Below, piece after piece: positions 1 to 63,112 of a stretch of 63,112 bases of DNA. The stretch covers positions 1 to 63,112 of the IMG/VR virus record IMGVR_UViG_3300043446_002177; one strand, 5' to 3'. Made by a program: the position numbers and the translations under genes. The notes below the pieces were generated by a model. That model was not told the DNA's origin. It ran no database searches and saw nothing but the letters and a program-made list of their open reading frames with translations. This DNA comes from a virus (lineage: Duplodnaviria > Caudoviricetes). Numbering within the stretch: position 1 is the stretch's first letter; each line of letters opens with the position of its first letter.

Positions 1-296
1 CTACCTGCCATTATTTCGTTAAAATACATTTTGGCCAGCCTACGTGCTGTGCCTTTTGAGTTAGGATCGTTTTCACGATCAATCAGCAAACGATCAAGCA
101 CTAGTTCAAATGCTTCCGTTGCTTCGTTAATTAGATGTTCTTTGTCGCTTTCGTGTAGATAATCGCTGATATTATCCCCAGCCCAGAAACGTTTCCCATC
201 TCGTTTCATTTTAAAACGAAGCACATCGCTAAGGTATGCTTCTTTGTAGCCTTTTTCGCCATACATGGCATCTAGTGCTGTTTCGTTATTGGTCAA
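1..296 (-). CDS. folE: GTP cyclohydrolase I (FolE), N-terminal part; runs off the left edge
   Basis: Not in the ORF track. Manual translation from TTG at 296 (GGAG SD upstream) gives MTNNETALDAMYGEKG...LLIDRENDPNSKGTARRLAKMYFNEIMAG, matching the FolE D-x-n-x-x-x-T-x-x-R-x-A-K-M-Y-x-x-E-I motif. Confidence 0.88.
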   Translation of the reverse strand, partial: MTNNETALDAMYGEKGYKEAYLSDVLRFKMKRDGKRFWAGDNISDYLHESDKEHLINEATEAFELVLDRLLIDRENDPNSKGTARRLAKMYFNEIMAG

Positions 297-339
297 TTTA
301 TTCTCCGAGTTTTTGTCGTGGATGACATATTTTATAATC

Positions 340-1140
340 TTATTTAGGTTTTTGCAACCTCAATAGCGTATTTTTCTTAATTGCTGTCTTCAATACGTTC
401 AATTGTACACCTAATTTGCTCGATATTTTAGATAAAGCACTGGTATCTTTAGGAAAACACATTCCTCCAAATCCGTAGTAATTGTCAGGCCCTGGAACTT
501 GCAAATGACTAGATCCAATTCTCTTATCTAACATTAACGATTGAATCATATCTTGCCATTTGTAACCGTGTGCTTTTGCTAGTTCTTCCATTTCATTCAT
601 AAAAACTACTTTAGTAGCTAAGAATGAGTTAATAATATATTTGGTTAGAGCAGCTTCTCCAATTGTAGTGTATCTAACATGTTTAATAGGTTGCACACCT
701 TTTAGTATACGTTCAGCTTCTCTTTGATATGCTAATACAATTCCTCCAATAATTACATTTTCTTGATTGATAAAATCTTTTAATGCATTAGCGGCAGTCA
801 AAAACTCCGGCACGTGAACTAAATTAGGATACACAGTTTGCATTTTTTCATAAAATGCGGGCGGTGCAGTTGTTTTACTGATAATAACATTTTTAAAATC
901 TTTTAAAAGATATAATACTGCATTTAATATACTAGTATCGCATTCACCGTTTTCTTTACTTGGACTTGGTACGCAGACAAATACAGCTTCACAGTCTGCA
1001 AGATCTGCATAAGTTCCTGTACTTTTTTCTGGATCAACATCTATACAAACAACATTGAAGTCGTGATCTGCATAGGCGGTTTTTATAGCATTACCTACAA
1101 ATCCTAATCCTATAATACCAATTTTAGGCATTTCAAACAT
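340..1140 (-). CDS. UDP-glucose/GDP-mannose dehydrogenase family protein (short form)
   Basis: Rossmann GIIGLGFVG, VCVPSP, PEFL, K-Y-x-x-N-S-F-L-A-T-K and GFGGMCFPKD catalytic Cys motif; likely start MFEMPK at 1140. Confidence 0.88.
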   Translation of the reverse strand: MFEMPKIGIIGLGFVGNAIKTAYADHDFNVVCIDVDPEKSTGTYADLADCEAVFVCVPSPSKENGECDTSILNAVLYLLKDFKNVIISKTTAPPAFYEKMQTVYPNLVHVPEFLTAANALKDFINQENVIIGGIVLAYQREAERILKGVQPIKHVRYTTIGEAALTKYIINSFLATKVVFMNEMEELAKAHGYKWQDMIQSLMLDKRIGSSHLQVPGPDNYYGFGGMCFPKDTSALSKISSKLGVQLNVLKTAIKKNTLLRLQKPK

Positions 1141-1337
1141 TAGGTACTGATTCCCTTGTTGTACGGTTGTTGCATTCGTTGTTTGCGGCATTCTTCTTTT
1201 ACTTCTTTAGGTATATCTGGGTGCCATTCAGCCATGCCGCAGTCGTAAAACTTAATACGTTCTTCAGGCATAGGGATAATGGCTAGTAATCCTATCCAAA
1301 ACGCTGTGGCAAGTAACGCACCAATAAAATATTTCAC
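1140..1337 (-). CDS. small membrane protein
   Basis: N-terminal hydrophobic helix; overlaps neighbours at start/stop. Confidence 0.6.
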   Translation of the reverse strand: MKYFIGALLATAFWIGLLAIIPMPEERIKFYDCGMAEWHPDIPKEVKEECRKQRMQQPYNKGIST

Positions 1338-1630
1338 AGTCTCTCGCTTAATAATATTCTACACAAATCTGCGTCTTTTTTATTCTTAAAAGTGAAAGTC
1401 ATATAATCTGGACAAGGTTTATAATAAAACCTATTTCCAGGTAATCCAAATACTTCTAATACTGAAGCACAACTTTCATTCCACCATTGGGATCCTTGGT
1501 TGCGCCAGTTGAGAGTTACAATGTGTTCTTTAGGTAACGGAGATCTAAACCACTCTGGTTTTCTAGTAAGATCAAACGGTTTATGTTTTTTATCTGTCAT
1601 CGTCAAAATCGACCCGTTCGTTATCTTCAA
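1334..1630 (-). CDS. hypothetical phage protein
   Basis: In operon, coupled by ATGA overlap; true start may be MTDKK at about 1600. Confidence 0.55.
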   Translation of the reverse strand: MKITNGSILTMTDKKHKPFDLTRKPEWFRSPLPKEHIVTLNWRNQGSQWWNESCASVLEVFGLPGNRFYYKPCPDYMTFTFKNKKDADLCRILLSERL

Positions 1631-1787
1631 TCCACTGTAGTTTAGTTAAACGTGCAATTTCATCTTTTAGCATAAGTTTACGCTTTTTCATTTCTGAAAT
1701 TTGTTCGTCAGTATAATTACCTTCGGTAATTTGCTTGTCTAATACACGATGACTTTCTTCAAGAGTTTGAATTCTGCTTCTGTACAC
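1590..1787 (-). CDS. small coiled-coil protein (DUF465/YdcH-like)
   Basis: L-E-E-S-H-x-x-L-D-x-x-I ... K-K-R-K-L-x-L-K-D-E-I pattern. Confidence 0.6.
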   Translation of the reverse strand: MYRSRIQTLEESHRVLDKQITEGNYTDEQISEMKKRKLMLKDEIARLTKLQWIEDNERVDFDDDR

Positions 1788-2157
1788 GATAATTTCCTTT
1801 CTCTGGTATTACATGACGCACACCGCCACGTGGATCCTCCATGTCACCTTTTCTTCTTGGAATCATATGAACATGGGAATACATCACTGTTTGTCCTGCA
1901 GCTTCTCCGACATTTTGTCCGATATTAAAAGCGTCCCAACTTTCGTCACGTACTCCAAGTTGTCCGTATTGGTACGCTGCTTTGATGCATTCAAATAGGT
2001 TTGCAAATGTGTCTTCGGTAGGCACAAATAACAAATGCCCTTGGGTAACTGGATATGCATCTTTGAAGACCCAATAATATTCTGATTTGAATTTAATGTT
2101 TTCTTCTTCCCATGGGACAAGTTTTTCATTCATAGCCCTTTCTAGTTCGGTTTTCAT
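1759..2157 (-). CDS. HIT family nucleotide hydrolase
   Basis: DAYPVTQGHLLFVP, FNIGQNVGEAAGQTV, HVHMIPRRKGD. Confidence 0.92.
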   Translation of the reverse strand: MKTELERAMNEKLVPWEEENIKFKSEYYWVFKDAYPVTQGHLLFVPTEDTFANLFECIKAAYQYGQLGVRDESWDAFNIGQNVGEAAGQTVMYSHVHMIPRRKGDMEDPRGGVRHVIPEKGNYRVQKQNSNS

Positions 2158-2166
2158 AAATTACCT

Positions 2167-3246
2167 TCATTTTAAAAAAATATCATTAATTTGCCTATTA
2201 ACACGAATAAATGTTGTGCATTTACTTAATTGCTTTAGACTAGGCGCACCAACATAGGTGCAAGTACTGCGAATACCACCTAGTAAATCTAATACAGTAT
2301 CGTTAACAGACCCTTTAAACGGAATTTCTACTGTACGACCTTCGCTACTACGATAGTTGGCAACACCGCCATGATGTTTTTCCATAGCAGTATCACTGCT
2401 CATTCCGTAGAATTTAACATAATCTTTAGTGTCAACATATTGAGTACCGGTTTCATTACTTAATTCGTTTGAAACAAAACTTTTATGTATAACAGTTCCA
2501 CCACCTTCTATGTGTCCTGCAAGCATACCGCCCAGCATAACAAAATCGGCACCAGCACCAAAGGCTTTAGCAACGTCGCCAGGACAAGTGCAACCACCAT
2601 CAGCGATAATATGTCCGCCAAGGCCATGAGCAGCATCACTACATTCAATAATTGCGGAGAGTTGGGGATATCCACAACCAGTCTGAATCCTTGTAGTACA
2701 TACACTACCAGGACCAATGCCCACTTTAACGATATCAGCTCCACGTAGTATTAACTCCTGTGTCATGTCTGCGGTAACAACATTACCTGCAATAATTGTA
2801 CAATGCGGAAATGTTTCTCTAACTTTTTGAACAAAATCTCCAAATCGTTCTTGATACCCATTAGCTACATCTATGCAGATAAAATGTATCTCTGGGTAAG
2901 CATTGACAATTTGTCGCAACTGGAGAAAATCTTTATCACTGGTACCAGTGCTAACTGCAAAATATTGCCCGCCAAATTTACTTGTTAGATCAAAAAGATC
3001 ATCTTCGGCGTAGCTCTTAACTAGACAGGTAAACATCTGATGTTTATACAATGCTCGAGCCATGTCTATTGTACCTACACCGTCCATGTTTGCAGCCATA
3101 ATTGGAATACCAGTCCATGACTTCTTACTGTGTTTAAATTTATAGGTACGATTTAAATCCACTTCTTTACGGCTAGCTAATGTACTACGCTTAGGACGAA
3201 TTAATACATCCTTAAAGTCAAGTTTGATTTCGTCTTCAATTCTCAT
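2167..3246 (-). CDS. guaC: GMP reductase
   Basis: [63 protein letters not shown]; start MRIE at 3246. Confidence 0.95.
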
Positions 3247-3830
3247 TGTTCCCACCATGCTTCGTAAGGGAATTCGATCCACACATCATTTTCTGCTTTG
3301 TTAACTTCCATAGCAGAAAAGTCCATTTTTACATTACATTTACTAGCTTGGTTATCCACTAACACTGCAAACTTTACATTATTGTTCCAGACATGCTTCC
3401 AATCAGGATCGTTGGGCAAACAGCTACTAGGCCAGTCATTTATAATCCAGTTAAATGTTGCACCTGTATCATTAATGTCATCAACAATAAGAATGTTCTT
3501 AAAATTACTGCCTTCTTCTAACAATGAGCTGGCAGCATCTAAAACTGACCCAACATCGTTTTCGTCTGCTACAAATCTTTCTTGTTTGGGATAACCTAGT
3601 GCATCTTCAGCTATACCACAATCGCTAACACATTCGCCGCCGTCACGTAAACTTACTTGTAACGGTTTCATAGGAATATTAAAGTAGTGACTAATCATGA
3701 CAGCAGGAACAAGGCCGCCACGACTAATACCTACAATATAATCAGGTCTCCAACCGCTATTAGCAATATCTCTACAGAGCTTGCTAATTAATTTTTTTAA
3801 GTCTTGATCTTTAAGTATTAGTTTGTTCAT
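3243..3830 (-). CDS. type I phosphoribosyltransferase (purine PRTase-like)
   Basis: [28 protein letters not shown]-binding motif, C-terminal WIEFPYE. Confidence 0.9.
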
Positions 3831-4191
3831 TATTGCCCTTTAATTCTTCCCACATTCTATACTTTGATAACTCTTTAATATATGCATCGTACATTTTTTT
3901 GAGTTTAGGATATTTCTTTTCCATTATAACATCACGCTCTGGAATCATCAAGACTTTTTCTATTGTAGTTAACCGTTCTTCTAAATCTCGACCATTGTGG
4001 ATAATTTTACCTTTGACTTCTAAACTGGCAGGATCGTTAGTTACAACTACTGACGGACTAAGTTGATATCCACTAGTATTGGTCCATGTTGTTCCGTTAA
4101 TACCTGTAGTGGTTAAAAATGCTCCGCTAGGAATGCCAGTAGGAGAACTAATTTGATATGTTGGTAGATTTACGCCAGTTGAAGTAGTCAT
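3811..4191 (-). CDS. hypothetical phage protein (Thr/Ser-rich N-terminus, KKYPxLK C-terminal motif)
   Basis: In operon; C-terminus resembles that of 4611..5072. Confidence 0.6.
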   Translation of the reverse strand: MTTSTGVNLPTYQISSPTGIPSGAFLTTTGINGTTWTNTSGYQLSPSVVVTNDPASLEVKGKIIHNGRDLEERLTTIEKVLMIPERDVIMEKKYPKLKKMYDAYIKELSKYRMWEELKGNNEQTNT

Positions 4192-4636
4192 TATGTTGAA
4201 CCCATTTATCTTTAACTAAGAATCCCCATTCTCGTTTGTGTGGACCTGGCATAAACAGTGTCCAACATTCAACACCGGGATCTAATTCAATTCTGTGATA
4301 ACTATTAGCACCACAGGTACGGAAACTACCAGCGCCACGCCATTTGGCAATTTCACCTATCTTTTTACCTTCCTCGTTAAATTGAGGAATCCATTCCCAA
4401 TAACCACCTTTAAGTATTAGTGTGGCATAAGGCCAGGGATGATCGTGAACGTCATCTGGATCACTCTTTAAAAATTTGTGTAAGAAAACGTTAAACGGAA
4501 ACCACTTACGATCTGTAAGAAAGATGTAGTACCGTTCTAAATAGGGTTCGCTGTCAAGCCTATCTAAAATAATACGTTTACGCCCGGTGCGTTCTAAAAG
4601 ACTAAAGAATTTATTTTTTAGGAACTGGATTATCAT
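4148..4636 (-). CDS. cupin-fold protein
   Basis: H-K-F-x-x-S-D-x-D-x-x-H-D-H-P-W ... GGYWE ... HRIEL ... WTLF ... WGF metal-binding cupin pattern. Confidence 0.7.
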   Translation of the reverse strand: MIIQFLKNKFFSLLERTGRKRIILDRLDSEPYLERYYIFLTDRKWFPFNVFLHKFLKSDPDDVHDHPWPYATLILKGGYWEWIPQFNEEGKKIGEIAKWRGAGSFRTCGANSYHRIELDPGVECWTLFMPGPHKREWGFLVKDKWVQHNDYFNWRKSTNISN

Positions 4637-5072
4637 AGTCGTCCTTTACCATTTCATAAAACACTTTGAAGTTGTCAAAGGCAATTTTTAAACCTGGATA
4701 TTTTTTACACATATCCTCTACGCGACCTAGTGGCGGCAAACAGTCAACCCATTCTTTAGGAATATTAAACGCTGAGTAATTGTCTATGCCTGTAAGTGTT
4801 ATAGTGTCACTTGTTGATAACGTGCTAATAGTATAAGTGCCTCCGGCTCCGGCATAGGTGGTTCCGGCACTACCAGTAGGACCAAGTGTAATTGTTGGAA
4901 TTGATGTAGCATAGTTATAACTTGATCCTCCAGCTGTAATAGTTATGTCGTCGTTCATGCTGGCACCTGCACCTGCAAGATCAATAGTACATTCTTTTAT
5001 AATATCATCTAAGCTACGACCATTAATTAGTAATGGTTCTAATGAGTCCTTGGGCTGAGAAGAATCGCTCAT
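4611..5072 (-). CDS. hypothetical phage protein (Thr/Gly-rich, KKYPxLK C-terminal motif)
   Basis: In operon; resembles 3811..4191. Confidence 0.6.
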   Translation of the reverse strand: MSDSSQPKDSLEPLLINGRSLDDIIKECTIDLAGAGASMNDDITITAGGSSYNYATSIPTITLGPTGSAGTTYAGAGGTYTISTLSTSDTITLTGIDNYSAFNIPKEWVDCLPPLGRVEDMCKKYPGLKIAFDNFKVFYEMVKDDYDNPVPKK

Positions 5073-6117
5073 GTAAATCCTCCGTTTGTTTTACTAGCAT
5101 AGGAAGTCGTGTGCGATAATTCTCCATATGCTCTATGATTGTTTTAACAAGATGTGGTCTATGTGTGTCATATGCTTCGTAACTTTCTGTCCATTCTGAA
5201 GGATATTTGAAAGTGTCATAATACATTTCTGTATACGATAGACGATTAGGTACCATAGGAATAGCATCAACAATGGCACCTTCGTAACAGCTAATACCTA
5301 GTGTTTCTTGTAAGTTAGCACTAAACACTAGTTTAGCTTCTCCTAACAAGTTATGATATTCATTTTTAGTTAACTGTTGATCCTGACAAACAACAAATTC
5401 ATATTGTGGAAGATGATGTTTAAGATCTCTAAAAATTTCTACTTGTTTTTCTGGAGCGATACGATGTGGAAACAAGATTAAATCTCGTTTAGGCATGCCC
5501 TTGTATGGAATAAGAATATCTTTGAGATATTCCATAGGCCAACCTGTACGAACTATTTTGGGAAATTTGCCCTCAAGAATTTCTTTTAGGTCTTCCTCAA
5601 TCCACGGATTTAACATTTCGTTATTAAGAAGATTTCTAAAAAACATCTCAATATGAAAGTTGGTAGCAAAGTAGTTATAATCAATTGCATGAAAGAATGA
5701 TTTTTCTGCGTGACGTACCCACGGAGCATCTCCAATCAATCGACCTAGAAAGTCTTGAGGGTCATAACTACCAGCATGCCATAGAGCGTGAATCTTGACA
5801 GGAATGCCGAGAAGCTCGCTCATGTATTTTAAGTTTATGATACCAGGATGCCAAGCATCAGTAAACAAAAAATGATCGCCAGGCTTAACTGCTCCGGATG
5901 TAAATAAACGGCCCATTCTTTCAACTTGAGCAGACTTATAGATATTAGTCCCGCCAAAATTGAGAAAGGCACCAGGAGTAGTGGCACTAGGAATATCTTC
6001 AGGACCAGAGATAACTTGAACCTCAAGTCCTGCCCTTTTAAAAATTTTGGGTACATGTTCTTTCCACTGTGCTGTATAACGAGTTTCTACAGCCTCTAAA
6101 TCAACAATATAGATCAT
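5023..6117 (-). CDS. GT-B fold glycosyltransferase
   Basis: FPHRIAPEKQ, FSANLQETLGISCYEG, PNRLSYTEM match the GT-B donor-binding C-terminal domain pattern. Confidence 0.8.
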   Translation of the reverse strand: MIYIVDLEAVETRYTAQWKEHVPKIFKRAGLEVQVISGPEDIPSATTPGAFLNFGGTNIYKSAQVERMGRLFTSGAVKPGDHFLFTDAWHPGIINLKYMSELLGIPVKIHALWHAGSYDPQDFLGRLIGDAPWVRHAEKSFFHAIDYNYFATNFHIEMFFRNLLNNEMLNPWIEEDLKEILEGKFPKIVRTGWPMEYLKDILIPYKGMPKRDLILFPHRIAPEKQVEIFRDLKHHLPQYEFVVCQDQQLTKNEYHNLLGEAKLVFSANLQETLGISCYEGAIVDAIPMVPNRLSYTEMYYDTFKYPSEWTESYEAYDTHRPHLVKTIIEHMENYRTRLPMLVKQTEDLHERFFSAQGLIRTITN

Positions 6118-6353
6118 CGTTGGTAGTTGCGATTATAGTTTCCACTGCGGTTATATTCACCGCGAGGCTTGCGTGGACGAGTACTTTGGTAATATCTGTT
6201 CCAAATGTCACTTTGTCTATTATACAAGTTGGCTTCATTAAACTCGCATAACTCAAAGCGACAAAAATCGCGGAAAGCATCAAGATCATCAAAGATCTTA
6301 ACAATGTCAGGACGAGATTCAAAATAAGCAAAGCCTTTGTAATTAGTAGCCAT
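6114..6353 (-). CDS. hypothetical phage protein
   Basis: Likely start MATNYKG after AAGGA; coupled to the GT gene. Confidence 0.55.
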   Translation of the reverse strand: MATNYKGFAYFESRPDIVKIFDDLDAFRDFCRFELCEFNEANLYNRQSDIWNRYYQSTRPRKPRGEYNRSGNYNRNYQR

Positions 6354-6369
6354 GATAGCTTTTTTCCTT

Positions 6370-6759
6370 TTAATACTTAATAAACGAACCATTTTCTCCG
6401 TCTTCGGAGACCTCAATCCAAACCTCACGGCCAGGATACTTTGTTGAAATAGTTTCAAACAAATCGTCTGAAATCATTTCGCAACTCTTATAGTTTAGCG
6501 TCAATGTGCTTTCGTTGTAAAGTTTTTCGAGCCAACGCTTAAACTGAATAAACTCAATATCACGATCATCGTGGAACACTTCAATATAAACTTTAAAATG
6601 GAAAATGTGACGATGAGGCGTACCTAAAAAACTAACATCGTATTCGTCGCCTGTGGCAAGTTTAGGATCTGTAGCCGCTGCCGGATACATATGAATACCT
6701 TCTTTGCGAAAGGTAACCCAGATCATTTTTTTAGGTCTTACATCTTGTCTAACAATCAT
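6370..6759 (-). CDS. dpdL: QueD-like T-fold protein, DpdL-type (candidate CDG decarboxylase)
   Basis: FLGTPHRHIFHF (LxxxHRHxF), DRDIEF, KSCEM, VSEDGENG; lies in the deazaguanine cluster. Confidence 0.7.
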   Translation of the reverse strand: MIVRQDVRPKKMIWVTFRKEGIHMYPAAATDPKLATGDEYDVSFLGTPHRHIFHFKVYIEVFHDDRDIEFIQFKRWLEKLYNESTLTLNYKSCEMISDDLFETISTKYPGREVWIEVSEDGENGSFIKY

Positions 6760-6959
6760 TTCACTAATCCTTGTGCTAGTGTTGCAATTTCTGCATCTGT
6801 CATAAAAAATTGATAAACTGAGCTAAACTCAACTTCACCATCTTTATCTTTACATTCTTGTACAAATTCAACAGCATTTAAGTCAGAAGGACTAAGGCAC
6901 TTCCAACTTTTTACTTTGAGTCTAAATGCTTGAGAATCCTTAACTACGAATTCTTTCAT
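6756..6959 (-). CDS. hypothetical phage protein
   Basis: ATGA-coupled on both sides. Confidence 0.55.
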   Translation of the reverse strand: MKEFVVKDSQAFRLKVKSWKCLSPSDLNAVEFVQECKDKDGEVEFSSVYQFFMTDAEIATLAQGLVK

Positions 6960-7498
6960 TTGATAACCTCGTCGTTTTTATATTGTGACCAGTCTGTGAA
7001 CTTACTACGATCCATTAGTGTATGTAGACTGTGGGACCATACACCGGGATTAGTTGCCTTAAAATCTTTGTCATCAATTTTAAGCATTGTATTATAATTC
7101 CACAAACGAATGTAAGGAATTGGCACACGAATTTGCGGAATAAAATTATCACGCTCACAAAGACCACTTTCGTTAAATTCTTCAACTTGATTCATAGGAA
7201 TATCAAGTGAGCAAAGATATCCTTTTTCTAAGTAGTAATAAATCATTTCTTCCCATGCATGATGTTCTTCAGGGATAGAAGGATTGTAACTATGATTAGC
7301 ACCAAAGAAAATATGACGAATATGCTTAATTGTGTCTGTGTAAGAGTTTTGATCGTTTAAGATACTGTCAATAGCATCAGTAGGTTGTACGCCTGTAACA
7401 AACAGAGTCTTCATTCCGTAGGCAGGCGTATGCTCTACTTCATTTCCAATAAAGAATATAATGTTGTCTGCCTGACCGGTTGTATAATCACGATTCAT
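6956..7498 (-). CDS. hypothetical phage protein in the modification cluster
   Basis: G-x-E-V-E-H-T-P-A-x-G-x-x-T-L-F-V ... KIDDKDF-x-A-T-N-P-G-V-W; between dpdA-like and dpdL-like genes. Confidence 0.65.
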   Translation of the reverse strand: MNRDYTTGQADNIIFFIGNEVEHTPAYGMKTLFVTGVQPTDAIDSILNDQNSYTDTIKHIRHIFFGANHSYNPSIPEEHHAWEEMIYYYLEKGYLCSLDIPMNQVEEFNESGLCERDNFIPQIRVPIPYIRLWNYNTMLKIDDKDFKATNPGVWSHSLHTLMDRSKFTDWSQYKNDEVIK

Positions 7499-7739
7499 TT
7501 TTGTTTTGCTCGTATTGTTTGAATAAACGGGTCACAGGTTCCATACGTTCCTGAAACACATGTGGACTAGCTTCAGCTGCCTGCTGCATATCCCAATTAC
7601 TAGGATAATGTCTAAGGCATCCGCTTGCACGTTGTCTAATAATTTTGGGAACTCTAGGAGTGACAGTACGGTCACAAAGATCCTTTAACAATTGTTCCGC
7701 CATTTTAACGGCACGATACCGTTCGTCGGGTAGTGTCAT
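7488..7739 (-). CDS. small protein (BPSL0761-like)
   Basis: MTLPDERYRAV ... R-x-R-A-x-x-x-L-R-H-Y-P pattern. Confidence 0.55.
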   Translation of the reverse strand: MTLPDERYRAVKMAEQLLKDLCDRTVTPRVPKIIRQRASGCLRHYPSNWDMQQAAEASPHVFQERMEPVTRLFKQYEQNKNES

Positions 7740-9286
7740 TCTTTTACCTGTAATTCGAGCTGGTCTAATTTGGATTCTTCTTCGTCAGTGAATTCATCAC
7801 TATGTTCGGATTGTACACTATTATCATTAACTTCGTCAAATAAATTGGCAAACATAGTTGAAGCGTTTATAGTCTTTTTACCAGTAGCACCACGGGTACC
7901 AATAATGCTCATCCAAAAACGGCTGTATTCTTCTACCACGGCATCAGCAGTGCCTCTGTCGCTAGTAGCAAAAATTGCTTCAACTACATCCTTAAAGAAT
8001 AGTCTATCAAACTTTTCCTGTACTAACATAGACGGAATACTACCTAAATCATATTGTCGATTGGCTTCTTGAACGGCATTAATGTGACTCCAGACATTAT
8101 GACCCATTTGAATAGCATAGCTAAAACTATCCCAACTGGTTCGACCTTCTCTACCTATTTTATTTAGGTCGCCTGGCGCATATATGCAAATATCTTTCAT
8201 TTGAACTTGGTCGATGAGCGGGCTGGATTCAAAATTTCTGAATATTCCGTCTTGAATGACCGCGTCTTTGAAGAGCCTTGTATCGCTGGCGTATCGCTTG
8301 TCATCTGCGCTAGGAACCATTCGGTAGACCCATTTCGTTCTGTCTTGCGTCTCGGTTTGGATGTAGATCTGGCCATTTGCGGTTGCGAGGAATGGACTCG
8401 CACAATCAAACGATATTGTGAACTGGTCATTGTGATATTTCCTTACGGCACGTTGTATGTCTGTTAATAAACATGCCCATTCTAATTTACTAGTTCCTAA
8501 AAAGTGCATCCAGTCTTGTTTGCCTTTTTCTAGTAGCCCGTCAAACCGTAGTGCTACTAAACGTTTTAATGTTAGGTGTATGTCGCACATGTTTTGTCCG
8601 CCCATAGCCCAGCCGTTAAAGTGTCTGCCTGGATACTGTTTGGGGTCGCAGTATTTTTTCATACGCTGATACCAATCTTCAGCATCTGTATGATTTTCAC
8701 CCTGTAGTACATTTAAGAACTTACAATTACCGTTACGGTTATTAACAAAATAATCGTTATTAATGTAAGTTCCTTGAACTGCTTCTGCATAGGTAGTAAT
8801 ACCTGTGGCCTTTTGTCCCGCTGGGGATCTAGCTACCCAAGCTGGGATATCTAGAATCATGCCATAGTCCATAAGTGTGTCCATCCATGTTAACACTTGG
8901 CTACGTTTCTTTTGTGCTTTAGGACAATTAGGATCTTTCCAATCAGCTTCCCATACACCTTTACCAATCTGGAAACCACCTGAGTCACCTAGAACCCAAC
9001 TAGTAGCACGATTGCGATTACGGAACATGTCCTCGCTTTCGTCTTTTTTATTAAGATCTAAATTAGCATGGCCTGCAGAGTAAAGACACCAGTTGTAGTA
9101 AAATGCACCCTTATCTGGTTCTAGATAATTAAGACTTTCTACACCGTTTGTAAAACTTGCAGGGATACGTGCAGGATCTACATAGTTACCGTAGCGTTGC
9201 TTGCCTATAAACGTAGCATAAAAGCCAGACGTTGCAGGCAAGAACACTGCATAGTCTTTTTGTGTACTAGTTAAATCTCTATTCAT
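7736..9286 (-). CDS. dpdA: TGT-fold transglycosylase, DpdA-like (candidate DNA 7-deazaguanine insertase)
   Basis: DSGGFQ, ILDIP, VLQG, GWAMGG, HFLG and SFD TGT motifs; 516 aa; adjacent to the clamp gene. Confidence 0.78.
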   Translation of the reverse strand: MNRDLTSTQKDYAVFLPATSGFYATFIGKQRYGNYVDPARIPASFTNGVESLNYLEPDKGAFYYNWCLYSAGHANLDLNKKDESEDMFRNRNRATSWVLGDSGGFQIGKGVWEADWKDPNCPKAQKKRSQVLTWMDTLMDYGMILDIPAWVARSPAGQKATGITTYAEAVQGTYINNDYFVNNRNGNCKFLNVLQGENHTDAEDWYQRMKKYCDPKQYPGRHFNGWAMGGQNMCDIHLTLKRLVALRFDGLLEKGKQDWMHFLGTSKLEWACLLTDIQRAVRKYHNDQFTISFDCASPFLATANGQIYIQTETQDRTKWVYRMVPSADDKRYASDTRLFKDAVIQDGIFRNFESSPLIDQVQMKDICIYAPGDLNKIGREGRTSWDSFSYAIQMGHNVWSHINAVQEANRQYDLGSIPSMLVQEKFDRLFFKDVVEAIFATSDRGTADAVVEEYSRFWMSIIGTRGATGKKTINASTMFANLFDEVNDNSVQSEHSDEFTDEEESKLDQLELQVKE

Positions 9287-10017
9287 TACTTGCTTTGTGC
9301 TGGTAAGATGTAATCGTATGTTGCTAGTCCGCTGTCAACAGTGATCATCATAGCACCTGCGTCGGCAATCTTCATAGTCTTATCACCGTCTAAGTTAAGA
9401 ATGCTCATAACTTGTGTAACAGGCCAAGCCCATGACTGCTTTAGTTTTGTTTTAACATCAGACTGGAATACAAAACTACCTGCGTGTGTGCTAGCATCAC
9501 CAAAGCTAAAGACTAAGTTTCCATTGTCTGTCTTGACCTGGAATACATTTTCTTCGCTGTGAGCAGCAGCCTGTAATTTTAGTCTGCTAACAGCAGCCAT
9601 AGTAGGTTCAAACTCTACATCCCATGTAGCACCTTTAAACTTAACAGTCTTAAGTTTTTCGTTAATGATTTCACTGTTCATAAAACGATAGTCATTAACA
9701 AAGTCACCGCCTTCATTTTCAAAGTGTAGGCTTACTGGAATTTCTTTGCCGTTGCGTTCTGCCTTGACTACTTCAATCTTAGCATTTTCTTTGTATTCTG
9801 GATTACGCAAATGTAAACTTAGTTTGTCTAAGTTGGGCATTCCAAATACACCGTCAAATTCATCAACAGGAGTTTTTGTTTTGGCATTGATAATAACTGA
9901 ACGATCTTCAGCCATTGATTCGATTACAGTTTCTTTATCATCGCCTGTAATTTTAACTAGCGGAATAATTCCTAAGCTGTGTGTATGTGTTACGATGTCG
10001 GTTAAGATGTCTTTCAT
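9286..10017 (-). CDS. sliding clamp (T4 gp45/PCNA-like)
   Basis: 243 aa beta-rich protein immediately after polB, C-terminal YDYILPA; clamp loader present at 33.6 kb. Confidence 0.7.
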   Translation of the reverse strand: MKDILTDIVTHTHSLGIIPLVKITGDDKETVIESMAEDRSVIINAKTKTPVDEFDGVFGMPNLDKLSLHLRNPEYKENAKIEVVKAERNGKEIPVSLHFENEGGDFVNDYRFMNSEIINEKLKTVKFKGATWDVEFEPTMAAVSRLKLQAAAHSEENVFQVKTDNGNLVFSFGDASTHAGSFVFQSDVKTKLKQSWAWPVTQVMSILNLDGDKTMKIADAGAMMITVDSGLATYDYILPAQSK

Positions 10018-10052
10018 GATTAGTCCTTTGTATTAGTATAGAGGTATTTAGG

Positions 10053-12716
10053 TTAAAAGTCAAATAATTTGTTAAAAGTATTTGTCTGTTCGGTAGATCT
10101 GATATCCCAATTTAGAACACCAATAAGGTTTTCTAGCTTGTTATCAATAATAGTAGCTTCCATTTCGTCGTGATCAAAAGGAAGATCCTTAAACCATTTA
10201 GGCAGTCTTAGTTCATCTACCGGATAAGCTACACTAGTAAATCCTAAAGGGTTATCTTTGAGTTTACAGACAATTACCTTGGCACCATCTGTAATCTGCA
10301 TTGAATATTTGTCATCGTACATTCGTTTTAAAGTATTCCAATTAATACTAGCACGAACATGTCCTGGCATATTGGCTTTACCTGCCTTTTCTTCTTTGCG
10401 CTGATATTCAGTGATGTTGTTAGCACGTTTAGGCGATCCTTTTTCCCAACCCGGTCGGGCTTTAAACTCAGTGCGGAAATTAGTAATCATGTCTAAAACA
10501 TCATTTTCTTCAGCACCAGATAGTACACGTTCAAGAACATCACTTAAAAAGTTTTGAATAAATTCTGGAGTATCACTACGCTTGAGGTCCAATCCCATAG
10601 CTTTAATTTTGCCAGGTTTACCGTCAACGTCTTGACGTTTGCCTTCTTTATCATAATAAAGAACAGCATAACGTTTTTTAGTAATAAACAAACTTTTTGA
10701 TCCAACAATTTCACGACCTGCCTTAATAACTTCACCACGAGTTTTAGGACAATGGAAAGCATCTAGCATGAACTGAGGAAATGTCGAATTAACTTCACTA
10801 GCAATTTGATCATACAGTTGTATTACTGTTTCTTTTGACCACGGGATTGCGCCCGAGTCGATATCCTTCTTAAGCGTCTTATAAGCAGAAAAATAACAGC
10901 TATCAGTATCACCGTAGATAATAGCTTTTCCAACATGGTTAAAGTCTCCTGTTATAATTTCATTTACTTTACTTGCCATGTATTTGGCAATTTGACGACC
11001 CGTAAGAGTAGTAGACTGACCAATACGCTTATCGAAAAATCTACAACCAGGGTTAAGAATAGCTCCATATAGACTGTTTAGGTTAATTTTTTTAACTAAT
11101 TGGCGTTTATCCCAATATTCTTCTTCAATTTTATTACCTGCGGCAATTGATTCTTTTAGTTTGGCCTGCATCTCCTTACGTTCAGCATACCAACGCTTTA
11201 GCAAGCCAGGAATAATACCTTCTTTTTCATAAGTAAAAATAGTGCCGTTAGCTGATAACATAAAGTGTTGATTACTTTCAAAGATCAACTTATAAACTTC
11301 AGCGGCACTTAGTATATCAACATGGCCATCTTCCCAGTCAATGGTAATTTCTGTGCCAATTTCCTGTTTCATAACAGCTTCATACTCTACACTACCAAAC
11401 ATACCTTCCCATGCTGCCGCAAAACTTTTACCTTTGGCTATTTGAGAGTCAATATATTCTTTAGTAGCAGTAGCTCGTAACTGACCAACAATAGTCTCTG
11501 GGCCCATGTTGAGCGCACGAATGGCACTAGGATACAGACTGTTAATATCTAATGATCCTATCCAGTCTTGAATACCCTCTTTAGGATACGCAACATAAGC
11601 ACCAGCGGCCTGATTATCAGCATCATCGTCACGTTTAGGTCGACTAGGAACTTGAAAGCCTCTACGGTGGCATTCATTGATAATGGCCTGCTCAGTAACA
11701 GCTACAGCACCCATTGTGGTCTGTAACAATACTGTACATTCATGTGCTAGTTTATTGCTTAGATCTAAGAACTTGAGTTTTTGATCCAGTTTATTAAGTA
11801 GAGCACAGTCTTGCCTGTTATATTCAACAAACTTGCGGAAGTCATTGTTGTAGAGTTGATCTAGTGTACCTTCGTAGACTGTTTTAGTTTCTCCAATTTC
11901 CATTTCACCTATAGCATCAAGTCGATAAGTGTGTCGTTCTTCATATGTGTACTTTCTGTAGAGCTCGAGACTGTCTAAGTGTACACGGCCATGTAGGTCA
12001 TAAGTTGTAGCAGTCTTACCAAACTTTTCATATTCACGTTTCTTAGGATATTGATCCCACAGACACAGTCTACGTGTGTCATCTTTGCTTAATACTTTAG
12101 TAATACGGTTAACAGTATAGGGCATATCAAAGCCTTCACTGTTCCAACCACTAAGGATATCAGCATCTTGAATTAAGTTTAAAAAAGTATCAAGCAAGTC
12201 TGCTTCATTGTCAAAGATATGTGTGTTAGGAAAGTCTTTGACAAGTTCTTCTGCTTCCTTTACACTCATTCCTTTTGGAGGAATAGCAAGACATACTAGC
12301 GTATCTAACCATTGTAGGTGAACAGCGATAGCAGTAATTGGCATAAATGCATCGTCCGGTGATGCATAGCCACGTTCCGGATCAAAGTCCACCTCAATAT
12401 CCCAAAAAGCTACATTAAGTTTTGGTGCTTCTGCGTTTAAGTAGTTTTCGCTTAGTGTTACAAAGATCGGATTAATGTCCGCTTCATATAATTTTTTGTT
12501 TGAGTTAATAGCCATTTCCTTGCGGAAGTCTTTGCTATTTTTACATACAACTCTTGTGAGAGGTTCACCGTAAATTGATTGGTACTTACCTCGGGGATCT
12601 GGATAGTAGAATGTGTAACGAACTGGGAATTCTTTGAATACTCTTTGTCCCTTATCGTTACGTTCAACTACCTTAACAATATCAGCGTCACGCTGAAAGA
12701 ATGCGTCTACGTACAA
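10053..12716 (-). CDS. family B DNA polymerase (T4 gp43-like)
   Basis: Exonuclease DIE / GWNSEGFD / YNRQD; polymerase SLDINSLYPS, KINLNSLYG, YGDTDS; C-terminal clamp-binding-like FNKLFDF; TTG start with AGGAG. Confidence 0.97.
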   Translation of the reverse strand: MYVDAFFQRDADIVKVVERNDKGQRVFKEFPVRYTFYYPDPRGKYQSIYGEPLTRVVCKNSKDFRKEMAINSNKKLYEADINPIFVTLSENYLNAEAPKLNVAFWDIEVDFDPERGYASPDDAFMPITAIAVHLQWLDTLVCLAIPPKGMSVKEAEELVKDFPNTHIFDNEADLLDTFLNLIQDADILSGWNSEGFDMPYTVNRITKVLSKDDTRRLCLWDQYPKKREYEKFGKTATTYDLHGRVHLDSLELYRKYTYEERHTYRLDAIGEMEIGETKTVYEGTLDQLYNNDFRKFVEYNRQDCALLNKLDQKLKFLDLSNKLAHECTVLLQTTMGAVAVTEQAIINECHRRGFQVPSRPKRDDDADNQAAGAYVAYPKEGIQDWIGSLDINSLYPSAIRALNMGPETIVGQLRATATKEYIDSQIAKGKSFAAAWEGMFGSVEYEAVMKQEIGTEITIDWEDGHVDILSAAEVYKLIFESNQHFMLSANGTIFTYEKEGIIPGLLKRWYAERKEMQAKLKESIAAGNKIEEEYWDKRQLVKKINLNSLYGAILNPGCRFFDKRIGQSTTLTGRQIAKYMASKVNEIITGDFNHVGKAIIYGDTDSCYFSAYKTLKKDIDSGAIPWSKETVIQLYDQIASEVNSTFPQFMLDAFHCPKTRGEVIKAGREIVGSKSLFITKKRYAVLYYDKEGKRQDVDGKPGKIKAMGLDLKRSDTPEFIQNFLSDVLERVLSGAEENDVLDMITNFRTEFKARPGWEKGSPKRANNITEYQRKEEKAGKANMPGHVRASINWNTLKRMYDDKYSMQITDGAKVIVCKLKDNPLGFTSVAYPVDELRLPKWFKDLPFDHDEMEATIIDNKLENLIGVLNWDIRSTEQTNTFNKLFDF

Positions 12717-12729
12717 ATTTTATCTCCTA

Positions 12730-12781
12730 TGCAATTTATGGCTTGCAAATACCGCAGTAATCATTTGTGGCTGATTAAACC
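12730..12781 (-). promoter_or_regulatory. tandem stem-loops in the polB leader (candidate translational operator)
   Basis: UAAUCA-GCCACAAA-UGAUUA and UGCAA-GCCAUAAA-UUGCA, each preceded by GGU, immediately before AGGAG. Confidence 0.6.
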
Positions 12782-13528
12782 TTACTCACAACTATTTAGT
12801 ATTTGTTTTATAGTTTGTAAATTTTTATAAGTCAAAATGCTATCAGTCATTGAATTAATACTTTCTAAAATGGAATCAGCATTTTCAGCCCAAACGTCTT
12901 TTAACGGACATACATCTACTTTGACAAAAAATAAACTAGACACATTGTCGCCTAAAGGTTCTGTAGTTTGAGTTTCAACTCTAAAATATAAATCATCTAA
13001 CGATTTAGGCACAATGTTTGATTTTCTACTAGGATGATTACTTAGTTCTGGACTAGTTGTAATAGTCCAAACCCATCTGCGAAAACTGCTTTGGCCAGCA
13101 TCGGCCATTGTACTAGTTAACCTGTCACTGGCTTTGACCAACATATCACCGTCTGCAACAGATTTGTGTATGTTAGTTAAGCTCTGTCCAATCCTATCTG
13201 CAGGCACCCAGCTACTAGGAAAACAAAAGCATATAGCACTTAGTAATCCATTGTGCATGATTGCTATGTCTTCTTCTATTTGTAGTGCTAGTTCTACAAT
13301 GTTATCTGTTTTTTCTAATTCGCAATGAATAGATGCTTTTTGAACCAATTGATTTATAGTGCTTTCATGTGTAATAGCCCATAATTGATCGCCTAATAAC
13401 TCAAGTTCTCTTTTCTTTGCATCTAAGTATAAAGGATTAGGGTTACGATTATACATAGCACCTGCCCACCGTTGCATATTGGGCCTTGTGGTATAAGGTG
13501 TCTTAATAAAATCTAATTTATCCTGCAT
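12782..13528 (-). CDS. heme-dependent oxidative N-demethylase alpha-subunit-like protein (DUF3445)
   Basis: LALQIEEDIAIM, AICFCFPSSW-x-P-x-x-x-IG-x-x-L-x-x-IH-x-x-V, RWVWTI, L-Y-F-R-V-E-x-Q-T. Confidence 0.75.
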   Translation of the reverse strand: MQDKLDFIKTPYTTRPNMQRWAGAMYNRNPNPLYLDAKKRELELLGDQLWAITHESTINQLVQKASIHCELEKTDNIVELALQIEEDIAIMHNGLLSAICFCFPSSWVPADRIGQSLTNIHKSVADGDMLVKASDRLTSTMADAGQSSFRRWVWTITTSPELSNHPSRKSNIVPKSLDDLYFRVETQTTEPLGDNVSSLFFVKVDVCPLKDVWAENADSILESINSMTDSILTYKNLQTIKQILNSCE

Positions 13529-13871
13529 GACGTGTTAGAAAGTTAACTCTAATTTTTTCTGGATCAAAATATTCACAAACTACAGATTTAGCAATTTCAA
13601 TATCAAATTCTTTACAACTAAAGACATCAAAGTAAGCAGTTCCGTCTAGTTCCATAAAGTGAGCACTAATGTTACTAGTAGTAATTAATTGTAGTAAGCT
13701 ATAACCTTGTTTAGGATCACCTGGTAGCAGATATTCAATGATGGGCTCACCGTGAGCCTGCATATCTATTCTTACCACAAGATCTTTAATAAAATTATAG
13801 ATATTTTCTTTACTATTGATATTCTTGCAACCGCTACAGTCTAGTAATAAATGATAACCCCAGAAACTCAT
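13518..13871 (-). CDS. speD: pyruvoyl-dependent decarboxylase, SpeD (AdoMetDC) family
   Basis: GYHLLLDCSGC, GYSLLQLITTSNISAHF, AYFDVFSCKEFD. Confidence 0.82.
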   Translation of the reverse strand: MSFWGYHLLLDCSGCKNINSKENIYNFIKDLVVRIDMQAHGEPIIEYLLPGDPKQGYSLLQLITTSNISAHFMELDGTAYFDVFSCKEFDIEIAKSVVCEYFDPEKIRVNFLTRHAG

Positions 13872-13872
13872 A

Positions 13873-14139
13873 TTAGTCCTTTGGCAGTCTATTTGTTACG
13901 CCCAAAATCATTTCAATCTCATTCCAATCATTTTCATGGTCTTTCCAATTGTCTTTATGGGCAATGGTAATGGCTTTGTTAATAATACTTGGTTTGATTT
14001 CCAATTCTTCGGCTACAGCTTTAACTGTTTCTTTAAGTCCTTCTTTTAAGTCCTCAATTTCACGTAAAACGGTACTACCTTCGTTGATTAATCTCTCCAA
14101 TTTGGCTTTTTCTTCGGGTCCATACATGCGTGTACTCAT
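13873..14139 (-). CDS. dsDNA-binding protein (T4 DsbA-like)
   Basis: Helical 88-aa protein LINEGSTVLREIEDLKEGLKETVKAVAEELEIKP; start MSTRMY after AAGGAG. Confidence 0.6.
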   Translation of the reverse strand: MSTRMYGPEEKAKLERLINEGSTVLREIEDLKEGLKETVKAVAEELEIKPSIINKAITIAHKDNWKDHENDWNEIEMILGVTNRLPKD

Positions 14140-14165
14140 TGACACTCCTTCAAAATTATTGTATA

Positions 14166-14195
14166 ATTGTAACATACTTATTCACACAGAGTCAA
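14166..14195 (-). promoter_or_regulatory. sigma70-type promoter (TTGACT-N18-TACAAT, TGn extension)
   Basis: Upstream of the dsbA-like/speD/DUF3445/polB run. Confidence 0.55.
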
Positions 14196-14200
14196 CACTT

Positions 14201-14521
14201 ATGAAAAAAATTGCACTAATTAGTTTACTAATCTGTTCAAATGCGATAGGACAATCCTTTGAAACATGGGATAATCCTAGCAGACGATTTCCTGTTGAAA
14301 ATGCACAATTTCAGACAACAATTGTTGCTACTGATAATGTCCAAAGAATGTGCGAGAGAGAAAGTCGAAACAGGGGGTTTAGTGGCTTTAACTATGCTGT
14401 AAATAGCTGTGCATTTTGGAATGATTCTAAAACAGAATGTACTATTGTAGTACCAAAAAATACTAGTATGCACATATTAGGCCATGAATTATTACACTGT
14501 ATAAAAGGTAACTGGCATTAA
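14201..14521 (+). CDS. secreted small protein with HExxH zincin motif
   Basis: Signal peptide MKKIALISLLICSNAIG, four further Cys, C-terminal ILGHELLHC; start ATG 14201. Confidence 0.65.
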   Translation: MKKIALISLLICSNAIGQSFETWDNPSRRFPVENAQFQTTIVATDNVQRMCERESRNRGFSGFNYAVNSCAFWNDSKTECTIVVPKNTSMHILGHELLHCIKGNWH

Positions 14522-14546
14522 AAAACCGCCCTAGGGCGGTTTTTTA
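14519..14546. terminator. bidirectional intrinsic terminator
   Basis: Perfect palindrome taaaaaaccgccCTAGggcggtttttta between convergent genes. Confidence 0.88.
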
Positions 14547-16187
14547 TTATAGTCCAGATAGTTCTCGAATTCTTGTTATAAGAGCATCTTCGTATGCTGG
14601 TTGTTTTACACCACCCTGTCCTTGAGAAGCCTGTGGGTTAGCAGGACTTGCCGCCTGTCCAGCAGCTGGTGCCTTAGCGGTTGCAGTTGCTCCGCCTGGC
14701 TTATATTGATCGTCTGCTCCTGTGTAACCTGACATAGATCTTGCTCTAGTAGAATTCCACTGTAGCTTATCTTGCGGAGTCGCTGTAACTTGCCAACTTC
14801 CGCCGCCACGTCCTTGTTTGTATTCATAACGTGTTCCACCTACCCAATATGGTTTAGATTTATCAGCGGTCGGAGGAACTTGACTTGCGCCCCCAGCGGC
14901 AGGTTGAGCGGCCTGACCACCAGCTGCCGGCCTAGCACCAGCTGCCGGCTTAGATTGTGCTTGTGCTAGTTCTGCGGCAGTAGGTCCACCTTGACCTCCT
15001 CTACCCGCACCTGCTGTGCTAGGCTTAACTCCTGGAGGTAACGGAAGATTTCCACTAACTGCTTGTGGAAATTGTTTCATCGCAGCCTGAGTAGCAGGTC
15101 CCATAATACCATCTGCTTTAATTTTAGCACCGGCAGCAATTAATTTATCTTGTAGTGCTTTTACTTTTGGATCAGATGCAGCCGGTGTTTTTGCTGGTTG
15201 AGCTGCCTGACCACCACCTGCTGGGTTTCCGCCAGCAACAGTCATACCTGGCTCTGGAGCAGCACCTGGAGGTAATTGTAACGGAGCATTTGCTACGCTG
15301 TCGTATTTTTCGCCGGTTTCCGGGTTAATTCCGGGCGGGACGGCTGCGGTTGCTGCAGGTTGGGCTGCGGCAGGTTTTTTCAATGTATCAGGGCCTGCCG
15401 CCGTTGCAGCGTTTGCTGCCATAGCTTTACCCATTTCTGCATCTGCTTGATCTGCATTTGCAGCAAATTCTTTTTCTTTAGCAGCTTGTCGACCTTGCTG
15501 TGCTAACTTTTGTGTTGCGGGCTCAACAAAGTTTGGATCACCTGCTTTTACAACATTGCCGTTTTCGTCTGTGGTGTATCCAGGCATTAAATTGCCCTCA
15601 TCATCAACACTGCCTGCAGGAGTACCTGCAGGCGCAGCGGCTGGCGCTGCCGCTGGTTGAGCTGCCTGACCACCACCTGCAGGCGCAGCGGCTGGCGCTG
15701 CTGCTGGCTGAGCTGCTGGCTGAGCTGCTGGCTGAGCTGCTGGTTTTTTCTTACCACCAAACAAGCCTTTTAGTGCATCTAGATTCTTTTGTCCAGCTGC
15801 CATACGATCATTGTATGCTTTTTCTGCTGCTGCTTCCCCGGGGAATGGTTGTCCAGGAAAATTGTTATCCCACCAAATTTGGTTATCACTTCTAGTCATT
15901 ACAGGACCAGCTTCTTCAACGTCGATATTAAATTCTTTTAGTAATTCTTTGGCAATAGCACTACGCAAAACAATGCTTTCATCCATGTCTTTTTTCTTTT
16001 CTTTTTCAGCTTCTTTGTCTGCTTTGACACTTTGATGCCCTTGAACTTGAGTAGCAGGATGTTTCTTGCCACTTTTGTCTGTCCAAGTAGTTTCTTTCTT
16101 CTTAGCATCCGGACGAGACTCAGATTCTGTTAAAATCTTTTTAGATTCAATCTCGTCCATTTTTGCTATAAGTGCTTTTAAATCCAT
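14547..16187 (-). CDS. Pro/Ala-rich putative virion protein with peptidoglycan-binding domain
   Basis: VKALQDKLIAAGAKIKADGIMGPATQAAMKQF (PG_binding_1-like); MDLKALIAKMDEIE leader; TAAATA upstream. Confidence 0.7.
   Translation of the reverse strand: MDLKALIAKMDEIESKKILTESESRPDAKKKETTWTDKSGKKHPATQVQGHQSVKADKEAEKEKKKDMDESIVLRSAIAKELLKEFNIDVEEAGPVMTRSDNQIWWDNNFPGQPFPGEAAAEKAYNDRMAAGQKNLDALKGLFGGKKKPAAQPAAQPAAQPAAAPAAAPAGGGQAAQPAAAPAAAPAGTPAGSVDDEGNLMPGYTTDENGNVVKAGDPNFVEPATQKLAQQGRQAAKEKEFAANADQADAEMGKAMAANAATAAGPDTLKKPAAAQPAATAAVPPGINPETGEKYDSVANAPLQLPPGAAPEPGMTVAGGNPAGGGQAAQPAKTPAASDPKVKALQDKLIAAGAKIKADGIMGPATQAAMKQFPQAVSGNLPLPPGVKPSTAGAGRGGQGGPTAAELAQAQSKPAAGARPAAGGQAAQPAAGGASQVPPTADKSKPYWVGGTRYEYKQGRGGGSWQVTATPQDKLQWNSTRARSMSGYTGADDQYKPGGATATAKAPAAGQAASPANPQASQGQGGVKQPAYEDALITRIRELSGL
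15625..15745 (-). repeat. coding tandem repeats (PAAQ / PAAAPAAAPAG)
   Basis: Repeated gctgctggctga and cctgcaggcgcagcggctggcgctgc units. Confidence 0.8.
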
Positions 16188-16220
16188 TTTGTATCCCCAA
16201 ATCATATTATATATTTATTC

Positions 16221-16306
16221 GTGCTCACTTTAGATTTACGGTAGCGAATCGTTCCTCTAGGCAGCAGCCGCCTGCACACCAAAACATAACGGTCCTAAGG
16301 TGTGTT
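16221..16306 (-). ncRNA. candidate structured intergenic RNA
   Basis: GC-rich spacer with three stems (CACACC/GGUGUG, AGGCGG/CUGCCU, UAGA..ACG/CGU..UCUA) and a possible UUCGC/GUGAG pseudoknot. Confidence 0.45.
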
Positions 16307-16307
16307 C

Positions 16308-17126
16308 TTATGCGCCCCCGCCTACTAACTTATTACGAAGGCCTTTTTGACTTTTTTCTGGTGAGCCTAATACTGTACCCTTAACATCTACTTTATCTGT
16401 ACCACGTAATTGTCCTGCAGGTCCTTTTTTCTGAACTGATTCTTTAGGAACACAATTTGGAACTGTACGTCCGCCTTTCTTTTTAGTTCCTACAGGCTTG
16501 TAACCTTTCCAGCATGGATTATCTTTAGGATCTTTAAGACCCTCTTGAGTAGCAACATCTAACATTACATACATTTTATCACCAACAGCATATGCTTTGG
16601 CGTTAATAACTTTATCACTTCGACCTATTCTTGGTCTAATGCCGTCACCATACACTCCCATTACACTATAGGTTGCACCGCCAAATTCTACAGTTCCACC
16701 GGGTGGTCGTATATTGGTAGGTGCAGGTGTTGGTTCTGGAGGATTAGGTTTGCCTGTTAGACGATTGATACTAGGATCAGGCAATGATCCATCGGCATTA
16801 GGGGTAACTCTTTCTATTACACGTTTAGCTAATTGTCCTGCACGTTCTTTATGACGTTGTTCTGCTTCTAATAATTCTTCTTGTACAGTTTTAAAATACT
16901 TACCAATCATGCTAGGTTTAGCATCTTCTTTGACATTTAATACAGGATTGGTAATTGTTTTCTTTTTAGCAGAAGTCTGCATGGCCATAGATTCAGCAGC
17001 AGTTAAACGATTAAGAGGGCCTTTGCCCTCTACAATCTGCATAAATTTTTTCATGTCATTAGAGCCTTCCGCAGGCTTCTTCGATAAAGCACCGTCAACG
17101 GCCTGTAGAATTTTCTTCATGTCCAT
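16308..17126 (-). CDS. putative internal head protein (modular)
   Basis: MDMKKILQAVD leader; module CWKGYKPVGTKKKGGRTVPNCV bounded by TQE/PKE. Confidence 0.65.
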   Translation of the reverse strand: MDMKKILQAVDGALSKKPAEGSNDMKKFMQIVEGKGPLNRLTAAESMAMQTSAKKKTITNPVLNVKEDAKPSMIGKYFKTVQEELLEAEQRHKERAGQLAKRVIERVTPNADGSLPDPSINRLTGKPNPPEPTPAPTNIRPPGGTVEFGGATYSVMGVYGDGIRPRIGRSDKVINAKAYAVGDKMYVMLDVATQEGLKDPKDNPCWKGYKPVGTKKKGGRTVPNCVPKESVQKKGPAGQLRGTDKVDVKGTVLGSPEKSQKGLRNKLVGGGA

Positions 17127-17128
17127 AA

Positions 17129-18373
17129 TTATTTGGCCTTTTTCTTAGCAATAGCAATAGCGGCCTGTTGTTTAGCACTGCTGGCTTCTTTTAAACGACC
17201 ATCCTTCTCTGCTGACTTTAGCATGGCTACACGATCTGAATAACCTGCAACGCCAGGCTTAATATCCTTAGCAGCTTTCTTTTCTCCTGCTGTAGGATTT
17301 TTAACATGTTTCATTGTAGTCTTTTCTTGATGACTAGCTTCATACATACTACCACATTCTTTTAGACCGTGTACTGGACATGGCTTACCCTTTGGTGTAT
17401 GATTGCATTTTCCTTCTTTGACTGGCTTTGTTGGCTCGGCTTGATTTGCCATAGCATTTGCGGCACTCGCTCTTGCAGCTCTTGCAGCCTGAGGATCGGG
17501 AACAGCAGTGTCTTCCATTTTCTTACCAAACTTTTCTCCACCTTTCATGCCCCAGGTATTACCCTTATGCTTAGGTAGCTTAATATCATTAGCTTTATCT
17601 GCTTTCTTTTCAGCAGCAGATTTTTGTTTAACTGTGCTAGGTGCTTCACCGTGCTCGTCGTCTGTATAATCTGTTCGCTTGTGTTTTACACCTGTAGCAG
17701 TTTTAGTTAGTTCGCCAGTACGTGTTTTCTTAGTGTCACCTACTTTGTCAAATTCTTCTTTGACTTTCTTACCACCTTTCTCGTCTTTACCTAAACGTCC
17801 GGCAATGACGTCACCACGTGTGACCTTATCATATGGTTTGGCATTATTTGCCAAGTTGCCGTCACCTTTTTTGCCTTCTTTCATTGCTGGATTTGTTGGA
17901 CCAGGAGTCTGTGGGCTCCAACGCTTACCTTTGTTAGGACCAGATGTTACTATAGGATACTGACCATCCTTACCCTTTGGTGGAGGTGCTGTGGCGCCGT
18001 CTGGATTCATAGGTGCCTGACCTTCATCTAATTCTTTTTCTTTTTTCTTAAGAGTTTCTTTGGCCTTCTCAGCTTGCTTTTTAGCTTCTGTTAACTTCTG
18101 CTGGAAAGCACGTCGAACGCTTTCAGAGTACATTTCGGCATTTTCTAAATGATCTCCAAATTCGCTAATCTTCATTTCGTACTCTAAATAATGATATACT
18201 GAGGCAATATAGTCAGCGGATTTAGTAATTTTAGCTTGAACCCATCCTTCTAGCTCTTGATTTTCACCAATCATCTTAAACAGTTTAAAACTGTACTGTG
18301 CTAGTTTAAAAAGGTCAGCACGAGCCATTTTGGCTTCGTGATCGTCTGGTCTGTTCATCATGTCGTCATGCAT
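17129..18373 (-). CDS. putative internal head protein (Lys-rich, modular)
   Basis: EGWVQAKITKSADYI module, many [LVM]-x-E junctions, CNHTPKGKPCPVHGLKEC module; TAAATA upstream. Confidence 0.65.
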   Translation of the reverse strand: MHDDMMNRPDDHEAKMARADLFKLAQYSFKLFKMIGENQELEGWVQAKITKSADYIASVYHYLEYEMKISEFGDHLENAEMYSESVRRAFQQKLTEAKKQAEKAKETLKKKEKELDEGQAPMNPDGATAPPPKGKDGQYPIVTSGPNKGKRWSPQTPGPTNPAMKEGKKGDGNLANNAKPYDKVTRGDVIAGRLGKDEKGGKKVKEEFDKVGDTKKTRTGELTKTATGVKHKRTDYTDDEHGEAPSTVKQKSAAEKKADKANDIKLPKHKGNTWGMKGGEKFGKKMEDTAVPDPQAARAARASAANAMANQAEPTKPVKEGKCNHTPKGKPCPVHGLKECGSMYEASHQEKTTMKHVKNPTAGEKKAAKDIKPGVAGYSDRVAMLKSAEKDGRLKEASSAKQQAAIAIAKKKAK

Positions 18374-18400
18374 TTGGAAATTCTCCGGTATTCAATATAT

Positions 18401-19240
18401 TTAGCGTTTTGCAATGGTCATACCCGTAAGTAAATTACCCCCTGGAAGATCTAGGGCATTTACACTAGTGCCATCTGCTTTCTTAATCTGTTTAGCTTTT
18501 TTGTTTTTATATATAGGTCCTACGCTTACAGCAGCAGCAGTTGTGGCTCCTGCTGTAGCAGTTTCTGATAATTCTAACGGTTTATCTGCAAAGTAATGCG
18601 GGTGTTTTTTATTAAAAAATCTCATAATAACACCTGCTACTGCATGTGCTTCGTTTTCTTCAGGACTGCCTGTGTCGCCGCTATGCGGTCCTATTCTGTG
18701 ATTTATAAATTGTTTAAAATGTGTTAATTCGTGTGCCAGTGTACGTAGGATATCCAATATGTGTCTGTTTGCTATTCCTACTTCAATAATCATAGTATCG
18801 TTAATAAAACGTCCAAATGTTGGTTGATCTGAGTCGTCTACTTGCTTACTTAATTTTATACGAGGTAATTTGTCAATTTTTAATACGTGCATAGCAATGG
18901 GCAAGAAATCACGGAATGCTTTCATAATATCATGTTCGCCTATATCTTCGTTAGCTTTCTTACGACCGGCTTTCATGTTAGCCATCCAATGTGCAAGTTG
19001 CCCCCGACGCCCACCTTGTTTAGCAATTTTACGTAGGCTGCTTACGCTACCCTTTGTTGGCACGTTGTAGCGTTTGCTGTCTCCCTTGTCTTGAGGGTTT
19101 CGACCATCGGCAAAGTTTTCGTTGTGTTTTTTGCGTCCAGCACAGTGCGCCTTCTGCGAAAACCCTTTAGGGTTATTGCAGTTGATCGAGCGTTTATATT
19201 TGTCACTCCATTCTTCTGATATTAATTCACGTAACAACAT
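18401..19240 (-). CDS. putative head-packaged protein with HExxH metallopeptidase-like domain
   Basis: MLLRELISEE leader; basic modules; RTLAHELTHFKQ ... EENEAHAVAG. Confidence 0.68.
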   Translation of the reverse strand: MLLRELISEEWSDKYKRSINCNNPKGFSQKAHCAGRKKHNENFADGRNPQDKGDSKRYNVPTKGSVSSLRKIAKQGGRRGQLAHWMANMKAGRKKANEDIGEHDIMKAFRDFLPIAMHVLKIDKLPRIKLSKQVDDSDQPTFGRFINDTMIIEVGIANRHILDILRTLAHELTHFKQFINHRIGPHSGDTGSPEENEAHAVAGVIMRFFNKKHPHYFADKPLELSETATAGATTAAAVSVGPIYKNKKAKQIKKADGTSVNALDLPGGNLLTGMTIAKR

Positions 19241-19440
19241 TATATAGGTTTCTCGCCAGTCAAGTAAGGTTTGCTAAACCATAATTTAAACCATTCTTCT
19301 GTTCCTGGTTTTATATTATGCTTCTTTTGCAATTCGCCTTTTTCGTTTCCTGTTATACTGATATTACTACCGCCGTATGGTTCTAATCCTCGAAATTCTC
19401 TAATGCCAGCTAACTTTCTAATTTGATCTAAATCATCCAT
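19240..19440 (-). CDS. small putative head protein
   Basis: IRKLAGIRE motif; IKPGTEEWFKLWF. Confidence 0.6.
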   Translation of the reverse strand: MDDLDQIRKLAGIREFRGLEPYGGSNISITGNEKGELQKKHNIKPGTEEWFKLWFSKPYLTGEKPI

Positions 19441-19873
19441 TCTTTAAACTGGCTTTTAGCATCCAGCCGTGTTTTTGATGTGCATCGATTCGCCCAGCAA
19501 TAAAATCACTAAACCCGTATTCTTGATTAGCTTCTGATGTTTGAAATACCATCTTAAGTAATCTAATCATTTTTTCGTTATCTTGAGCTAATTCAACTAA
19601 CATTGCATCTTGACTTAATATGTTAGTTTCGTCGTCAACTTGTGTAAGCATACTAAAACGGCTAAAGCTAGCAGGAACATAAGTGCCCATTGCACGAATC
19701 TTTTCAGCAAAGTCGTCTATGCTGCCGTAGACTTCTTCGTAGATTTTACCAAATAGATCGTGATACTCTAAAAAGTCTGGACCAACAATGTTCCAGTGAA
19801 AGTTGTGTGCTTTCAAATAAAAACTAAATGTACTGGCAAATGCCACCTTAGCTGCTTTATGTAGTTCTTCCAT
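19433..19873 (-). CDS. dps: Dps (mini-ferritin)
   Basis: KAHNFHWNIVG-x-x-F-x-x-x-H-x-x-F-x-x-x-Y, DDFAEKIR, HQKHGWML. Confidence 0.93.
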   Translation of the reverse strand: MEELHKAAKVAFASTFSFYLKAHNFHWNIVGPDFLEYHDLFGKIYEEVYGSIDDFAEKIRAMGTYVPASFSRFSMLTQVDDETNILSQDAMLVELAQDNEKMIRLLKMVFQTSEANQEYGFSDFIAGRIDAHQKHGWMLKASLKNG

Positions 19874-19874
19874 T

Positions 19875-20831
19875 TTATGCTAACCTAAATGCTTTTAAAT
19901 TTTTACGTGGGGTACCTTTGTTTACGTCTTTAGTAGTGTTTTGTTTTGTTATGATTCCAACACCTGCTGCTTCTTCATTTGTTGACATAGCTTCTGAACG
20001 TTTTATCAGAGCATCTAAATCTGCCAACATTTGTTTCCATTCCGGACTTTGAAATACTTGTAACGCTCTCTGCATAGTCTTTATGATATCAACTTCACCG
20101 TTTGGTGCTAACACCATTTGTTTTTTAACAGCTTCGACGTCAGGAGCACCCATGCCATTTTCAGCAGCCGCGGCATAAATTCCTTTGACATATTCTTTTG
20201 TTGGCATGGTTCCTAGATCATTTTGTTCACTGACTGGTTCTTTTGTTTTCTTTTTAGCAGCTTTAGCTTTTTCTTTTTCAGCATAAGGATTCAAATATTG
20301 TGCTACTAGATCAAAGAATGCAATGTTACCAATAGGAGTATCTGCATCAACTCCAGCAGCATCACTAAATGCATCTCTGTCTCCTGCTTGAACTGCTGCA
20401 CGTAATGCTGTTGCTGAACTTAATCGAGGGGTAGGCTGTGTATTAATGTTTTTAAAATTATAAAGACCGTGCGGCCCTTCTACGCCATTATATTGATTAA
20501 GAGCTTTTGACACCCATTCTTCGTCAGTATAAACATTTAGTACAACATCGCCATATTTTTTATAAATTTTGCTAGCCATAGTAAGCCAACTTTGCTCTGG
20601 CATAATATGTCCGCGAATCTCCGGATAGATAGCTTCCATGGCTTGTATCTTGACATCGTACGGCAATGGATCTTTTGGACCCTGTGTTGATTGGTTAGTA
20701 CCTACAAACCAAGCGTCGTTTTCGCTGGCCATTTCCCATGCCGCACGATGTCCTTTATGTGGAGGATTAAATCTTCCAAATATAATTCCTACTGTTCTAG
20801 ACTTAGCTTCAAATAGTTCTCGAAGTAGCAT
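19875..20831 (-). CDS. cytidyltransferase-like (HxGH) nucleotidyltransferase with head-protein leader
   Basis: MLLRELFE leader, FGRFNPPHKGH, KDPL, SSATALR. Confidence 0.78.
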   Translation of the reverse strand: MLLRELFEAKSRTVGIIFGRFNPPHKGHRAAWEMASENDAWFVGTNQSTQGPKDPLPYDVKIQAMEAIYPEIRGHIMPEQSWLTMASKIYKKYGDVVLNVYTDEEWVSKALNQYNGVEGPHGLYNFKNINTQPTPRLSSATALRAAVQAGDRDAFSDAAGVDADTPIGNIAFFDLVAQYLNPYAEKEKAKAAKKKTKEPVSEQNDLGTMPTKEYVKGIYAAAAENGMGAPDVEAVKKQMVLAPNGEVDIIKTMQRALQVFQSPEWKQMLADLDALIKRSEAMSTNEEAAGVGIITKQNTTKDVNKGTPRKNLKAFRLA

Positions 20832-21192
20832 TTTCTTTCTCTTTTTTCTTTTCAGCCTGCTTATCTTTTTCGTCGTGATAATTTTGAAGCTCTTGATGTT
20901 GTAGCTTTTCGCAGATTTCTTGTATATCGTTTTCTTTTAATGTTTCATCTAATTCCTGTACAGGAAACTTAGATAGGTATTGTTTGTAGGCTTTTTCAAC
21001 AATGGGAACAAAAGCCTTAGGACTTACACTACGTCCACAATCACAGTGATGTTTAAATTTGTTTAAAAACGGAAAATAATCTTTACGATAAAACTCTGGA
21101 TCATTGTTCATAAAGAACATAAGATCATCATGTAGATCAAAATCTACTTCAGGTTTCTGCGGCGTATAACCAAATACTTCATAGACTTTCAT
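20809..21192 (-). CDS. hypothetical phage protein
   Basis: MKVYEVF leader; DDLMFFMNNDPEFYRK. Confidence 0.6.
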   Translation of the reverse strand: MKVYEVFGYTPQKPEVDFDLHDDLMFFMNNDPEFYRKDYFPFLNKFKHHCDCGRSVSPKAFVPIVEKAYKQYLSKFPVQELDETLKENDIQEICEKLQHQELQNYHDEKDKQAEKKKEKENATSRTI

Positions 21193-21193
21193 A

Positions 21194-21640
21194 TTACCAA
21201 GCCCTACATGACCAATAACGTGCTTTCCAACGTGGACCTGGATTAGCGCAGTGATGTCTTGCTCTAAAACTTTTACGGCGTTTAGGAATGTGTTTTTTAA
21301 TGCTTAATTTTTTATCACCAAAATTTACTTTAACAATATTGCCATTGGGTTTACGTACATAAACTTTAGATTTTTTAACATCCCCGGCCATGGGCTTACC
21401 TAGCGGTACTTTGCGACCTTGATATTCTGCTTCGTCTAATCTACAGCCATACGATTCTAATATTTCTAATGCGCCAGCATCTGCTGCTAATATAACGCTG
21501 TCTTCCCAACTTTCTATAACATAAGTTTCTAAGGCAGCGTCTTCAGCTAGTTCTAGCACAAATTCATCGCCGGATTCTATCTCGTCGTTAGTAGCGGCTA
21601 ATTCAGCTTCTTCGATATATTCTAAAAGTGTTTTAGTCAT
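21194..21640 (-). CDS. putative head protein with basic C-terminal module
   Basis: Acidic N-terminal half, then LDE|AEYQGRKVPLGKP...RRKSFRARHHC...ARYWSCRAW. Confidence 0.65.
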   Translation of the reverse strand: MTKTLLEYIEEAELAATNDEIESGDEFVLELAEDAALETYVIESWEDSVILAADAGALEILESYGCRLDEAEYQGRKVPLGKPMAGDVKKSKVYVRKPNGNIVKVNFGDKKLSIKKHIPKRRKSFRARHHCANPGPRWKARYWSCRAW

Positions 21641-21644
21641 AAAA

Positions 21645-21678
21645 AATCCCTCATACGATATTTATCGTAAAAGGGATC
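21645..21678 (-). promoter_or_regulatory. TAAATA late-promoter motif at the apex of an inverted repeat
   Basis: gatccc-ttt-tacgaTAAATAtcgta-tga-gggatttttt just before the ATG at 21640. Confidence 0.6.
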
Positions 21679-21698
21679 TTTGGTTATACCTTTTTAGC

Positions 21699-22340
21699 TT
21701 AGGCTTTTACTACAGATTCTACTAGATTTATACCCTCACCAAGGAACATTTTGACCATAGTAAGCGTTTTATCGTCTTTAACGTAGAAGTAATAACCACC
21801 CCAACTAGAGTTTTTGCTAAGGTATTTGGCAGCACTTTTAGTTAATCGTACCCGATCTTCTTTACCTGCACACCAGTTGACAAAATTACTATGGTTTTGT
21901 CTAGTTCGACCCATAGTAATTTTATAAGCATAGTCTAAACTTTTAACTAGAACTTTCTTGTCATCTAATAAATTTTCACTACCGGGCTCAGGAAGGCAGA
22001 CATATTTTACAAATTCGCTGTCAATCTTAGCTAATTTTTCTACATCTGCTTCATTATTAGTGTAAAGGTTAATATACGGACTCTCTACCCTAATAATAAA
22101 GTCGTGCATAGGGTTAATAGCAACGGATAGTTTAGTAGCATAATCAATATCTGTAGTTTTAAGTTTATTAACCCAAGCATAGGTAGAATTAGCAGCACCA
22201 GCTATATTTTTTTTAATAGCTGCCTTATCTCCGCCTCTAAACCAGCTGGCTGCTTTACTAAGCAGTACAATTTTATATTTGTACTTGCCGTTAAACAGCC
22301 TAATGGTCTGTTTAGTTTGAATCGACTTGTGCAGTTTCAT
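21699..22340 (-). CDS. hypothetical phage protein
   Basis: 213-aa ORF overlapping the clpA end. Confidence 0.6.
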   Translation of the reverse strand: MKLHKSIQTKQTIRLFNGKYKYKIVLLSKAASWFRGGDKAAIKKNIAGAANSTYAWVNKLKTTDIDYATKLSVAINPMHDFIIRVESPYINLYTNNEADVEKLAKIDSEFVKYVCLPEPGSENLLDDKKVLVKSLDYAYKITMGRTRQNHSNFVNWCAGKEDRVRLTKSAAKYLSKNSSWGGYYFYVKDDKTLTMVKMFLGEGINLVESVVKA

Positions 22341-24567
22341 CTACTACCTTTGGTGTTTTTGTCTTAATTTTAAAGGCAATTTTACCTTCGTTAACCAAAA
22401 TATGCAATATGCCGCCTGATTTTAGTTCTCCAAATAGTAATTCTCTAGATAAGGGACGTTTAATTTCTTTATCAATTACACGCTGTAACGGACGAGCACC
22501 CATCTTCTTATCGAACCCCCGGTCAACTAACCAGTCAATAGCTTCGTCTGAAACTTTGATTCTAATACCCTTTTCTCTGATCTGTTCTGTAAGCTCATGC
22601 ATAAACTTGCCTACAATTTTAATCATTGTTTCTTTGCTTAGTTTACCAAATGTAACAACAGCATCTAAACGGTTACGAAATTCTGGTGCAAAAAACTTTT
22701 TAAGTTCCTTATCAGTGTAATCTTTTTCTTGTGCGCCAAAACCGATAGTATTCTTTTCTGCTTCTTGTGCGCCAGCATTAGTAGTAATGATAAGAATCAA
22801 GTTGCGGCAGTCTGCAACTTTACCATTTGATCCAGTAATAAAACCATTGTCCATCATTTGCAACAGAATAGTTGAAACGTCCGGATGGCTTTTTTCAATT
22901 TCGTCTAACAGTAGTACACAGTTAGGGCTTTCTTGAATCTTAGTAATTAGCAATCCAGCATTTTCTTCAAATCCAACGTAGCCAGGGGGACTACCGATAA
23001 GTTTAGCAACTGAGTGTTTCTCTTGATATTCGCTCATGTCAAATCGAACCAATTTAACACCTAAGTGTTTGGCCAGTGCTTTAGCAGTTTCAGTCTTACC
23101 AGTACCAGTTGGGCCCATGAATACAAAGCTACCAACGGGCTTGTTTTCTGGTTTAAGGCCAGCTTGGCTTACTAGGATCTTATCTACAATTTCTGTAATA
23201 GCAGTTTCTTGACCGTAGACTTCTTTTTGTAAATTGCTTTCTAAGTTAACTAAGTTGGCACTTTCCTGTTCTGCAATTTGTTCTGCCGGCATATTGACCA
23301 TTTTGCTCAATTCAAATTGAATAGCTGATTCGTCTACAACACGCTCGTCTGCCAATTTAAGATTAAAACGTGAGCAAGCACAATCAATAAGGTCAATGGC
23401 CTTATCAGGTAACTTCTTATCTGTTTGATATTTTACTGACAGCTTGACCGCAGCCTGTATAGCATCATCCTTAATCTTAACATTATGGTGTTGCTCATAG
23501 TACTTCTTAATACCTTTAAGAATTTGAATGCTCATCTCTGCCGTAGGCTCGTCAATGGTAATGCGTTGGAAACGACGCATTAGAGCACGATCCTTTTCAA
23601 AGTGCTTACGATATTCTTCCCAGGTTGTGCTGGCAATGACTTTGATATTACCTTTGCTCAGTGCAGGTTTCATCATGTTGGCAAGGTCGTTGGCATTGTT
23701 ATTTGCTGATCCAGCACCACTGATCATGTGTGCTTCATCAATAAACAGGATAGTTTTGCCTTTCTTTTCTAGACCTTTAAGCACCATTTTAAAACGTTCT
23801 TCAAAATCTCCACGATACTTAGATCCTGCTAGCATTGAACTAATGTCTAAATTGAATACTGTATACTCTTTTAAGAAGTCTGGTACAGCACCTTTGACAA
23901 TATTAAATGCCAAACCTTCTGCAATAGCAGTTTTACCTACTCCAGGATCGCCAACAAGGATCACATTGCTCTTACTTCTGCGACCTAGGCTTAGTGCTAC
24001 ATTTTCTAATTCTTCAATACGACCAATCACAGGGTCAACCTTATTTTTCTTAACTGCTTCGTTAAGGTTAGTAGTAAATGCTCTCAATGCTCTTTCCGCC
24101 TGTCCTGGTGCTGAGTCTTCTTCGTTACCTTCTGGTACTTCTGAATTTAAATAGTCTGCAAATTTTTCTTTATCAATCTCTGCCTGCTGAATATAATAAT
24201 TGGCATAGCTACGTTTTTCAGCCATCATAGCCATAAACACATCTGTAGGTTCAATTTTTTGACGACCATTGAACAAAACTTGTGTAAAAGCACGATTAAG
24301 CACACGTTCTACTGCTTGAGTCTTACGCGGCTTGACATTTTCTTGTTCGGTAACAATTTCGTCTAGTTTATTTTTTAGATACAGTTCTAAATTCTTTTTA
24401 AGGAAGTTAGCATCTGCACCGTAGCCAGTTACGCATTTGTGAAATCCTTCTTCACAGAGCATACTGAATAATAAGTGCTCTAGTGTAAGATATTCGTGTT
24501 TTAATTTTCTTGCTACATCAATTGCTTTTTCAAAGACCTGTTGTAGGTCACTGCTAGGTTCTACCAT
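22312..24567 (-). CDS. clpA: ATP-dependent Clp protease ATPase subunit ClpA
   Basis: Clp-N domain, two AAA+ modules (GDPGVGKT, GPTGTGKT), LPDKAIDLID, IGF ClpP-docking loop, no middle domain. Confidence 0.93.
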   Translation of the reverse strand: MVEPSSDLQQVFEKAIDVARKLKHEYLTLEHLLFSMLCEEGFHKCVTGYGADANFLKKNLELYLKNKLDEIVTEQENVKPRKTQAVERVLNRAFTQVLFNGRQKIEPTDVFMAMMAEKRSYANYYIQQAEIDKEKFADYLNSEVPEGNEEDSAPGQAERALRAFTTNLNEAVKKNKVDPVIGRIEELENVALSLGRRSKSNVILVGDPGVGKTAIAEGLAFNIVKGAVPDFLKEYTVFNLDISSMLAGSKYRGDFEERFKMVLKGLEKKGKTILFIDEAHMISGAGSANNNANDLANMMKPALSKGNIKVIASTTWEEYRKHFEKDRALMRRFQRITIDEPTAEMSIQILKGIKKYYEQHHNVKIKDDAIQAAVKLSVKYQTDKKLPDKAIDLIDCACSRFNLKLADERVVDESAIQFELSKMVNMPAEQIAEQESANLVNLESNLQKEVYGQETAITEIVDKILVSQAGLKPENKPVGSFVFMGPTGTGKTETAKALAKHLGVKLVRFDMSEYQEKHSVAKLIGSPPGYVGFEENAGLLITKIQESPNCVLLLDEIEKSHPDVSTILLQMMDNGFITGSNGKVADCRNLILIITTNAGAQEAEKNTIGFGAQEKDYTDKELKKFFAPEFRNRLDAVVTFGKLSKETMIKIVGKFMHELTEQIREKGIRIKVSDEAIDWLVDRGFDKKMGARPLQRVIDKEIKRPLSRELLFGELKSGGILHILVNEGKIAFKIKTKTPKVVDETAQVDSN

Positions 24568-24578
24568 ATTGTTACCTT

Positions 24579-25427
24579 TTAACTTTTTTCTATTTTACTA
24601 TAAAGTGATTGTAATTCACTAATTAATTGAGCGTCTGTCACTGCCGGAATAACAACTTTTACACTGATAAAAAAATTACCCTGCTGTCCAGTGTTTAAAT
24701 CTTTAAACCCTTTTCCGCTAGCACAAAAATCTGTACCGTGTTCTGTTCCAGGGCGCACTGACAAGTTAAGTGTAGTTCCATCTAAACACTTTACCGTTTT
24801 CATGCAACCAGTCATAGCCTCTAGTGCAGAAATGTTCATGTATGTCCATAGGTCATTACCTCGACGCTCATATTCGGGATCGTGTTCTACTACAACTTGT
24901 ACATTTAAATTACCCCTTGGTAAGTTTGGAATTGAATCATCCCCTAAGTTGGGGTATCTAATAGTCTGTCCACTGCTAACGCCTGCTGGTATATCAACAG
25001 CTACAGTTTGACTTTTACCTGTTGGTGTATTGTATCTTGCTTCTAATTGTGTGCCAGTATAACTTTGTTTTAGTGTAATTGATACACGTATAGTTAAATC
25101 TCTATTGCGTCTTTGTTGATGATGTGGATGACCACCAAATCCAGCGAATCCTTGGCCAAAATGAAATTTAAAAATATCATTGATATCGTGGAAACCGCCG
25201 CCCATACCGGCAGTGCCGCCAAATGGATTAAATCCATTACGCTGTGCATCATATTCGGCACGTTTATTTGGATCGCCTAATGTGTCGTATGCTTGCGAAA
25301 TTTCCTGAAACTTTTTAGTATCACCACCACGATCCGGATGATTTTTCATAGCCAGTTTTCTATATGCCTTTTGAATTTCGTCGGCGCTGGCTCCTTCTGA
25401 TATTCCTAATGTTTGATAGTAATCCAT
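24579..25427 (-). CDS. class B J-domain chaperone (DnaJ/CbpA-like)
   Basis: DYYQTLG, HPD motif, G/F region, C-terminal domain, no Zn finger. Confidence 0.92.
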   Translation of the reverse strand: MDYYQTLGISEGASADEIQKAYRKLAMKNHPDRGGDTKKFQEISQAYDTLGDPNKRAEYDAQRNGFNPFGGTAGMGGGFHDINDIFKFHFGQGFAGFGGHPHHQQRRNRDLTIRVSITLKQSYTGTQLEARYNTPTGKSQTVAVDIPAGVSSGQTIRYPNLGDDSIPNLPRGNLNVQVVVEHDPEYERRGNDLWTYMNISALEAMTGCMKTVKCLDGTTLNLSVRPGTEHGTDFCASGKGFKDLNTGQQGNFFISVKVVIPAVTDAQLISELQSLYSKIEKS

Positions 25428-25433
25428 AGCTAC

Positions 25434-25475
25434 ATTATACAAAAAAAATAGGACTGTGTCAAGACAGTCCTATTA
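25434..25475 (-). promoter_or_regulatory. consensus sigma70 promoter overlapping an intrinsic terminator
   Basis: TTGACA (25457-25462)-N17-TATAAT (25434-25439); -35 at the loop of hairpin aataggactgt/acagtcctatt followed by a T-run. Confidence 0.82.
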
Positions 25476-25506
25476 TTTAATTAGAAAAATAAGTTCGAAA
25501 AACTTT

Positions 25507-25707
25507 TTATTTCTTTTCTGGAACTTTTTCACCTTCTACTTTTTTGTGGACTTTAATTTTTTTACATTCTTGTATTACGGTACCGTCTGCTTTTTTAACA
25601 ACATTGCCTTTGCTATCTTTTTTATCGTTGCAAACTTCTTTAGTCTCGCCACCGGCAAATGCTGTGCCAGCTACACATAGTGCTAAAAGTGCTAATATTT
25701 TTTTCAT
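25507..25707 (-). CDS. small secreted Lys-rich protein
   Basis: Signal peptide MKKILALLALCVAGTAFA; two Cys in the mature part. Confidence 0.65.
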   Translation of the reverse strand: MKKILALLALCVAGTAFAGGETKEVCNDKKDSKGNVVKKADGTVIQECKKIKVHKKVEGEKVPEKK

Positions 25708-25718
25708 TTTAATTTCCT

Positions 25719-25775
25719 TTATTGTTTAGGGTGCTTTCCGCCACAAATTGGGCAACCTTCGTTTTCGTTTGACAT
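25719..25775 (-). CDS. 18-aa CxxC peptide (MSNENEGCPICGGKHPKQ)
   Basis: TAAGGAG SD 8 nt upstream; fills the gap between two genes; below the ORF-track cutoff. Confidence 0.6.
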   Translation of the reverse strand: MSNENEGCPICGGKHPKQ

Positions 25776-25787
25776 AATAATATCTCC

Positions 25788-26321
25788 TTATAAAACAGGC
25801 TGTGGTTCGTCAGGTACTATTTTTTTACCTGTTGCAGTTGTTGCAACTGGGCCGCCAAATCCACCTCCGAACCCCGTTGGTGCTGGTTGAGGAGCCATGC
25901 TTCCAAAGCCGCCTCCGCCAAAGCTACTTGGTGTCGAGTTTGTTGCGGGTGGACCAAACGAGCTGGTGGAACCGAATCCTCCTGCCGCCGGTTGGCCAAA
26001 TGTTGCTGTATTACTTGATGGTAAGGGTTGTAAGCCGCCATTGTTGGCTCCTCCTAATTTTTCTTGTGTGCGTCCCCATGCTGCAAGTCCTAAAACTGCA
26101 CCCATAGCAATATGGAATAAACCGGCACCTTGTAGTGTTAGGGGATTCCACTGTGTTATAGGTGCATGGTTTAATGTCTGTAGTAAACTCCATAGAATAG
26201 GGAATATAACCATGTCCATAGTACAGACAACCATGTACATCCAACCCATCATTGGACGCCATTTACTGTTCATCCAATCTTCTTTTTTCTTTTCTGATTC
26301 ACTCTTAACTTCTTCGCTCAT
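25788..26321 (-). CDS. holin (GTA 3TM-holin-like)
   Basis: WRPMMGW motif, TM segments, LGLAAWGRTQEK; in the lysis cassette. Confidence 0.72.
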   Translation of the reverse strand: MSEEVKSESEKKKEDWMNSKWRPMMGWMYMVVCTMDMVIFPILWSLLQTLNHAPITQWNPLTLQGAGLFHIAMGAVLGLAAWGRTQEKLGGANNGGLQPLPSSNTATFGQPAAGGFGSTSSFGPPATNSTPSSFGGGGFGSMAPQPAPTGFGGGFGGPVATTATGKKIVPDEPQPVL

Positions 26322-26339
26322 TGTTCGCTCCTAATTATT

Positions 26340-26906
26340 TTAGAACCAGAGAAATAAGCCATTCATGCTTAATACTAGTCCAATCCCTGCTACTACAAAG
26401 CTAGACCAAAACATTGGCATACTAACAGCAAGGATACTTGCAGATAGAATAACAATAGCTAATTGATATGCTGTGCTGGCATAACCAATCCATGGACTGC
26501 CTTTTTTAGCTTCTTCTCGAGCAGCTTCCATTGCTCTAGCTTTTTCGGCAATTTCTTTTTTGTCAGCATCCATACGCTCTTTTTCAGCTGCAAACTTTTC
26601 TTTTAATTTAGGGTCGGCTGTAGTTAAACTTGCAATTTCATAACTAACGCCACGACCATTTTTAGCTTGATATTGTGCCCAGGCATTATTAGCACCGAGT
26701 GTATTGTTTAATACTGTGCTAGATAATTTGCCTGCATACCAACTGTTAACTGCTAAGAAAAGAGCAAATACACTAATGACCATACCTGCTTTGTCTTTAA
26801 TTTTTGCTTCTCGTTCGCTGCGACTGCCTACTGGCGGTTTTGGCGCATCCGGGTCTTTAGGTTGTTTTGTAAACATACCTAATACTGTATCTACTAATCC
26901 TGCCAT
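26340..26906 (-). CDS. membrane protein (DUF4337-like)
   Basis: TM - WAQYQAK coiled coil - two TM with YQLAIVILSASIL. Confidence 0.65.
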   Translation of the reverse strand: MAGLVDTVLGMFTKQPKDPDAPKPPVGSRSEREAKIKDKAGMVISVFALFLAVNSWYAGKLSSTVLNNTLGANNAWAQYQAKNGRGVSYEIASLTTADPKLKEKFAAEKERMDADKKEIAEKARAMEAAREEAKKGSPWIGYASTAYQLAIVILSASILAVSMPMFWSSFVVAGIGLVLSMNGLFLWF

Positions 26907-26930
26907 GTATCGCTCCTTAATATACTAGTT

Positions 26931-27218
26931 TTATTTATTGGATTTTTCGAGAATCTCTTTGTAGATAGCTTTTCGTTCTTCTGCTGCTCGAACTTCCAGC
27001 ATAAGCTCTTGTGCTACTTTTTGTGCTTTTTCTGCTGCGGCTAGTGCAGCTTGGTGTTCTTTTTCTGTAGCTTCTGCTGCTCTACGTTTTGCATCTGCTA
27101 ATTCTTTTTCTGCTTTTTCTAAATCAATGATAGCAGAATCTGCATATTTTTTTGCACCTAAAAATAATCGTTTAAGTCTTTTAGCAGCAGCTTCTTCTAA
27201 TTTTCTAAGAAAGCTCAT
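26931..27218 (-). CDS. Ala/Glu/Lys-rich coiled-coil protein
   Basis: Likely start MSFLRK at 27218. Confidence 0.55.
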   Translation of the reverse strand: MSFLRKLEEAAAKRLKRLFLGAKKYADSAIIDLEKAEKELADAKRRAAEATEKEHQAALAAAEKAQKVAQELMLEVRAAEERKAIYKEILEKSNK

Positions 27219-27219
27219 G

Positions 27220-27492
27220 TTATTTCCCGTCGTGTATTTTCTTTTGACCTTGATACCAAGTAACCCAGTCGTCCACTTTTGCTTTGCAATCATAGTATTG
27301 AGCGTAGTTATCACTCACGACACTTATAATGTCACTTAGTTTAGTAGTTTTTGGGTCTACTTGTTTTAGGTCAGGACATGCTTCTAGCAGTTCCTTTGGC
27401 ACATCTGGCCATATTTGTTTTACTGGTACGGGATCTTTGCTAAAAATACAACCAGATAATAACAATGGAACTAACAATACTAGGCATCTCAT
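27220..27492 (-). CDS. o-spanin (Rz1-like lipoprotein)
   Basis: Lipobox LLSGC, Pro-rich segment, two further Cys; follows the i-spanin. Confidence 0.8.
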   Translation of the reverse strand: MRCLVLLVPLLLSGCIFSKDPVPVKQIWPDVPKELLEACPDLKQVDPKTTKLSDIISVVSDNYAQYYDCKAKVDDWVTWYQGQKKIHDGK

Positions 27493-27944
27493 TTGGCTTT
27501 CTCCGGATTGTTAGCAGCCTTGTTTAGTAATTCTACAACTTTAGGATCGATCTCGCATTTAGCATCAATAATTTTTTCAACTTCTTTGATTTCGGTTTGT
27601 ATACGATCTCGGTATTCTACACGTACTTGTGCTTTCTTTTTTCTTTCTCTATCTAAATCTTCGTTAAATTGTTGTGCCATAGCAGCTTTTCGATCTGCTT
27701 CTTCTTGTGCTAATCTCACTTTTTCTTCCCACATGGCCTGTACGCCTGCTCCGCCGTACATGAATACACAAATTAATGTTGCAATGCCGCTAACAGGTTT
27801 TAGAAATTTAGCATAAATGCCAACGCCAGGAAAGTGGCTTAAAATACCACTTGCAAGAAATACAGCAAGTCCTGCACCTGCTCCAACTAACCATAACCAG
27901 GATGGAATGTGACTTAATACTAGGTCAATCATCCAGCTATACAT
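27489..27944 (-). CDS. i-spanin (Rz-like)
   Basis: N-terminal TMs, periplasmic coiled coil, C-terminal Cys; follows the endolysin. Confidence 0.75.
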   Translation of the reverse strand: MYSWMIDLVLSHIPSWLWLVGAGAGLAVFLASGILSHFPGVGIYAKFLKPVSGIATLICVFMYGGAGVQAMWEEKVRLAQEEADRKAAMAQQFNEDLDRERKKKAQVRVEYRDRIQTEIKEVEKIIDAKCEIDPKVVELLNKAANNPEKAK

Positions 27945-27947
27945 TTA

Positions 27948-28577
27948 TTATCCTTGTAACACATGCAGAGCATGATTATAGTGTTTAACACGATCATCGA
28001 GCCCTAATGTGCCTCCATTGATACGTTTTGTTAGTGTTAACATGTCGCCTTTGTCTGCCCACTGGTTTAAGTTATTTGCTTCCCAGAACCAAGCAGCACT
28101 TTGTACACAACCTTCAAAAGTTGTTAAGTGTTCACTAGCTTCGTCTAGGCCAATTTCTAAACTTTGTGCATAACGTGTGTAGTTGTCTTTACCAGTTAAC
28201 TGGATAAGTCCACGACCGCAGAACTTCCATCCATCGCCACTTTCTTCTGGACCGTTGCCCATACGATTTGCGTATGCCCTGTTAGCAATCATTTCTGGCT
28301 TCTGTGCATACTGCCGAGCAATTTCAATAGTAGGAAAATAACGTGGCCAAACACGCATTAGGCTTTCTGCACGATAGTTTAAATTTTCTTTAATAGCACG
28401 ATAGCCGCCGCTCTCATGTGCAGTCTGTGCTAGGAAGGCTGCAACTCTTGGTATAGTATTGATATCATAATCTGGAAGAATTTCGCATAATGCCTCAAAC
28501 CAATGATCTGCATACGGATTTTTTCCAATGATTTGTGTAAACTTATCTTGTGTAAAATTAAATTCAAATCCAGACAT
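27948..28577 (-). CDS. endolysin, glycoside hydrolase family 19
   Basis: AAFLAQTAHESG, ENLNY, GDGWKFCGRGLIQLTGKDNY, SAAWFW, TKRINGG. Confidence 0.93.
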   Translation of the reverse strand: MSGFEFNFTQDKFTQIIGKNPYADHWFEALCEILPDYDINTIPRVAAFLAQTAHESGGYRAIKENLNYRAESLMRVWPRYFPTIEIARQYAQKPEMIANRAYANRMGNGPEESGDGWKFCGRGLIQLTGKDNYTRYAQSLEIGLDEASEHLTTFEGCVQSAAWFWEANNLNQWADKGDMLTLTKRINGGTLGLDDRVKHYNHALHVLQG

Positions 28578-28578
28578 G

Positions 28579-29313
28579 TTATATTTTCTCCAGTGCTAAT
28601 GCATAACCTTCGTTTTCAAACACGTAAGTGTTGGCTATTTTGGTAATATTATAATTGCCCAAGTATTTTGTATAAAACAATACTTCGCTAATGTCTTTGC
28701 TTTCTAACATGATAGGGCCTTGCATGTTAGCATAGATATCCTGAGTTGAGCCAAATGCTTTAATACGCATACGTAATGGTTCTGAAAACTTTCTTTTAAA
28801 AACAATGTCGTTGTCGTCAATATTAATGTTTTCTAAATAGCTACGATTAAAAAAATTACTAAAGTTATTCATGCGGCCTTCTTGTATTTTTACTTCGTAG
28901 TCTTCTTTACTATTAGGCACAACTTCATTTAAATTTTCTGCTGTAGCATCGTGGCTATCAAATCCTTTATGATATCTAAATCTAAAATTTTCAATGTCAG
29001 TTAGTTTGCTAACACCGTCGAGCATTTCAGCAATTTGTTCTCCAATGCGTTTATTACGTTCAATTTCTACAAATACTTTATATTTGCCATCTTCTAATTC
29101 GCCAGGGCTTTTGTCTGCATCAAGTACAAAATCATAACCTCGTTCTAAAAATGTTACAAGATCATCTGCAGGTTCATCACTTTCAACAGTGAAACTGACA
29201 ACTACTACATCTTTATCGGATCCCATTTTACTAGCATATGAATCTACTTCAAAGATGTCTTTGACCAACATCTTTAAATCGCCTGCTAATAATGTTTCAT
29301 TAAGCTGCTGCAT
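28579..29313 (-). CDS. hypothetical late/virion protein
   Basis: MQQLNE leader; acidic; in a late operon. Confidence 0.6.
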   Translation of the reverse strand: MQQLNETLLAGDLKMLVKDIFEVDSYASKMGSDKDVVVVSFTVESDEPADDLVTFLERGYDFVLDADKSPGELEDGKYKVFVEIERNKRIGEQIAEMLDGVSKLTDIENFRFRYHKGFDSHDATAENLNEVVPNSKEDYEVKIQEGRMNNFSNFFNRSYLENINIDDNDIVFKRKFSEPLRMRIKAFGSTQDIYANMQGPIMLESKDISEVLFYTKYLGNYNITKIANTYVFENEGYALALEKI

Positions 29314-29881
29314 TAGCGCCTCCTGCTGGTGCTGCTGGTGCTGCTGGTGCTGGTGCCGCAGGCGCCGCGCCTCCTCCTGCTGCTAATTGGTCTGCACCTT
29401 GTGCAGGAGCAGCATCTACACGGGCGTTTTTATTAATGCCCATGCTTTCTTTCATTTTACTCATATAGCCGTTGTAAATATCAGAAACTAATTTTTTAGG
29501 CATCGTAATTTCAACTAACCATACAGGTTTGCGATCTAGCTTACCTTTCTTAGTACCAGGACGAAAATCATCTGGACTTTTAATTTTGCGCGGTTCTAAT
29601 AAGTGTGTCTTTTCAAATCTAACTTTACAACCATAATCTAGTAAGCGTTTAGCAGCTACAGGATCTGGCATTTTTTCTCTAGGCCACATAAAACTGGCCT
29701 TAACCCAATGGCGCTCTACTACAGGACCTTCAACTAGTTCGCCATCCTGCCAGTTTTTATATACGTACATATTCATCTCATCTAAGACACGTTCCATGTC
29801 TTTTAGTGTAGATAAACTAGTATTTGAGCTGTATAAAGATTCTACGTTCTTAATGACGTCTAAAATATCACGCATTTTCAA
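29300..29881 (-). CDS. hypothetical late/virion protein
   Basis: TAAATA at 29900-29905 upstream; Pro/Ala tail. Confidence 0.6.
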   Translation of the reverse strand: MKMRDILDVIKNVESLYSSNTSLSTLKDMERVLDEMNMYVYKNWQDGELVEGPVVERHWVKASFMWPREKMPDPVAAKRLLDYGCKVRFEKTHLLEPRKIKSPDDFRPGTKKGKLDRKPVWLVEITMPKKLVSDIYNGYMSKMKESMGINKNARVDAAPAQGADQLAAGGGAAPAAPAPAAPAAPAGGANAAA

Positions 29882-30026
29882 TCCTGCAATTTATATACTT
29901 ATTTAGCTGGCTTGTTTTGATATCATAACAGTTTAATTTTTTTGTAAAATTGTAAATAGATGTGTAGGACCTCTGTAGTTATCGGGCGGTCGCTACAAGT
30001 CCTGCTTTCATAAGTGGGAGAACTTA

Positions 30027-30740
30027 ATGAGTAAAAGAGTGAAAAAACGCTTTACTTCTGACGTAAACGTGATTGATTTTCATACATATTTGCCTGCTAA
30101 AAAGCAGCGTGTCAATTTGTTACCTCGTAACAAGCATCAAGAAACTTATCTGTTTAAACTACATGACGAAAGTAAAAACATTGTTTTTGCTATAGGTCCT
30201 GCTGGTACAGGTAAAACTCTGCTTGCCGTACAAATGGGCATTAAGCTATTTCAGGAAGGTAAGGTTGATAGGATCATAGTTACGAGACCCGCCGTTTCAG
30301 TAGATGAGGATTTAGGATTTTTACCAGGTACGCTAAATGAAAAAATGGCACCCTGGACTAGACCTATTTTTGATGTATTAGGAGAATATTATCAACAGAA
30401 AGATATAGAGAACATGCTCTATGAGGGAGTGATAGAAATAAGCCCACTGGCCTATATGCGAGGCCGAACGTTCAAAAACGCATACGTTATTGCAGATGAG
30501 ATGCAAAACGCTACTCAGAATCAAATGAAGATGTTACTAACTCGTCTAGGAGAAAATAGCAAGATGGTTGTAACAGGAGATTTGAATCAAGCAGACAGAC
30601 TTAAAGATAACGGACTTATTGACTTTATAGAAAAGGTCAAAGGTCACAAATTAGATCATATAGATGTAGTGTACTTTGACAGTCACGACATTGAAAGACA
30701 TGAAGCCGTGAAGGAGGTCTTAGAGATATACGGCGATTAA
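30027..30740 (+). CDS. phoH: PhoH-like ATPase
   Basis: GPAGTGKT, TRPAV, LGFLPG, PLAYMRGRTF, DEMQN, LTRLG, TGD-x-x-Q-x-D. Confidence 0.96.
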   Translation: MSKRVKKRFTSDVNVIDFHTYLPAKKQRVNLLPRNKHQETYLFKLHDESKNIVFAIGPAGTGKTLLAVQMGIKLFQEGKVDRIIVTRPAVSVDEDLGFLPGTLNEKMAPWTRPIFDVLGEYYQQKDIENMLYEGVIEISPLAYMRGRTFKNAYVIADEMQNATQNQMKMLLTRLGENSKMVVTGDLNQADRLKDNGLIDFIEKVKGHKLDHIDVVYFDSHDIERHEAVKEVLEIYGD

Positions 30741-31546
30741 GATAGAGAGGGGATATAACCCCTCTCTATCATATCTGCAATATCATAACGTTTTGTTATT
30801 TCAGATATGCGTCCTCTACTGATTTCATCCCAGTTTAAATAAATTTCACTAAGATCTCTTTTTGGCATCTTTTGATTAGATAAATTAAGATGATTATTTT
30901 CTCCAAAATTTATACTGTTCTCAATCCCCCATTTTTTTATTTTTAAAAAAACAGATCCATCAAACAATTCTAAATCGTTTTCGTAATTTATATGTAGATA
31001 ACTGAGGTTTCTTGTTACAAGAGACGTATACATTTTTAAATATTGATAGTACTGTCCGCTGTGCCAATTTTCAAATTTTTTTAAATCTAAATTTATCTTA
31101 AAATTTTTTATTTTTGTACCGGTGGGGTCATCTGTTGGAATGTATATTTTTTCAATTGATGATAGTTGTTCGCTAGCATACCATGCTAGACTATTTGATC
31201 TAGTTAATATTATAAATTTATTATTTGGATTATCAAATAAAAAGTCAATGTTAGTTAAATCTGCCTGCCATTGAAATATTTTGTATACAAGATAAGAATT
31301 ACTACAAACTATGTTTGTTCGTTGATATGCTAATGGTAAATTATTTTTAAAAAAATTAGCAAATTCTTCTTTACTAGGAAGACCCTTTCCTCCACAAATA
31401 AACTGTTTTTCAAAAAAATTAAACACTGATTTGAATTGCGGTGTAAATATTTCGTAAATTACACGAGTTGATTTAAACGCTTCAAATAGTTCACATAACA
31501 AGGTACTTCCTGACCTAGGTTGAGTAAGAATAACAATGTTCTCCAT
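30737..31546 (-). CDS. sulfotransferase (Stf0/PAPS-dependent type)
   Basis: PRSGSTLL 5'-PSB loop, IILTRSN 3'-PB region, INYENDL; visibly more AT-rich than flanks. Confidence 0.72.
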   Translation of the reverse strand: MENIVILTQPRSGSTLLCELFEAFKSTRVIYEIFTPQFKSVFNFFEKQFICGGKGLPSKEEFANFFKNNLPLAYQRTNIVCSNSYLVYKIFQWQADLTNIDFLFDNPNNKFIILTRSNSLAWYASEQLSSIEKIYIPTDDPTGTKIKNFKINLDLKKFENWHSGQYYQYLKMYTSLVTRNLSYLHINYENDLELFDGSVFLKIKKWGIENSINFGENNHLNLSNQKMPKRDLSEIYLNWDEISRGRISEITKRYDIADMIERGYIPSLS

Positions 31547-31551
31547 TTTTC

Positions 31552-31776
31552 TTAATCTTTTGCTGTAACAATTACGGCTACCTTATCAATCCAAACTATT
31601 CGACCATAACAGGCTATATTCCATTTAGTTTGCCCATATTCTTCAGTGCATTCGGTAAATGTTTCTCCAATTATACGTACATCTGATGCAAGATGTTCAA
31701 TACCATTTTCAAATATCCGCCATACTAATCCATCTCCGGTATGCTTAGTGTTAAATCTTACATGATATTTGTTCAT
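31552..31776 (-). CDS. hypothetical phage protein
   Basis: ATGA-coupled; beta-rich 74 aa. Confidence 0.55.
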   Translation of the reverse strand: MNKYHVRFNTKHTGDGLVWRIFENGIEHLASDVRIIGETFTECTEEYGQTKWNIACYGRIVWIDKVAVIVTAKD

Positions 31777-32618
31777 TTAAGACCCATTGATTGACGAATT
31801 TTAGTTGCGCTAATATTGTGTGTAGCTTCGTCAAATGTTTCTTGTTCAATTTTGTAACCAACATCTCTACCATAGGTAATGTTTACAATGTTAGGTACAA
31901 CAATAATTTCGTATTGTCCTTGATATAATGTATCTAGGTCTCTACGAATAAAACTTTTTACTTGCTCGATAGCAAAAGGATTGCTACCGTTCCAACCTTG
32001 ACAATCGCGAATCATAATACACACTTGACCAGTCTTGGCAATAGCACGTTCAAATAAAGCACGATGTCCCTCATGCCATGGTTGCCAACGTCCTAGCATC
32101 TGTACAGTTTCTTTTTGCCAATCAAATTTTGGTCTGCGACGATCCTCAATAATATGTTCGCCTACAAACTCTACCCATTTTTCTGCATTTTGTTCAGTAA
32201 TTCTAAAATCATATAAATCTGGAGGAACAAATGCTTTGTTAGTATCTTCGTATCGGCCTGCATCAATAGTGTCCATCCAAATAGTCCAATCTGCTTTAAA
32301 ATTGTGGCGCATTTCTGGTAATGGGGCTACGAAATCACAGATAACATAATCTCCGTTGCAGCGTAATGAAAATTCAAACATTCTAAGGCTTTGACGAATT
32401 CTGCCTTCATTACTAAAATCCCAGTCGTTATACTTTCGACGAACATCGTCAGCATTGAACCAGTCTACCTTAGCACTCATATCTGGCGGCGCAACTTCAT
32501 AATTAGCCATTCTAGATGCACTCATTAAGGCATTTCTCTCAATCCAAGATTTTAGTCTTTCAGCAAAATAAGTTTTGCCGGATCCCGGCAACCCCATAAT
32601 AAGAATTCTTTTAGTCAT
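31773..32618 (-). CDS. APS-kinase-like P-loop kinase fused to an HxGH nucleotidyltransferase
   Basis: MGLPGSGKT, NADDVR, DFS-x-E-G-R, DFVAP; then LGRWQPWHEGH, YGRDVGY, ISATKIR. Confidence 0.8.
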   Translation of the reverse strand: MTKRILIMGLPGSGKTYFAERLKSWIERNALMSASRMANYEVAPPDMSAKVDWFNADDVRRKYNDWDFSNEGRIRQSLRMFEFSLRCNGDYVICDFVAPLPEMRHNFKADWTIWMDTIDAGRYEDTNKAFVPPDLYDFRITEQNAEKWVEFVGEHIIEDRRRPKFDWQKETVQMLGRWQPWHEGHRALFERAIAKTGQVCIMIRDCQGWNGSNPFAIEQVKSFIRRDLDTLYQGQYEIIVVPNIVNITYGRDVGYKIEQETFDEATHNISATKIRQSMGLK

Positions 32619-33123
32619 ATTTTGTTACCTCTATTCCTGATTTGGTTAAAAAATCAATACCGGCATTATCTCTATAATGTTCGCCGAAATAAACACGACG
32701 AATTCCAGATTGATATATTAATTTAGCACAATCTAGGCACGGACTATGTGTAATAAAGATGTCTGCACCTAATCCGCTGTTAGTTGACTTTGCTAATTTT
32801 GCAATGGCATTTGACTCAGCATGGAGGACTTCTGGTTTGGTTTTTAATCTGTACCTATATTCTTCTTCTGCTTCTTCGTTGTAATCTACATAGGGCCACT
32901 GTTCGTATATTTCTTCAGGATTTAGCCATCCACCTGCACCTTGATCCATCCAGTCTTTATCTTCGCAGTTGTTATCCCAGCCTGCAGGCATACCATTGTA
33001 GCCATAGCTGATAACTGTATCATCTTTGACAATTACAGCACCGACGTGTAACCGACGAGCATGACTAAGTTCTGCAGCTCTTTTAGCCCAGTCCATATAT
33101 AAATTGATATATTTTTGTTTCAT
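32611..33123 (-). CDS. dCMP deaminase
   Basis: VGAVIVK, GYNG, HAESNAI, SPCLDC. Confidence 0.93.
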   Translation of the reverse strand: MKQKYINLYMDWAKRAAELSHARRLHVGAVIVKDDTVISYGYNGMPAGWDNNCEDKDWMDQGAGGWLNPEEIYEQWPYVDYNEEAEEEYRYRLKTKPEVLHAESNAIAKLAKSTNSGLGADIFITHSPCLDCAKLIYQSGIRRVYFGEHYRDNAGIDFLTKSGIEVTKYD

Positions 33124-33611
33124 TCTACAGATTCGCCCTGACTATTTACTTCAATCCATGTATAATCGCCCAGCCATTTGACACGACAAATATATTCATA
33201 TTCTACAGGTGCTCCGGTTGCCCAGTCGTTAGGGCCGTGGAGTGTTAGTCTAGTACAGTTTTTTCTGTTGTCGTAACAGAGCCAATATATTTTTCCGTGA
33301 TAAGTTTGAAAGTCGTATTTGGCCTGGTGTACCCAGTCTGTTATTTCCAGTCGACGTTTTATGCTGGCTGCTTGTTTTTGTAGCACAGCAACTAGTTCCA
33401 TAATGCGATTATATTCCTGTTGCCCGTGCATACGAGCAACATTGACCATTATGTCTTTTTGTTTTTCAACAGGTATTAGATCAAATTTAGGAGCACCGGC
33501 TTCAGTAGGATAGGGAGTAACGTTTCGATTAAAAAAGGGAATTACACTATCCCCTATACGAGCATCGAAACTGTCCTTACCTTTAGCTGAATTAGGTTTT
33601 TCTTCATCCAT
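33120..33611 (-). CDS. hypothetical protein (DUF2452-like)
   Basis: YP-x-E-x-G-A-P-K-F ... AKYDFQ-x-x-x-G-K-I-Y ... P-x-D-W ... DYTW. Confidence 0.6.
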   Translation of the reverse strand: MDEEKPNSAKGKDSFDARIGDSVIPFFNRNVTPYPTEAGAPKFDLIPVEKQKDIMVNVARMHGQQEYNRIMELVAVLQKQAASIKRRLEITDWVHQAKYDFQTYHGKIYWLCYDNRKNCTRLTLHGPNDWATGAPVEYEYICRVKWLGDYTWIEVNSQGESVE

Positions 33612-34524
33612 TAATATAACTTAGCCTGATCAATGTAGCGGCTAGATTAATCTCCGGATCCATAACTAGTGTATGATCAACTAGACCCTGTTTGATAATA
33701 AGGATAGCTTTTTCTTGCACTGCATCGTCACCAAATAGTGCAACATTGTCATACAACCAGCGATAGATATCTTCAATTTCTTCTGGGCGAACCTGTCCAC
33801 AGACCAGCTTACGTGCTTCACTAATCTTGCCTTTTTTAAACAACTCGACCATTTCAATTTTGTAATCCGATCCGCCGTCATCGGCCTTTTCGGGAGTTTG
33901 TAGCCGACCATCTAAACTGTTCATCTGCACAGTATTGATACACTTACGCAAATCTGGGTAAGTAGCTTTAACTAGCGTATCTAATGTATCAAGTTCAAAC
34001 TCAATGCCTTCTTCTACTAGAATAGTAGCTACTCGAGCAGTAAACTCTGTTTGATCAATTTTAGTAATATCAAAGCCTTGGCAACGGCTATGTATAGCAG
34101 GAATAATTTTGTTCTTATAATTACACGTTAAAATAAACCGTGCAGTTTGATGATACTCTTCCATAACACCACGCAGTGCTGCCTGCGCTTCTGGAGTCAA
34201 ATAGTCTGCTTCGTCTAACAATACAACTTTAAAATCACCAAACGGGATCATCTGTACAAAGTTAGTAATGCGTTTTTTAACTTCGTCAATACCTCGTTCT
34301 CGTGATGCATTGATTTCTAAGATGTCTAGTTCATTAACATCTAGCTCATTAAACAAAATTTTAGCCAGCGTAGTTTTACCAATACCTGCATTGCCACTAA
34401 ACAATAAATGAGGAATGCTTTTATTTTTAATCCAAGACTCTACCTGTTGACGCTGGTGCTCATCTTTGAATACATAGCCGTCAATTGTCTTAGGACGATA
34501 TTTTTCAACCCATAGTTCTTTCAT
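33604..34524 (-). CDS. clamp loader ATPase subunit (gp44/RFC-small-like)
   Basis: LWVEKYRP, GNAGIGKTT, EINAS, LDEAD, FILTCNY, SRC. Confidence 0.95.
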   Translation of the reverse strand: MKELWVEKYRPKTIDGYVFKDEHQRQQVESWIKNKSIPHLLFSGNAGIGKTTLAKILFNELDVNELDILEINASRERGIDEVKKRITNFVQMIPFGDFKVVLLDEADYLTPEAQAALRGVMEEYHQTARFILTCNYKNKIIPAIHSRCQGFDITKIDQTEFTARVATILVEEGIEFELDTLDTLVKATYPDLRKCINTVQMNSLDGRLQTPEKADDGGSDYKIEMVELFKKGKISEARKLVCGQVRPEEIEDIYRWLYDNVALFGDDAVQEKAILIIKQGLVDHTLVMDPEINLAATLIRLSYING

Positions 34525-34751
34525 TGTGTCGCCTTAAAGTGTTCTTTAATTTTTTTAGTTATTTCTTCTGCTATACCAGCGGCACGATCTGCATCGTATG
34601 TAGTATAGATATGTTTATTATAGTTTACTGGGTCGGCGATAATTTTAAGAACATCGTCAATAATTAATTCAGCAAACTTTTCGTAATCGATTTGCTTAAC
34701 TGCATAATGGCTATAGCATTCCATTAGCATTACTTGTAATTTTTCATTCAT
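34521..34751 (-). CDS. hypothetical phage protein
   Basis: EKFAELII ... IKEHF small phage protein pattern. Confidence 0.55.
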   Translation of the reverse strand: MNEKLQVMLMECYSHYAVKQIDYEKFAELIIDDVLKIIADPVNYNKHIYTTYDADRAAGIAEEITKKIKEHFKATQ

Positions 34752-34996
34752 ACTATTTCCTCTACTATTCCTAAGATTTCAGCTAGAATAAGCAACGCAC
34801 CGCAGACAACCAACGAGCCCATAATAAGGCTGGCCCCCGCCGCAATTCGTACAGCACTTTTGCAAACACTGACATAAAAATGTCCCTTGCTTGTATCTTT
34901 GGGTTGAATTTCTATCATAGGTTTATGGTGTGGACAACGTCCTTGTTGGTAGTCGCATAACGGACTATATTGTTTATGACAAAGTTGACATTTCAT
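34748..34996 (-). CDS. small Cys-rich membrane protein
   Basis: CxxC...C...CPH N-terminus; HFYVS..KS..RI ... AEILGIVEEIV TM C-terminus. Confidence 0.55.
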   Translation of the reverse strand: MKCQLCHKQYSPLCDYQQGRCPHHKPMIEIQPKDTSKGHFYVSVCKSAVRIAAGASLIMGSLVVCGALLILAEILGIVEEIV

Positions 34997-35002
34997 CTCT
35001 AC

Positions 35003-35039
35003 ATTATAGAGATTAAAAAAGGGTCTGTCAAGACCCTTT
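35003..35039 (-). promoter_or_regulatory. consensus sigma70 promoter overlapping an intrinsic terminator
   Basis: aaagggtc-TTGACA-gacccttttt; TTGACA (35026-35031)-N17-TATAAT (35003-35008). Confidence 0.82.
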
Positions 35040-35042
35040 GGT

Positions 35043-35456
35043 TTAGAATGTACCTATATCCTGAGGGGGAGGAATATATCCATTTCCTTGTTCTGTAAAC
35101 GGTGCTAGATTTGGCGCGACCCACCCTAATGGTTTGAGGACTTTGCCGTCCTCACGTTTGCGAACCTTTCCAGTTTTGATATCAATTTTAGAAAAGTTAG
35201 TACGCATAACTTCTTTCCATGCACCTTCAGCATCGAAGCCGCCGCTGTGTATTGCACCAATAGTAACAACAAGAATATCAATTAGTGCATCAAGCTGTTC
35301 CACCCTGTCACCAGATGCTAGAGCTTGCTTAAACTCGTCATTATATTCTTCTTCAATAAGATTGCAATAAAGTTTATACTGTGTTGGGTTTAGCTCACCT
35401 ACGGTTTGATCGCAGGCTCGCATAAATTTTTCTTGATCGCGAAACGGATTTGTCAT
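35043..35456 (-). CDS. MazG/PRA-PH-like nucleoside triphosphate pyrophosphohydrolase
   Basis: LIEEEY.., DALIDILVV, V-x-x-x-N-x-S-K, REDGKVLKP. Confidence 0.85.
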   Translation of the reverse strand: MTNPFRDQEKFMRACDQTVGELNPTQYKLYCNLIEEEYNDEFKQALASGDRVEQLDALIDILVVTIGAIHSGGFDAEGAWKEVMRTNFSKIDIKTGKVRKREDGKVLKPLGWVAPNLAPFTEQGNGYIPPPQDIGTF

Positions 35457-35797
35457 AGATTGTTAAAATAAATGTCTTCGGGTTTTTGGTCTGCTGTAAG
35501 TAAAACGTCGTTATTGTCAACTCTTCGAATGACAATTTCTTGTCCGTTATCTTCAATAGTCATGCCCCTAGTCCACCGACCATGATCAACATATATCCAG
35601 TCACCAACTTTGACATCTTTTTGTTCAGGCCCAATAGCCCATACACGGCCCCATCGGGGTTTAATGCCACTATCCTTGCCGTCTTGACTAGGTATGTATA
35701 ACCCTGACTTAGTTTTAACTTCATCGAATTCCATATCTGTAACTAAGATATGATCTCTAATAGCTTTAACTTGTCCTTTAACAACTCCAATTGACAT
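35453..35797 (-). CDS. groES: co-chaperonin GroES-like (probable capsid assembly chaperone)
   Basis: DHILV, KTKSGLYIP, WGRVWAIGP, VKVGD. Confidence 0.88.
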   Translation of the reverse strand: MSIGVVKGQVKAIRDHILVTDMEFDEVKTKSGLYIPSQDGKDSGIKPRWGRVWAIGPEQKDVKVGDWIYVDHGRWTRGMTIEDNGQEIVIRRVDNNDVLLTADQKPEDIYFNNL

Positions 35798-35806
35798 TTT
35801 ATCTCC

Positions 35807-36022
35807 TTATTTCATGTCTGTTGCGTCTGTATGATATTCGGTGCTAGATTCTTCACGTTTACGAATAATTTTTCCGTTAGGGCCTAATTCGTCGCCTCGT
35901 GCGTTCATTCGTACATTACCCACTGCTAGAGTAGATTCATTTTTAATACGTAGCTGGTCCAGATCAATTTCTTTTCCGTTCATTGTTCTGTAGACTTTAC
36001 GTTGTGGTTCTTTCATGGCCAT
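35807..36022 (-). CDS. hypothetical phage protein
   Basis: YRTMNGKEID ... AVGNVRMNARGDELG; AGGAG SD. Confidence 0.65.
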   Translation of the reverse strand: MAMKEPQRKVYRTMNGKEIDLDQLRIKNESTLAVGNVRMNARGDELGPNGKIIRKREESSTEYHTDATDMK

Positions 36023-36050
36023 AGTATTCTCCTTATGGATATAATAGTAC

Positions 36051-36551
36051 TTATCTTAGGAATTCTCTCCAGTCTAAATTATATTTTAAACTGTTAATTT
36101 TATGAATACCAATTAAGTATAGCACATAACTGGCTACTGAACTACCCCTGCCTACACCCCAAACGATACCGTTATTTCTAAGTGTATCTACAATATATTT
36201 TAGTGCAAACAGCAGTTCAAACATGCCTAATTTTACAAAAGCTTCTAATTCTTCGTCAACACGTTGTTTTTCTGCATCCGTTGTGCATTGATCATATAGC
36301 CAGGGTATAAGATTAAAATTTTTGTATTCTTCCGGTATAAACCAATTTGACTGATTAGCTTCGTCAAAAAATTCTAAATTTTCGTAAGAGTCAACCGACC
36401 TTGGAGAAATTTCGGCCTGTTTAAATAGTTTGTTAATATCTTCGCTAGGGTCTACAAAAATTTGACTAAGATATTCTGTCTGTCCTCGGTAAAACAGATT
36501 GAAAATATCTCGTTCTTGAAATATAGGATTACCAAATTGATCTGATCTCAT
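36051..36551 (-). CDS. DNA polymerase III alpha (DnaE) fragment
   Basis: RV-x-x-E-L ... YIVD-x-x-R ... WGVGRGSSVASYVLYLIGIHKINSLKYNL; stops before the PDID catalytic motif. Confidence 0.8.
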   Translation of the reverse strand: MRSDQFGNPIFQERDIFNLFYRGQTEYLSQIFVDPSEDINKLFKQAEISPRSVDSYENLEFFDEANQSNWFIPEEYKNFNLIPWLYDQCTTDAEKQRVDEELEAFVKLGMFELLFALKYIVDTLRNNGIVWGVGRGSSVASYVLYLIGIHKINSLKYNLDWREFLR

Positions 36552-36560
36552 TCAACTATT

Positions 36561-36791
36561 TTAGTTGACATTGATCAGTTTGTCAAGATCTTTATCTCTG
36601 TTTTGGTATTGTTGTTGCCACATCTTTGCTCGACGGGCTCTTAGTTCTTCATTGTACAGATCTAAGAACATGGTAATTTGATGTTGCACGCCAGGATTGC
36701 TTGCCTGCCAATATTTTCTATTCAATTCCTGTATGCGAGATTCAATTTCTGCATCTTTAAGTTTTGAAAAGTCTTCTGCTAGTGGATGCAT
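36561..36791 (-). CDS. hypothetical phage protein
   Basis: 76-aa helical ORF with AAGGA SD. Confidence 0.6.
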   Translation of the reverse strand: MHPLAEDFSKLKDAEIESRIQELNRKYWQASNPGVQHQITMFLDLYNEELRARRAKMWQQQYQNRDKDLDKLINVN

Positions 36792-36800
36792 TGATTATCC

Positions 36801-37379
36801 TTACTGTGAAATTCCAGGTTGGAACGCACCAACTTTTCTTACATAAACAGTATTACCACCATTAATGGTCCAAGCTTCAATAACATAACGCTTGTCGGTA
36901 GCTGAGTCTAAACTTAAAAATCCAGTAAATGTTGAATCAACAATTACAACACCGCTAGTAGTTGCTAAGGTAATAGTTTTTGGAGTACCGTTATTAACAA
37001 TATCAACTCTAATTCTAGATTCAACACCGCTTGCAGGCCAGTTGCTAAATGTTAGAGTGTACGGGCTAACACCACCAGCTGTAACAGTTTGATAGTGTCC
37101 GTTTCTAATATCAATGAAAGTTGCGCCTGTTACTGTTCCTATTCCGTAAAAAGAATTATAAACATTACTAAACTCAGCATTTTCAATCATCTTACCGTTA
37201 AAATTATTGTCGTCGTTTAGTTTAGCAGTATTAGTTTGTAAATTGCTTATTTCACTGGCAGCAGTAGTCAATCCTAGTTTAATATAACTAAAATTGTCTC
37301 TAAATCCCTGGCTGTTATTGTCTTTACCTGCAATCGGGTAAGTTTCATCTATATTAGTGTAGTTAATTGCACTGGTCAT
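36801..37379 (-). CDS. virion structural protein (baseplate/tail)
   Basis: ID-x-x-Y-P-x-A-G-x-D-N-x-S-Q-G-F-R-D-N-F N-terminal motif; beta-rich C-terminus. Confidence 0.7.
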   Translation of the reverse strand: MTSAINYTNIDETYPIAGKDNNSQGFRDNFSYIKLGLTTAASEISNLQTNTAKLNDDNNFNGKMIENAEFSNVYNSFYGIGTVTGATFIDIRNGHYQTVTAGGVSPYTLTFSNWPASGVESRIRVDIVNNGTPKTITLATTSGVVIVDSTFTGFLSLDSATDKRYVIEAWTINGGNTVYVRKVGAFQPGISQ

Positions 37380-39988
37380 GTTACAGTAGTCCTATCGTTT
37401 TTAAACACTAGATATTTATCCGCTGTATAACCCTCTACAGAATCTATTATGTAGCGGTCTATCACATAGTCAATTTGTTTAAAATCAAACGCTTTATTTT
37501 TAATGTTTAGTAAAATATCGTCTGCTGTTCCTGGTTTACAAAAGCATAATGGAATTGCAGGTATAAAATCTAATTCTTGAACTTCGCCGTCTTGAATAGA
37601 TCTCATCCATAAAGGCAAATAGTGCCTATCTCTTAAACCTAAAGATTTAATTCTTTTACGCCATAAAGATATACTGTTGGGAAATTTATATACATTATAA
37701 GGATCTCCGGCAAAAACATCAGATCTATCAATAGAAACATCTAACGGGTTAGATGGTCCCCAATATTGGGTGTCTAGATTAAACGGACCATTATAATACG
37801 ATTCATCTTGGTCAACAGTAATTGGGGTAATACTGTCTGTGTTTCCAGTTTTGATAACTAAAGGCAAATAATTTTTATTGTGTTCTAAAGGATCTATAAC
37901 ATCGATGTAAATAACTTCGTATACAATTGTGTTAGTTCCGGGTATTTTAGCTTTGGCTTTTTTTACATCCCCTAAAGTAAATTTTTTCTTAGCATGATTA
38001 AGACCAATAGCACTGGCAACTTTAGAAGCTGACTGAGTTTCAATACCGCCAAACACTAACATTTTTAATTCTGTTTGCATACCAAAATTTGGATCTTCTG
38101 GTCTGTATACTGAAGTGATTGGAAATATTGTAGCATCTGTAATAAATCCTCTAAATAAATCTCTTTGGCTTTGTTTTAAGAAAGGTTTTACAGATAAGTT
38201 ACTATATAATTTATCGTTTGGTGTGCTAATATAAATTGTAAAATCTCTAGTTACCGCACTATACCCGGCAACATCTCTAGCTTCTACAGTAAATGTGTAA
38301 GAACGATCGATGGTAGTATCACTATCATCTAATATTAAATCGCTTTGGTCAAACGTAATCAAACCAGATCCCGGTGTATCTCCAAATTGATTTACTTTAC
38401 CAATTATTTCTCCGTCTAGGTTTAATGTAAGACCTGGAGGTAATTGACCTTCAGTTATGACATAAATTAATAATGAGTTAGTAAGAGTACTAGTTGCACT
38501 AACAGATAAGCTGCTAATTAAATTAGCTTCAATAAATCCTAAGTTACTATCAGTATTCCAGGTGATAATACTGTCTAAATCCCCAATGATATCAACAGTA
38601 AATGTACGTCTAGACCTAGCAGTTTCTTGTGTATCACTAAATCTTAAAGCACTGATTGTAAATTCGTAATTGAGTGTAATAGCAGGTTGGTAAGGAACTA
38701 CCCCAAACACTTCAGCAGTTCCTTGATCAAATGACATTCCAGTTGGTATAATACTATCTGTACCAAGATCGATATAAGTTTTGTTAGGAATACCAATTAA
38801 CAAATTAGGTGTAATAGTTAGTACATACTCGGTGCTGGTTACAGTTTGAACACTAACAATTTTGTAAACTTGTTCAGTAGCATTAGCTACATAATTTTGC
38901 AGACAAATTTTATGTCCTACAGTTGGCGCAGCACTTGCTGATTTAATTCTTATTTTGTTTCGGCCAATCTTATTCTCGGTTGTTAACGTTGTGTTAGCAA
39001 TACCGGATGTTTTAGGATTTACTAAGTCTAAATTGTAAACAATAGGCCCTAGCTCTAACCCGTCGTATGTATCTAATTTAAAAGTTTGATAATTGTTTGC
39101 CCGACGCACACCTAGGTTTTGAGGAGTTGTCCAGATAGGAGCGCGAACATACGTAGTATCTGCTGTAAACACAGTATTGCCTGCGCCAGCCGACAATGCT
39201 ATAGTATCTGTTCTAAAGAAGTCATCACCGACTACATAGATCTTAAATGTTCGAGATACTTCAGTATCACCATCAGTTACTATTACACGAAACTCGTAGT
39301 AACGATTTAATTTTTTTGGCAACTTTGATGGTATGCTATAGTCAAAAGTTACAGTATCAAATACATAGCTATCATATCCGTTAGTTGATCGGTAACCAAA
39401 ATCGTAGGCAATCTTATCGTATGTAGTGGTATCAAAACTACCATCGCCTACAGTTTCAGGAATAGCTAATGCAGGTTGTATCCATCCAACAATTCGACCA
39501 GTGTCTGTAAGAATTAAACCCGGAGGTAATGTTCCTCCGTTTTTAGGTATAAAAAATTTAAGTGTTTGTCCAGCAGCAGTGTCAAAGTCGATAGCACTTA
39601 GTTGAAAATCAATATAACTGTTATCTAATACATAATACTGATTTGGATTATAGACATCTAAGTCTCCAGAAGGTGTTTGCCACTGTGGCGGATCTGATCC
39701 TTCTACATTAATAAAAAATGTGCGATCTGCTATTTGATTAGCGTATTTTGCTCGAATTACAAATTCAAAAGTTGTAGGTCTTGGGACTTCGTATGCACTA
39801 CCTGTGATTTTATCTTCATTTAAATTTAAACCAGGAGGAAGTCGGCCAGATATAACTGTAAAACTTAAACTTGTGCTGTCATTAAAATTATTTTCATAAC
39901 TAACTGGTAAAGATAGGTTTACTCGAGACCTTTCTTGTATGGTCCCAAATGAATAGCCTGACTGTTCGCTCCAGATATTTAAAGCCAT
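37376..39988 (-). CDS. virion structural protein with putative Ig (He_PIG-like) repeats, baseplate-associated
   Basis: Repeated G-x-L-P-P-G-L-x-L ... G-x-I-x-G ... Y-x-F-T-V-x-A units. Confidence 0.72.
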   Translation of the reverse strand: MALNIWSEQSGYSFGTIQERSRVNLSLPVSYENNFNDSTSLSFTVISGRLPPGLNLNEDKITGSAYEVPRPTTFEFVIRAKYANQIADRTFFINVEGSDPPQWQTPSGDLDVYNPNQYYVLDNSYIDFQLSAIDFDTAAGQTLKFFIPKNGGTLPPGLILTDTGRIVGWIQPALAIPETVGDGSFDTTTYDKIAYDFGYRSTNGYDSYVFDTVTFDYSIPSKLPKKLNRYYEFRVIVTDGDTEVSRTFKIYVVGDDFFRTDTIALSAGAGNTVFTADTTYVRAPIWTTPQNLGVRRANNYQTFKLDTYDGLELGPIVYNLDLVNPKTSGIANTTLTTENKIGRNKIRIKSASAAPTVGHKICLQNYVANATEQVYKIVSVQTVTSTEYVLTITPNLLIGIPNKTYIDLGTDSIIPTGMSFDQGTAEVFGVVPYQPAITLNYEFTISALRFSDTQETARSRRTFTVDIIGDLDSIITWNTDSNLGFIEANLISSLSVSATSTLTNSLLIYVITEGQLPPGLTLNLDGEIIGKVNQFGDTPGSGLITFDQSDLILDDSDTTIDRSYTFTVEARDVAGYSAVTRDFTIYISTPNDKLYSNLSVKPFLKQSQRDLFRGFITDATIFPITSVYRPEDPNFGMQTELKMLVFGGIETQSASKVASAIGLNHAKKKFTLGDVKKAKAKIPGTNTIVYEVIYIDVIDPLEHNKNYLPLVIKTGNTDSITPITVDQDESYYNGPFNLDTQYWGPSNPLDVSIDRSDVFAGDPYNVYKFPNSISLWRKRIKSLGLRDRHYLPLWMRSIQDGEVQELDFIPAIPLCFCKPGTADDILLNIKNKAFDFKQIDYVIDRYIIDSVEGYTADKYLVFKNDRTTVT

Positions 39989-39991
39989 ATG

Positions 39992-40999
39992 TTATACTAA
40001 ATTGACCCAAGAACCGTTTTCATAACCTTGGAACTTGCCAAGGTCTGAGTTATAAATTAACATTCCGTTAGCAACTGACATTGCATTTCTTGTTGCAGTA
40101 CTAATACCAGTTAATTGTAAACTGCTGCCAGTAACATAAACACTGCCAGCCATGACTATTCTACCAGTACCACTAGATGTTAATGTCAAGTTTGCATTTG
40201 AAGTAATAGTAGATAAACCATTTTGACTTAATCTAACATCACCAACAGTTAGAGTCGTGTCGGTAGGAATTGTAATATTTTTATTTGTTGCTAATGCACC
40301 CAATTGCCTAATTCTAAAAATACCATCCCCTGTAATTTCAGCATTTATTGCTGGAAATGCACCGTTGGCTGTTAAGAATCGTAAATTTGCTTGGACAAAA
40401 TTAGTGTTTGTATCTGCGGTAGCAGTTGATTGTATAGCACCACCTCCTAACACAGTAGTTCCGTTCCACGCACCAAATACAATATTTGCTAAACGATCTC
40501 CAGATAATACTTTAGTTTGTGCTAATGGACTTCCTCTAGATCTTAAAAAATTAAAATTTACTGCTTCTTGAGTATTATGATGTTGAGCAAATACTAAACC
40601 GTTAACTGGATTAGAACTGTATGTTCCTCTAACAATATAAAGATTCCCATCAAGTCCGCCTGGAGCATCTCCGATTACTGTTAAACCATTTGCTGGTGCT
40701 ATGTTTAAATTTCCGCTGGTGTTCGACACAACACCTGCAAGTAAAATTTTTCCAGTTCCGTTGGGATCAATTGATATATTTCCATTACTGGTTGAAGTTA
40801 TACTAAAACCGTTTACTGATAAGTTTCCTCCTAAGGTAGGACTAGTATCAGTAACGAGAGATGTTACAGGCACTCCGCCGGCAGTCGAACCGTCTCCAAC
40901 ATATACTTTTTTTGTATCAGTTGTGTAGAGCAATTCTCCCTCTGCCGGGTTTATTGTTGTTCTTAAGGAATTAACTCCTCGTCTAATTTGCAAAGCCAT
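39992..40999 (-). CDS. tail fibre-like protein (Mtd/hyaluronidase-type N-terminus)
   Basis: LQIRRG ... GELLYTTDTKKVYVGDG, DTSPTLGGNL, C-terminal GMLIYNSD..KFQGY..GSW. Confidence 0.75.
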   Translation of the reverse strand: MALQIRRGVNSLRTTINPAEGELLYTTDTKKVYVGDGSTAGGVPVTSLVTDTSPTLGGNLSVNGFSITSTSNGNISIDPNGTGKILLAGVVSNTSGNLNIAPANGLTVIGDAPGGLDGNLYIVRGTYSSNPVNGLVFAQHHNTQEAVNFNFLRSRGSPLAQTKVLSGDRLANIVFGAWNGTTVLGGGAIQSTATADTNTNFVQANLRFLTANGAFPAINAEITGDGIFRIRQLGALATNKNITIPTDTTLTVGDVRLSQNGLSTITSNANLTLTSSGTGRIVMAGSVYVTGSSLQLTGISTATRNAMSVANGMLIYNSDLGKFQGYENGSWVNLV

Positions 41000-41015
41000 T
41001 AATATCTCCTAAACC

Positions 41016-41603
41016 TTAAAATGATCCTAAATCTAGTGTAAATCCTTCCGGACTGGTAAAACTACCAAAATCTAATCCGCCACCACCTGTGGCAGTTACA
41101 TTTCCTGGGCGCCATAGACCTGCACTAAAAATCAAAGCCTGACCTTGTGTAGGAGCAGTTGATGCTACATTTGATAAACTGTTTAACGAATGATTTGATA
41201 AACTACTTACTTGTCCAGTTACATTACCAGTTACATTACCAGTTATATTTCCCGTTACATTTCCCGTTACATTTCCAGTTACATTGCCTGTATGAACGCC
41301 AGCAGTATTTCCAGTTACGTTTCCTATAACGTTTGCTGTTATTGTTCCAGTAGTTGCGACAGTAATAGTTGTTCCATTGCTAGTAACAGCAATATTTGTA
41401 CCGGCAGCAATACTTCTAAATTGTAAATTACCGTTAGATTTTGATGCAAATACAGGAGCACCTGCTCCTAAGTTTACACCATTGCTAGCGGTTAAGTTGT
41501 TTAAATAGTCAAAATTATCGTTAACTTTACCAAAGGCGGTGCGAAGATCATCGCCTGTCCCGTCGTTAGCATAGGTACCTAAGTTAATTGTTTGTAGTGA
41601 CAT
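41016..41603 (-). CDS. baseplate/tail protein with T4 gp9/gp10-like N-terminus
   Basis: INLGTYANDGTGDDLRTAFGKVNDNF; GNVT repeats. Confidence 0.75.
   Translation of the reverse strand: MSLQTINLGTYANDGTGDDLRTAFGKVNDNFDYLNNLTASNGVNLGAGAPVFASKSNGNLQFRSIAAGTNIAVTSNGTTITVATTGTITANVIGNVTGNTAGVHTGNVTGNVTGNVTGNITGNVTGNVTGQVSSLSNHSLNSLSNVASTAPTQGQALIFSAGLWRPGNVTATGGGGLDFGSFTSPEGFTLDLGSF
41216..41335 (-). repeat. 12-bp coding tandem repeat (GNVT)n
   Basis: Repeated ccagttacatt/cccgttacatt units. Confidence 0.85.
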
Positions 41604-41626
41604 GTCTCACCCTCATTATAGTATAT

Positions 41627-42331
41627 TTAGTTGGTTTTGAGTTTTGCTAATCTAAGCGCCTTTAATATACGTATATAAACCCATCCTATGTCAAATTCAT
41701 ACCACTTTAAACTTAATTTTGCACTAGTGCCGTTGCCGTGATGATTGTTGTGCAGTTCTTCACCGCCTATCCATATGCCCCAGGGTAATAAATTACGGCT
41801 AGTATCCTTGACCTTGTAATTACGATATCCCCACCAGTGTGCTAGTCCGTTGATTACGCCAGCTGCCCAAATAGGAATCCACAGCATTTGTACACCCCAC
41901 ACTAATAACCCCCAAGGGCCAAAAAGAACAAGATCTATGATCAACATCAAAAGAATCCCTAGGATGGGGTGGGGTGTATAAATTCTGCGCTCTAGCCAGT
42001 CATTGGGCGTACCTATACCCAATTTCATAACTTCTGGGTCGCGTTTAGATTTAACATACAGGAAAGCACCGCCAAACAACACACGCCATATTCCGTAGAT
42101 TTTAGGACTGTGGGGATCAGCAGCCGTGTCAGCAGCCTGATGGTGCTTACGATGTACAGCTACCCATTCACGAGTATTCATGCCTGTAGTTAACCACAAC
42201 CAAAGGCGCATAGGATGACTTATAATAGGATGAAATGTTACTGAACGATGAGCCTGACTGCGATGTAAGTAAAGTGTAACACACATGATAGTTATGTGTG
42301 TCATTACTAATGTAATTAAAAATGTTATCAT
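41627..42331 (-). CDS. membrane fatty-acid desaturase (delta-9/DesA-like)
   Basis: Three His boxes HRSQAH, HRKHH, HNNHH; EFDIGW. Confidence 0.92.
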   Translation of the reverse strand: MITFLITLVMTHITIMCVTLYLHRSQAHRSVTFHPIISHPMRLWLWLTTGMNTREWVAVHRKHHQAADTAADPHSPKIYGIWRVLFGGAFLYVKSKRDPEVMKLGIGTPNDWLERRIYTPHPILGILLMLIIDLVLFGPWGLLVWGVQMLWIPIWAAGVINGLAHWWGYRNYKVKDTSRNLLPWGIWIGGEELHNNHHGNGTSAKLSLKWYEFDIGWVYIRILKALRLAKLKTN

Positions 42332-42335
42332 AATG

Positions 42336-42352
42336 TATTTACCCTATAAATA
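42336..42352. promoter_or_regulatory. back-to-back late promoter motifs (TAAATA minus / TATAAATA plus)
   Basis: tattta at 42336-42341 and TATAAATA at 42345-42352 between divergent genes; TATAAATA is the T4 late consensus. Confidence 0.65.
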
Positions 42353-42357
42353 CTCCG

Positions 42358-42819
42358 ATGAATATACACGCAGATAAAGATTTTTGGATTAACTTAACGT
42401 GGCCTGCGGCTCCGAATAACGCAGATTACAAAGTATTTGAAAGTTTTTGCTATGGTAGAGTTTTATTGCTAGGTAGCACTAGATTGTTATTGCCGTTATG
42501 TACTGAAGCTTGGGACATAGAACCTAAATATGCTAATCCTAAAATAAAGAATAGAGATTGGTTTACATTAGTTGAACACTGGGATACAGTAATCATAGAC
42601 GGCGGGTTAGCGTTTGGAGAACAATTCTGTAAAGATCTGTTAAATGTAGTGCTACCAAACTGTGATAGATTTGTAGCCCGTGCTTTCTTAAATCCTAATT
42701 GGCCCACAAAGTATGCTGTGTACTTTCCACGCAGAGAAGAATTGACTCCTCAACCCGAAGAACACAATATTAACGAAATTTATACATTTTATATATGGAA
42801 CAACGACAAACAATCTTAG
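42358..42819 (+). CDS. hypothetical protein (possibly a degenerate Rossmann/methyltransferase-like fold)
   Basis: VLLLGST ... WDIEP ... WDTVIIDG; co-transcribed with the QueC-like gene. Confidence 0.5.
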   Translation: MNIHADKDFWINLTWPAAPNNADYKVFESFCYGRVLLLGSTRLLLPLCTEAWDIEPKYANPKIKNRDWFTLVEHWDTVIIDGGLAFGEQFCKDLLNVVLPNCDRFVARAFLNPNWPTKYAVYFPRREELTPQPEEHNINEIYTFYIWNNDKQS

Positions 42820-43388
42820 CTATGTACTCGGGTGGGCTAGACAGCCTAGGTATGGTATACAAACTCTTAACCGAAGATCGGTACAAAGATTACGATGTAC
42901 ACATTCATCACGTTCATAACAAGAACGTAGAAAATAGACATGGTGCCGAAGCCATTGCTGTTGATATTGCTACAAAGGAATTAAAGAACTTGGGATTTAA
43001 GTTTGCCTACAGCGAAAGCGAAATAGGTACAGTTCCATTTGGCGATGACTTTATGTTCGATACAGACAGTATGAATTTCTTTGCTGGTTACGTTTGTAGC
43101 GTTAATCCTAACATCGTAAAAGTTGCCATGGGTATGCAGGCTAACGATGCTAATCAACGCCTAGAAGAACGACGTATCCGCGGTAATAAAATACTACAGG
43201 CATTCACTGGTGCTGAAAAAATTTACCCTGTGATGAACATGACTAAACGTGAGATATACGATATGCTACCAGAGTCATTGCGTAATATGTTTTGGAGTTG
43301 TAGACGTCCTGTGTACAGTGAAAAAAATATCGCACCTTGTGGAAAGTGCGATACTTGTATTACACTACGAGAGCAGGGTATTCGTTAA
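42795..43388 (+). CDS. QueC-like PP-loop ATPase
   Basis: MYSGGLDS PP-loop and C-terminal SC...PCGKCDTC Zn site; canonical QueC VPxRN and YPDC motifs not seen. Confidence 0.7.
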   Translation: MEQRQTILAMYSGGLDSLGMVYKLLTEDRYKDYDVHIHHVHNKNVENRHGAEAIAVDIATKELKNLGFKFAYSESEIGTVPFGDDFMFDTDSMNFFAGYVCSVNPNIVKVAMGMQANDANQRLEERRIRGNKILQAFTGAEKIYPVMNMTKREIYDMLPESLRNMFWSCRRPVYSEKNIAPCGKCDTCITLREQGIR

Positions 43389-46300
43389 TCCCACGATCCG
43401 CCACTCTGTTGCCATGCACCGTCAGTGAATATCAAGGTACAGAATCCACGACTATCAAAATAACTGGCATTGGCATCATTTAATATTCTGAATGGATACA
43501 GTCCTCCGTTGGTACCGTTAAAACCTCCAACTCTGTAGTTGCCAACATCAACACTTACATTAGCAGGTGTTATGCCAGACTGCGGAACAAGATACATGAT
43601 CTGTCCTTCTACGCCATCGGCTAATGTGTAAAAACCATCAGCCAGTTTGTTGATAGATTTATTCAAATCTAATGCCATGGAATCATTTACAGAAGTCACA
43701 GTGATATTAGATGTGTTGCCAGGTGTTCCACCTAAAGAACCAGCATCCAACTGATCTATAACAGTATTAACTTCTATGTTACCTGGATAACTCACAATGG
43801 TATAGGCCGCTGTGCCACCGCTGACAACTACCGTATAAACTATGCCAACAATACTGCCTGTAAACGGACCATAAGAGCCGTCCGATAATGATACTCCGTA
43901 AGTTGAATCGCCAAGTGTAAGAGGAATGCCAGTGTTTGGAGTCGCTGTCTTGGTCACTGTGCTATTGACCACAGCACCTGGTAATGTTGTTGTACCATCT
44001 CTATCAAAATGCCATGTTAGAGTGCTGCCGTTTGCGTCATTGACGCCAATGGTAACCTTGGTATCTGCAGGTGATGGATCATTGGTGAAATCATCGGTCA
44101 TGTCATCGTAGGCACCAATCATGATGCCTGCCACTGGACCATATCCACCCTCGGGATATGTTTGACTACCACCCCACCATAGGCCAAGATATTCTGTGTC
44201 ATCTTTGGCCCACACAACACTTTCTTTGTCTCCCATGGGCTGTGGATCATTGGGCCACAGGGTGCCTATCAGTAGGTCTCCGGGGAACGTTGCTAGGCCA
44301 GTTCCACTGAAACTCCAAGTGTTTCCGCTGACAGCGATGTCTACAGTTGCTGGCGCAAATGGAGTATATGTTGGCGAACTTACTGTGAGTGGAAAGTCCA
44401 TAGACTGGTAATAACCAGTGGGCAAACCAATCCTAAAGTTTCCATCAGATAGACCAGTGTATGCTACTGTCTGTGGATCGCCGCCGCCGTTCATGGTGAT
44501 GATGTCTCCAGGAACAATGGTATTGAATGGTGCTATGTCTGGCACATCAACATACAACACATTCTGCAGATTGATTGTATCAATTAAGGCAATAGATATA
44601 GGAGGATGTCCAATCTGTGTTGTTTCTGCTGTAGAGTTCAGCGCCACGCCAAAGGCCAAGAGTAAACTGCCTGCCACGGTCAATTGACCAGCGTTGTCAA
44701 ACTTCCATTCAAATTCTTCGTTGGCACCTGTGCGTATGTAGACTTCACCGTTGTTGCCAGTGCCGTGTTTCTTACCGCCAAAGATGCGAACATCACCACC
44801 ATCACCGTTGCCACCTTCTACAGCATCACCGCCTCTGATTTCAACATAGCCACCAGTGGGACTATTGTTCCAACCTGCGGCGCTACCGCCTTCGATCTTT
44901 ACATAGCCGCCATCACTGTTTTGTCCCTGTCCACCGCGGACCTTGATGTCGCCACCCGAGCCACCGCCACCATCACTTTCGCCACCTACACCGCCCCAGA
45001 TGTAGACATCACCACCTTCGCCCGCGGTATTCTGTCCCCAGGTACCGTAGCCACGCTGTCCTTGTATGATGATGCGCTGTGCGTTAGGGTAAATTTGAGT
45101 GGAAGTAGATCCTGTGATAATGGTTTGGCCTTGATTAGTGCCCAGTTTTAATGTACTACCTTGTAAACCGTAGTTATAGTTCCAGCCTGTGCTACTAAGG
45201 TTTGGCAACTGTATGCTGCCATCAGGCATGAATTCCCAAGTCTTGTTGGTGTTGTCACCATCAGCTACAATTCTTACGCCATCTTCAGTGCCGTTGTTGC
45301 GTATCTCTACCAAGTCTTTACCACGAATACGCACATCGTCGTCGCCGTAGAGATTGATATCTCGCGATTGAACTTCAAATGATTCGTCCCTATCATTGAG
45401 GAAGAAACCCACTGTGTTTTCGCCACCCATGTAGAAACGGCTGCGGAATGTCACATAGAATCTAATTTCAGTTACTTCAGTTGGATCAGTGGCCGGAGCG
45501 TCTTCAGTATAGATATAGTTGTTGCTCCAGTTGGTGATTGTCTGTGGATCACCACCATTGATGCTCACTGTTTTTGACTGCCAACGACCAAGGTCGTTTA
45601 AGAATCTGCGGAAATCCACTTGATTGCTGTTGTTTGTATCACCGTTGTCAAACTGAATATAGCCATCATTGCCTGAAGTGACCCAGTTGGCAGTACCAGT
45701 CCAGGCCCAGGTGCCATAGTAAAAGTTATTTTTTACATCGTATCTAATCTCAGCACCATCTCCTGATTTTACTGCATTTTCAAACACATTGCCGTTGACC
45801 ACACGGAGATCGCCCAGCGTGGTTGCTGTTTTCTGTACAGATCCATCAGCAAAGGTAATGCCCAATCTGGTACCAGTTGGATCTATCTCTCTGCGAAGAT
45901 AAGCAAAACTACCACCGTTGTTTTGTCCCCAGTCAGTGAATTTCACTGTGTAGTATCTATCGTTGATGGTGTCGTGCATGAGCAGTTCAGCACCCACCAG
46001 GTGATTGCCTAGCTGTCCGTGTACAGCAGAATACAATGGTTTCCAGGTGCGTGTGGTGATATCAGTAAAGTCATCCCAGCCGTCATCATTCCACAACGTG
46101 CCTGTAGGAGTGTTGTCTGGATCCCATTCAGCATCCACTTCGCTGTTATAGATTCCACCTGCCTGGTCGCGTTTGATAGTGAGTCCTGGGCCTATTTCGT
46201 CACCTAGGTTGGTGTCGTCGGCACCACGCACAAAATAAACACCGTTGGATAAATCCAGCAGGGTACGAGTGTAGGAGAATCCTGATCTTCCATCTAAGGA

Positions 46301-47176
46301 TTGGTTAGCACCTCCACCATTGTTGGGTTGCCAAAAGTGAAATTTGATCTTGTAATATTTGTCATTGATGGTGTCGTGCATGACAAATTGTTTGTGTGTG
46401 ACCACTGATCCAATGTTTTGATCACAGGCCTCATAGAATGTTGTGTAGGTTCTTGTTTGCACATCAGTTAGATCGCCCCAGCCATCTGCATTCCACTCAG
46501 TGCCCAAAGGACTTTGGTTGCTGTTCCAGTTGGTTTCCACATTGTCTGCAGAGTTGTAGATACCGCCGTTGTTGCCACGTTTTAGAGTGAGCCCAGTGTC
46601 AATCACATCAACTGTGTTTATTTCATTATTAGGTCTTTCAAAATCAACAACTGTGCTCAACACATTGTTGTTGGTATAAGGAATAGTACCAGTAAGTTGT
46701 ACATTTGTAGCCGTGCCGTTGAATGTTCCGCCGCCTAATACTGAATTACCGTTGCTATCTTTAATATCACCACCTGCTGGTAATGAAAGGTCACCATTGG
46801 CGTCAAATACCCAAGTCTTGTTATTAGTTGATACAGTAACAGCACCATCACCGCCACTGTTATTTTGAATAGTTAGATCGCCGCCCTCTTCGGTTGTTGG
46901 TATATAAATGCTACCATCGGCATTGCCTTGTCCTGGTTGTATGTAAAGGCCATTACCTGTGCTGTTGTAGGCTGTGTCACCATTGAACGCCCACTGACCA
47001 GTATCGCCTCCACCACCTTCACTGGTTAGATAACTGAGCTGTGTCCAGGTACTGGTACCATCACCCATTTTGATTTTGTTGTTGGTAGTATCGTAGCCTG
47101 GTTCTCCCAATGCTAGTACAGGGTTTGCTGATGACCAGTTGGCCGCTGTATCTCTACGTAGTTTAATTTTTGCCAT
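43385..47176 (-). CDS. long tail fibre / receptor-binding protein
   Basis: KIKLRRDTAANW..NPVLALGEPGYDT..K.K.GDG Mtd-like N-terminus; Gly-rich GG-x-V-x-I-x-GG repeats; W-x-F-x-x-x-G repeats. Confidence 0.8.
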   Translation of the reverse strand: MAKIKLRRDTAANWSSANPVLALGEPGYDTTNNKIKMGDGTSTWTQLSYLTSEGGGGDTGQWAFNGDTAYNSTGNGLYIQPGQGNADGSIYIPTTEEGGDLTIQNNSGGDGAVTVSTNNKTWVFDANGDLSLPAGGDIKDSNGNSVLGGGTFNGTATNVQLTGTIPYTNNNVLSTVVDFERPNNEINTVDVIDTGLTLKRGNNGGIYNSADNVETNWNSNQSPLGTEWNADGWGDLTDVQTRTYTTFYEACDQNIGSVVTHKQFVMHDTINDKYYKIKFHFWQPNNGGGANQSLDGRSGFSYTRTLLDLSNGVYFVRGADDTNLGDEIGPGLTIKRDQAGGIYNSEVDAEWDPDNTPTGTLWNDDGWDDFTDITTRTWKPLYSAVHGQLGNHLVGAELLMHDTINDRYYTVKFTDWGQNNGGSFAYLRREIDPTGTRLGITFADGSVQKTATTLGDLRVVNGNVFENAVKSGDGAEIRYDVKNNFYYGTWAWTGTANWVTSGNDGYIQFDNGDTNNSNQVDFRRFLNDLGRWQSKTVSINGGDPQTITNWSNNYIYTEDAPATDPTEVTEIRFYVTFRSRFYMGGENTVGFFLNDRDESFEVQSRDINLYGDDDVRIRGKDLVEIRNNGTEDGVRIVADGDNTNKTWEFMPDGSIQLPNLSSTGWNYNYGLQGSTLKLGTNQGQTIITGSTSTQIYPNAQRIIIQGQRGYGTWGQNTAGEGGDVYIWGGVGGESDGGGGSGGDIKVRGGQGQNSDGGYVKIEGGSAAGWNNSPTGGYVEIRGGDAVEGGNGDGGDVRIFGGKKHGTGNNGEVYIRTGANEEFEWKFDNAGQLTVAGSLLLAFGVALNSTAETTQIGHPPISIALIDTINLQNVLYVDVPDIAPFNTIVPGDIITMNGGGDPQTVAYTGLSDGNFRIGLPTGYYQSMDFPLTVSSPTYTPFAPATVDIAVSGNTWSFSGTGLATFPGDLLIGTLWPNDPQPMGDKESVVWAKDDTEYLGLWWGGSQTYPEGGYGPVAGIMIGAYDDMTDDFTNDPSPADTKVTIGVNDANGSTLTWHFDRDGTTTLPGAVVNSTVTKTATPNTGIPLTLGDSTYGVSLSDGSYGPFTGSIVGIVYTVVVSGGTAAYTIVSYPGNIEVNTVIDQLDAGSLGGTPGNTSNITVTSVNDSMALDLNKSINKLADGFYTLADGVEGQIMYLVPQSGITPANVSVDVGNYRVGGFNGTNGGLYPFRILNDANASYFDSRGFCTLIFTDGAWQQSGGSWD

Positions 47177-47177
47177 T

Positions 47178-47570
47178 TTATGCTCCGCCTCCGTCAACTG
47201 TTATTTCGGCTGTGTAATCCGTGGAGGCGTTACCTCCGTCTATTTCTAAAACTTGATCTCCAGTTACAGGGTCTCCGCCAACTGTGAGATTGCCACCTTC
47301 ATCTAAACTGATAGGCACATTGTTAATGTAAAGAGTGTTGAGTCCAACATATAAACTACGCCACTGCTTGGTAGGACTACCGATGTCGTAGGTACTGTCT
47401 TCTGCTGGTATCAGATTAGAATCAATGTTTAACGGATCAAATACAGTGCCATCTATACCCAATGCATTGTATAATTCAGTAAAGTTATCGTTAATCTTAC
47501 CGAAAGCCGTGCGTAAAGGGTCGCCGTTGCCCTTATCCGGCGTCCCTATGTTTACTATTTGTTTTGCCAT
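47178..47570 (-). CDS. tail/baseplate protein with gp9/gp10-like N-terminus
   Basis: VNIGTPDKGNGDPLRTAFGKINDNFTELY; YDIGSPTKQW. Confidence 0.72.
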   Translation of the reverse strand: MAKQIVNIGTPDKGNGDPLRTAFGKINDNFTELYNALGIDGTVFDPLNIDSNLIPAEDSTYDIGSPTKQWRSLYVGLNTLYINNVPISLDEGGNLTVGGDPVTGDQVLEIDGGNASTDYTAEITVDGGGA

Positions 47571-47590
47571 TTAATTCGCTCCACTTGTAT

Positions 47591-50500
47591 TTAAACTCTA
47601 CCTACGGCAATTTCAATAATGCCTGCTTCTGTATAATCTTTATCTTCTAATGCTTTGCCTATGATAGTGCCTATCTTAGGATCAATTGCTTTAGCAGCAT
47701 GTCCGACAATACCCGCAGTGGTCAACATGTCGCCTTTCTTAACACGCCCAACCACCTTACACGGTACACGACCTTGTAGTGCTACGCAACTTCTAGTACC
47801 AGATAGTTCACTGTTCATGATAAATCCTGGATTAGTTGTCACTACACCGGCTAGTCTTGTATCACCAAAAATATTTGTAGTAGTAACTTCTGCACTACCG
47901 CCAAAGATTAATACAGTACCTGGCTTGTACTCTTGATCACTACTATACCATTCTGCCAAGTCAGCAAATCTTGCTTGGGTGGCAGTACCTTGGAATAGCA
48001 CAGCATATAAATCACCTGCGGCATCTCTAGCTGCAATTGTATTGGCCTGCGCAGTTGTAGACGCTGCTCTAGCAGTCACTCCGACATACAAATTACTAGC
48101 ATTAGTTGCATCGGTTGCAGTTGTTGCACTGGTTGCAGTATTGGCGCTAGTTGCATTACCGCTTAGGTTACCACTGAACGTCACAGCAGTTAAATTACCG
48201 CTAGCATCTCGTACAGCCAAAGTATTTGCTGTTGCTGCTGTGTCAGCAGTACGGGGTGTACCGCTAACATAAACATTGGTTGCATTGGTAGCATCGGTTG
48301 CTGTACTAGCAGCCAACGAACTGCTTGGTCCTAGTGTAAACTGACCTTTTAGCGTTACCGGTGTAGTAGCTTCTGCACTACCAACTGCGCTGATTACTTC
48401 AACGCCACCTGGAGTTGTAAATTTAATTGTAGTACCACTAATACTGACAGCAGTGTTACCGCCTATTTTTAAACTGTTAACATCGATGTTACCCGAAGCA
48501 TCTGTACTAACAATACTGCTGGCAGCGCCACTAGTACTGATCTGTCTAATACCAAACGAACTAGCACCAAAACTAGCACCTTTAGTAAATGTATAACTGT
48601 AAGGTACACCTAACACTGCCGAAGCATTGAATTCATTATAGGTACCTTGCTTCAACACATTTTGTACAGTTACTTCCTGAGGAGCACTAGCACTACCACT
48701 AATGTTACCTAATACTGCACCATTGCCAACGTTTTCAATTTGTGCTTTTGTAATGCCGCCAGCCTTAACACTTACAAATCCGCTAGCTGCACTAAATGTT
48801 GCTGAATCAAAACTAGCAATACCCTTTGTGGCTGCACCGGCTGTTGCAGCCGCAGTCGCGTCTAACAGTGCCAGTTTGCTTTGTGCAATAGCTGCACTAG
48901 CGTTAACATCGGCATTAACGATTGTGCCTGCTACAATTTGTAAGTTTAACTGTGCATTGTTTAGTCCTATAACAACAGCATTAATCGAATGCAAACTACC
49001 TGCAATTGTGCTGTCTGCACTGGTTGTAAATCTTGCACGTACTATGCCTTGGAAAGTTACTTTGCCTGAGCTAGGTGCATTAACAGCTCTGCTGGTATAG
49101 CTGAATATTTCATCATCAATTTGGAAGAAACCAATTGCCGGCCATGCATTAATATTAGTGCTTGTATCTGTTATAATAATTCCGCTACTGACAAATGCCT
49201 GTGTGGTTCCTACAATAGCAGCGTCTAATGTACCGGTGTTTGTACTAGTTAATGTTGGAGATATATCACCAGCAATAGTTGCACTAACAACGCTACTATC
49301 AATACCACCGGTATAAACAACAACGTCTGCTTGAACTGGTGCTAGTGTAGCAACATCCTGCATTTCACTAAATTGATTGTATCTACCACTTTGGAAGTCA
49401 ACATAGGCTTTGTTAGCAGCATCTAAGTTGTCTGTTGGATTAGCTAAGTTCTTAACTTGGTAACCGCCCATTTGCAAGTTACCAGTCATGCCTAGTGTAC
49501 CAGTTAATGGTAAGTATCCAGGACCAATACGGTTTGGTACAGGCACTTGGCCGCCATTGTGATCTAGACCTAATCGTTTATCAATGTATGCTCTAGTTGC
49601 ACGTTCAACAGCTACCTTTTCTGTAGCGTTGGCTGTAAATGTATCGTCAGTTGAAAATTCATTTACTGTAACACCTTGTTTAAATCCTAGACCGTCTAAG
49701 TTACTTAGAGCAATACTAGCACTAAATGTAACAGTACCAGTACCCTGGTCTACTTTAAAAAACTTACCAACACGGAAAATACCGTTTTGGTCTGTGGTTA
49801 CATAAAACACACGACCTTTGTTTGTTTCAACAACTTCTTTAGTTTGGTCTGCAGACAGTGCAGGGTTACCGTAAATAGTCGACGGATAGTTACTAGTGTT
49901 AAATCCGCCAGTACCAATGTCTAAGAAGTCATGTCCTGTGGCTCGGCATGTTGAAATTTTAATTGTAATTGCACCACTTGAACCTGACGGTAAACCTGCT
50001 CTTAATGTTAAACTAGTATTACTTGGAAATGCCGCAGCAATACCACTGGCAGTTTGACTGTAATTGTTATTGTCGCTAACATCGGCAATAGTAATATAAG
50101 CTGGAATAACACCATTTACTGCTGTATAGCTTAAAATTTTATGAATTTTTCCTGCCCAGCTAAACAATAAGATTCCTGAATTAAATAAATCTCTAGTACT
50201 TTGTAGGGTTGTACCATCGAAGTCATAAATTGCAATTCTTGTGTCACCTATGGTTGCGCCCATAGTTTTGCTACCGCCTGCTACGGGATCAACTGTACTT
50301 AATTTACTATTAAAAGTAGTTGGTTTTAAATAATTGAAACTAGTATCAGCGGTTAAGATAGCTTGGTTAGAAGGCATTAAACTACCTTCTGAAGTACTAT
50401 TTCCATAAGAAATTAATCTATATGTAGTACCAGTTAAGTCATACTCTAGTGCAGTACTTGGTCTAGTTGGATTAACGTTTTCAATTCCGCTAAATCTAAA

Positions 50501-53500
50501 GTTTTGAAGTCCTCTAAAAATAATATTTTGATTATCAGACAGAGCATAAGCAAGACCACTGCTTAACCTATTATCGTTACCTGTAGAAGATAGACCTACT
50601 TGTAGTACTTCTAAACCACCAAACACTGTACCACCAGATGTATATGTGGTAAACGTTGTACTGTCGACAGCAGTTGCCAATGTGGCATCGGTATATAACT
50701 GAACAGTTGTTGTACCGTTGACTTTAATATAATATAAGCCATCAACTTGTGTCATACCACCGACGCCGCTGATGTTAATCAAATGTCCGCTTTGATAATG
50801 ATGTGCTTCTGTAAATGTTACCTGTGCAGGACTTGCTTTACTGATAGCACTTACACTATAAGTAATCTTTTCATAGAGCGTACCACCTTCGTAGGCAGTA
50901 CCTGATCCAGTTCCAACACCGCTGGCTGTAAATCTAGTGCCTGGATTACTGTTAGCAGCACCTACTAGTGTAAAGTTAGTAGTGCCAGCCGATAAAATAA
51001 TGTATTCTCTACCTACTACAAAACTACCAGCAGTTACTCCAGTATAGGCACTGGGTGCAGTAAATGTACCAGTGTATCCACTTGTATCTAAAGGTGTGCT
51101 GAATACGCCTGTGCTTGAATTATAATTTGTGTATATTTCAGCAGTATTGTATGTTAATGGTTTAACATAGTACTTACTGCCATTAAATGCAGCACTGCTA
51201 CCGTTCCAGAATACACCGGTCATTCTAATTCTATCACCAGCATAGAATTTTATACTACCAAAAATGTAACCACCAGATGTATATGTACCATATAATGAAC
51301 TGTCAACTGGACTGTTTAATGATGCATCTGCATACAGACCAAACGTAGTAGTTGAATAGCCGGTAACTTTGACATAGAATGTTGCATTGTTAATTTGAGT
51401 CATGCCGCCAACATCAGATATATTGATAATATCTCTATCAACAAATCCGTGAGCAGAAGAAGTAGTTATGACACATGGAAATGCCTTGGTGGCTCCTGTT
51501 ATAGTAAGCGGTACAGTAGCAGTCATTGGTCCTCCGCCACTATTTGTACCGACAGTAAATGCAGTTGTACTATTTTTTACTGTGCTAATACTAAATTGTG
51601 TTGCAGTAAATCCGCTCATTACATAATAAGTAGTTCCTATAACAATGTTGCTACCAGTTAATGTAGTGCCAGCAAATACAATAGGCATACCAGCATATAA
51701 TGTTGATGTGCTAGCTACTGTGATTAAATTACTACCTGTTGCTGTAACACTTAGTGAATTAAAAAATCCGCTGCTGCCTAATGTAACAACAGCAGTAGAG
51801 GCCTTACTCATACCAGTTACGCGATACTCGTATTGGCTTTGATTGATACCAGTTCGCTGTGCAGTGGTAACTTCATAACGAGCAATAGTACCGTTACCGT
51901 GATCAACTTCCATTTCACTTACACGGTCTGGAATAAAGCTATATCTCTTAATGTAAAGTATTAAATCTGCCGATTTACTTGTATTACTGTAATCTCCGTA
52001 TCTATAGACTTTGGCAGTCTGTGTCATATTGTTAAACAGTGTAACAGCATCTGGAAGTTCAGTTGGATCTGAGCCGTCCGCTTTTAAACCATATATACCG
52101 TTGGCATTAGAACCTGCAACACTTCGGACCTGGCCGCCTTTGCTGGCATAATATGCTGTATAGCAGTAGTAGGTAAATGTTGAAACTTGTTCTGTTAGAC
52201 CAGCATTGTGCGCTACAATACCGTAACCTAAATCGTTAACCTGAGTGTAATCGTTGGCCAACATGCTACGATTGCCTGGAGTTTCTAAAATAATATCTAA
52301 ATTACCGCCACTCCACGGTGTACTTGGATTTAGGTTTAAGGTAGCTATGCCAGAAATAGAATTCCAACTGGCAACGTTATCGACTTGATATCTGAAACCG
52401 TTATAGTAAAAAGAAGTAGGAGCAATAGGCCTACGTTTAGTCAGTCCTGATACTGTTAATAATAATCCTGCCCCGGCAGTTGCGGTAATTGTAGCAGTTA
52501 ATCTACCAGAGAAACCGTCAATAAACATACCGCCACCAAAGTTCTGTTGGTTCTTACTGCCCATGAAAGATGCACTTTCTTGTACATATGGACTCTTGCT
52601 ACCAATTGAACCACTTGGATCTAACACACACATGAATCCGCCGTGTCCTTGACCAGTGATATTACTGATACGAACTGCATCATTAAACATGAATGCATCT
52701 AAATCTTTGTTATTCTTTGGCGGGTTGTAAGCTGGATCAAATGCAAATGCTACAGTTCCAACTAGGTTGGCTACAAGAGTTGGTGTTGGAGTTTCGGTCG
52801 TTATTGTAGTATTAATAACTTGATTAACAGTTCCACGCTTAGGTGGTGTTGTTAGTGCTGTTAATAGAGTATTGGTAATAACTTTTTGTGCTACAGTATT
52901 AATATAGTTAATACCTGCAATACACTGTACGCTATTAACTATACTACTGCTATTGTAAAAAGATAATGCAGCATTGACTACAGCAGCTTTGCCCCCAGTT
53001 TTTAAGTCGCTTATAATTGCATCTACAATAATACCTGTGTCTCGCAACGATTTAGATTGATTAAAAACATAAGAAGGATAAGTTGCAATAATATATGCTA
53101 ATACTTCAGCTTTGATAAACTCTTTGTTTTGTTCAATTAACTTAGCTGCATTTACATAGCTGCCAGCATTAGAATAACTAGTGCCAACGTTCATTGTAGT
53201 AGCAGGATTCTTTAGATAATGATAGCCATATTCTGGAGAGTCGTAAGGGCCAAAGGCACTGATTAGATTGCTTAGACCATTTGTAATAACACTACTAACA
53301 GCAGTGAGTAAAGAACTGGCTTTAGTCTTTGCTGTACTTTCAGTAAATCCTGGATTAATTCTAGCAGTACCAGAACCTGAACCAGTACCAGTAGCAGTAA
53401 AGCTAACACCAATAGTGTTAGAAGCAGCACCAATTGCAGTAAAACTTGTAGTACCAACAAATGTAATTGTATAGCGTTGTCCAACAACAAAACTACCTGC

Positions 53501-56188
53501 ACTAGTTGTACTTTGAGTAACAGTAGCTTGTAGTGGTGTGTAAGCAGCACCAGATAGGATATAGTTGTAAACTATGTCATTTAATTTTGTAATAGCAGCA
53601 CTGGTCTGTGCCTCCTGTCCAGATATTTTACTAACTACACCGTTATAGTATAATGAAGCAGCATAATAGCTCTTAGCATTACCACCGTATTTAATATCAT
53701 TAATTAGTGCATCAATGATGTAACCAACGTCTCGAGCACACTTAGTTGAGTTATATGTAAAGCCAGTAGTAAACGGAGCAATGTTTCCGGATACCTGAGC
53801 AGCAATCCATGCAATAATTTCTTTTTGTAAAAATGCTTTATCAGCAGTTAGTGCAGCAATGGTATAAGGATTTGAAGTTGTTTTTAATTCTAGGCCGTCA
53901 AAGTTATTGTCTCTGTAGAAGTAAGTTTGAATCCATGGGCTTTGGCTAGCACGGTCTCGAGGTCTGACAATACATCTGCGAAAATCGTTGCCTCTGATAG
54001 TTACGTTAGCTGGAACCCTAATAGGATAATCTTCATAGTAGACACCAGACTCAACGTGAATGGTAACTTGAATAGCGTTGTTTGCTTCGGCAAATTCTAG
54101 TTCTTCGTTGACGTCAAAATTTTGAGGAGTTAGTAAATTAATTAGAATAGTATCGTTAGTGGCACCATTACTGTAACTGGTAATTTTGCCTACAGCGCCT
54201 GTTCTAAGACCTCTAATTAATTTTCCGGGAATAATATCAACATTACCAGCCTGTCCTTGATCTACAAACCCTGCACTACCGTTACTTACAAGAACTTGTA
54301 TTTGACCTGTACCGTAATCAATTGCAGGAGCAGCACTAGTTCCGTTTTGTACAATGTTAATCACAATATCAAAGTTAGTGGCCACAAGACTGGTCATTAA
54401 TCCGCTAACTACAGCCGGATCTGTTTGTCTAGTATAAACGCTTTGATAACTTACCACAGGATTAACTTTGTTTAACACACGATCTGCTAGATACTTGGCA
54501 TAAACAATACCGGCTACAGTTTCTAATTGCTGTGTACCGCTGGCAATTTTTGCACTGGCATTTTTGTAATAGCTCTTACCAGCATTTACACTTTGCCAGT
54601 TACCATTAACTAAGGTGTCAATAATAATAGCATCAATAATTAGACCGACGTCTCTAGAGCATGTTTCTGCATTATAATTTAAATCTGGGTAGGTTGCGTT
54701 GATATACCCAATTGTTTCTGCTCTAATATACTCTCTGTTAAGATTTAACAGTGTTTGAACAGCAGTATATCCAGTACCACCTGTAAATGTGACACTGGTA
54801 GTTTGACTAGTGTACTTTACATTGCTTAATGTATAGGTAATTTTTTGTCTATAAGGACCTGGTTCTAGTGCATTTAGATCTAATATTTGTTCTGCTTTAT
54901 AACATGCAGCCCCAACGGTTGCATAGGCGTAAGCATAGGCGCTGCCTTCCTTTCCTGGAGGTGTATTTGTTTGATTGTCGTCACCGCTATTGGCAACAAA
55001 CAAGTTTACCTGACTAGCAAAGCTACTGTTATCAACATAATATTTGGTCGCTGCCTGCAAATCATCATCACCGTTTGGGGTTCCTGAACCAGCTAATGCA
55101 CCGGGATGGTCGTTTAAAATTAATGGACCAGTCATAGTATCGCCTTGACGACGTACTACACTCTTACGTGGAAGTGCTTCGTTGCTAAGATAATTACCTG
55201 CTAAATTGGTATTTAGATAAGCATCGGTTAGTGTTTGTGTTCCTGTACCACCTGCTGGGAATATTTTGTTAGTTCCGGCTTTTGCATCGTTAGATGTGTA
55301 ATGCATACTAACATAATTTGCATCTACATATTTTAAATGATAAACAGGTTGTACTACACCAGTACCGGTACCAGCACCGGTAGCACTAAACACAGTGCCT
55401 ACAGAATTTTCGTTAGCACCAATAAGAGTAAAGTCTGTAGTACCTAATGAGTAAATCTTATAAGATCTGCCAACAGTTAATGATCCTGCTACTTTAGTTT
55501 CTTCTAAGTTAGTAGCATTAGTACCAGTGGAATTGTATGTAAATGCAATACCGTCGGAGCCACTATCAAAACCGTGACCTGGTAAATTTGCATTATTATT
55601 TCCACTGTAGCCTACAATGGTTCTTGTATACTGGGCCTGACTCGATGGCTCGTCTCGAACACGCAATTGGCCACTGGTTCCAGAACCGCCAGTACTTTGA
55701 ATATATCTACGGTCAGCATAGCCTTTAGTGATTACTAAGTCGTCGATTGTAGCAGTAACACCGGTTGGTCCCCATACTGCATTAAATGTTGAAACAGCAC
55801 TAGCACTAGGCTCTGCAATTTTAGCAATAGGTAATGTGTTAGCATTCAACGGTGCGCCGAGACTAGGTCTAGGATCTGAGCTAAGACTACTAGAAGTATT
55901 GTTAATAACAACTTGTGTTTCACTGGTATTATCGATAGTAATACCAGATCCAGCAACTAGATTTTTAGCTAAAACACTATCTCCCGCTGCATTAACTACA
56001 AAGATTTGATTTGGATCGTAGGTGTTAGGAAAATCATCTAAATTAGTACTTTTAATTAGATCTTCACCAGCACCAAATACTGCATAAAGATCTCTAAAAT
56101 TTTCGTTTACTTTTCTAAATGCTTCGCGAATACTATCGCCTGTACCGTCGTTACCGGTTACCCCAATTTCAATATTTTGTCTTGCCAT
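47591..56188 (-). CDS. giant virion structural/tail fibre protein (2865 aa) with C-terminal intramolecular-chaperone domain
   Basis: gp9/10-like N-terminus GNDGTGDSIREAF; FCCH-like repeats (H-G-F-x-x-x-D-x-I-x-I-x-x-V-x-G-M-T-Q); CxRD repeats; C-terminal ADLAEWY...VALQGRVPCKV. Confidence 0.82.
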   Translation of the reverse strand: MARQNIEIGVTGNDGTGDSIREAFRKVNENFRDLYAVFGAGEDLIKSTNLDDFPNTYDPNQIFVVNAAGDSVLAKNLVAGSGITIDNTSETQVVINNTSSSLSSDPRPSLGAPLNANTLPIAKIAEPSASAVSTFNAVWGPTGVTATIDDLVITKGYADRRYIQSTGGSGTSGQLRVRDEPSSQAQYTRTIVGYSGNNNANLPGHGFDSGSDGIAFTYNSTGTNATNLEETKVAGSLTVGRSYKIYSLGTTDFTLIGANENSVGTVFSATGAGTGTGVVQPVYHLKYVDANYVSMHYTSNDAKAGTNKIFPAGGTGTQTLTDAYLNTNLAGNYLSNEALPRKSVVRRQGDTMTGPLILNDHPGALAGSGTPNGDDDLQAATKYYVDNSSFASQVNLFVANSGDDNQTNTPPGKEGSAYAYAYATVGAACYKAEQILDLNALEPGPYRQKITYTLSNVKYTSQTTSVTFTGGTGYTAVQTLLNLNREYIRAETIGYINATYPDLNYNAETCSRDVGLIIDAIIIDTLVNGNWQSVNAGKSYYKNASAKIASGTQQLETVAGIVYAKYLADRVLNKVNPVVSYQSVYTRQTDPAVVSGLMTSLVATNFDIVINIVQNGTSAAPAIDYGTGQIQVLVSNGSAGFVDQGQAGNVDIIPGKLIRGLRTGAVGKITSYSNGATNDTILINLLTPQNFDVNEELEFAEANNAIQVTIHVESGVYYEDYPIRVPANVTIRGNDFRRCIVRPRDRASQSPWIQTYFYRDNNFDGLELKTTSNPYTIAALTADKAFLQKEIIAWIAAQVSGNIAPFTTGFTYNSTKCARDVGYIIDALINDIKYGGNAKSYYAASLYYNGVVSKISGQEAQTSAAITKLNDIVYNYILSGAAYTPLQATVTQSTTSAGSFVVGQRYTITFVGTTSFTAIGAASNTIGVSFTATGTGSGSGTARINPGFTESTAKTKASSLLTAVSSVITNGLSNLISAFGPYDSPEYGYHYLKNPATTMNVGTSYSNAGSYVNAAKLIEQNKEFIKAEVLAYIIATYPSYVFNQSKSLRDTGIIVDAIISDLKTGGKAAVVNAALSFYNSSSIVNSVQCIAGINYINTVAQKVITNTLLTALTTPPKRGTVNQVINTTITTETPTPTLVANLVGTVAFAFDPAYNPPKNNKDLDAFMFNDAVRISNITGQGHGGFMCVLDPSGSIGSKSPYVQESASFMGSKNQQNFGGGMFIDGFSGRLTATITATAGAGLLLTVSGLTKRRPIAPTSFYYNGFRYQVDNVASWNSISGIATLNLNPSTPWSGGNLDIILETPGNRSMLANDYTQVNDLGYGIVAHNAGLTEQVSTFTYYCYTAYYASKGGQVRSVAGSNANGIYGLKADGSDPTELPDAVTLFNNMTQTAKVYRYGDYSNTSKSADLILYIKRYSFIPDRVSEMEVDHGNGTIARYEVTTAQRTGINQSQYEYRVTGMSKASTAVVTLGSSGFFNSLSVTATGSNLITVASTSTLYAGMPIVFAGTTLTGSNIVIGTTYYVMSGFTATQFSISTVKNSTTAFTVGTNSGGGPMTATVPLTITGATKAFPCVITTSSAHGFVDRDIINISDVGGMTQINNATFYVKVTGYSTTTFGLYADASLNSPVDSSLYGTYTSGGYIFGSIKFYAGDRIRMTGVFWNGSSAAFNGSKYYVKPLTYNTAEIYTNYNSSTGVFSTPLDTSGYTGTFTAPSAYTGVTAGSFVVGREYIILSAGTTNFTLVGAANSNPGTRFTASGVGTGSGTAYEGGTLYEKITYSVSAISKASPAQVTFTEAHHYQSGHLINISGVGGMTQVDGLYYIKVNGTTTVQLYTDATLATAVDSTTFTTYTSGGTVFGGLEVLQVGLSSTGNDNRLSSGLAYALSDNQNIIFRGLQNFRFSGIENVNPTRPSTALEYDLTGTTYRLISYGNSTSEGSLMPSNQAILTADTSFNYLKPTTFNSKLSTVDPVAGGSKTMGATIGDTRIAIYDFDGTTLQSTRDLFNSGILLFSWAGKIHKILSYTAVNGVIPAYITIADVSDNNNYSQTASGIAAAFPSNTSLTLRAGLPSGSSGAITIKISTCRATGHDFLDIGTGGFNTSNYPSTIYGNPALSADQTKEVVETNKGRVFYVTTDQNGIFRVGKFFKVDQGTGTVTFSASIALSNLDGLGFKQGVTVNEFSTDDTFTANATEKVAVERATRAYIDKRLGLDHNGGQVPVPNRIGPGYLPLTGTLGMTGNLQMGGYQVKNLANPTDNLDAANKAYVDFQSGRYNQFSEMQDVATLAPVQADVVVYTGGIDSSVVSATIAGDISPTLTSTNTGTLDAAIVGTTQAFVSSGIIITDTSTNINAWPAIGFFQIDDEIFSYTSRAVNAPSSGKVTFQGIVRARFTTSADSTIAGSLHSINAVVIGLNNAQLNLQIVAGTIVNADVNASAAIAQSKLALLDATAAATAGAATKGIASFDSATFSAASGFVSVKAGGITKAQIENVGNGAVLGNISGSASAPQEVTVQNVLKQGTYNEFNASAVLGVPYSYTFTKGASFGASSFGIRQISTSGAASSIVSTDASGNIDVNSLKIGGNTAVSISGTTIKFTTPGGVEVISAVGSAEATTPVTLKGQFTLGPSSSLAASTATDATNATNVYVSGTPRTADTAATANTLAVRDASGNLTAVTFSGNLSGNATSANTATSATTATDATNASNLYVGVTARAASTTAQANTIAARDAAGDLYAVLFQGTATQARFADLAEWYSSDQEYKPGTVLIFGGSAEVTTTNIFGDTRLAGVVTTNPGFIMNSELSGTRSCVALQGRVPCKVVGRVKKGDMLTTAGIVGHAAKAIDPKIGTIIGKALEDKDYTEAGIIEIAVGRV

Positions 56189-56190
56189 TC

Positions 56191-56544
56191 TTATACCTCT
56201 AAGTGATCAAAGTAGTCATCTGCTACTGAAAAACTACTACCGCAACCGCAGGTTGTTTCTGCATTAGGATTTTTAATTGTAAAACTACTGCCCATTAGGT
56301 CGTCTTTATAGTCTATTTCTGCGCCTTGTAAATACTGCATACTCATAGCATCTACTAGCACACGACTGTTGCCTATGGGGATTTCAAAGTCGTCTTCGTT
56401 TTTTTCTTCTTCAAAAGTAAATCCATAACTCATTCCACTACATCCGCCACCTTGAACAAAAGTTCTTAAACAGAGTTTGGGGTTATTTTCTTCAGCTAGA
56501 AGATCTAATATCTTTTCTTTAGCTGATTCGGAGATAGTTAACAT
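56191..56544 (-). CDS. A-type Fe-S carrier (ErpA/IscA/HesB)
   Basis: [30 protein letters not shown]. Confidence 0.93.
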
Positions 56545-56604
56545 AGAAATCCTTTTAATAAGGTATTTACCTAAAGATTTTATAACCTTAATGTAAATAG
56601 TTTT

Positions 56605-56892
56605 ATGTATATGGGTTACGAAACTATCAAGACAGTCTATACTAGACCTAGTAAACTAGGACGTACTCACGAATATGTTAGAGAACAAACGGTAGTTTTG
56701 TTTAGATGTGATAATTGCGGAGAAGCATTTAGCAGACCTAAAGGATCAATGAGTCCAAAGAGATTAAGTAACAATTATTTTCACTGCTGTTCTCACTGCA
56801 ATCCTAAAAAATTTGCCCAAAAAAAAGGCGCCGAGCGGCGCACTATTTGGGATAAAACTGTTAACAGCGATTTAGATATCAGCCGACTCTAG
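56605..56892 (+). CDS. small Zn-ribbon protein
   Basis: CDNC ... CSHC; TAAATA at 56594-56599. Confidence 0.62.
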
Positions 56893-57430
56893 ACTCAATA
56901 ACTGACCAATCTATAATACGCCAAATATTTTTAAGATATCCTTTCTTGTCTGCTTGATAATCTAATGCCCAGGCATGTTCCCACCAATCGATTAGCAATA
57001 GTATGTCCTTGCGTATTTGGTGATTTTTAATAGTTTTAATTTCACCCTTGTAACTAAGGTAAACCCAGCCACTACCTTGTATAGCCATAGCAGTTTTTTC
57101 AAACTCTTGCTTCATATTATCGAAGCTTTTGAATTTAGTTTCTATAAGCTCTAGAGTTTTGCCCGTTGGGTTATTTGTACCCACAGGTTCTTTAAATTGT
57201 GTAAAGAAAATGTCGTGTAGGAATGCGCCTGCTTCGTTAAATTCGGGATCGCCCTCGCCTTCGTTATAGCGTTCTACATAAGTTTTGTATAGTTTGCCAT
57301 AGTGATAGTTAATAGTATCTTCACTCATTACGGGATCTAGTGCATCCTTTTTGTAAGACAATTTAGTGTGCTCTAGTTTTTTACTAGAAACAGTTTCATT
57401 TAATACACTTTTTATAAAATTATATGGCAT
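56879..57430 (-). CDS. Fe/Mn superoxide dismutase (shortened)
   Basis: L-x-Y-x-x-D-A-L-x-P, H-Y-G-K, GSGW, DWWEHAW-x-L-D-Y, W-x-I-I-D-W. Confidence 0.85.
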   Translation of the reverse strand: MPYNFIKSVLNETVSSKKLEHTKLSYKKDALDPVMSEDTINYHYGKLYKTYVERYNEGEGDPEFNEAGAFLHDIFFTQFKEPVGTNNPTGKTLELIETKFKSFDNMKQEFEKTAMAIQGSGWVYLSYKGEIKTIKNHQIRKDILLLIDWWEHAWALDYQADKKGYLKNIWRIIDWSVIESRVG

Positions 57431-57435
57431 GTTTA

Positions 57436-57452
57436 TATTTAGCTTATAAATA
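57436..57452. promoter_or_regulatory. back-to-back late promoter motifs
   Basis: tattta at 57436-57441 (for the SOD gene) and TATAAATA at 57445-57452 (for the plus-strand gene). Confidence 0.62.
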
Positions 57453-57474
57453 ATTACCTAAGGAGGAACATATT

Positions 57475-57747
57475 ATGTTCAAAACAATTAAAGAATTTTT
57501 GTTTGGTAAATTACCCGAACAAAAAGCATCAGAGGCACCATACAAAGTTGAGGCACCTGCACCCGTAGCAGTTCCAGAGTCTATTCCAGCACCTGCTGTA
57601 GTTGAGGTCGCACCAACTTCTGCACCAGAACCAGCAGTTGAATCAAAGCCCGCTGCTACAAAAGCCAAGAAAAAACCCGCTGCCAAAAAGCCAGCGGGTG
57701 AAAAAAAGCCTCGTACGCCTCGTAAGCCTAAATCACAAAAGGCTTAA
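57475..57747 (+). CDS. Pro/Ala/Lys-rich protein (H1-like basic tail)
   Basis: AAGGAGG SD; C-terminal KAKKKPAAKKPAGEKKPRTPRKPK. Confidence 0.68.
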   Translation: MFKTIKEFLFGKLPEQKASEAPYKVEAPAPVAVPESIPAPAVVEVAPTSAPEPAVESKPAATKAKKKPAAKKPAGEKKPRTPRKPKSQKA

Positions 57748-58776
57748 ATCTTTTGCCTGCTGATGCAAAGCAAAGCTGGCTAGGTTCTTACCTTTAGACT
57801 CGCACATAATATCGTGTGTTTCTAAAAACTGTAGAGCCCACTCATTAACTGCGGTGTTCCAATAGAAATCACTATGGGCCCGCAGTTTTTGTTTTTTGTG
57901 TCCAGACTCTAGTAGACTAGTATAGTCTGGAATTACACCAGTGTCGTGACCCACGAGATAATCTTCACGGCTGACAGAATAGTGGCAAACAGGGCGAACC
58001 CCGCGCCAAGACTGAACCACAGCTTGGACGCGAGGGTCCACGGTGGTAATGTACTCTCCCGTCTTACACCAATGATGATGAATATCGAGTACGATAGGAA
58101 CGAGATCAACCAACTTAATGCAATCATCTAACCCCCAGGCGTTTTCTTCGTTTTCGATTGTAATTGTGTTACGGGCTTCTGGACTGAGTCTCTTATAGGC
58201 GAGTCTAATACCTTCTGGACCGGCTCTACCCGAGATGTGGACGTTGATTTTAAAGTCCTGAAATTGTTTACCAAAACCCATCCAGCTGGCCATAGTTGCA
58301 TGATATTCAAATTCCTCAATAGATCGGTTTACAATATCAGGGTCAGCAGATGCCAACACGCAAAACTGACCAGGATGGAAACTAAGGCGAACACAATTCT
58401 GGCGAGCCAAATCTCCCACTGCTCTGAAATATCGCTCTGCGTAATCTCTGACATCGGGTAGTCTATAGAACCACGACCAGCTAGGCTCAGTGAACACAGG
58501 AAGGATATCGCTACTGAGTCGTACCATTCTAAGATTTTCATCTAATGCACCTACCTTTTCAACTAGCAAGCGAGTAGACTCAATGTTACCTTTCATAAGG
58601 TCCCATAGCTTTTCGGCAGCTACATCCTTGCTCTGTCTATTTAACCATGCAACGGTAGTAGTACCAGTATTATATTTTTTACAATCATCTTTGGGTTTAA
58701 TGCCATCAACTTGCCGCGGCTCGTCGATCCATTTACAAGCAAAACCAATATGCTTAGTGTGTGAAAAGTGTGTCAT
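57733..58776 (-). CDS. uvsE: UV damage endonuclease
   Basis: IGFAC, RLSSD, RLSFHPGQF, NVHISG, TIENEE, LDIHHH, HYS, RAHSD, DIMCESKGK. Confidence 0.93.
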   Translation of the reverse strand: MTHFSHTKHIGFACKWIDEPRQVDGIKPKDDCKKYNTGTTTVAWLNRQSKDVAAEKLWDLMKGNIESTRLLVEKVGALDENLRMVRLSSDILPVFTEPSWSWFYRLPDVRDYAERYFRAVGDLARQNCVRLSFHPGQFCVLASADPDIVNRSIEEFEYHATMASWMGFGKQFQDFKINVHISGRAGPEGIRLAYKRLSPEARNTITIENEENAWGLDDCIKLVDLVPIVLDIHHHWCKTGEYITTVDPRVQAVVQSWRGVRPVCHYSVSREDYLVGHDTGVIPDYTSLLESGHKKQKLRAHSDFYWNTAVNEWALQFLETHDIMCESKGKNLASFALHQQAKDLSLL

Positions 58777-58781
58777 AGTTT

Positions 58782-58810
58782 ATTATAACAGGTCTTATAG
58801 ACCGTGTCAA
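58782..58810 (-). promoter_or_regulatory. consensus sigma70 promoter for uvsE
   Basis: TTGACA (58805-58810)-N17-TATAAT (58782-58787); ATG 5 nt downstream. Confidence 0.82.
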
Positions 58811-58814
58811 TGAG

Positions 58815-59510
58815 TTAACGCCAGTTTTGAACAATGATAGGATCTTCTACTCTACTAGGTTTTGGATCACCGTGGAATACTAATATTGATGTTTTTGGAT
58901 TTATTTCTGGATTAGCTCTATCTTTAAATATTCTTTCATGGCCTAAACGAACTACATCGTTTCGATCACGAACTTCCCATTTATAACTCATGATAATTTC
59001 ATAAGGCCAGTAGGCAAAGTTTTCGGTTATCTGTTCGTAGATCCAATCTTGGTCACCATGATAACGTCCAGTTTGTGCTAGATTTTCTCTAAGATTATTC
59101 CAAACATATTGAAATTGTCCTTTTTGAAATCTAAACACACTGCTGTTAAACTTATTCCAGTTTTCTACGCTGGATCGATTAAAGTCTTTAATGATACAAA
59201 ACTTATTAGGCTCATAGTCCCATAATAGATCAAAGTTGCGAATAATAACTATGTCCAAATCCATAAACAGTATAGTACCATCTAAAGGTAATTCGTTGCT
59301 AAACACCCAAGGTTTAAACCACCAACCTTGTAAGTGATAATTTGGTATAGGTATAATTGTAATAGCAGGATCTAATCCTGCAGGATCTTCCGTTATACAG
59401 GCAAAACCAAAAGGAACTAGACTGTTCCTTTTGGTCATGTTATACAGTTTGTTGACATAGTCAGAGCTGTACTTTGGCCCGTGTTTAAGACAAACAATCC
59501 AACGATTCAT
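58815..59510 (-). CDS. GT-A fold glycosyltransferase
   Basis: CLKHGPKY..DYVNKL, GWW-x-K, FMDLD (DxD), NSSV, GDQDWI, VFHG-x-PKP. Confidence 0.8.
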   Translation of the reverse strand: MNRWIVCLKHGPKYSSDYVNKLYNMTKRNSLVPFGFACITEDPAGLDPAITIIPIPNYHLQGWWFKPWVFSNELPLDGTILFMDLDIVIIRNFDLLWDYEPNKFCIIKDFNRSSVENWNKFNSSVFRFQKGQFQYVWNNLRENLAQTGRYHGDQDWIYEQITENFAYWPYEIIMSYKWEVRDRNDVVRLGHERIFKDRANPEINPKTSILVFHGDPKPSRVEDPIIVQNWR

Positions 59511-60016
59511 TATGCAAACAGATCTTCATTCCATTCACGATGGCCTTCACGGAAAGCCATGTTGCTTTGTGTTTCTCTAACTTCAACGCGGTAGCACCAT
59601 AACCGAGCTGCCTCGCCTGGTCCCCACATTTCTGGAATATATACGCCGTTTACGTATTTGTACAGCATATCGCTAAGGCCTTCGCATCCTAGTTTAGGTA
59701 ACACTACAATCTTAGCCATATTTTTTTCTTGTAACAACTTAAATGTAGCCATTTCTGGATCATCAGCTGCTACAATAAGTGTGTGGTCAAATTGATCTTC
59801 TAAAACTTTTTTGAGTTCTTTTAGTCCACCATAGTCAGCTGCCCAGTTGCGAACATCTAAATCATTAGTACCAAAATAAAACTTCATTGAGAAACTGTAA
59901 CCATGAATTAGATTACAGTGACTGTCAGCTCGCCATTGCCTATAAGCGCAGGGAAAAGCGTCGTGATATTCTTTTGTTGATGTGTACTTGTAAAGTACGG
60001 GTTGTAGATTTGCCAT
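59510..60016 (-). CDS. queD: 6-carboxytetrahydropterin synthase (QueD/PTPS family)
   Basis: SHCNLIHGY, DYGGLK, FDHT, GCE, VEVRET; start MANLQ at 60016 with AAGGAG. Confidence 0.85.
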   Translation of the reverse strand: MANLQPVLYKYTSTKEYHDAFPCAYRQWRADSHCNLIHGYSFSMKFYFGTNDLDVRNWAADYGGLKELKKVLEDQFDHTLIVAADDPEMATFKLLQEKNMAKIVVLPKLGCEGLSDMLYKYVNGVYIPEMWGPGEAARLWCYRVEVRETQSNMAFREGHREWNEDLFA

Positions 60017-60056
60017 CTCTAGTCTCCTTGTAAAAAGTAGCAAGTTTGATGACATG

Positions 60057-60093
60057 CAGAATATTTAAAGAGGGGTGAATGCCTAAGACCTCT
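60057..60093 (-). ncRNA. preQ1-I riboswitch-like aptamer in the queD leader
   Basis: AGAGG-UCUUAGGCAUUCACC-CCUCU-UUAAAUAUU-CUG, compared with B. subtilis queC AGAGG-UUCUAGCUACAC-CCUCU-AUAAAAAA-CUA. Confidence 0.55.
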
Positions 60094-60100
60094 ATATGTA

Positions 60101-60128
60101 ATTATACAGAAATATATTTAATTGTCAA
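60101..60128 (-). promoter_or_regulatory. sigma70 promoter for queD
   Basis: TTGACA (60123-60128)-N16-TATAAT (60101-60106); predicted TSS at about 60094. Confidence 0.75.
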
Positions 60129-60686
60129 GTTATTGATAGCCAGCCAGCTATCTGGAATTCGCCAATTGGCCTGTTGGTGTTGTATAAAATTGATATTGTG
60201 ATAATGCCTAAATGTTTTTTCTAATTGGTATATCCAAAACTCTGGACTAACAGCATTTGATCCGTTAGCGGCATAATTTGCAGTGCCTTTATACAAATTA
60301 TTAACTGTTCCGTTATCGTCCCAAAGATCAAAACCTAATAAATGTATTTCTTTAGGATTGTAACTAGCAGCCAGTATAACTGCTAACGGTCCACTGTTCC
60401 AGTGAAACGGATCATCTGCTTTTGCAGTGCCTTTGAATGGAAGATCAGGTAAAATACGCACTCGCCGACTAGTATACCTATCAGCCCAGTCTGGCCTAGT
60501 GTAGACTATTTTATCTTTGTGTTGTTCGTTGCTGAGTATTTCGTTGACCATACGCATGTCAACAGCTACAAATTCTGTACACGAACTATCTCTATGTACA
60601 GCATTACAACCTATAGTGTGATCACGTATTTGATTAACAGCAAAGCCTGCACGACTTTGGCCGTTACCTATAACCCAAATGTTCAC
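60102..60686 (-). CDS. Rossmann-like protein of the MptE/DUF115/sialyltransferase-like group
   Basis: VIGNGQSR, IGCNA, VAVD, W-N-S-G-P-x-A, IHLLGFD, NNLYKGT-x-N-Y. Confidence 0.6.
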   Translation of the reverse strand: MNIWVIGNGQSRAGFAVNQIRDHTIGCNAVHRDSSCTEFVAVDMRMVNEILSNEQHKDKIVYTRPDWADRYTSRRVRILPDLPFKGTAKADDPFHWNSGPLAVILAASYNPKEIHLLGFDLWDDNGTVNNLYKGTANYAANGSNAVSPEFWIYQLEKTFRHYHNINFIQHQQANWRIPDSWLAINNLTIKYISV

Positions 60687-62023
60687 TGTGTAGCAATTTG
60701 TCCAAATGGTAACCAGTGGCCGGGTGAGCCTTCAACTACACAGACCCAACCGATGAAATCAGAACCTTTAGGGTCGCTGTTCCATACAATGTCTCCGCGT
60801 TTGAAACTACCTTCCGTAGGAATACCTGCGCCAACTGCAAACTTTCTATTTTGGAAACTGATAGCACCATTGACTGCTAGGCTAACTCCGTCTGGAGCAC
60901 TGGCTTGGCCAACTAACAGGTTACCGTAAACACTAACGGATCTATTAGTATTTGTACTATTACCAATTACAATACTTTCACCAATGGTTAATTCTTTAGT
61001 TTGACCAGTTCTAATATCAAATTCATTAGAAAACTCAATACGATTTTCTTCTAATGCGCTACGGCCTAATTCAATTCTACTTGTGTGTAGTGTTCGTGTA
61101 ACGGCAGCATCGCCTGCTACTTGTAATTCTGTTAAAATACCTAGTTTGGTTAAGCTACTTTCTACAACACTGCTGCCTAGACTATGTTGACTAAGAACAA
61201 CTTGCCCGTCAATAGAGAAATATTTTTCTTTAGATAAATCAATAATTTCAGTTGACCAAAGTCTATCTGGATTTGGTTGGTATGTAAACTGATTATTAGG
61301 ACCGACCTTACCAGCCCACATTAATCCTTTTCCGTATTTAAGACTAGTGTCTGTTTCTTTAAACACAACAGGACTAGAGCGTTCTGTGATTATTTCTTCA
61401 GCGTATAGTTTACCATGTACTACAACATCGCCATTAGTTGCTACAGTGATTCTAACTGTATTGTCTGTAATAATATCTAAACTATCACTGCTATGAGTAC
61501 CAATCATAGCATAACCGTTTTTATTACTGCCTAAAACTAGTTCAACATTGTTTTCTACAATACCTAGCGCACCCGCTGGAGAATCTGTATTAATACCTAC
61601 ACGATTCAATTCACTGGCTGCATAAAAGAAACCACCTAATACTGTTGGCCCGTCTACGTCAAGGCTTCGTAGTGTGCCTACTTGTTTAAGATTACTTTTG
61701 GTAACTGTATTGCCTAGTTCTGTAAAACTTAAAACTGTAGCTCTATTAATTTTATATTCTTGTTCTTCTGCTAGATCAATGCTAAGGTCTGTCCATAGGC
61801 TAGCATCTTTGTAAACTAGACTTTTAGATCTGCGATTGTCAGTCCATCTTACGCCTTTATTTTCCAGGTCTGCAAAATTGCCTGCAACAAAGGCTAGTTG
61901 ACTTTTAGGTTCTACTGTATCAACAGTGATCCGTCCATTGGTAACAACTAGTGATTCTTTAGTGGCAAGGTCGGTAATACCTTGGGTGCTGAATTTTAGC
62001 GGTTCGAATACGTTTAAGGCCAT
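60683..62023 (-). CDS. virion structural/tail-associated protein
   Basis: Internal duplication (VL S..LG.. V..S.L..VG.L..L.V.G); C-terminal PT-x-G-x-x-x-R-G-D-I-V-W-N ... GWVC ... PG-x-W-x-x-F-G; TAAATA at 62044-62049. Confidence 0.7.
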   Translation of the reverse strand: MALNVFEPLKFSTQGITDLATKESLVVTNGRITVDTVEPKSQLAFVAGNFADLENKGVRWTDNRRSKSLVYKDASLWTDLSIDLAEEQEYKINRATVLSFTELGNTVTKSNLKQVGTLRSLDVDGPTVLGGFFYAASELNRVGINTDSPAGALGIVENNVELVLGSNKNGYAMIGTHSSDSLDIITDNTVRITVATNGDVVVHGKLYAEEIITERSSPVVFKETDTSLKYGKGLMWAGKVGPNNQFTYQPNPDRLWSTEIIDLSKEKYFSIDGQVVLSQHSLGSSVVESSLTKLGILTELQVAGDAAVTRTLHTSRIELGRSALEENRIEFSNEFDIRTGQTKELTIGESIVIGNSTNTNRSVSVYGNLLVGQASAPDGVSLAVNGAISFQNRKFAVGAGIPTEGSFKRGDIVWNSDPKGSDFIGWVCVVEGSPGHWLPFGQIATQ

Positions 62024-62067
62024 AGAAAATACTCTCTTTTGAGTATTTATCTACGGCCCTGTACATA

Positions 62068-63112
62068 TTATGCTACTTTAAGTAGAATAGTTTCTTCGTT
62101 GATACGACCATTCATACGTGTATCTGTAGCATTGATTTCGTCTAAAAACTTACGCAATGCTACTTTACCAGCAGATTTAAACTCTTTAAGTTTTTCTTCT
62201 GGCTTTCGTAGTGTTTTGCAAATACTTTGAGTTTCGCTAAACCCAGTAATGGTAGTACCTTTAACACCAAGATCTTTGTAATCTTCAGCCACGTACTTTC
62301 CAAGTTTACGTGTTTTAGTATTGTAAACCCACAATTCTTTAGAACCAATAATATCAGCAGGATTAATACTAACTAACTTAAGAGGTTCGTTAGTTTTCAT
62401 GTATTTGAGTTTACTAACAACCTTATCTTTGCTAACAGCTTTGACTTTACGTGGCTTCTTGTTAACCTTAGCTTCTTGCATCAGCATGTTGCAAGCTGAT
62501 TCAATTTCCTGCAAGAATGCAATAAAGTTCTTAATCTGCTTACGGCTACGGTGTTTGTATCCTTCACGCAACTGTTCATCGGCATTACCACTAGCCAATT
62601 CTAAAAGTTCAGCAAGGTCGCGACCGTAGAAGTCACGAATAATACGTGCATGAGCTGCTTTAGCACCCTTGCCTTTGAGCAAGTTAAGAATTTTAAATTG
62701 CTTTGGGTCAAAGTTTTCTGGATCAAGTTGATAGCTTTCGTAAGCGTCTTCTAACTCTTCTGTCATACCAAACGCCGCATCGCGAACACGTTCTTGAATA
62801 CTAGGAGTATAAACTGCCGGTTTTTCTACTTTAGGTGCGTCTTCATCTTCTTCACGGTCGCTAGCACCTTCATTCATAACTTTGTTGATTTCGTTACGCA
62901 ACCATGTGCCAGTATCTCGACCGTTATTAAATCCTTCGTGAACTTCAGGCATGCCTCGAACCAAACAGGCTGCAACACCAACCATAGTTCCTTGAAAGTA
63001 TTTGTCTTTGGTTTTACGGATAGCTTTGATGTCAACCTTGTCGTAGCCTTGGGTGTGCATCCACTCAACTACTTTAACCTTAAGATCCTTTACAGTAGAT
63101 TCCATACGGTAA
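62068..63112 (-). CDS. hypothetical phage protein, probably 5'-truncated by the window edge
   Basis: Frame open to the right edge; C-terminal SINPADIIG..LWVYNTKTRKL ... TLRKP ... NGRINEETILL. Confidence 0.65.
   Translation of the reverse strand, partial: YRMESTVKDLKVKVVEWMHTQGYDKVDIKAIRKTKDKYFQGTMVGVAACLVRGMPEVHEGFNNGRDTGTWLRNEINKVMNEGASDREEDEDAPKVEKPAVYTPSIQERVRDAAFGMTEELEDAYESYQLDPENFDPKQFKILNLLKGKGAKAAHARIIRDFYGRDLAELLELASGNADEQLREGYKHRSRKQIKNFIAFLQEIESACNMLMQEAKVNKKPRKVKAVSKDKVVSKLKYMKTNEPLKLVSINPADIIGSKELWVYNTKTRKLGKYVAEDYKDLGVKGTTITGFSETQSICKTLRKPEEKLKEFKSAGKVALRKFLDEINATDTRMNGRINEETILLKVA

Follow-up and report, generated by a model that had tools for sequence, protein, structure and literature searches.

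We have identified, in a 63,112-nt stretch of phage DNA (the window), a run of minus-strand genes whose best explanation is a DNA-hypermodification module of an uncultured jumbo phage of roughly 350 kb, a reading that we hold, as a whole, at slightly under even confidence. Deazaguanine modification of DNA, with guanine exchanged by a DpdA3-type enzyme, is very probable from the genes present. A further step that places a sugar on the deazaguanine stands close to an even chance. The window has a DpdA3 homologue, DpdL, FolE and QueD, and relatives have QueE immediately outside the corresponding stretch; by homology, this deazaguanine set is of an already known kind, the QueC-less DpdA/DpdL type of phage phiST, whose DNA carries 2'-deoxy-7-deazaguanosine (dDG). 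What is new here is the glycosyltransferase (GT). The core does not include the dehydrogenase-like gene, the cupin or the QueC-like gene.

An ORF survey of the window shows that minus-strand genes fill positions 3..9286 head-to-tail as a single run, adjacent ORFs overlapping by 1-52 nt or lying 9-43 nt apart. The genes listed in an earlier, sequence-only reading all proved real and correctly placed in gene-by-gene family and structure matches. That reading had proposed a DpdA-type deazaguanine DNA-modification set in which a glycosyltransferase, uronic-acid donor synthesis and a cupin may elaborate the base. The first part is borne out by the TGT fold, the DpdA3 homology, the motif and homology of DpdL, and FolE and QueD in the window; the roles of the donor and the cupin are not. 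Occurrence was counted among 63 related loci holding DpdA and GT or among 56 related loci spanning GT to QueE. The features are as follows.

3..296, minus: FolE (GTP cyclohydrolase I), N-terminal 98 residues, cut by the window edge
340..1191, minus: truncated UDP-glucose/GDP-mannose-dehydrogenase-like protein, 283 aa, accessory (PF00984 and PF03721)
1140..1787, minus: three small conserved ORFs of 65, 98 and 65 aa (the 98-aa ORF in 40/56 loci, the ORF at 1140-1337 in 33/56)
1759..2157, minus: HIT-family nucleotide hydrolase/transferase, frequent accessory (PF01230, E 7.2e-9; 36/56 loci)
2167..3282, minus: GMP reductase, rare accessory (NF003470)
3243..3830, minus: 6-oxopurine-type phosphoribosyltransferase (PRTase; PF00156, E 6.7e-12; 44/56 loci)
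3811..4191, minus: accessory ORF, 126 aa, related to PA5oct EST35_0319 (phmmer E 1.2e-6; 27/56 loci)
4148..4636, minus: cupin-like protein, accessory
4611..5072, minus: accessory ORF, 153 aa, C-terminal part similar to PA5oct EST35_0319 (phmmer E 1.8e-4; 23/56 loci)
5023..6117, minus: GT4-type retaining GT-B glycosyltransferase, 364 aa (AF2 fold, EX7E motif)
6114..6353, minus: small basic core protein, 79 aa from an internal ATG, pI 9.0 (62/63 loci)
6370..6759, minus: predicted DpdL, a QueD-like T-fold paralogue and proposed CDG decarboxylase, from motif and homology
6756..6959, minus: small ORF, 67 aa, frequent accessory (39/63 loci; no significant family match)
6956..7498, minus: conserved core protein X180, 180 aa, no family assigned
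7488..7739, minus: BPSL0761-family small protein, 83 aa, variable accessory (NF041728, E 5.2e-16)
7736..9286, minus: DpdA3-family DNA transglycosylase, 516 aa, predicted from TGT fold and PA5oct homology to swap guanine for a 7-deazaguanine
42795..43388, plus: divergent QueC-like PP-loop ATPase, accessory
59510..60055, minus: QueD/PTPS-family 6-carboxytetrahydropterin synthase, 50 kb from the cluster (PF01242, E 2.5e-14)

The 516-aa protein had been described as a dpdA-like TGT, and its AF2 model (mean pLDDT 90.8) agrees, all structural matches being tRNA-guanine transglycosylases (50/50 matches listed by Foldseek against the PDB; E from 4.5e-7, prob 1.00). No sequence match was obtained in Pfam, PHROG, NCBIfam or PDB. 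PA5oct protein QCG76197.1, which is entered as DpdA3 in NAR 2023 Data S1, is 33% identical to it over 99% of the length (E 1e-81). Residues D101, S102, G104, D146, H261, G264 and D294 are invariant in a 42-sequence alignment of the window's DpdA, across which no Cys is invariant. A point against the proposed module is that this protein is only weakly similar to phiST DpdA3, the founding member (55% probability in hhalign).

The T-fold protein of the run (129 aa) carries LGTPHRHIF, which fits the published LxxxHRHxF and upholds its designation as DpdL-like. It matches phrog_17812 (E 4.3e-34), is 56-67% identical to DpdL of PA5oct, ACP17 and Phosso and 32% identical to that of phiST (E 2e-15), and has counterparts in 62/63 close relatives having DpdA and GT. 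The folE cut by the window edge was correctly called, its 98 residues sharing 83% identity with the N-terminal part of a relative's 247-aa FolE, which matches PF01227 (4e-40). The queD reported elsewhere in the window is likewise present by its PF01242 match, with TIGR03367 under cut-off (E 8.1e-8). QueE is absent from the window, as had been noted, with no Radical_SAM match in Pfam profile searches; the earlier suggestion that it be sought beyond the left edge fits the relatives, where it lies just past that edge, at most 5.3 kb downstream of GT in 5/5 related records. The QueC-like gene has the motifs SGGLDS and CGKCDTC, and its family score is far under cut-off (TIGR00364, 18.9 bits vs 150.3 for QueC; PF06508, 27.8 bits, confined to the last 50 residues). 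It is found in 1/5 related records and 0/2 near-complete ones and is probably outside the core pathway.

Two small proteins belong to the conserved core. X180, whose co-occurrence with dpdA had been proposed as a check, is in 61/63 related loci holding DpdA and GT. Homologues sharing about 43% identity occur in PA5oct-like phages, and ACP17 has one whose gene adjoins DpdA2; family profiles (Pfam, PHROG, NCBIfam), PDB and Atlas gave no lead. The 79-aa gene, which was missing from the earlier gene list, lies directly upstream of GT, its stop overlapping the GT start by 4 nt, and the GT start overlaps the preceding gene's stop in ACP17, PA5oct and Phosso as well as in the window. The BPSL0761-family protein (58.4 bits vs a cut-off of 35) is in 28/63 of these loci.

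The glycosyltransferase was rightly recognized as a GT-B enzyme: its AF2 model is confident (pLDDT 89.5), its structural neighbors are of GT4 type, the EX7E motif (E271-x7-E279) is invariant in 22 sequences, and 6/22 family members match Glycos_transf_1. Foldseek ranks BshA, MshA, glycogen synthase and PimB' highest (E from 4.3e-10), and structural comparison gives VIA Z 21-25 across 286-321 residues. Neither T4 alpha- nor beta-glucosyltransferase is among the structural matches listed. The closest structures (BshA, MshA, sucrose-phosphate synthase) are small-molecule enzymes and not DNA-acting ones, which counts against a sugar on DNA.

Genomic linkage ties the GT to the deazaguanine genes. 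The co-occurrence check proposed earlier came out positive: among cultured phages encoding a full-length GT homologue, GT adjoins or lies near DpdA/DpdL in each lineage whose gene neighborhood was examined. DpdA and GT matches are 24 nt apart in 11/11 records of PA5oct-like phages. The order is DpdA2-GT-DpdL-QueE in ACP17, GT-DpdA2-DpdL-QueE in BUDD and DpdA2-DpdL-GT in cyanophage BUCT-ZZ01; BCSR5 has a GT-DpdA2 pair with DpdL, QueD, QueE and FolE in the vicinity, and Phosso a DpdL-GT pair with FolE and QueE farther downstream. BUDD-like IMG/VR loci show the linkage in 4/4 cases, and GT is present at 55/80 DpdL loci sampled in IMG/VR, these being the best 80 per search and not a random sample. 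Eight IMG/VR DpdL loci flanked by 5 kb or more on each side lack GT, one of those genomes having a GT 29 kb away. In alphaproteobacterial chromosomes, GT stands beside a DpdA3-like gene in 10/10 loci, mostly without DpdL, which ties it to the transglycosylase.

By homology, FolE, QueD and QueE convert GTP to 7-carboxy-7-deazaguanine (CDG), and the DpdA3-family enzyme replaces guanine in phage DNA with the deazaguanine; between these steps, DpdL would convert CDG to 7-deazaguanine, as proposed in the literature. With a host UDP-sugar as donor, the GT may then attach a hexose or N-acetylhexosamine to the deazaguanine, most likely once the base is in DNA or, alternatively, while it is still free. 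The exocyclic N2 amine would be the best-precedented attachment point, because huimycin HuiG, with UDP-GlcNAc as donor, glycosylates a nitrogen of 2-amino-6-methoxy-7-cyano-7-deazapurine; a C-glycoside on the pyrrole ring is an alternative. Counted against a sugar on the base is that 7-deazaguanine itself lacks a hydroxyl. A pyrimidine target is disfavored by the scarcity of ThyA-type hydroxymethylase or thymidylate synthase in related genomes (1/5, and 0/4 near-complete ones). The sugar-bearing purine could shield DNA from restriction enzymes and host deazaguanine-specific DNA glycosylases; a fully dDG-substituted vibriophage is targeted by many host glycosylases, which would create selective pressure for a shielded base. 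We found no description of a sugar-bearing deazaguanine in DNA in the papers searched, and the base is a well-founded prediction, not a proven product.

Sugar transfer to a small molecule, leaving plain dDG in DNA as in phiST, is an unlikely alternative. Here GT would act upstream of or beside the pathway. It might glycosylate CDG or 7-deazaguanine to give a short-lived intermediate or carrier for DpdL/DpdA, or modify a pterin by-product of the FolE/PTPS-like enzymes with a sugar. The small-molecule GT4 enzymes BshA and MshA are its closest structures, and UDP-glucose:tetrahydrobiopterin glucosyltransferases (5zes, 9v0l; Z 21.1) are also among the matches listed; however, the pterin enzymes are not distinguished by their scores, as all neighbors fall in a narrow Z band of about 21-25. 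The substrate of HuiG is a free base, and in ACP17, where GT sits between dpdA and dpdL, expression of dpdL and dpdA in E. coli gave no dDG, the authors allowing that further enzymes are needed. On the other hand, phiST makes dDG without a GT, and 8/10 bacterial GT and DpdA3-like pairs have no DpdL, FolE or QueE nearby, which points to a DNA enzyme rather than base synthesis.

The nucleotide-related genes admit a different, improbable route in which GT is a side issue: PRTase, GMP reductase and HIT would make a deazapurine nucleotide before replication, as for tubercidin and toyocamycin. PRPP would supply the ribose for the base, deamination might follow to yield a 7-deaza-IMP analogue, and polymerase would incorporate the product. 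According to PMC6112128, TubE couples CDG with PRPP, and reductive deamination is carried out by TubD, which is homologous to GMP reductase; PF00156 is paired with PF00478 in the toyocamycin and tubercidin clusters. PRTase lies inside the Que sets of many DpdL loci (QueE-QueD-PRT-FolE-DpdL), phiST, PA5oct, immuto_2-6A and BUCT-ZZ01 have homologues in the cluster or elsewhere in the genome, and the full G replacement published for DpdA3 phages would be easily reached before replication. Against this, GMP reductase is in only 5/56 related loci, adenylosuccinate synthetase is in 0/5 related genomes (the control matched 14/14 reference genomes), and a transglycosylase is always present, insertion being post-replicative in the published view. 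The PRTase, confirmed by PF00156 and weak xanthine/HGPRT NCBIfam matches, often accompanies deazaguanine clusters, and plain salvage accounts for it equally well. In the glycosylated-deazaguanine pathway, it would most likely return DpdA-excised guanine through GMP and GTP to FolE, with GMP reductase (NF003470, 545.8 bits vs a cut-off of 397) and HIT, both correctly named by the sequence-only reading, as optional nucleotide-pool add-ons.

The envisaged uronic-acid donor is not supported. The dehydrogenase-like protein keeps PF00984/PF03721 and the GGxCFPKD catalytic cysteine, aligning to residues 10-301 of the 446-aa UDP-glucose dehydrogenase 4a7p, but the UDP-binding domain at the C-terminal end is missing, and the TIGR03026 score (160.7) falls short of the cut-off (189.8). 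The gene is present in 22/56 loci, in some of them between PolB and the next gene. The cupin matches phrog_4786 ('cysteine dioxygenase', E 1.8e-37) and has no Pfam or PDB match, so its name comes from that PHROG label; at 23/56 loci, a part in the modification chemistry is not supported.

An accidental position for a GT unrelated to nucleic acids, serving host-envelope, virion or protein glycosylation, is very improbable. In its favor, most GT4 enzymes work on the envelope or on metabolites, and 'glycosyltransferase involved in cell wall biosynthesis' is the JGI label of some homologues; distant relatives in PhiXhv-12-like phages (25% identity, 66% coverage) accompany GlmS and a deacetylase, genes of amino-sugar metabolism, and no deazaguanine genes are visible around them. 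Against it, at least seven cultured-phage lineages, which between them have two DpdA subfamilies and differing gene orders, show GT adjacent to DpdA and/or DpdL, as do bacterial islands, and a complete relative with GT outside the cluster still keeps it in the genome.

The known system of this kind is that of phiST, with DpdA3, DpdL and no QueC, whose DNA contains dDG at 302,000 per 10^6 nt (Table 1 of PMC10516641). DpdL systems work without a GT, as phiST and the GT-less IMG/VR loci illustrate, and this is counted against the sugar step. No GT match was found in phiST; in the window, a GT accompanies the DpdA3-family transglycosylase and DpdL.

We found the glycosyltransferase (GT) of the window to be tied to genes of 7-deazaguanine DNA modification, both in its own clade and in other lineages. 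That linkage holds, and comparative genomics makes a sugar-bearing base a strong and testable prediction. We propose tentatively, rating it a serious possibility but somewhat short of an even chance, that DpdA and GT together produce the first sugar-bearing purine known from DNA. The base would be a 7-deazaguanine with a hexosyl or N-acetylhexosaminyl group, attached either at N2, as in huimycin, or through a C-link to the pyrrole ring. The modification would occur widely in abundant uncultured jumbo phages and, among cultured phages, in those of Pseudomonas, Acidovorax, Xanthomonas, Burkholderia, Sinorhizobium and Synechococcus, and the same pair would represent a new self-marking DNA modification on alphaproteobacterial mobile islands. 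A direct test of the proposal is within reach, since DpdA, DpdL and GT are all present in at least six phages in culture.

The window is an entire IMG/VR virus record with a CheckV completeness of 18%, so that the full genome should measure about 350 kb; the longest close relatives are 326-353 kb, with direct terminal repeats in one of them. Near-identical sequence to positions 1-9300 (0.57-0.96 of sampled words) occurs in seven public runs from six studies, four labelled as freshwater metagenome and the others as aquatic, food production and estuary. The minus strand carries every gene between 3 and 12716, and GC content is 36-40% throughout the module region. Every gene named in the sequence-only reading was located in the window through ORF, Pfam, PHROG and NCBIfam searches, the principal ones being as follows.

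Principal genes of the module and its surroundings
3-9286, minus strand: the module, from the FolE fragment through accessory genes and GT to DpdA
5023-6117, minus strand: GT, 364 aa
6114-6353, minus strand: 79-aa basic protein, just upstream of GT
6370-6759, minus strand: DpdL, 129 aa
6956-7498, minus strand: X180, a 180-aa core protein
7736-9286, minus strand: DpdA, 516 aa
upstream of the module: 243-aa protein (phrog_12062), then a family-B DNA polymerase
59510-60055: QueD

FolE is cut by the window edge, where 98 residues are kept that are 83% identical to the full FolE of a relative. QueE had been reported as missing, and a gene search of the window agreed. As QueE is the module's last gene in five of five related records, about 5.3 kb downstream of GT, it is expected just beyond the left edge of the window.

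In order to separate core from accessory genes, 80 close IMG/VR relatives (GT identity 71-83%) were compared; these are the best-scoring loci and not a random draw. Among the 63 loci with both DpdA and GT, X180 was present in 61, and DpdL and the 79-aa gene in 62 each, which places the 79-aa gene, absent from the sequence-only reading, among the module's most constant genes. The 56 loci spanning GT to QueE carried FolE (50/56), a phosphoribosyltransferase (PRTase; 44/56), HIT (36/56), a cupin (23/56), a UDP-glucose-dehydrogenase-like gene (22/56) and a GMP reductase (5/56). The constant set of the clade is DpdA, X180, DpdL, the 79-aa protein, GT, FolE and QueE. The best score of X180 in a protein-atlas search was 0.80, with no named family or structure. 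The window itself carries an unusually rich accessory set, comprising the GMP reductase, the dehydrogenase-like gene, the cupin and a QueC-like gene. In 13 of the 56 related loci, none of them the window, a gene resembling HhH-GPD superfamily DNA glycosylases (PF00730, E 1e-7) lies between FolE and PRTase, as at L022:12613-13032 in a close IMG/VR relative and in 12 further loci; its product might assist base exchange or guard it.

These counts bear on the suggestion that GT, uronic-acid supply and cupin act together. Since the dehydrogenase-like gene and the cupin are each found in a minority of loci, the three do not form a unit. The 283-aa dehydrogenase-like protein matches PF03721 (1.3e-18) and PF00984 (2.7e-21) and aligns to residues 10-301 of the 446-aa structure 4a7p, with GGMCFPKD against GGSCFPKD of 4a7p. 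Its identification as a UDP-glucose dehydrogenase stands for the NAD-binding and central domains and the catalytic Cys, but the C-terminal UDP-binding domain is missing and the TIGR03026 score of 160.7 is under the cut-off of 189.8. Being both truncated and confined to 22 of 56 loci, the gene leads us to reject uronic-acid donor supply as a core feature. The name "cupin" is based solely on phrog_4786; with that gene in 23 of 56 loci, the proposed role in base chemistry was not upheld, and a core step of hydroxylation followed by glycosylation is unsupported. The GMP reductase scores over its equivalog cut-offs (NF003470, 545.8 vs 397; TIGR01305, 527 vs 492).

Outside the module, the window holds further genes that may be listed in their own right.

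Other genes of the window
12782-13871, minus strand: haem-dependent oxidative N-demethylase alpha-subunit-like gene (PF11927, E 5e-25) adjoining S-adenosylmethionine decarboxylase (PF02675), an unusual pair in a phage
19433-25442 and 35453-35797, minus strand: chaperone/stress set of ferritin-like protein, ClpB-like double AAA+ ATPase (751 aa), DnaJ and GroES-like Cpn10
36051-36551, minus strand: 166-aa fragment-like gene matching the NTPase domain of DNA polymerase III alpha (PF07733); a similar 191-aa "DnaE-like" gene lies near DpdA3 of phage Phosso
41627-42331, minus strand: fatty-acid desaturase, a separate auxiliary metabolic gene
47591-56188, minus strand: 2,865-aa ORF with E1_FCCH-like repeats, flanked by Mtd_N proteins at 39992-40999 and 43385-47197
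56191-58776, minus strand: IscA-like Fe-S assembly protein, Fe/Mn superoxide dismutase and UvdE UV endonuclease, auxiliary metabolic genes

Mtd_N is the N-terminal domain of the major tropism determinant, and the E1_FCCH-like and Mtd_N proteins are probably giant tail-fibre or receptor-binding proteins.

DpdA as a single protein had no sequence match in Pfam, PHROG, NCBIfam or PDB; a 42-sequence DpdA profile found nothing in PDB, and its 42 members nothing meaningful in Pfam. The link to tRNA-guanine transglycosylases (TGTs) came solely from a fold search. The AF2 model (mean pLDDT 90.8) has a TGT-type TIM-barrel fold, and all 50 Foldseek PDB matches listed are TGTs (E from 4.5e-7, TM by target 0.47-0.55). 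D101, S102, G104, D146, H261, G264 and D294 are invariant in the 42-sequence alignment; we take D101, S102, G104, D146 and D294 to be the counterparts of the TGT catalytic residues (DSGGFQ-type motif and later Asp). No Cys is invariant, so the TGT zinc site seems absent. The family comprises 991 clusters at 50% identity (E up to 0.001) and matches at least 7,971 protein clusters at 90% identity, and a match also occurs in Vibrio phage 2.275.O. In the Pseudomonas jumbo phage PA5oct, QCG76197.1 is 33% identical to DpdA over 99% coverage (E 1e-81), and Cui, Hutinet et al. (NAR 2023, PMC10516641) place this protein under DpdA3 in their Data S1. Fold and homology to that DpdA3 together bear out the recognition of a dpdA-like TGT. 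The founding DpdA3 (phiST CGPG_00065) matches the 42-sequence profile weakly (hhalign probability 55%, E 1.2e-4, 82 columns), and the DpdA2 of phage ACP17 matches it at a probability of 95.9%. DpdA is predicted to exchange a base in DNA rather than in tRNA; the resistance of PA5oct DNA to cleavage at G-containing restriction sites is indirect evidence for this.

The motif LGTPHRHIF of the window's DpdL fits the signature LxxxHRHxF, which defines DpdL by replacing the CxxxHGH of a QueD-like protein (PMC10516641). The phiST DpdL is 32% identical to it (E 2e-15), and nine DpdL sequences share 19 invariant columns. Its context consists of DpdA, FolE and QueD inside the window, QueE as seen in relatives, and a divergent QueC-like gene, also in the window. 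Decarboxylation of 7-carboxy-7-deazaguanine (CDG) by DpdL is a proposal, not demonstrated in PMC10516641. Expression of ACP17 dpdL with its dpdA in E. coli gave no 2'-deoxy-7-deazaguanosine (dDG), and the authors considered that other enzymes may be needed (PMC10516641); in ACP17 the GT is located exactly between dpdA and dpdL. DpdL-matching ORFs at L097:5797-6591 and L098:5746-6606, in two of the compared loci, are 264-286 aa, about twice the usual length, and may be fusions to another domain or over-long ORF calls.

The QueC-like gene has PP-loop (SGGLDS) and CxxCxxC motifs, but it scores 18.9 against a TIGR00364 cut-off of 150.3, with a match over just the C-terminal 46-50 residues. It was found in one of five related records. 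The gene is a divergent QueC-like PP-loop ATPase and one of two plus-strand genes at 42358-43388 amid minus-strand tail-fibre-like genes. A PP-loop gene (PAPS-reductase/CysD-like) adjoins GT in BUDD- and BCSR5-type phage clusters. An ATP-dependent carboxylate-activating step may be part of some versions of the pathway.

The AF2 model of the GT (pLDDT 89.5) has two Rossmann domains in a GT-B fold. Its structural neighbours belong to the retaining GT4-type enzymes or are related to them (BshA, MshA, sucrose-phosphate synthase, glycogen synthase, PimB' and PglA), with VIA Z of 21-25 over about 290-320 residues; for BshA (3mbo), Foldseek gave E 4.3e-10 and TM 0.65, and VIA a Z of 24.6 with an rmsd of 2.7 over 299 residues. 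T4 AGT and BGT were absent among the 50 matches listed by Foldseek or VIA. An EX7E motif, the mark of GT4 enzymes, lies in the C-terminal domain, with E271 and E279 invariant in 22 GT sequences. The window GT had no Pfam match to Glycos_transf_1 or Glyco_transf_4 at E up to 10; six of the 22 family members match PF00534 (Glycos_transf_1; best 7.2e-15) and two weakly match PF13439. The family matches at least 8,000 protein clusters at 90% identity. A relationship to the queuosine mannosyltransferase QTMAN was not borne out by Pfam QTMAN_N (PF12038): a scan of the window up to E 1 was negative, and in five phage genomes encoding GT homologues the sole match (E 0.026, BCSR5) lay away from the GT. 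The pI of six GTs is 5.4-6.0, and since the DpdAs are likewise acidic, GT charge is uninformative on DNA binding. Complex prediction for DpdA with GT scored 0.00 in two runs and carries no weight either way.

Full-length GT homologues in a phage collection amounted to 18 records, namely PA5oct-like phages, Phosso, ACP17, BCSR5, BUDD, Xanthomonas phage X1 and BUCT-ZZ01, and gene context was compared for the PA5oct-like phages, Phosso, ACP17, BCSR5, BUDD and BUCT-ZZ01. As in the clade, the samples used for linkage are the best-scoring loci per search and not random draws. The distance from the DpdA match to the GT match was 24 nt in 11 of 11 PA5oct-like records.

Gene order at GT loci of other phages
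PA5oct: DpdA3-GT-DpdL-small protein-?-PRTase-QueE
ACP17: QueD-FolE-X180-DpdA2-GT-DpdL-QueE
BUDD: FolE-PP-loop-?-?-GT-DpdA2-DpdL-QueE (BCSR5 similar)
Phosso: DpdL-GT-?-FolE...QueE, with its DpdA3 172 kb distant
Cyanophage BUCT-ZZ01: QueE-PRTase-?-QueD-FolE-(second GT-like gene)-DpdA2-DpdL-GT

The second GT-like gene of the Synechococcus phage BUCT-ZZ01 (L100:5001-6344) encodes 447 aa with a weak PglJ match (E 7e-4), lies directly upstream of DpdA2, and hints at more than one sugar. In BUDD-like IMG/VR loci DpdL adjoins GT in four of four, and three of them also contain DpdA2. Single-query GT scans of IMG/VR gave nothing for the PA5oct GT and ACP17 alone for the ACP17 GT.

A reverse sample consisted of the 80 best IMG/VR loci recovered by a DpdL profile whose lead sequence came from phiST. 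GT was present in 55; 17 loci without it have DpdL within 5 kb of an end, and eight lack GT despite room on both sides, one of these genomes carrying GT 29 kb away. Loci lacking GT resemble phiST in that DpdL is followed by a short DpdA-like gene. On a quick DpdL tree with many long branches, GT-linked and GT-less rows were interspersed.

A species-representative genome collection yielded nine GT matches on phage-like MAG contigs, seven of which pair GT with DpdL; the remaining two are small fragments, 4.6 and 2.0 kb in length. Ten further matches were on alphaproteobacterial chromosomes (Pelagibacterium, Devosia, Ochrobactrum, Azospirillum, Aurantimonas, a Roseobacter and others), with GT beside a DpdA3-like gene in all ten, DpdL in two and QueE in one. 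These bacterial pairs (loci L194-L203) are on islands with a resolvase or integrase and a YhhQ-like (Vut_1) transporter, and with GmrSD in one case. The arrangement suggests that the bacteria may use the GT/DpdA3-like pair on their own DNA. Co-occurrence of GT and dpdA across phages, which the sequence-only reading had named as a check, was seen in 11/11 PA5oct-like records, ACP17, BUDD, BCSR5, BUCT-ZZ01 and 10/10 bacterial loci. One counter-example came from PhiXhv-12-like phages, whose distant relatives of GT (25% identity, 66% coverage) adjoin GlmS and a deacetylase, with no deazaguanine genes in the stretch viewed.

By homology, FolE, QueD and QueE would convert GTP to CDG, DpdL would convert CDG to 7-deazaguanine as proposed in the literature, and DpdA would exchange the base in DNA. 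The GT would attach a sugar to this base, either within DNA or ahead of its insertion; because in bacteria GT pairs with the transglycosylase mostly without DpdL, a DNA-level or DpdA-coupled step is favoured. The PRTase may recycle the excised guanine to GMP and GTP. A tubercidin-type nucleotide route for the PRTase is a minor alternative to this salvage role, against which stand the rarity of GMP reductase among the 56 loci and the lack of adenylosuccinate synthetase in five related genomes. A pyrimidine target for the GT is unlikely, with ThyA-family genes in one of five relatives.

To our knowledge, the described 7-deazaguanine DNA bases (dPreQ0, dPreQ1, dG+, dADG, dDG, dCDG and methyl- and formyl-dPreQ1) are all sugar-free, and we know of sugar decoration of DNA bases for pyrimidines only. 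A literature search, with most subscription journals outside it and so no proof of absence, found no paper on glycosylated deazaguanine in DNA or on this GT, and the words "glycosyl" and "phosphoribosyl" are absent from the main text of PMC10516641. If true, a deazaguanine bearing a sugar would establish a new class of natural DNA bases and would explain why ACP17 dpdA and dpdL yielded no dDG in E. coli. A selective reason for such a sugar exists: a vibriophage with full dDG substitution is attacked by many host DNA glycosylases, and END nucleases target PA5oct. The sugar would also add another round to the contest between phages and hosts that deploy glycosylases specific for deazaguanine or nucleases dependent on modification.

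Several known systems resemble parts of this proposal. The glucosyltransferases of T4 are GT-B enzymes that put alpha- or beta-linked glucose on 5-hydroxymethylcytosine in DNA. They share the logic of a phage GT-B enzyme decorating a non-canonical base from a UDP-sugar; the base differs, as 7-deazaguanine has no hydroxymethyl acceptor, and the window GT is GT4-like with EX7E. The bacterial dpd system (DpdA, DpdB and DpdC) places dPreQ0 and dADG in host DNA. Like the GT/DpdA3-like bacterial loci, it has a DpdA-family gene on genomic islands, but those loci have another DpdA subfamily and a GT partner, with no DpdB or DpdC recognised in the annotated stretches. QTMAN and QTGAL place mannose or galactose on queuosine of animal tRNA (PMC12518689). 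They share with the proposal a sugar on a 7-deazaguanine derivative already in nucleic acid, but attach it to cyclopentene hydroxyls missing from dDG. HuiG, the GT4-type enzyme of the huimycin pathway, transfers from UDP-GlcNAc onto a 7-deazapurine nitrogen, and like the proposed GT it acts on a 7-deazaguanine-derived ring, its gene standing beside FolE, QueD and QueE; it offers a chemical precedent for the proposed step. It differs in belonging to actinomycete secondary metabolism, with free O6-methyl-preQ0 as acceptor and no DpdA.

Among phages, Cellulophaga phage phiST (DpdA3, DpdL) replaces all G with dDG (PMC10516641). Like the window it has FolE, QueD and QueE without canonical QueC, the DpdL motif, a TGT-like DpdA and a PRTase, the last elsewhere in its genome. 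Its DpdA3 is 259 aa and weakly similar to the window's DpdA (hhalign probability 55%), and it has no homologue of GT or X180 by tblastn at 1e-5. PA5oct (Wroclawvirus) shows identities to the window's proteins of 33% for DpdA3, 42% for GT, 56% for DpdL and 43% for X180. The stretch viewed in PA5oct lacks the cupin, GMP reductase, HIT and dehydrogenase-like gene, its X180 is 28 kb from the cluster, and its DpdL has HFH where the window has HRH. In PA5oct, DpdA3, GT, DpdL, a small protein, PRTase and QueE form one run that resembles the module of the window, and PA5oct DNA resists five restriction enzymes with G in their sites, from which its authors infer that its G is modified.
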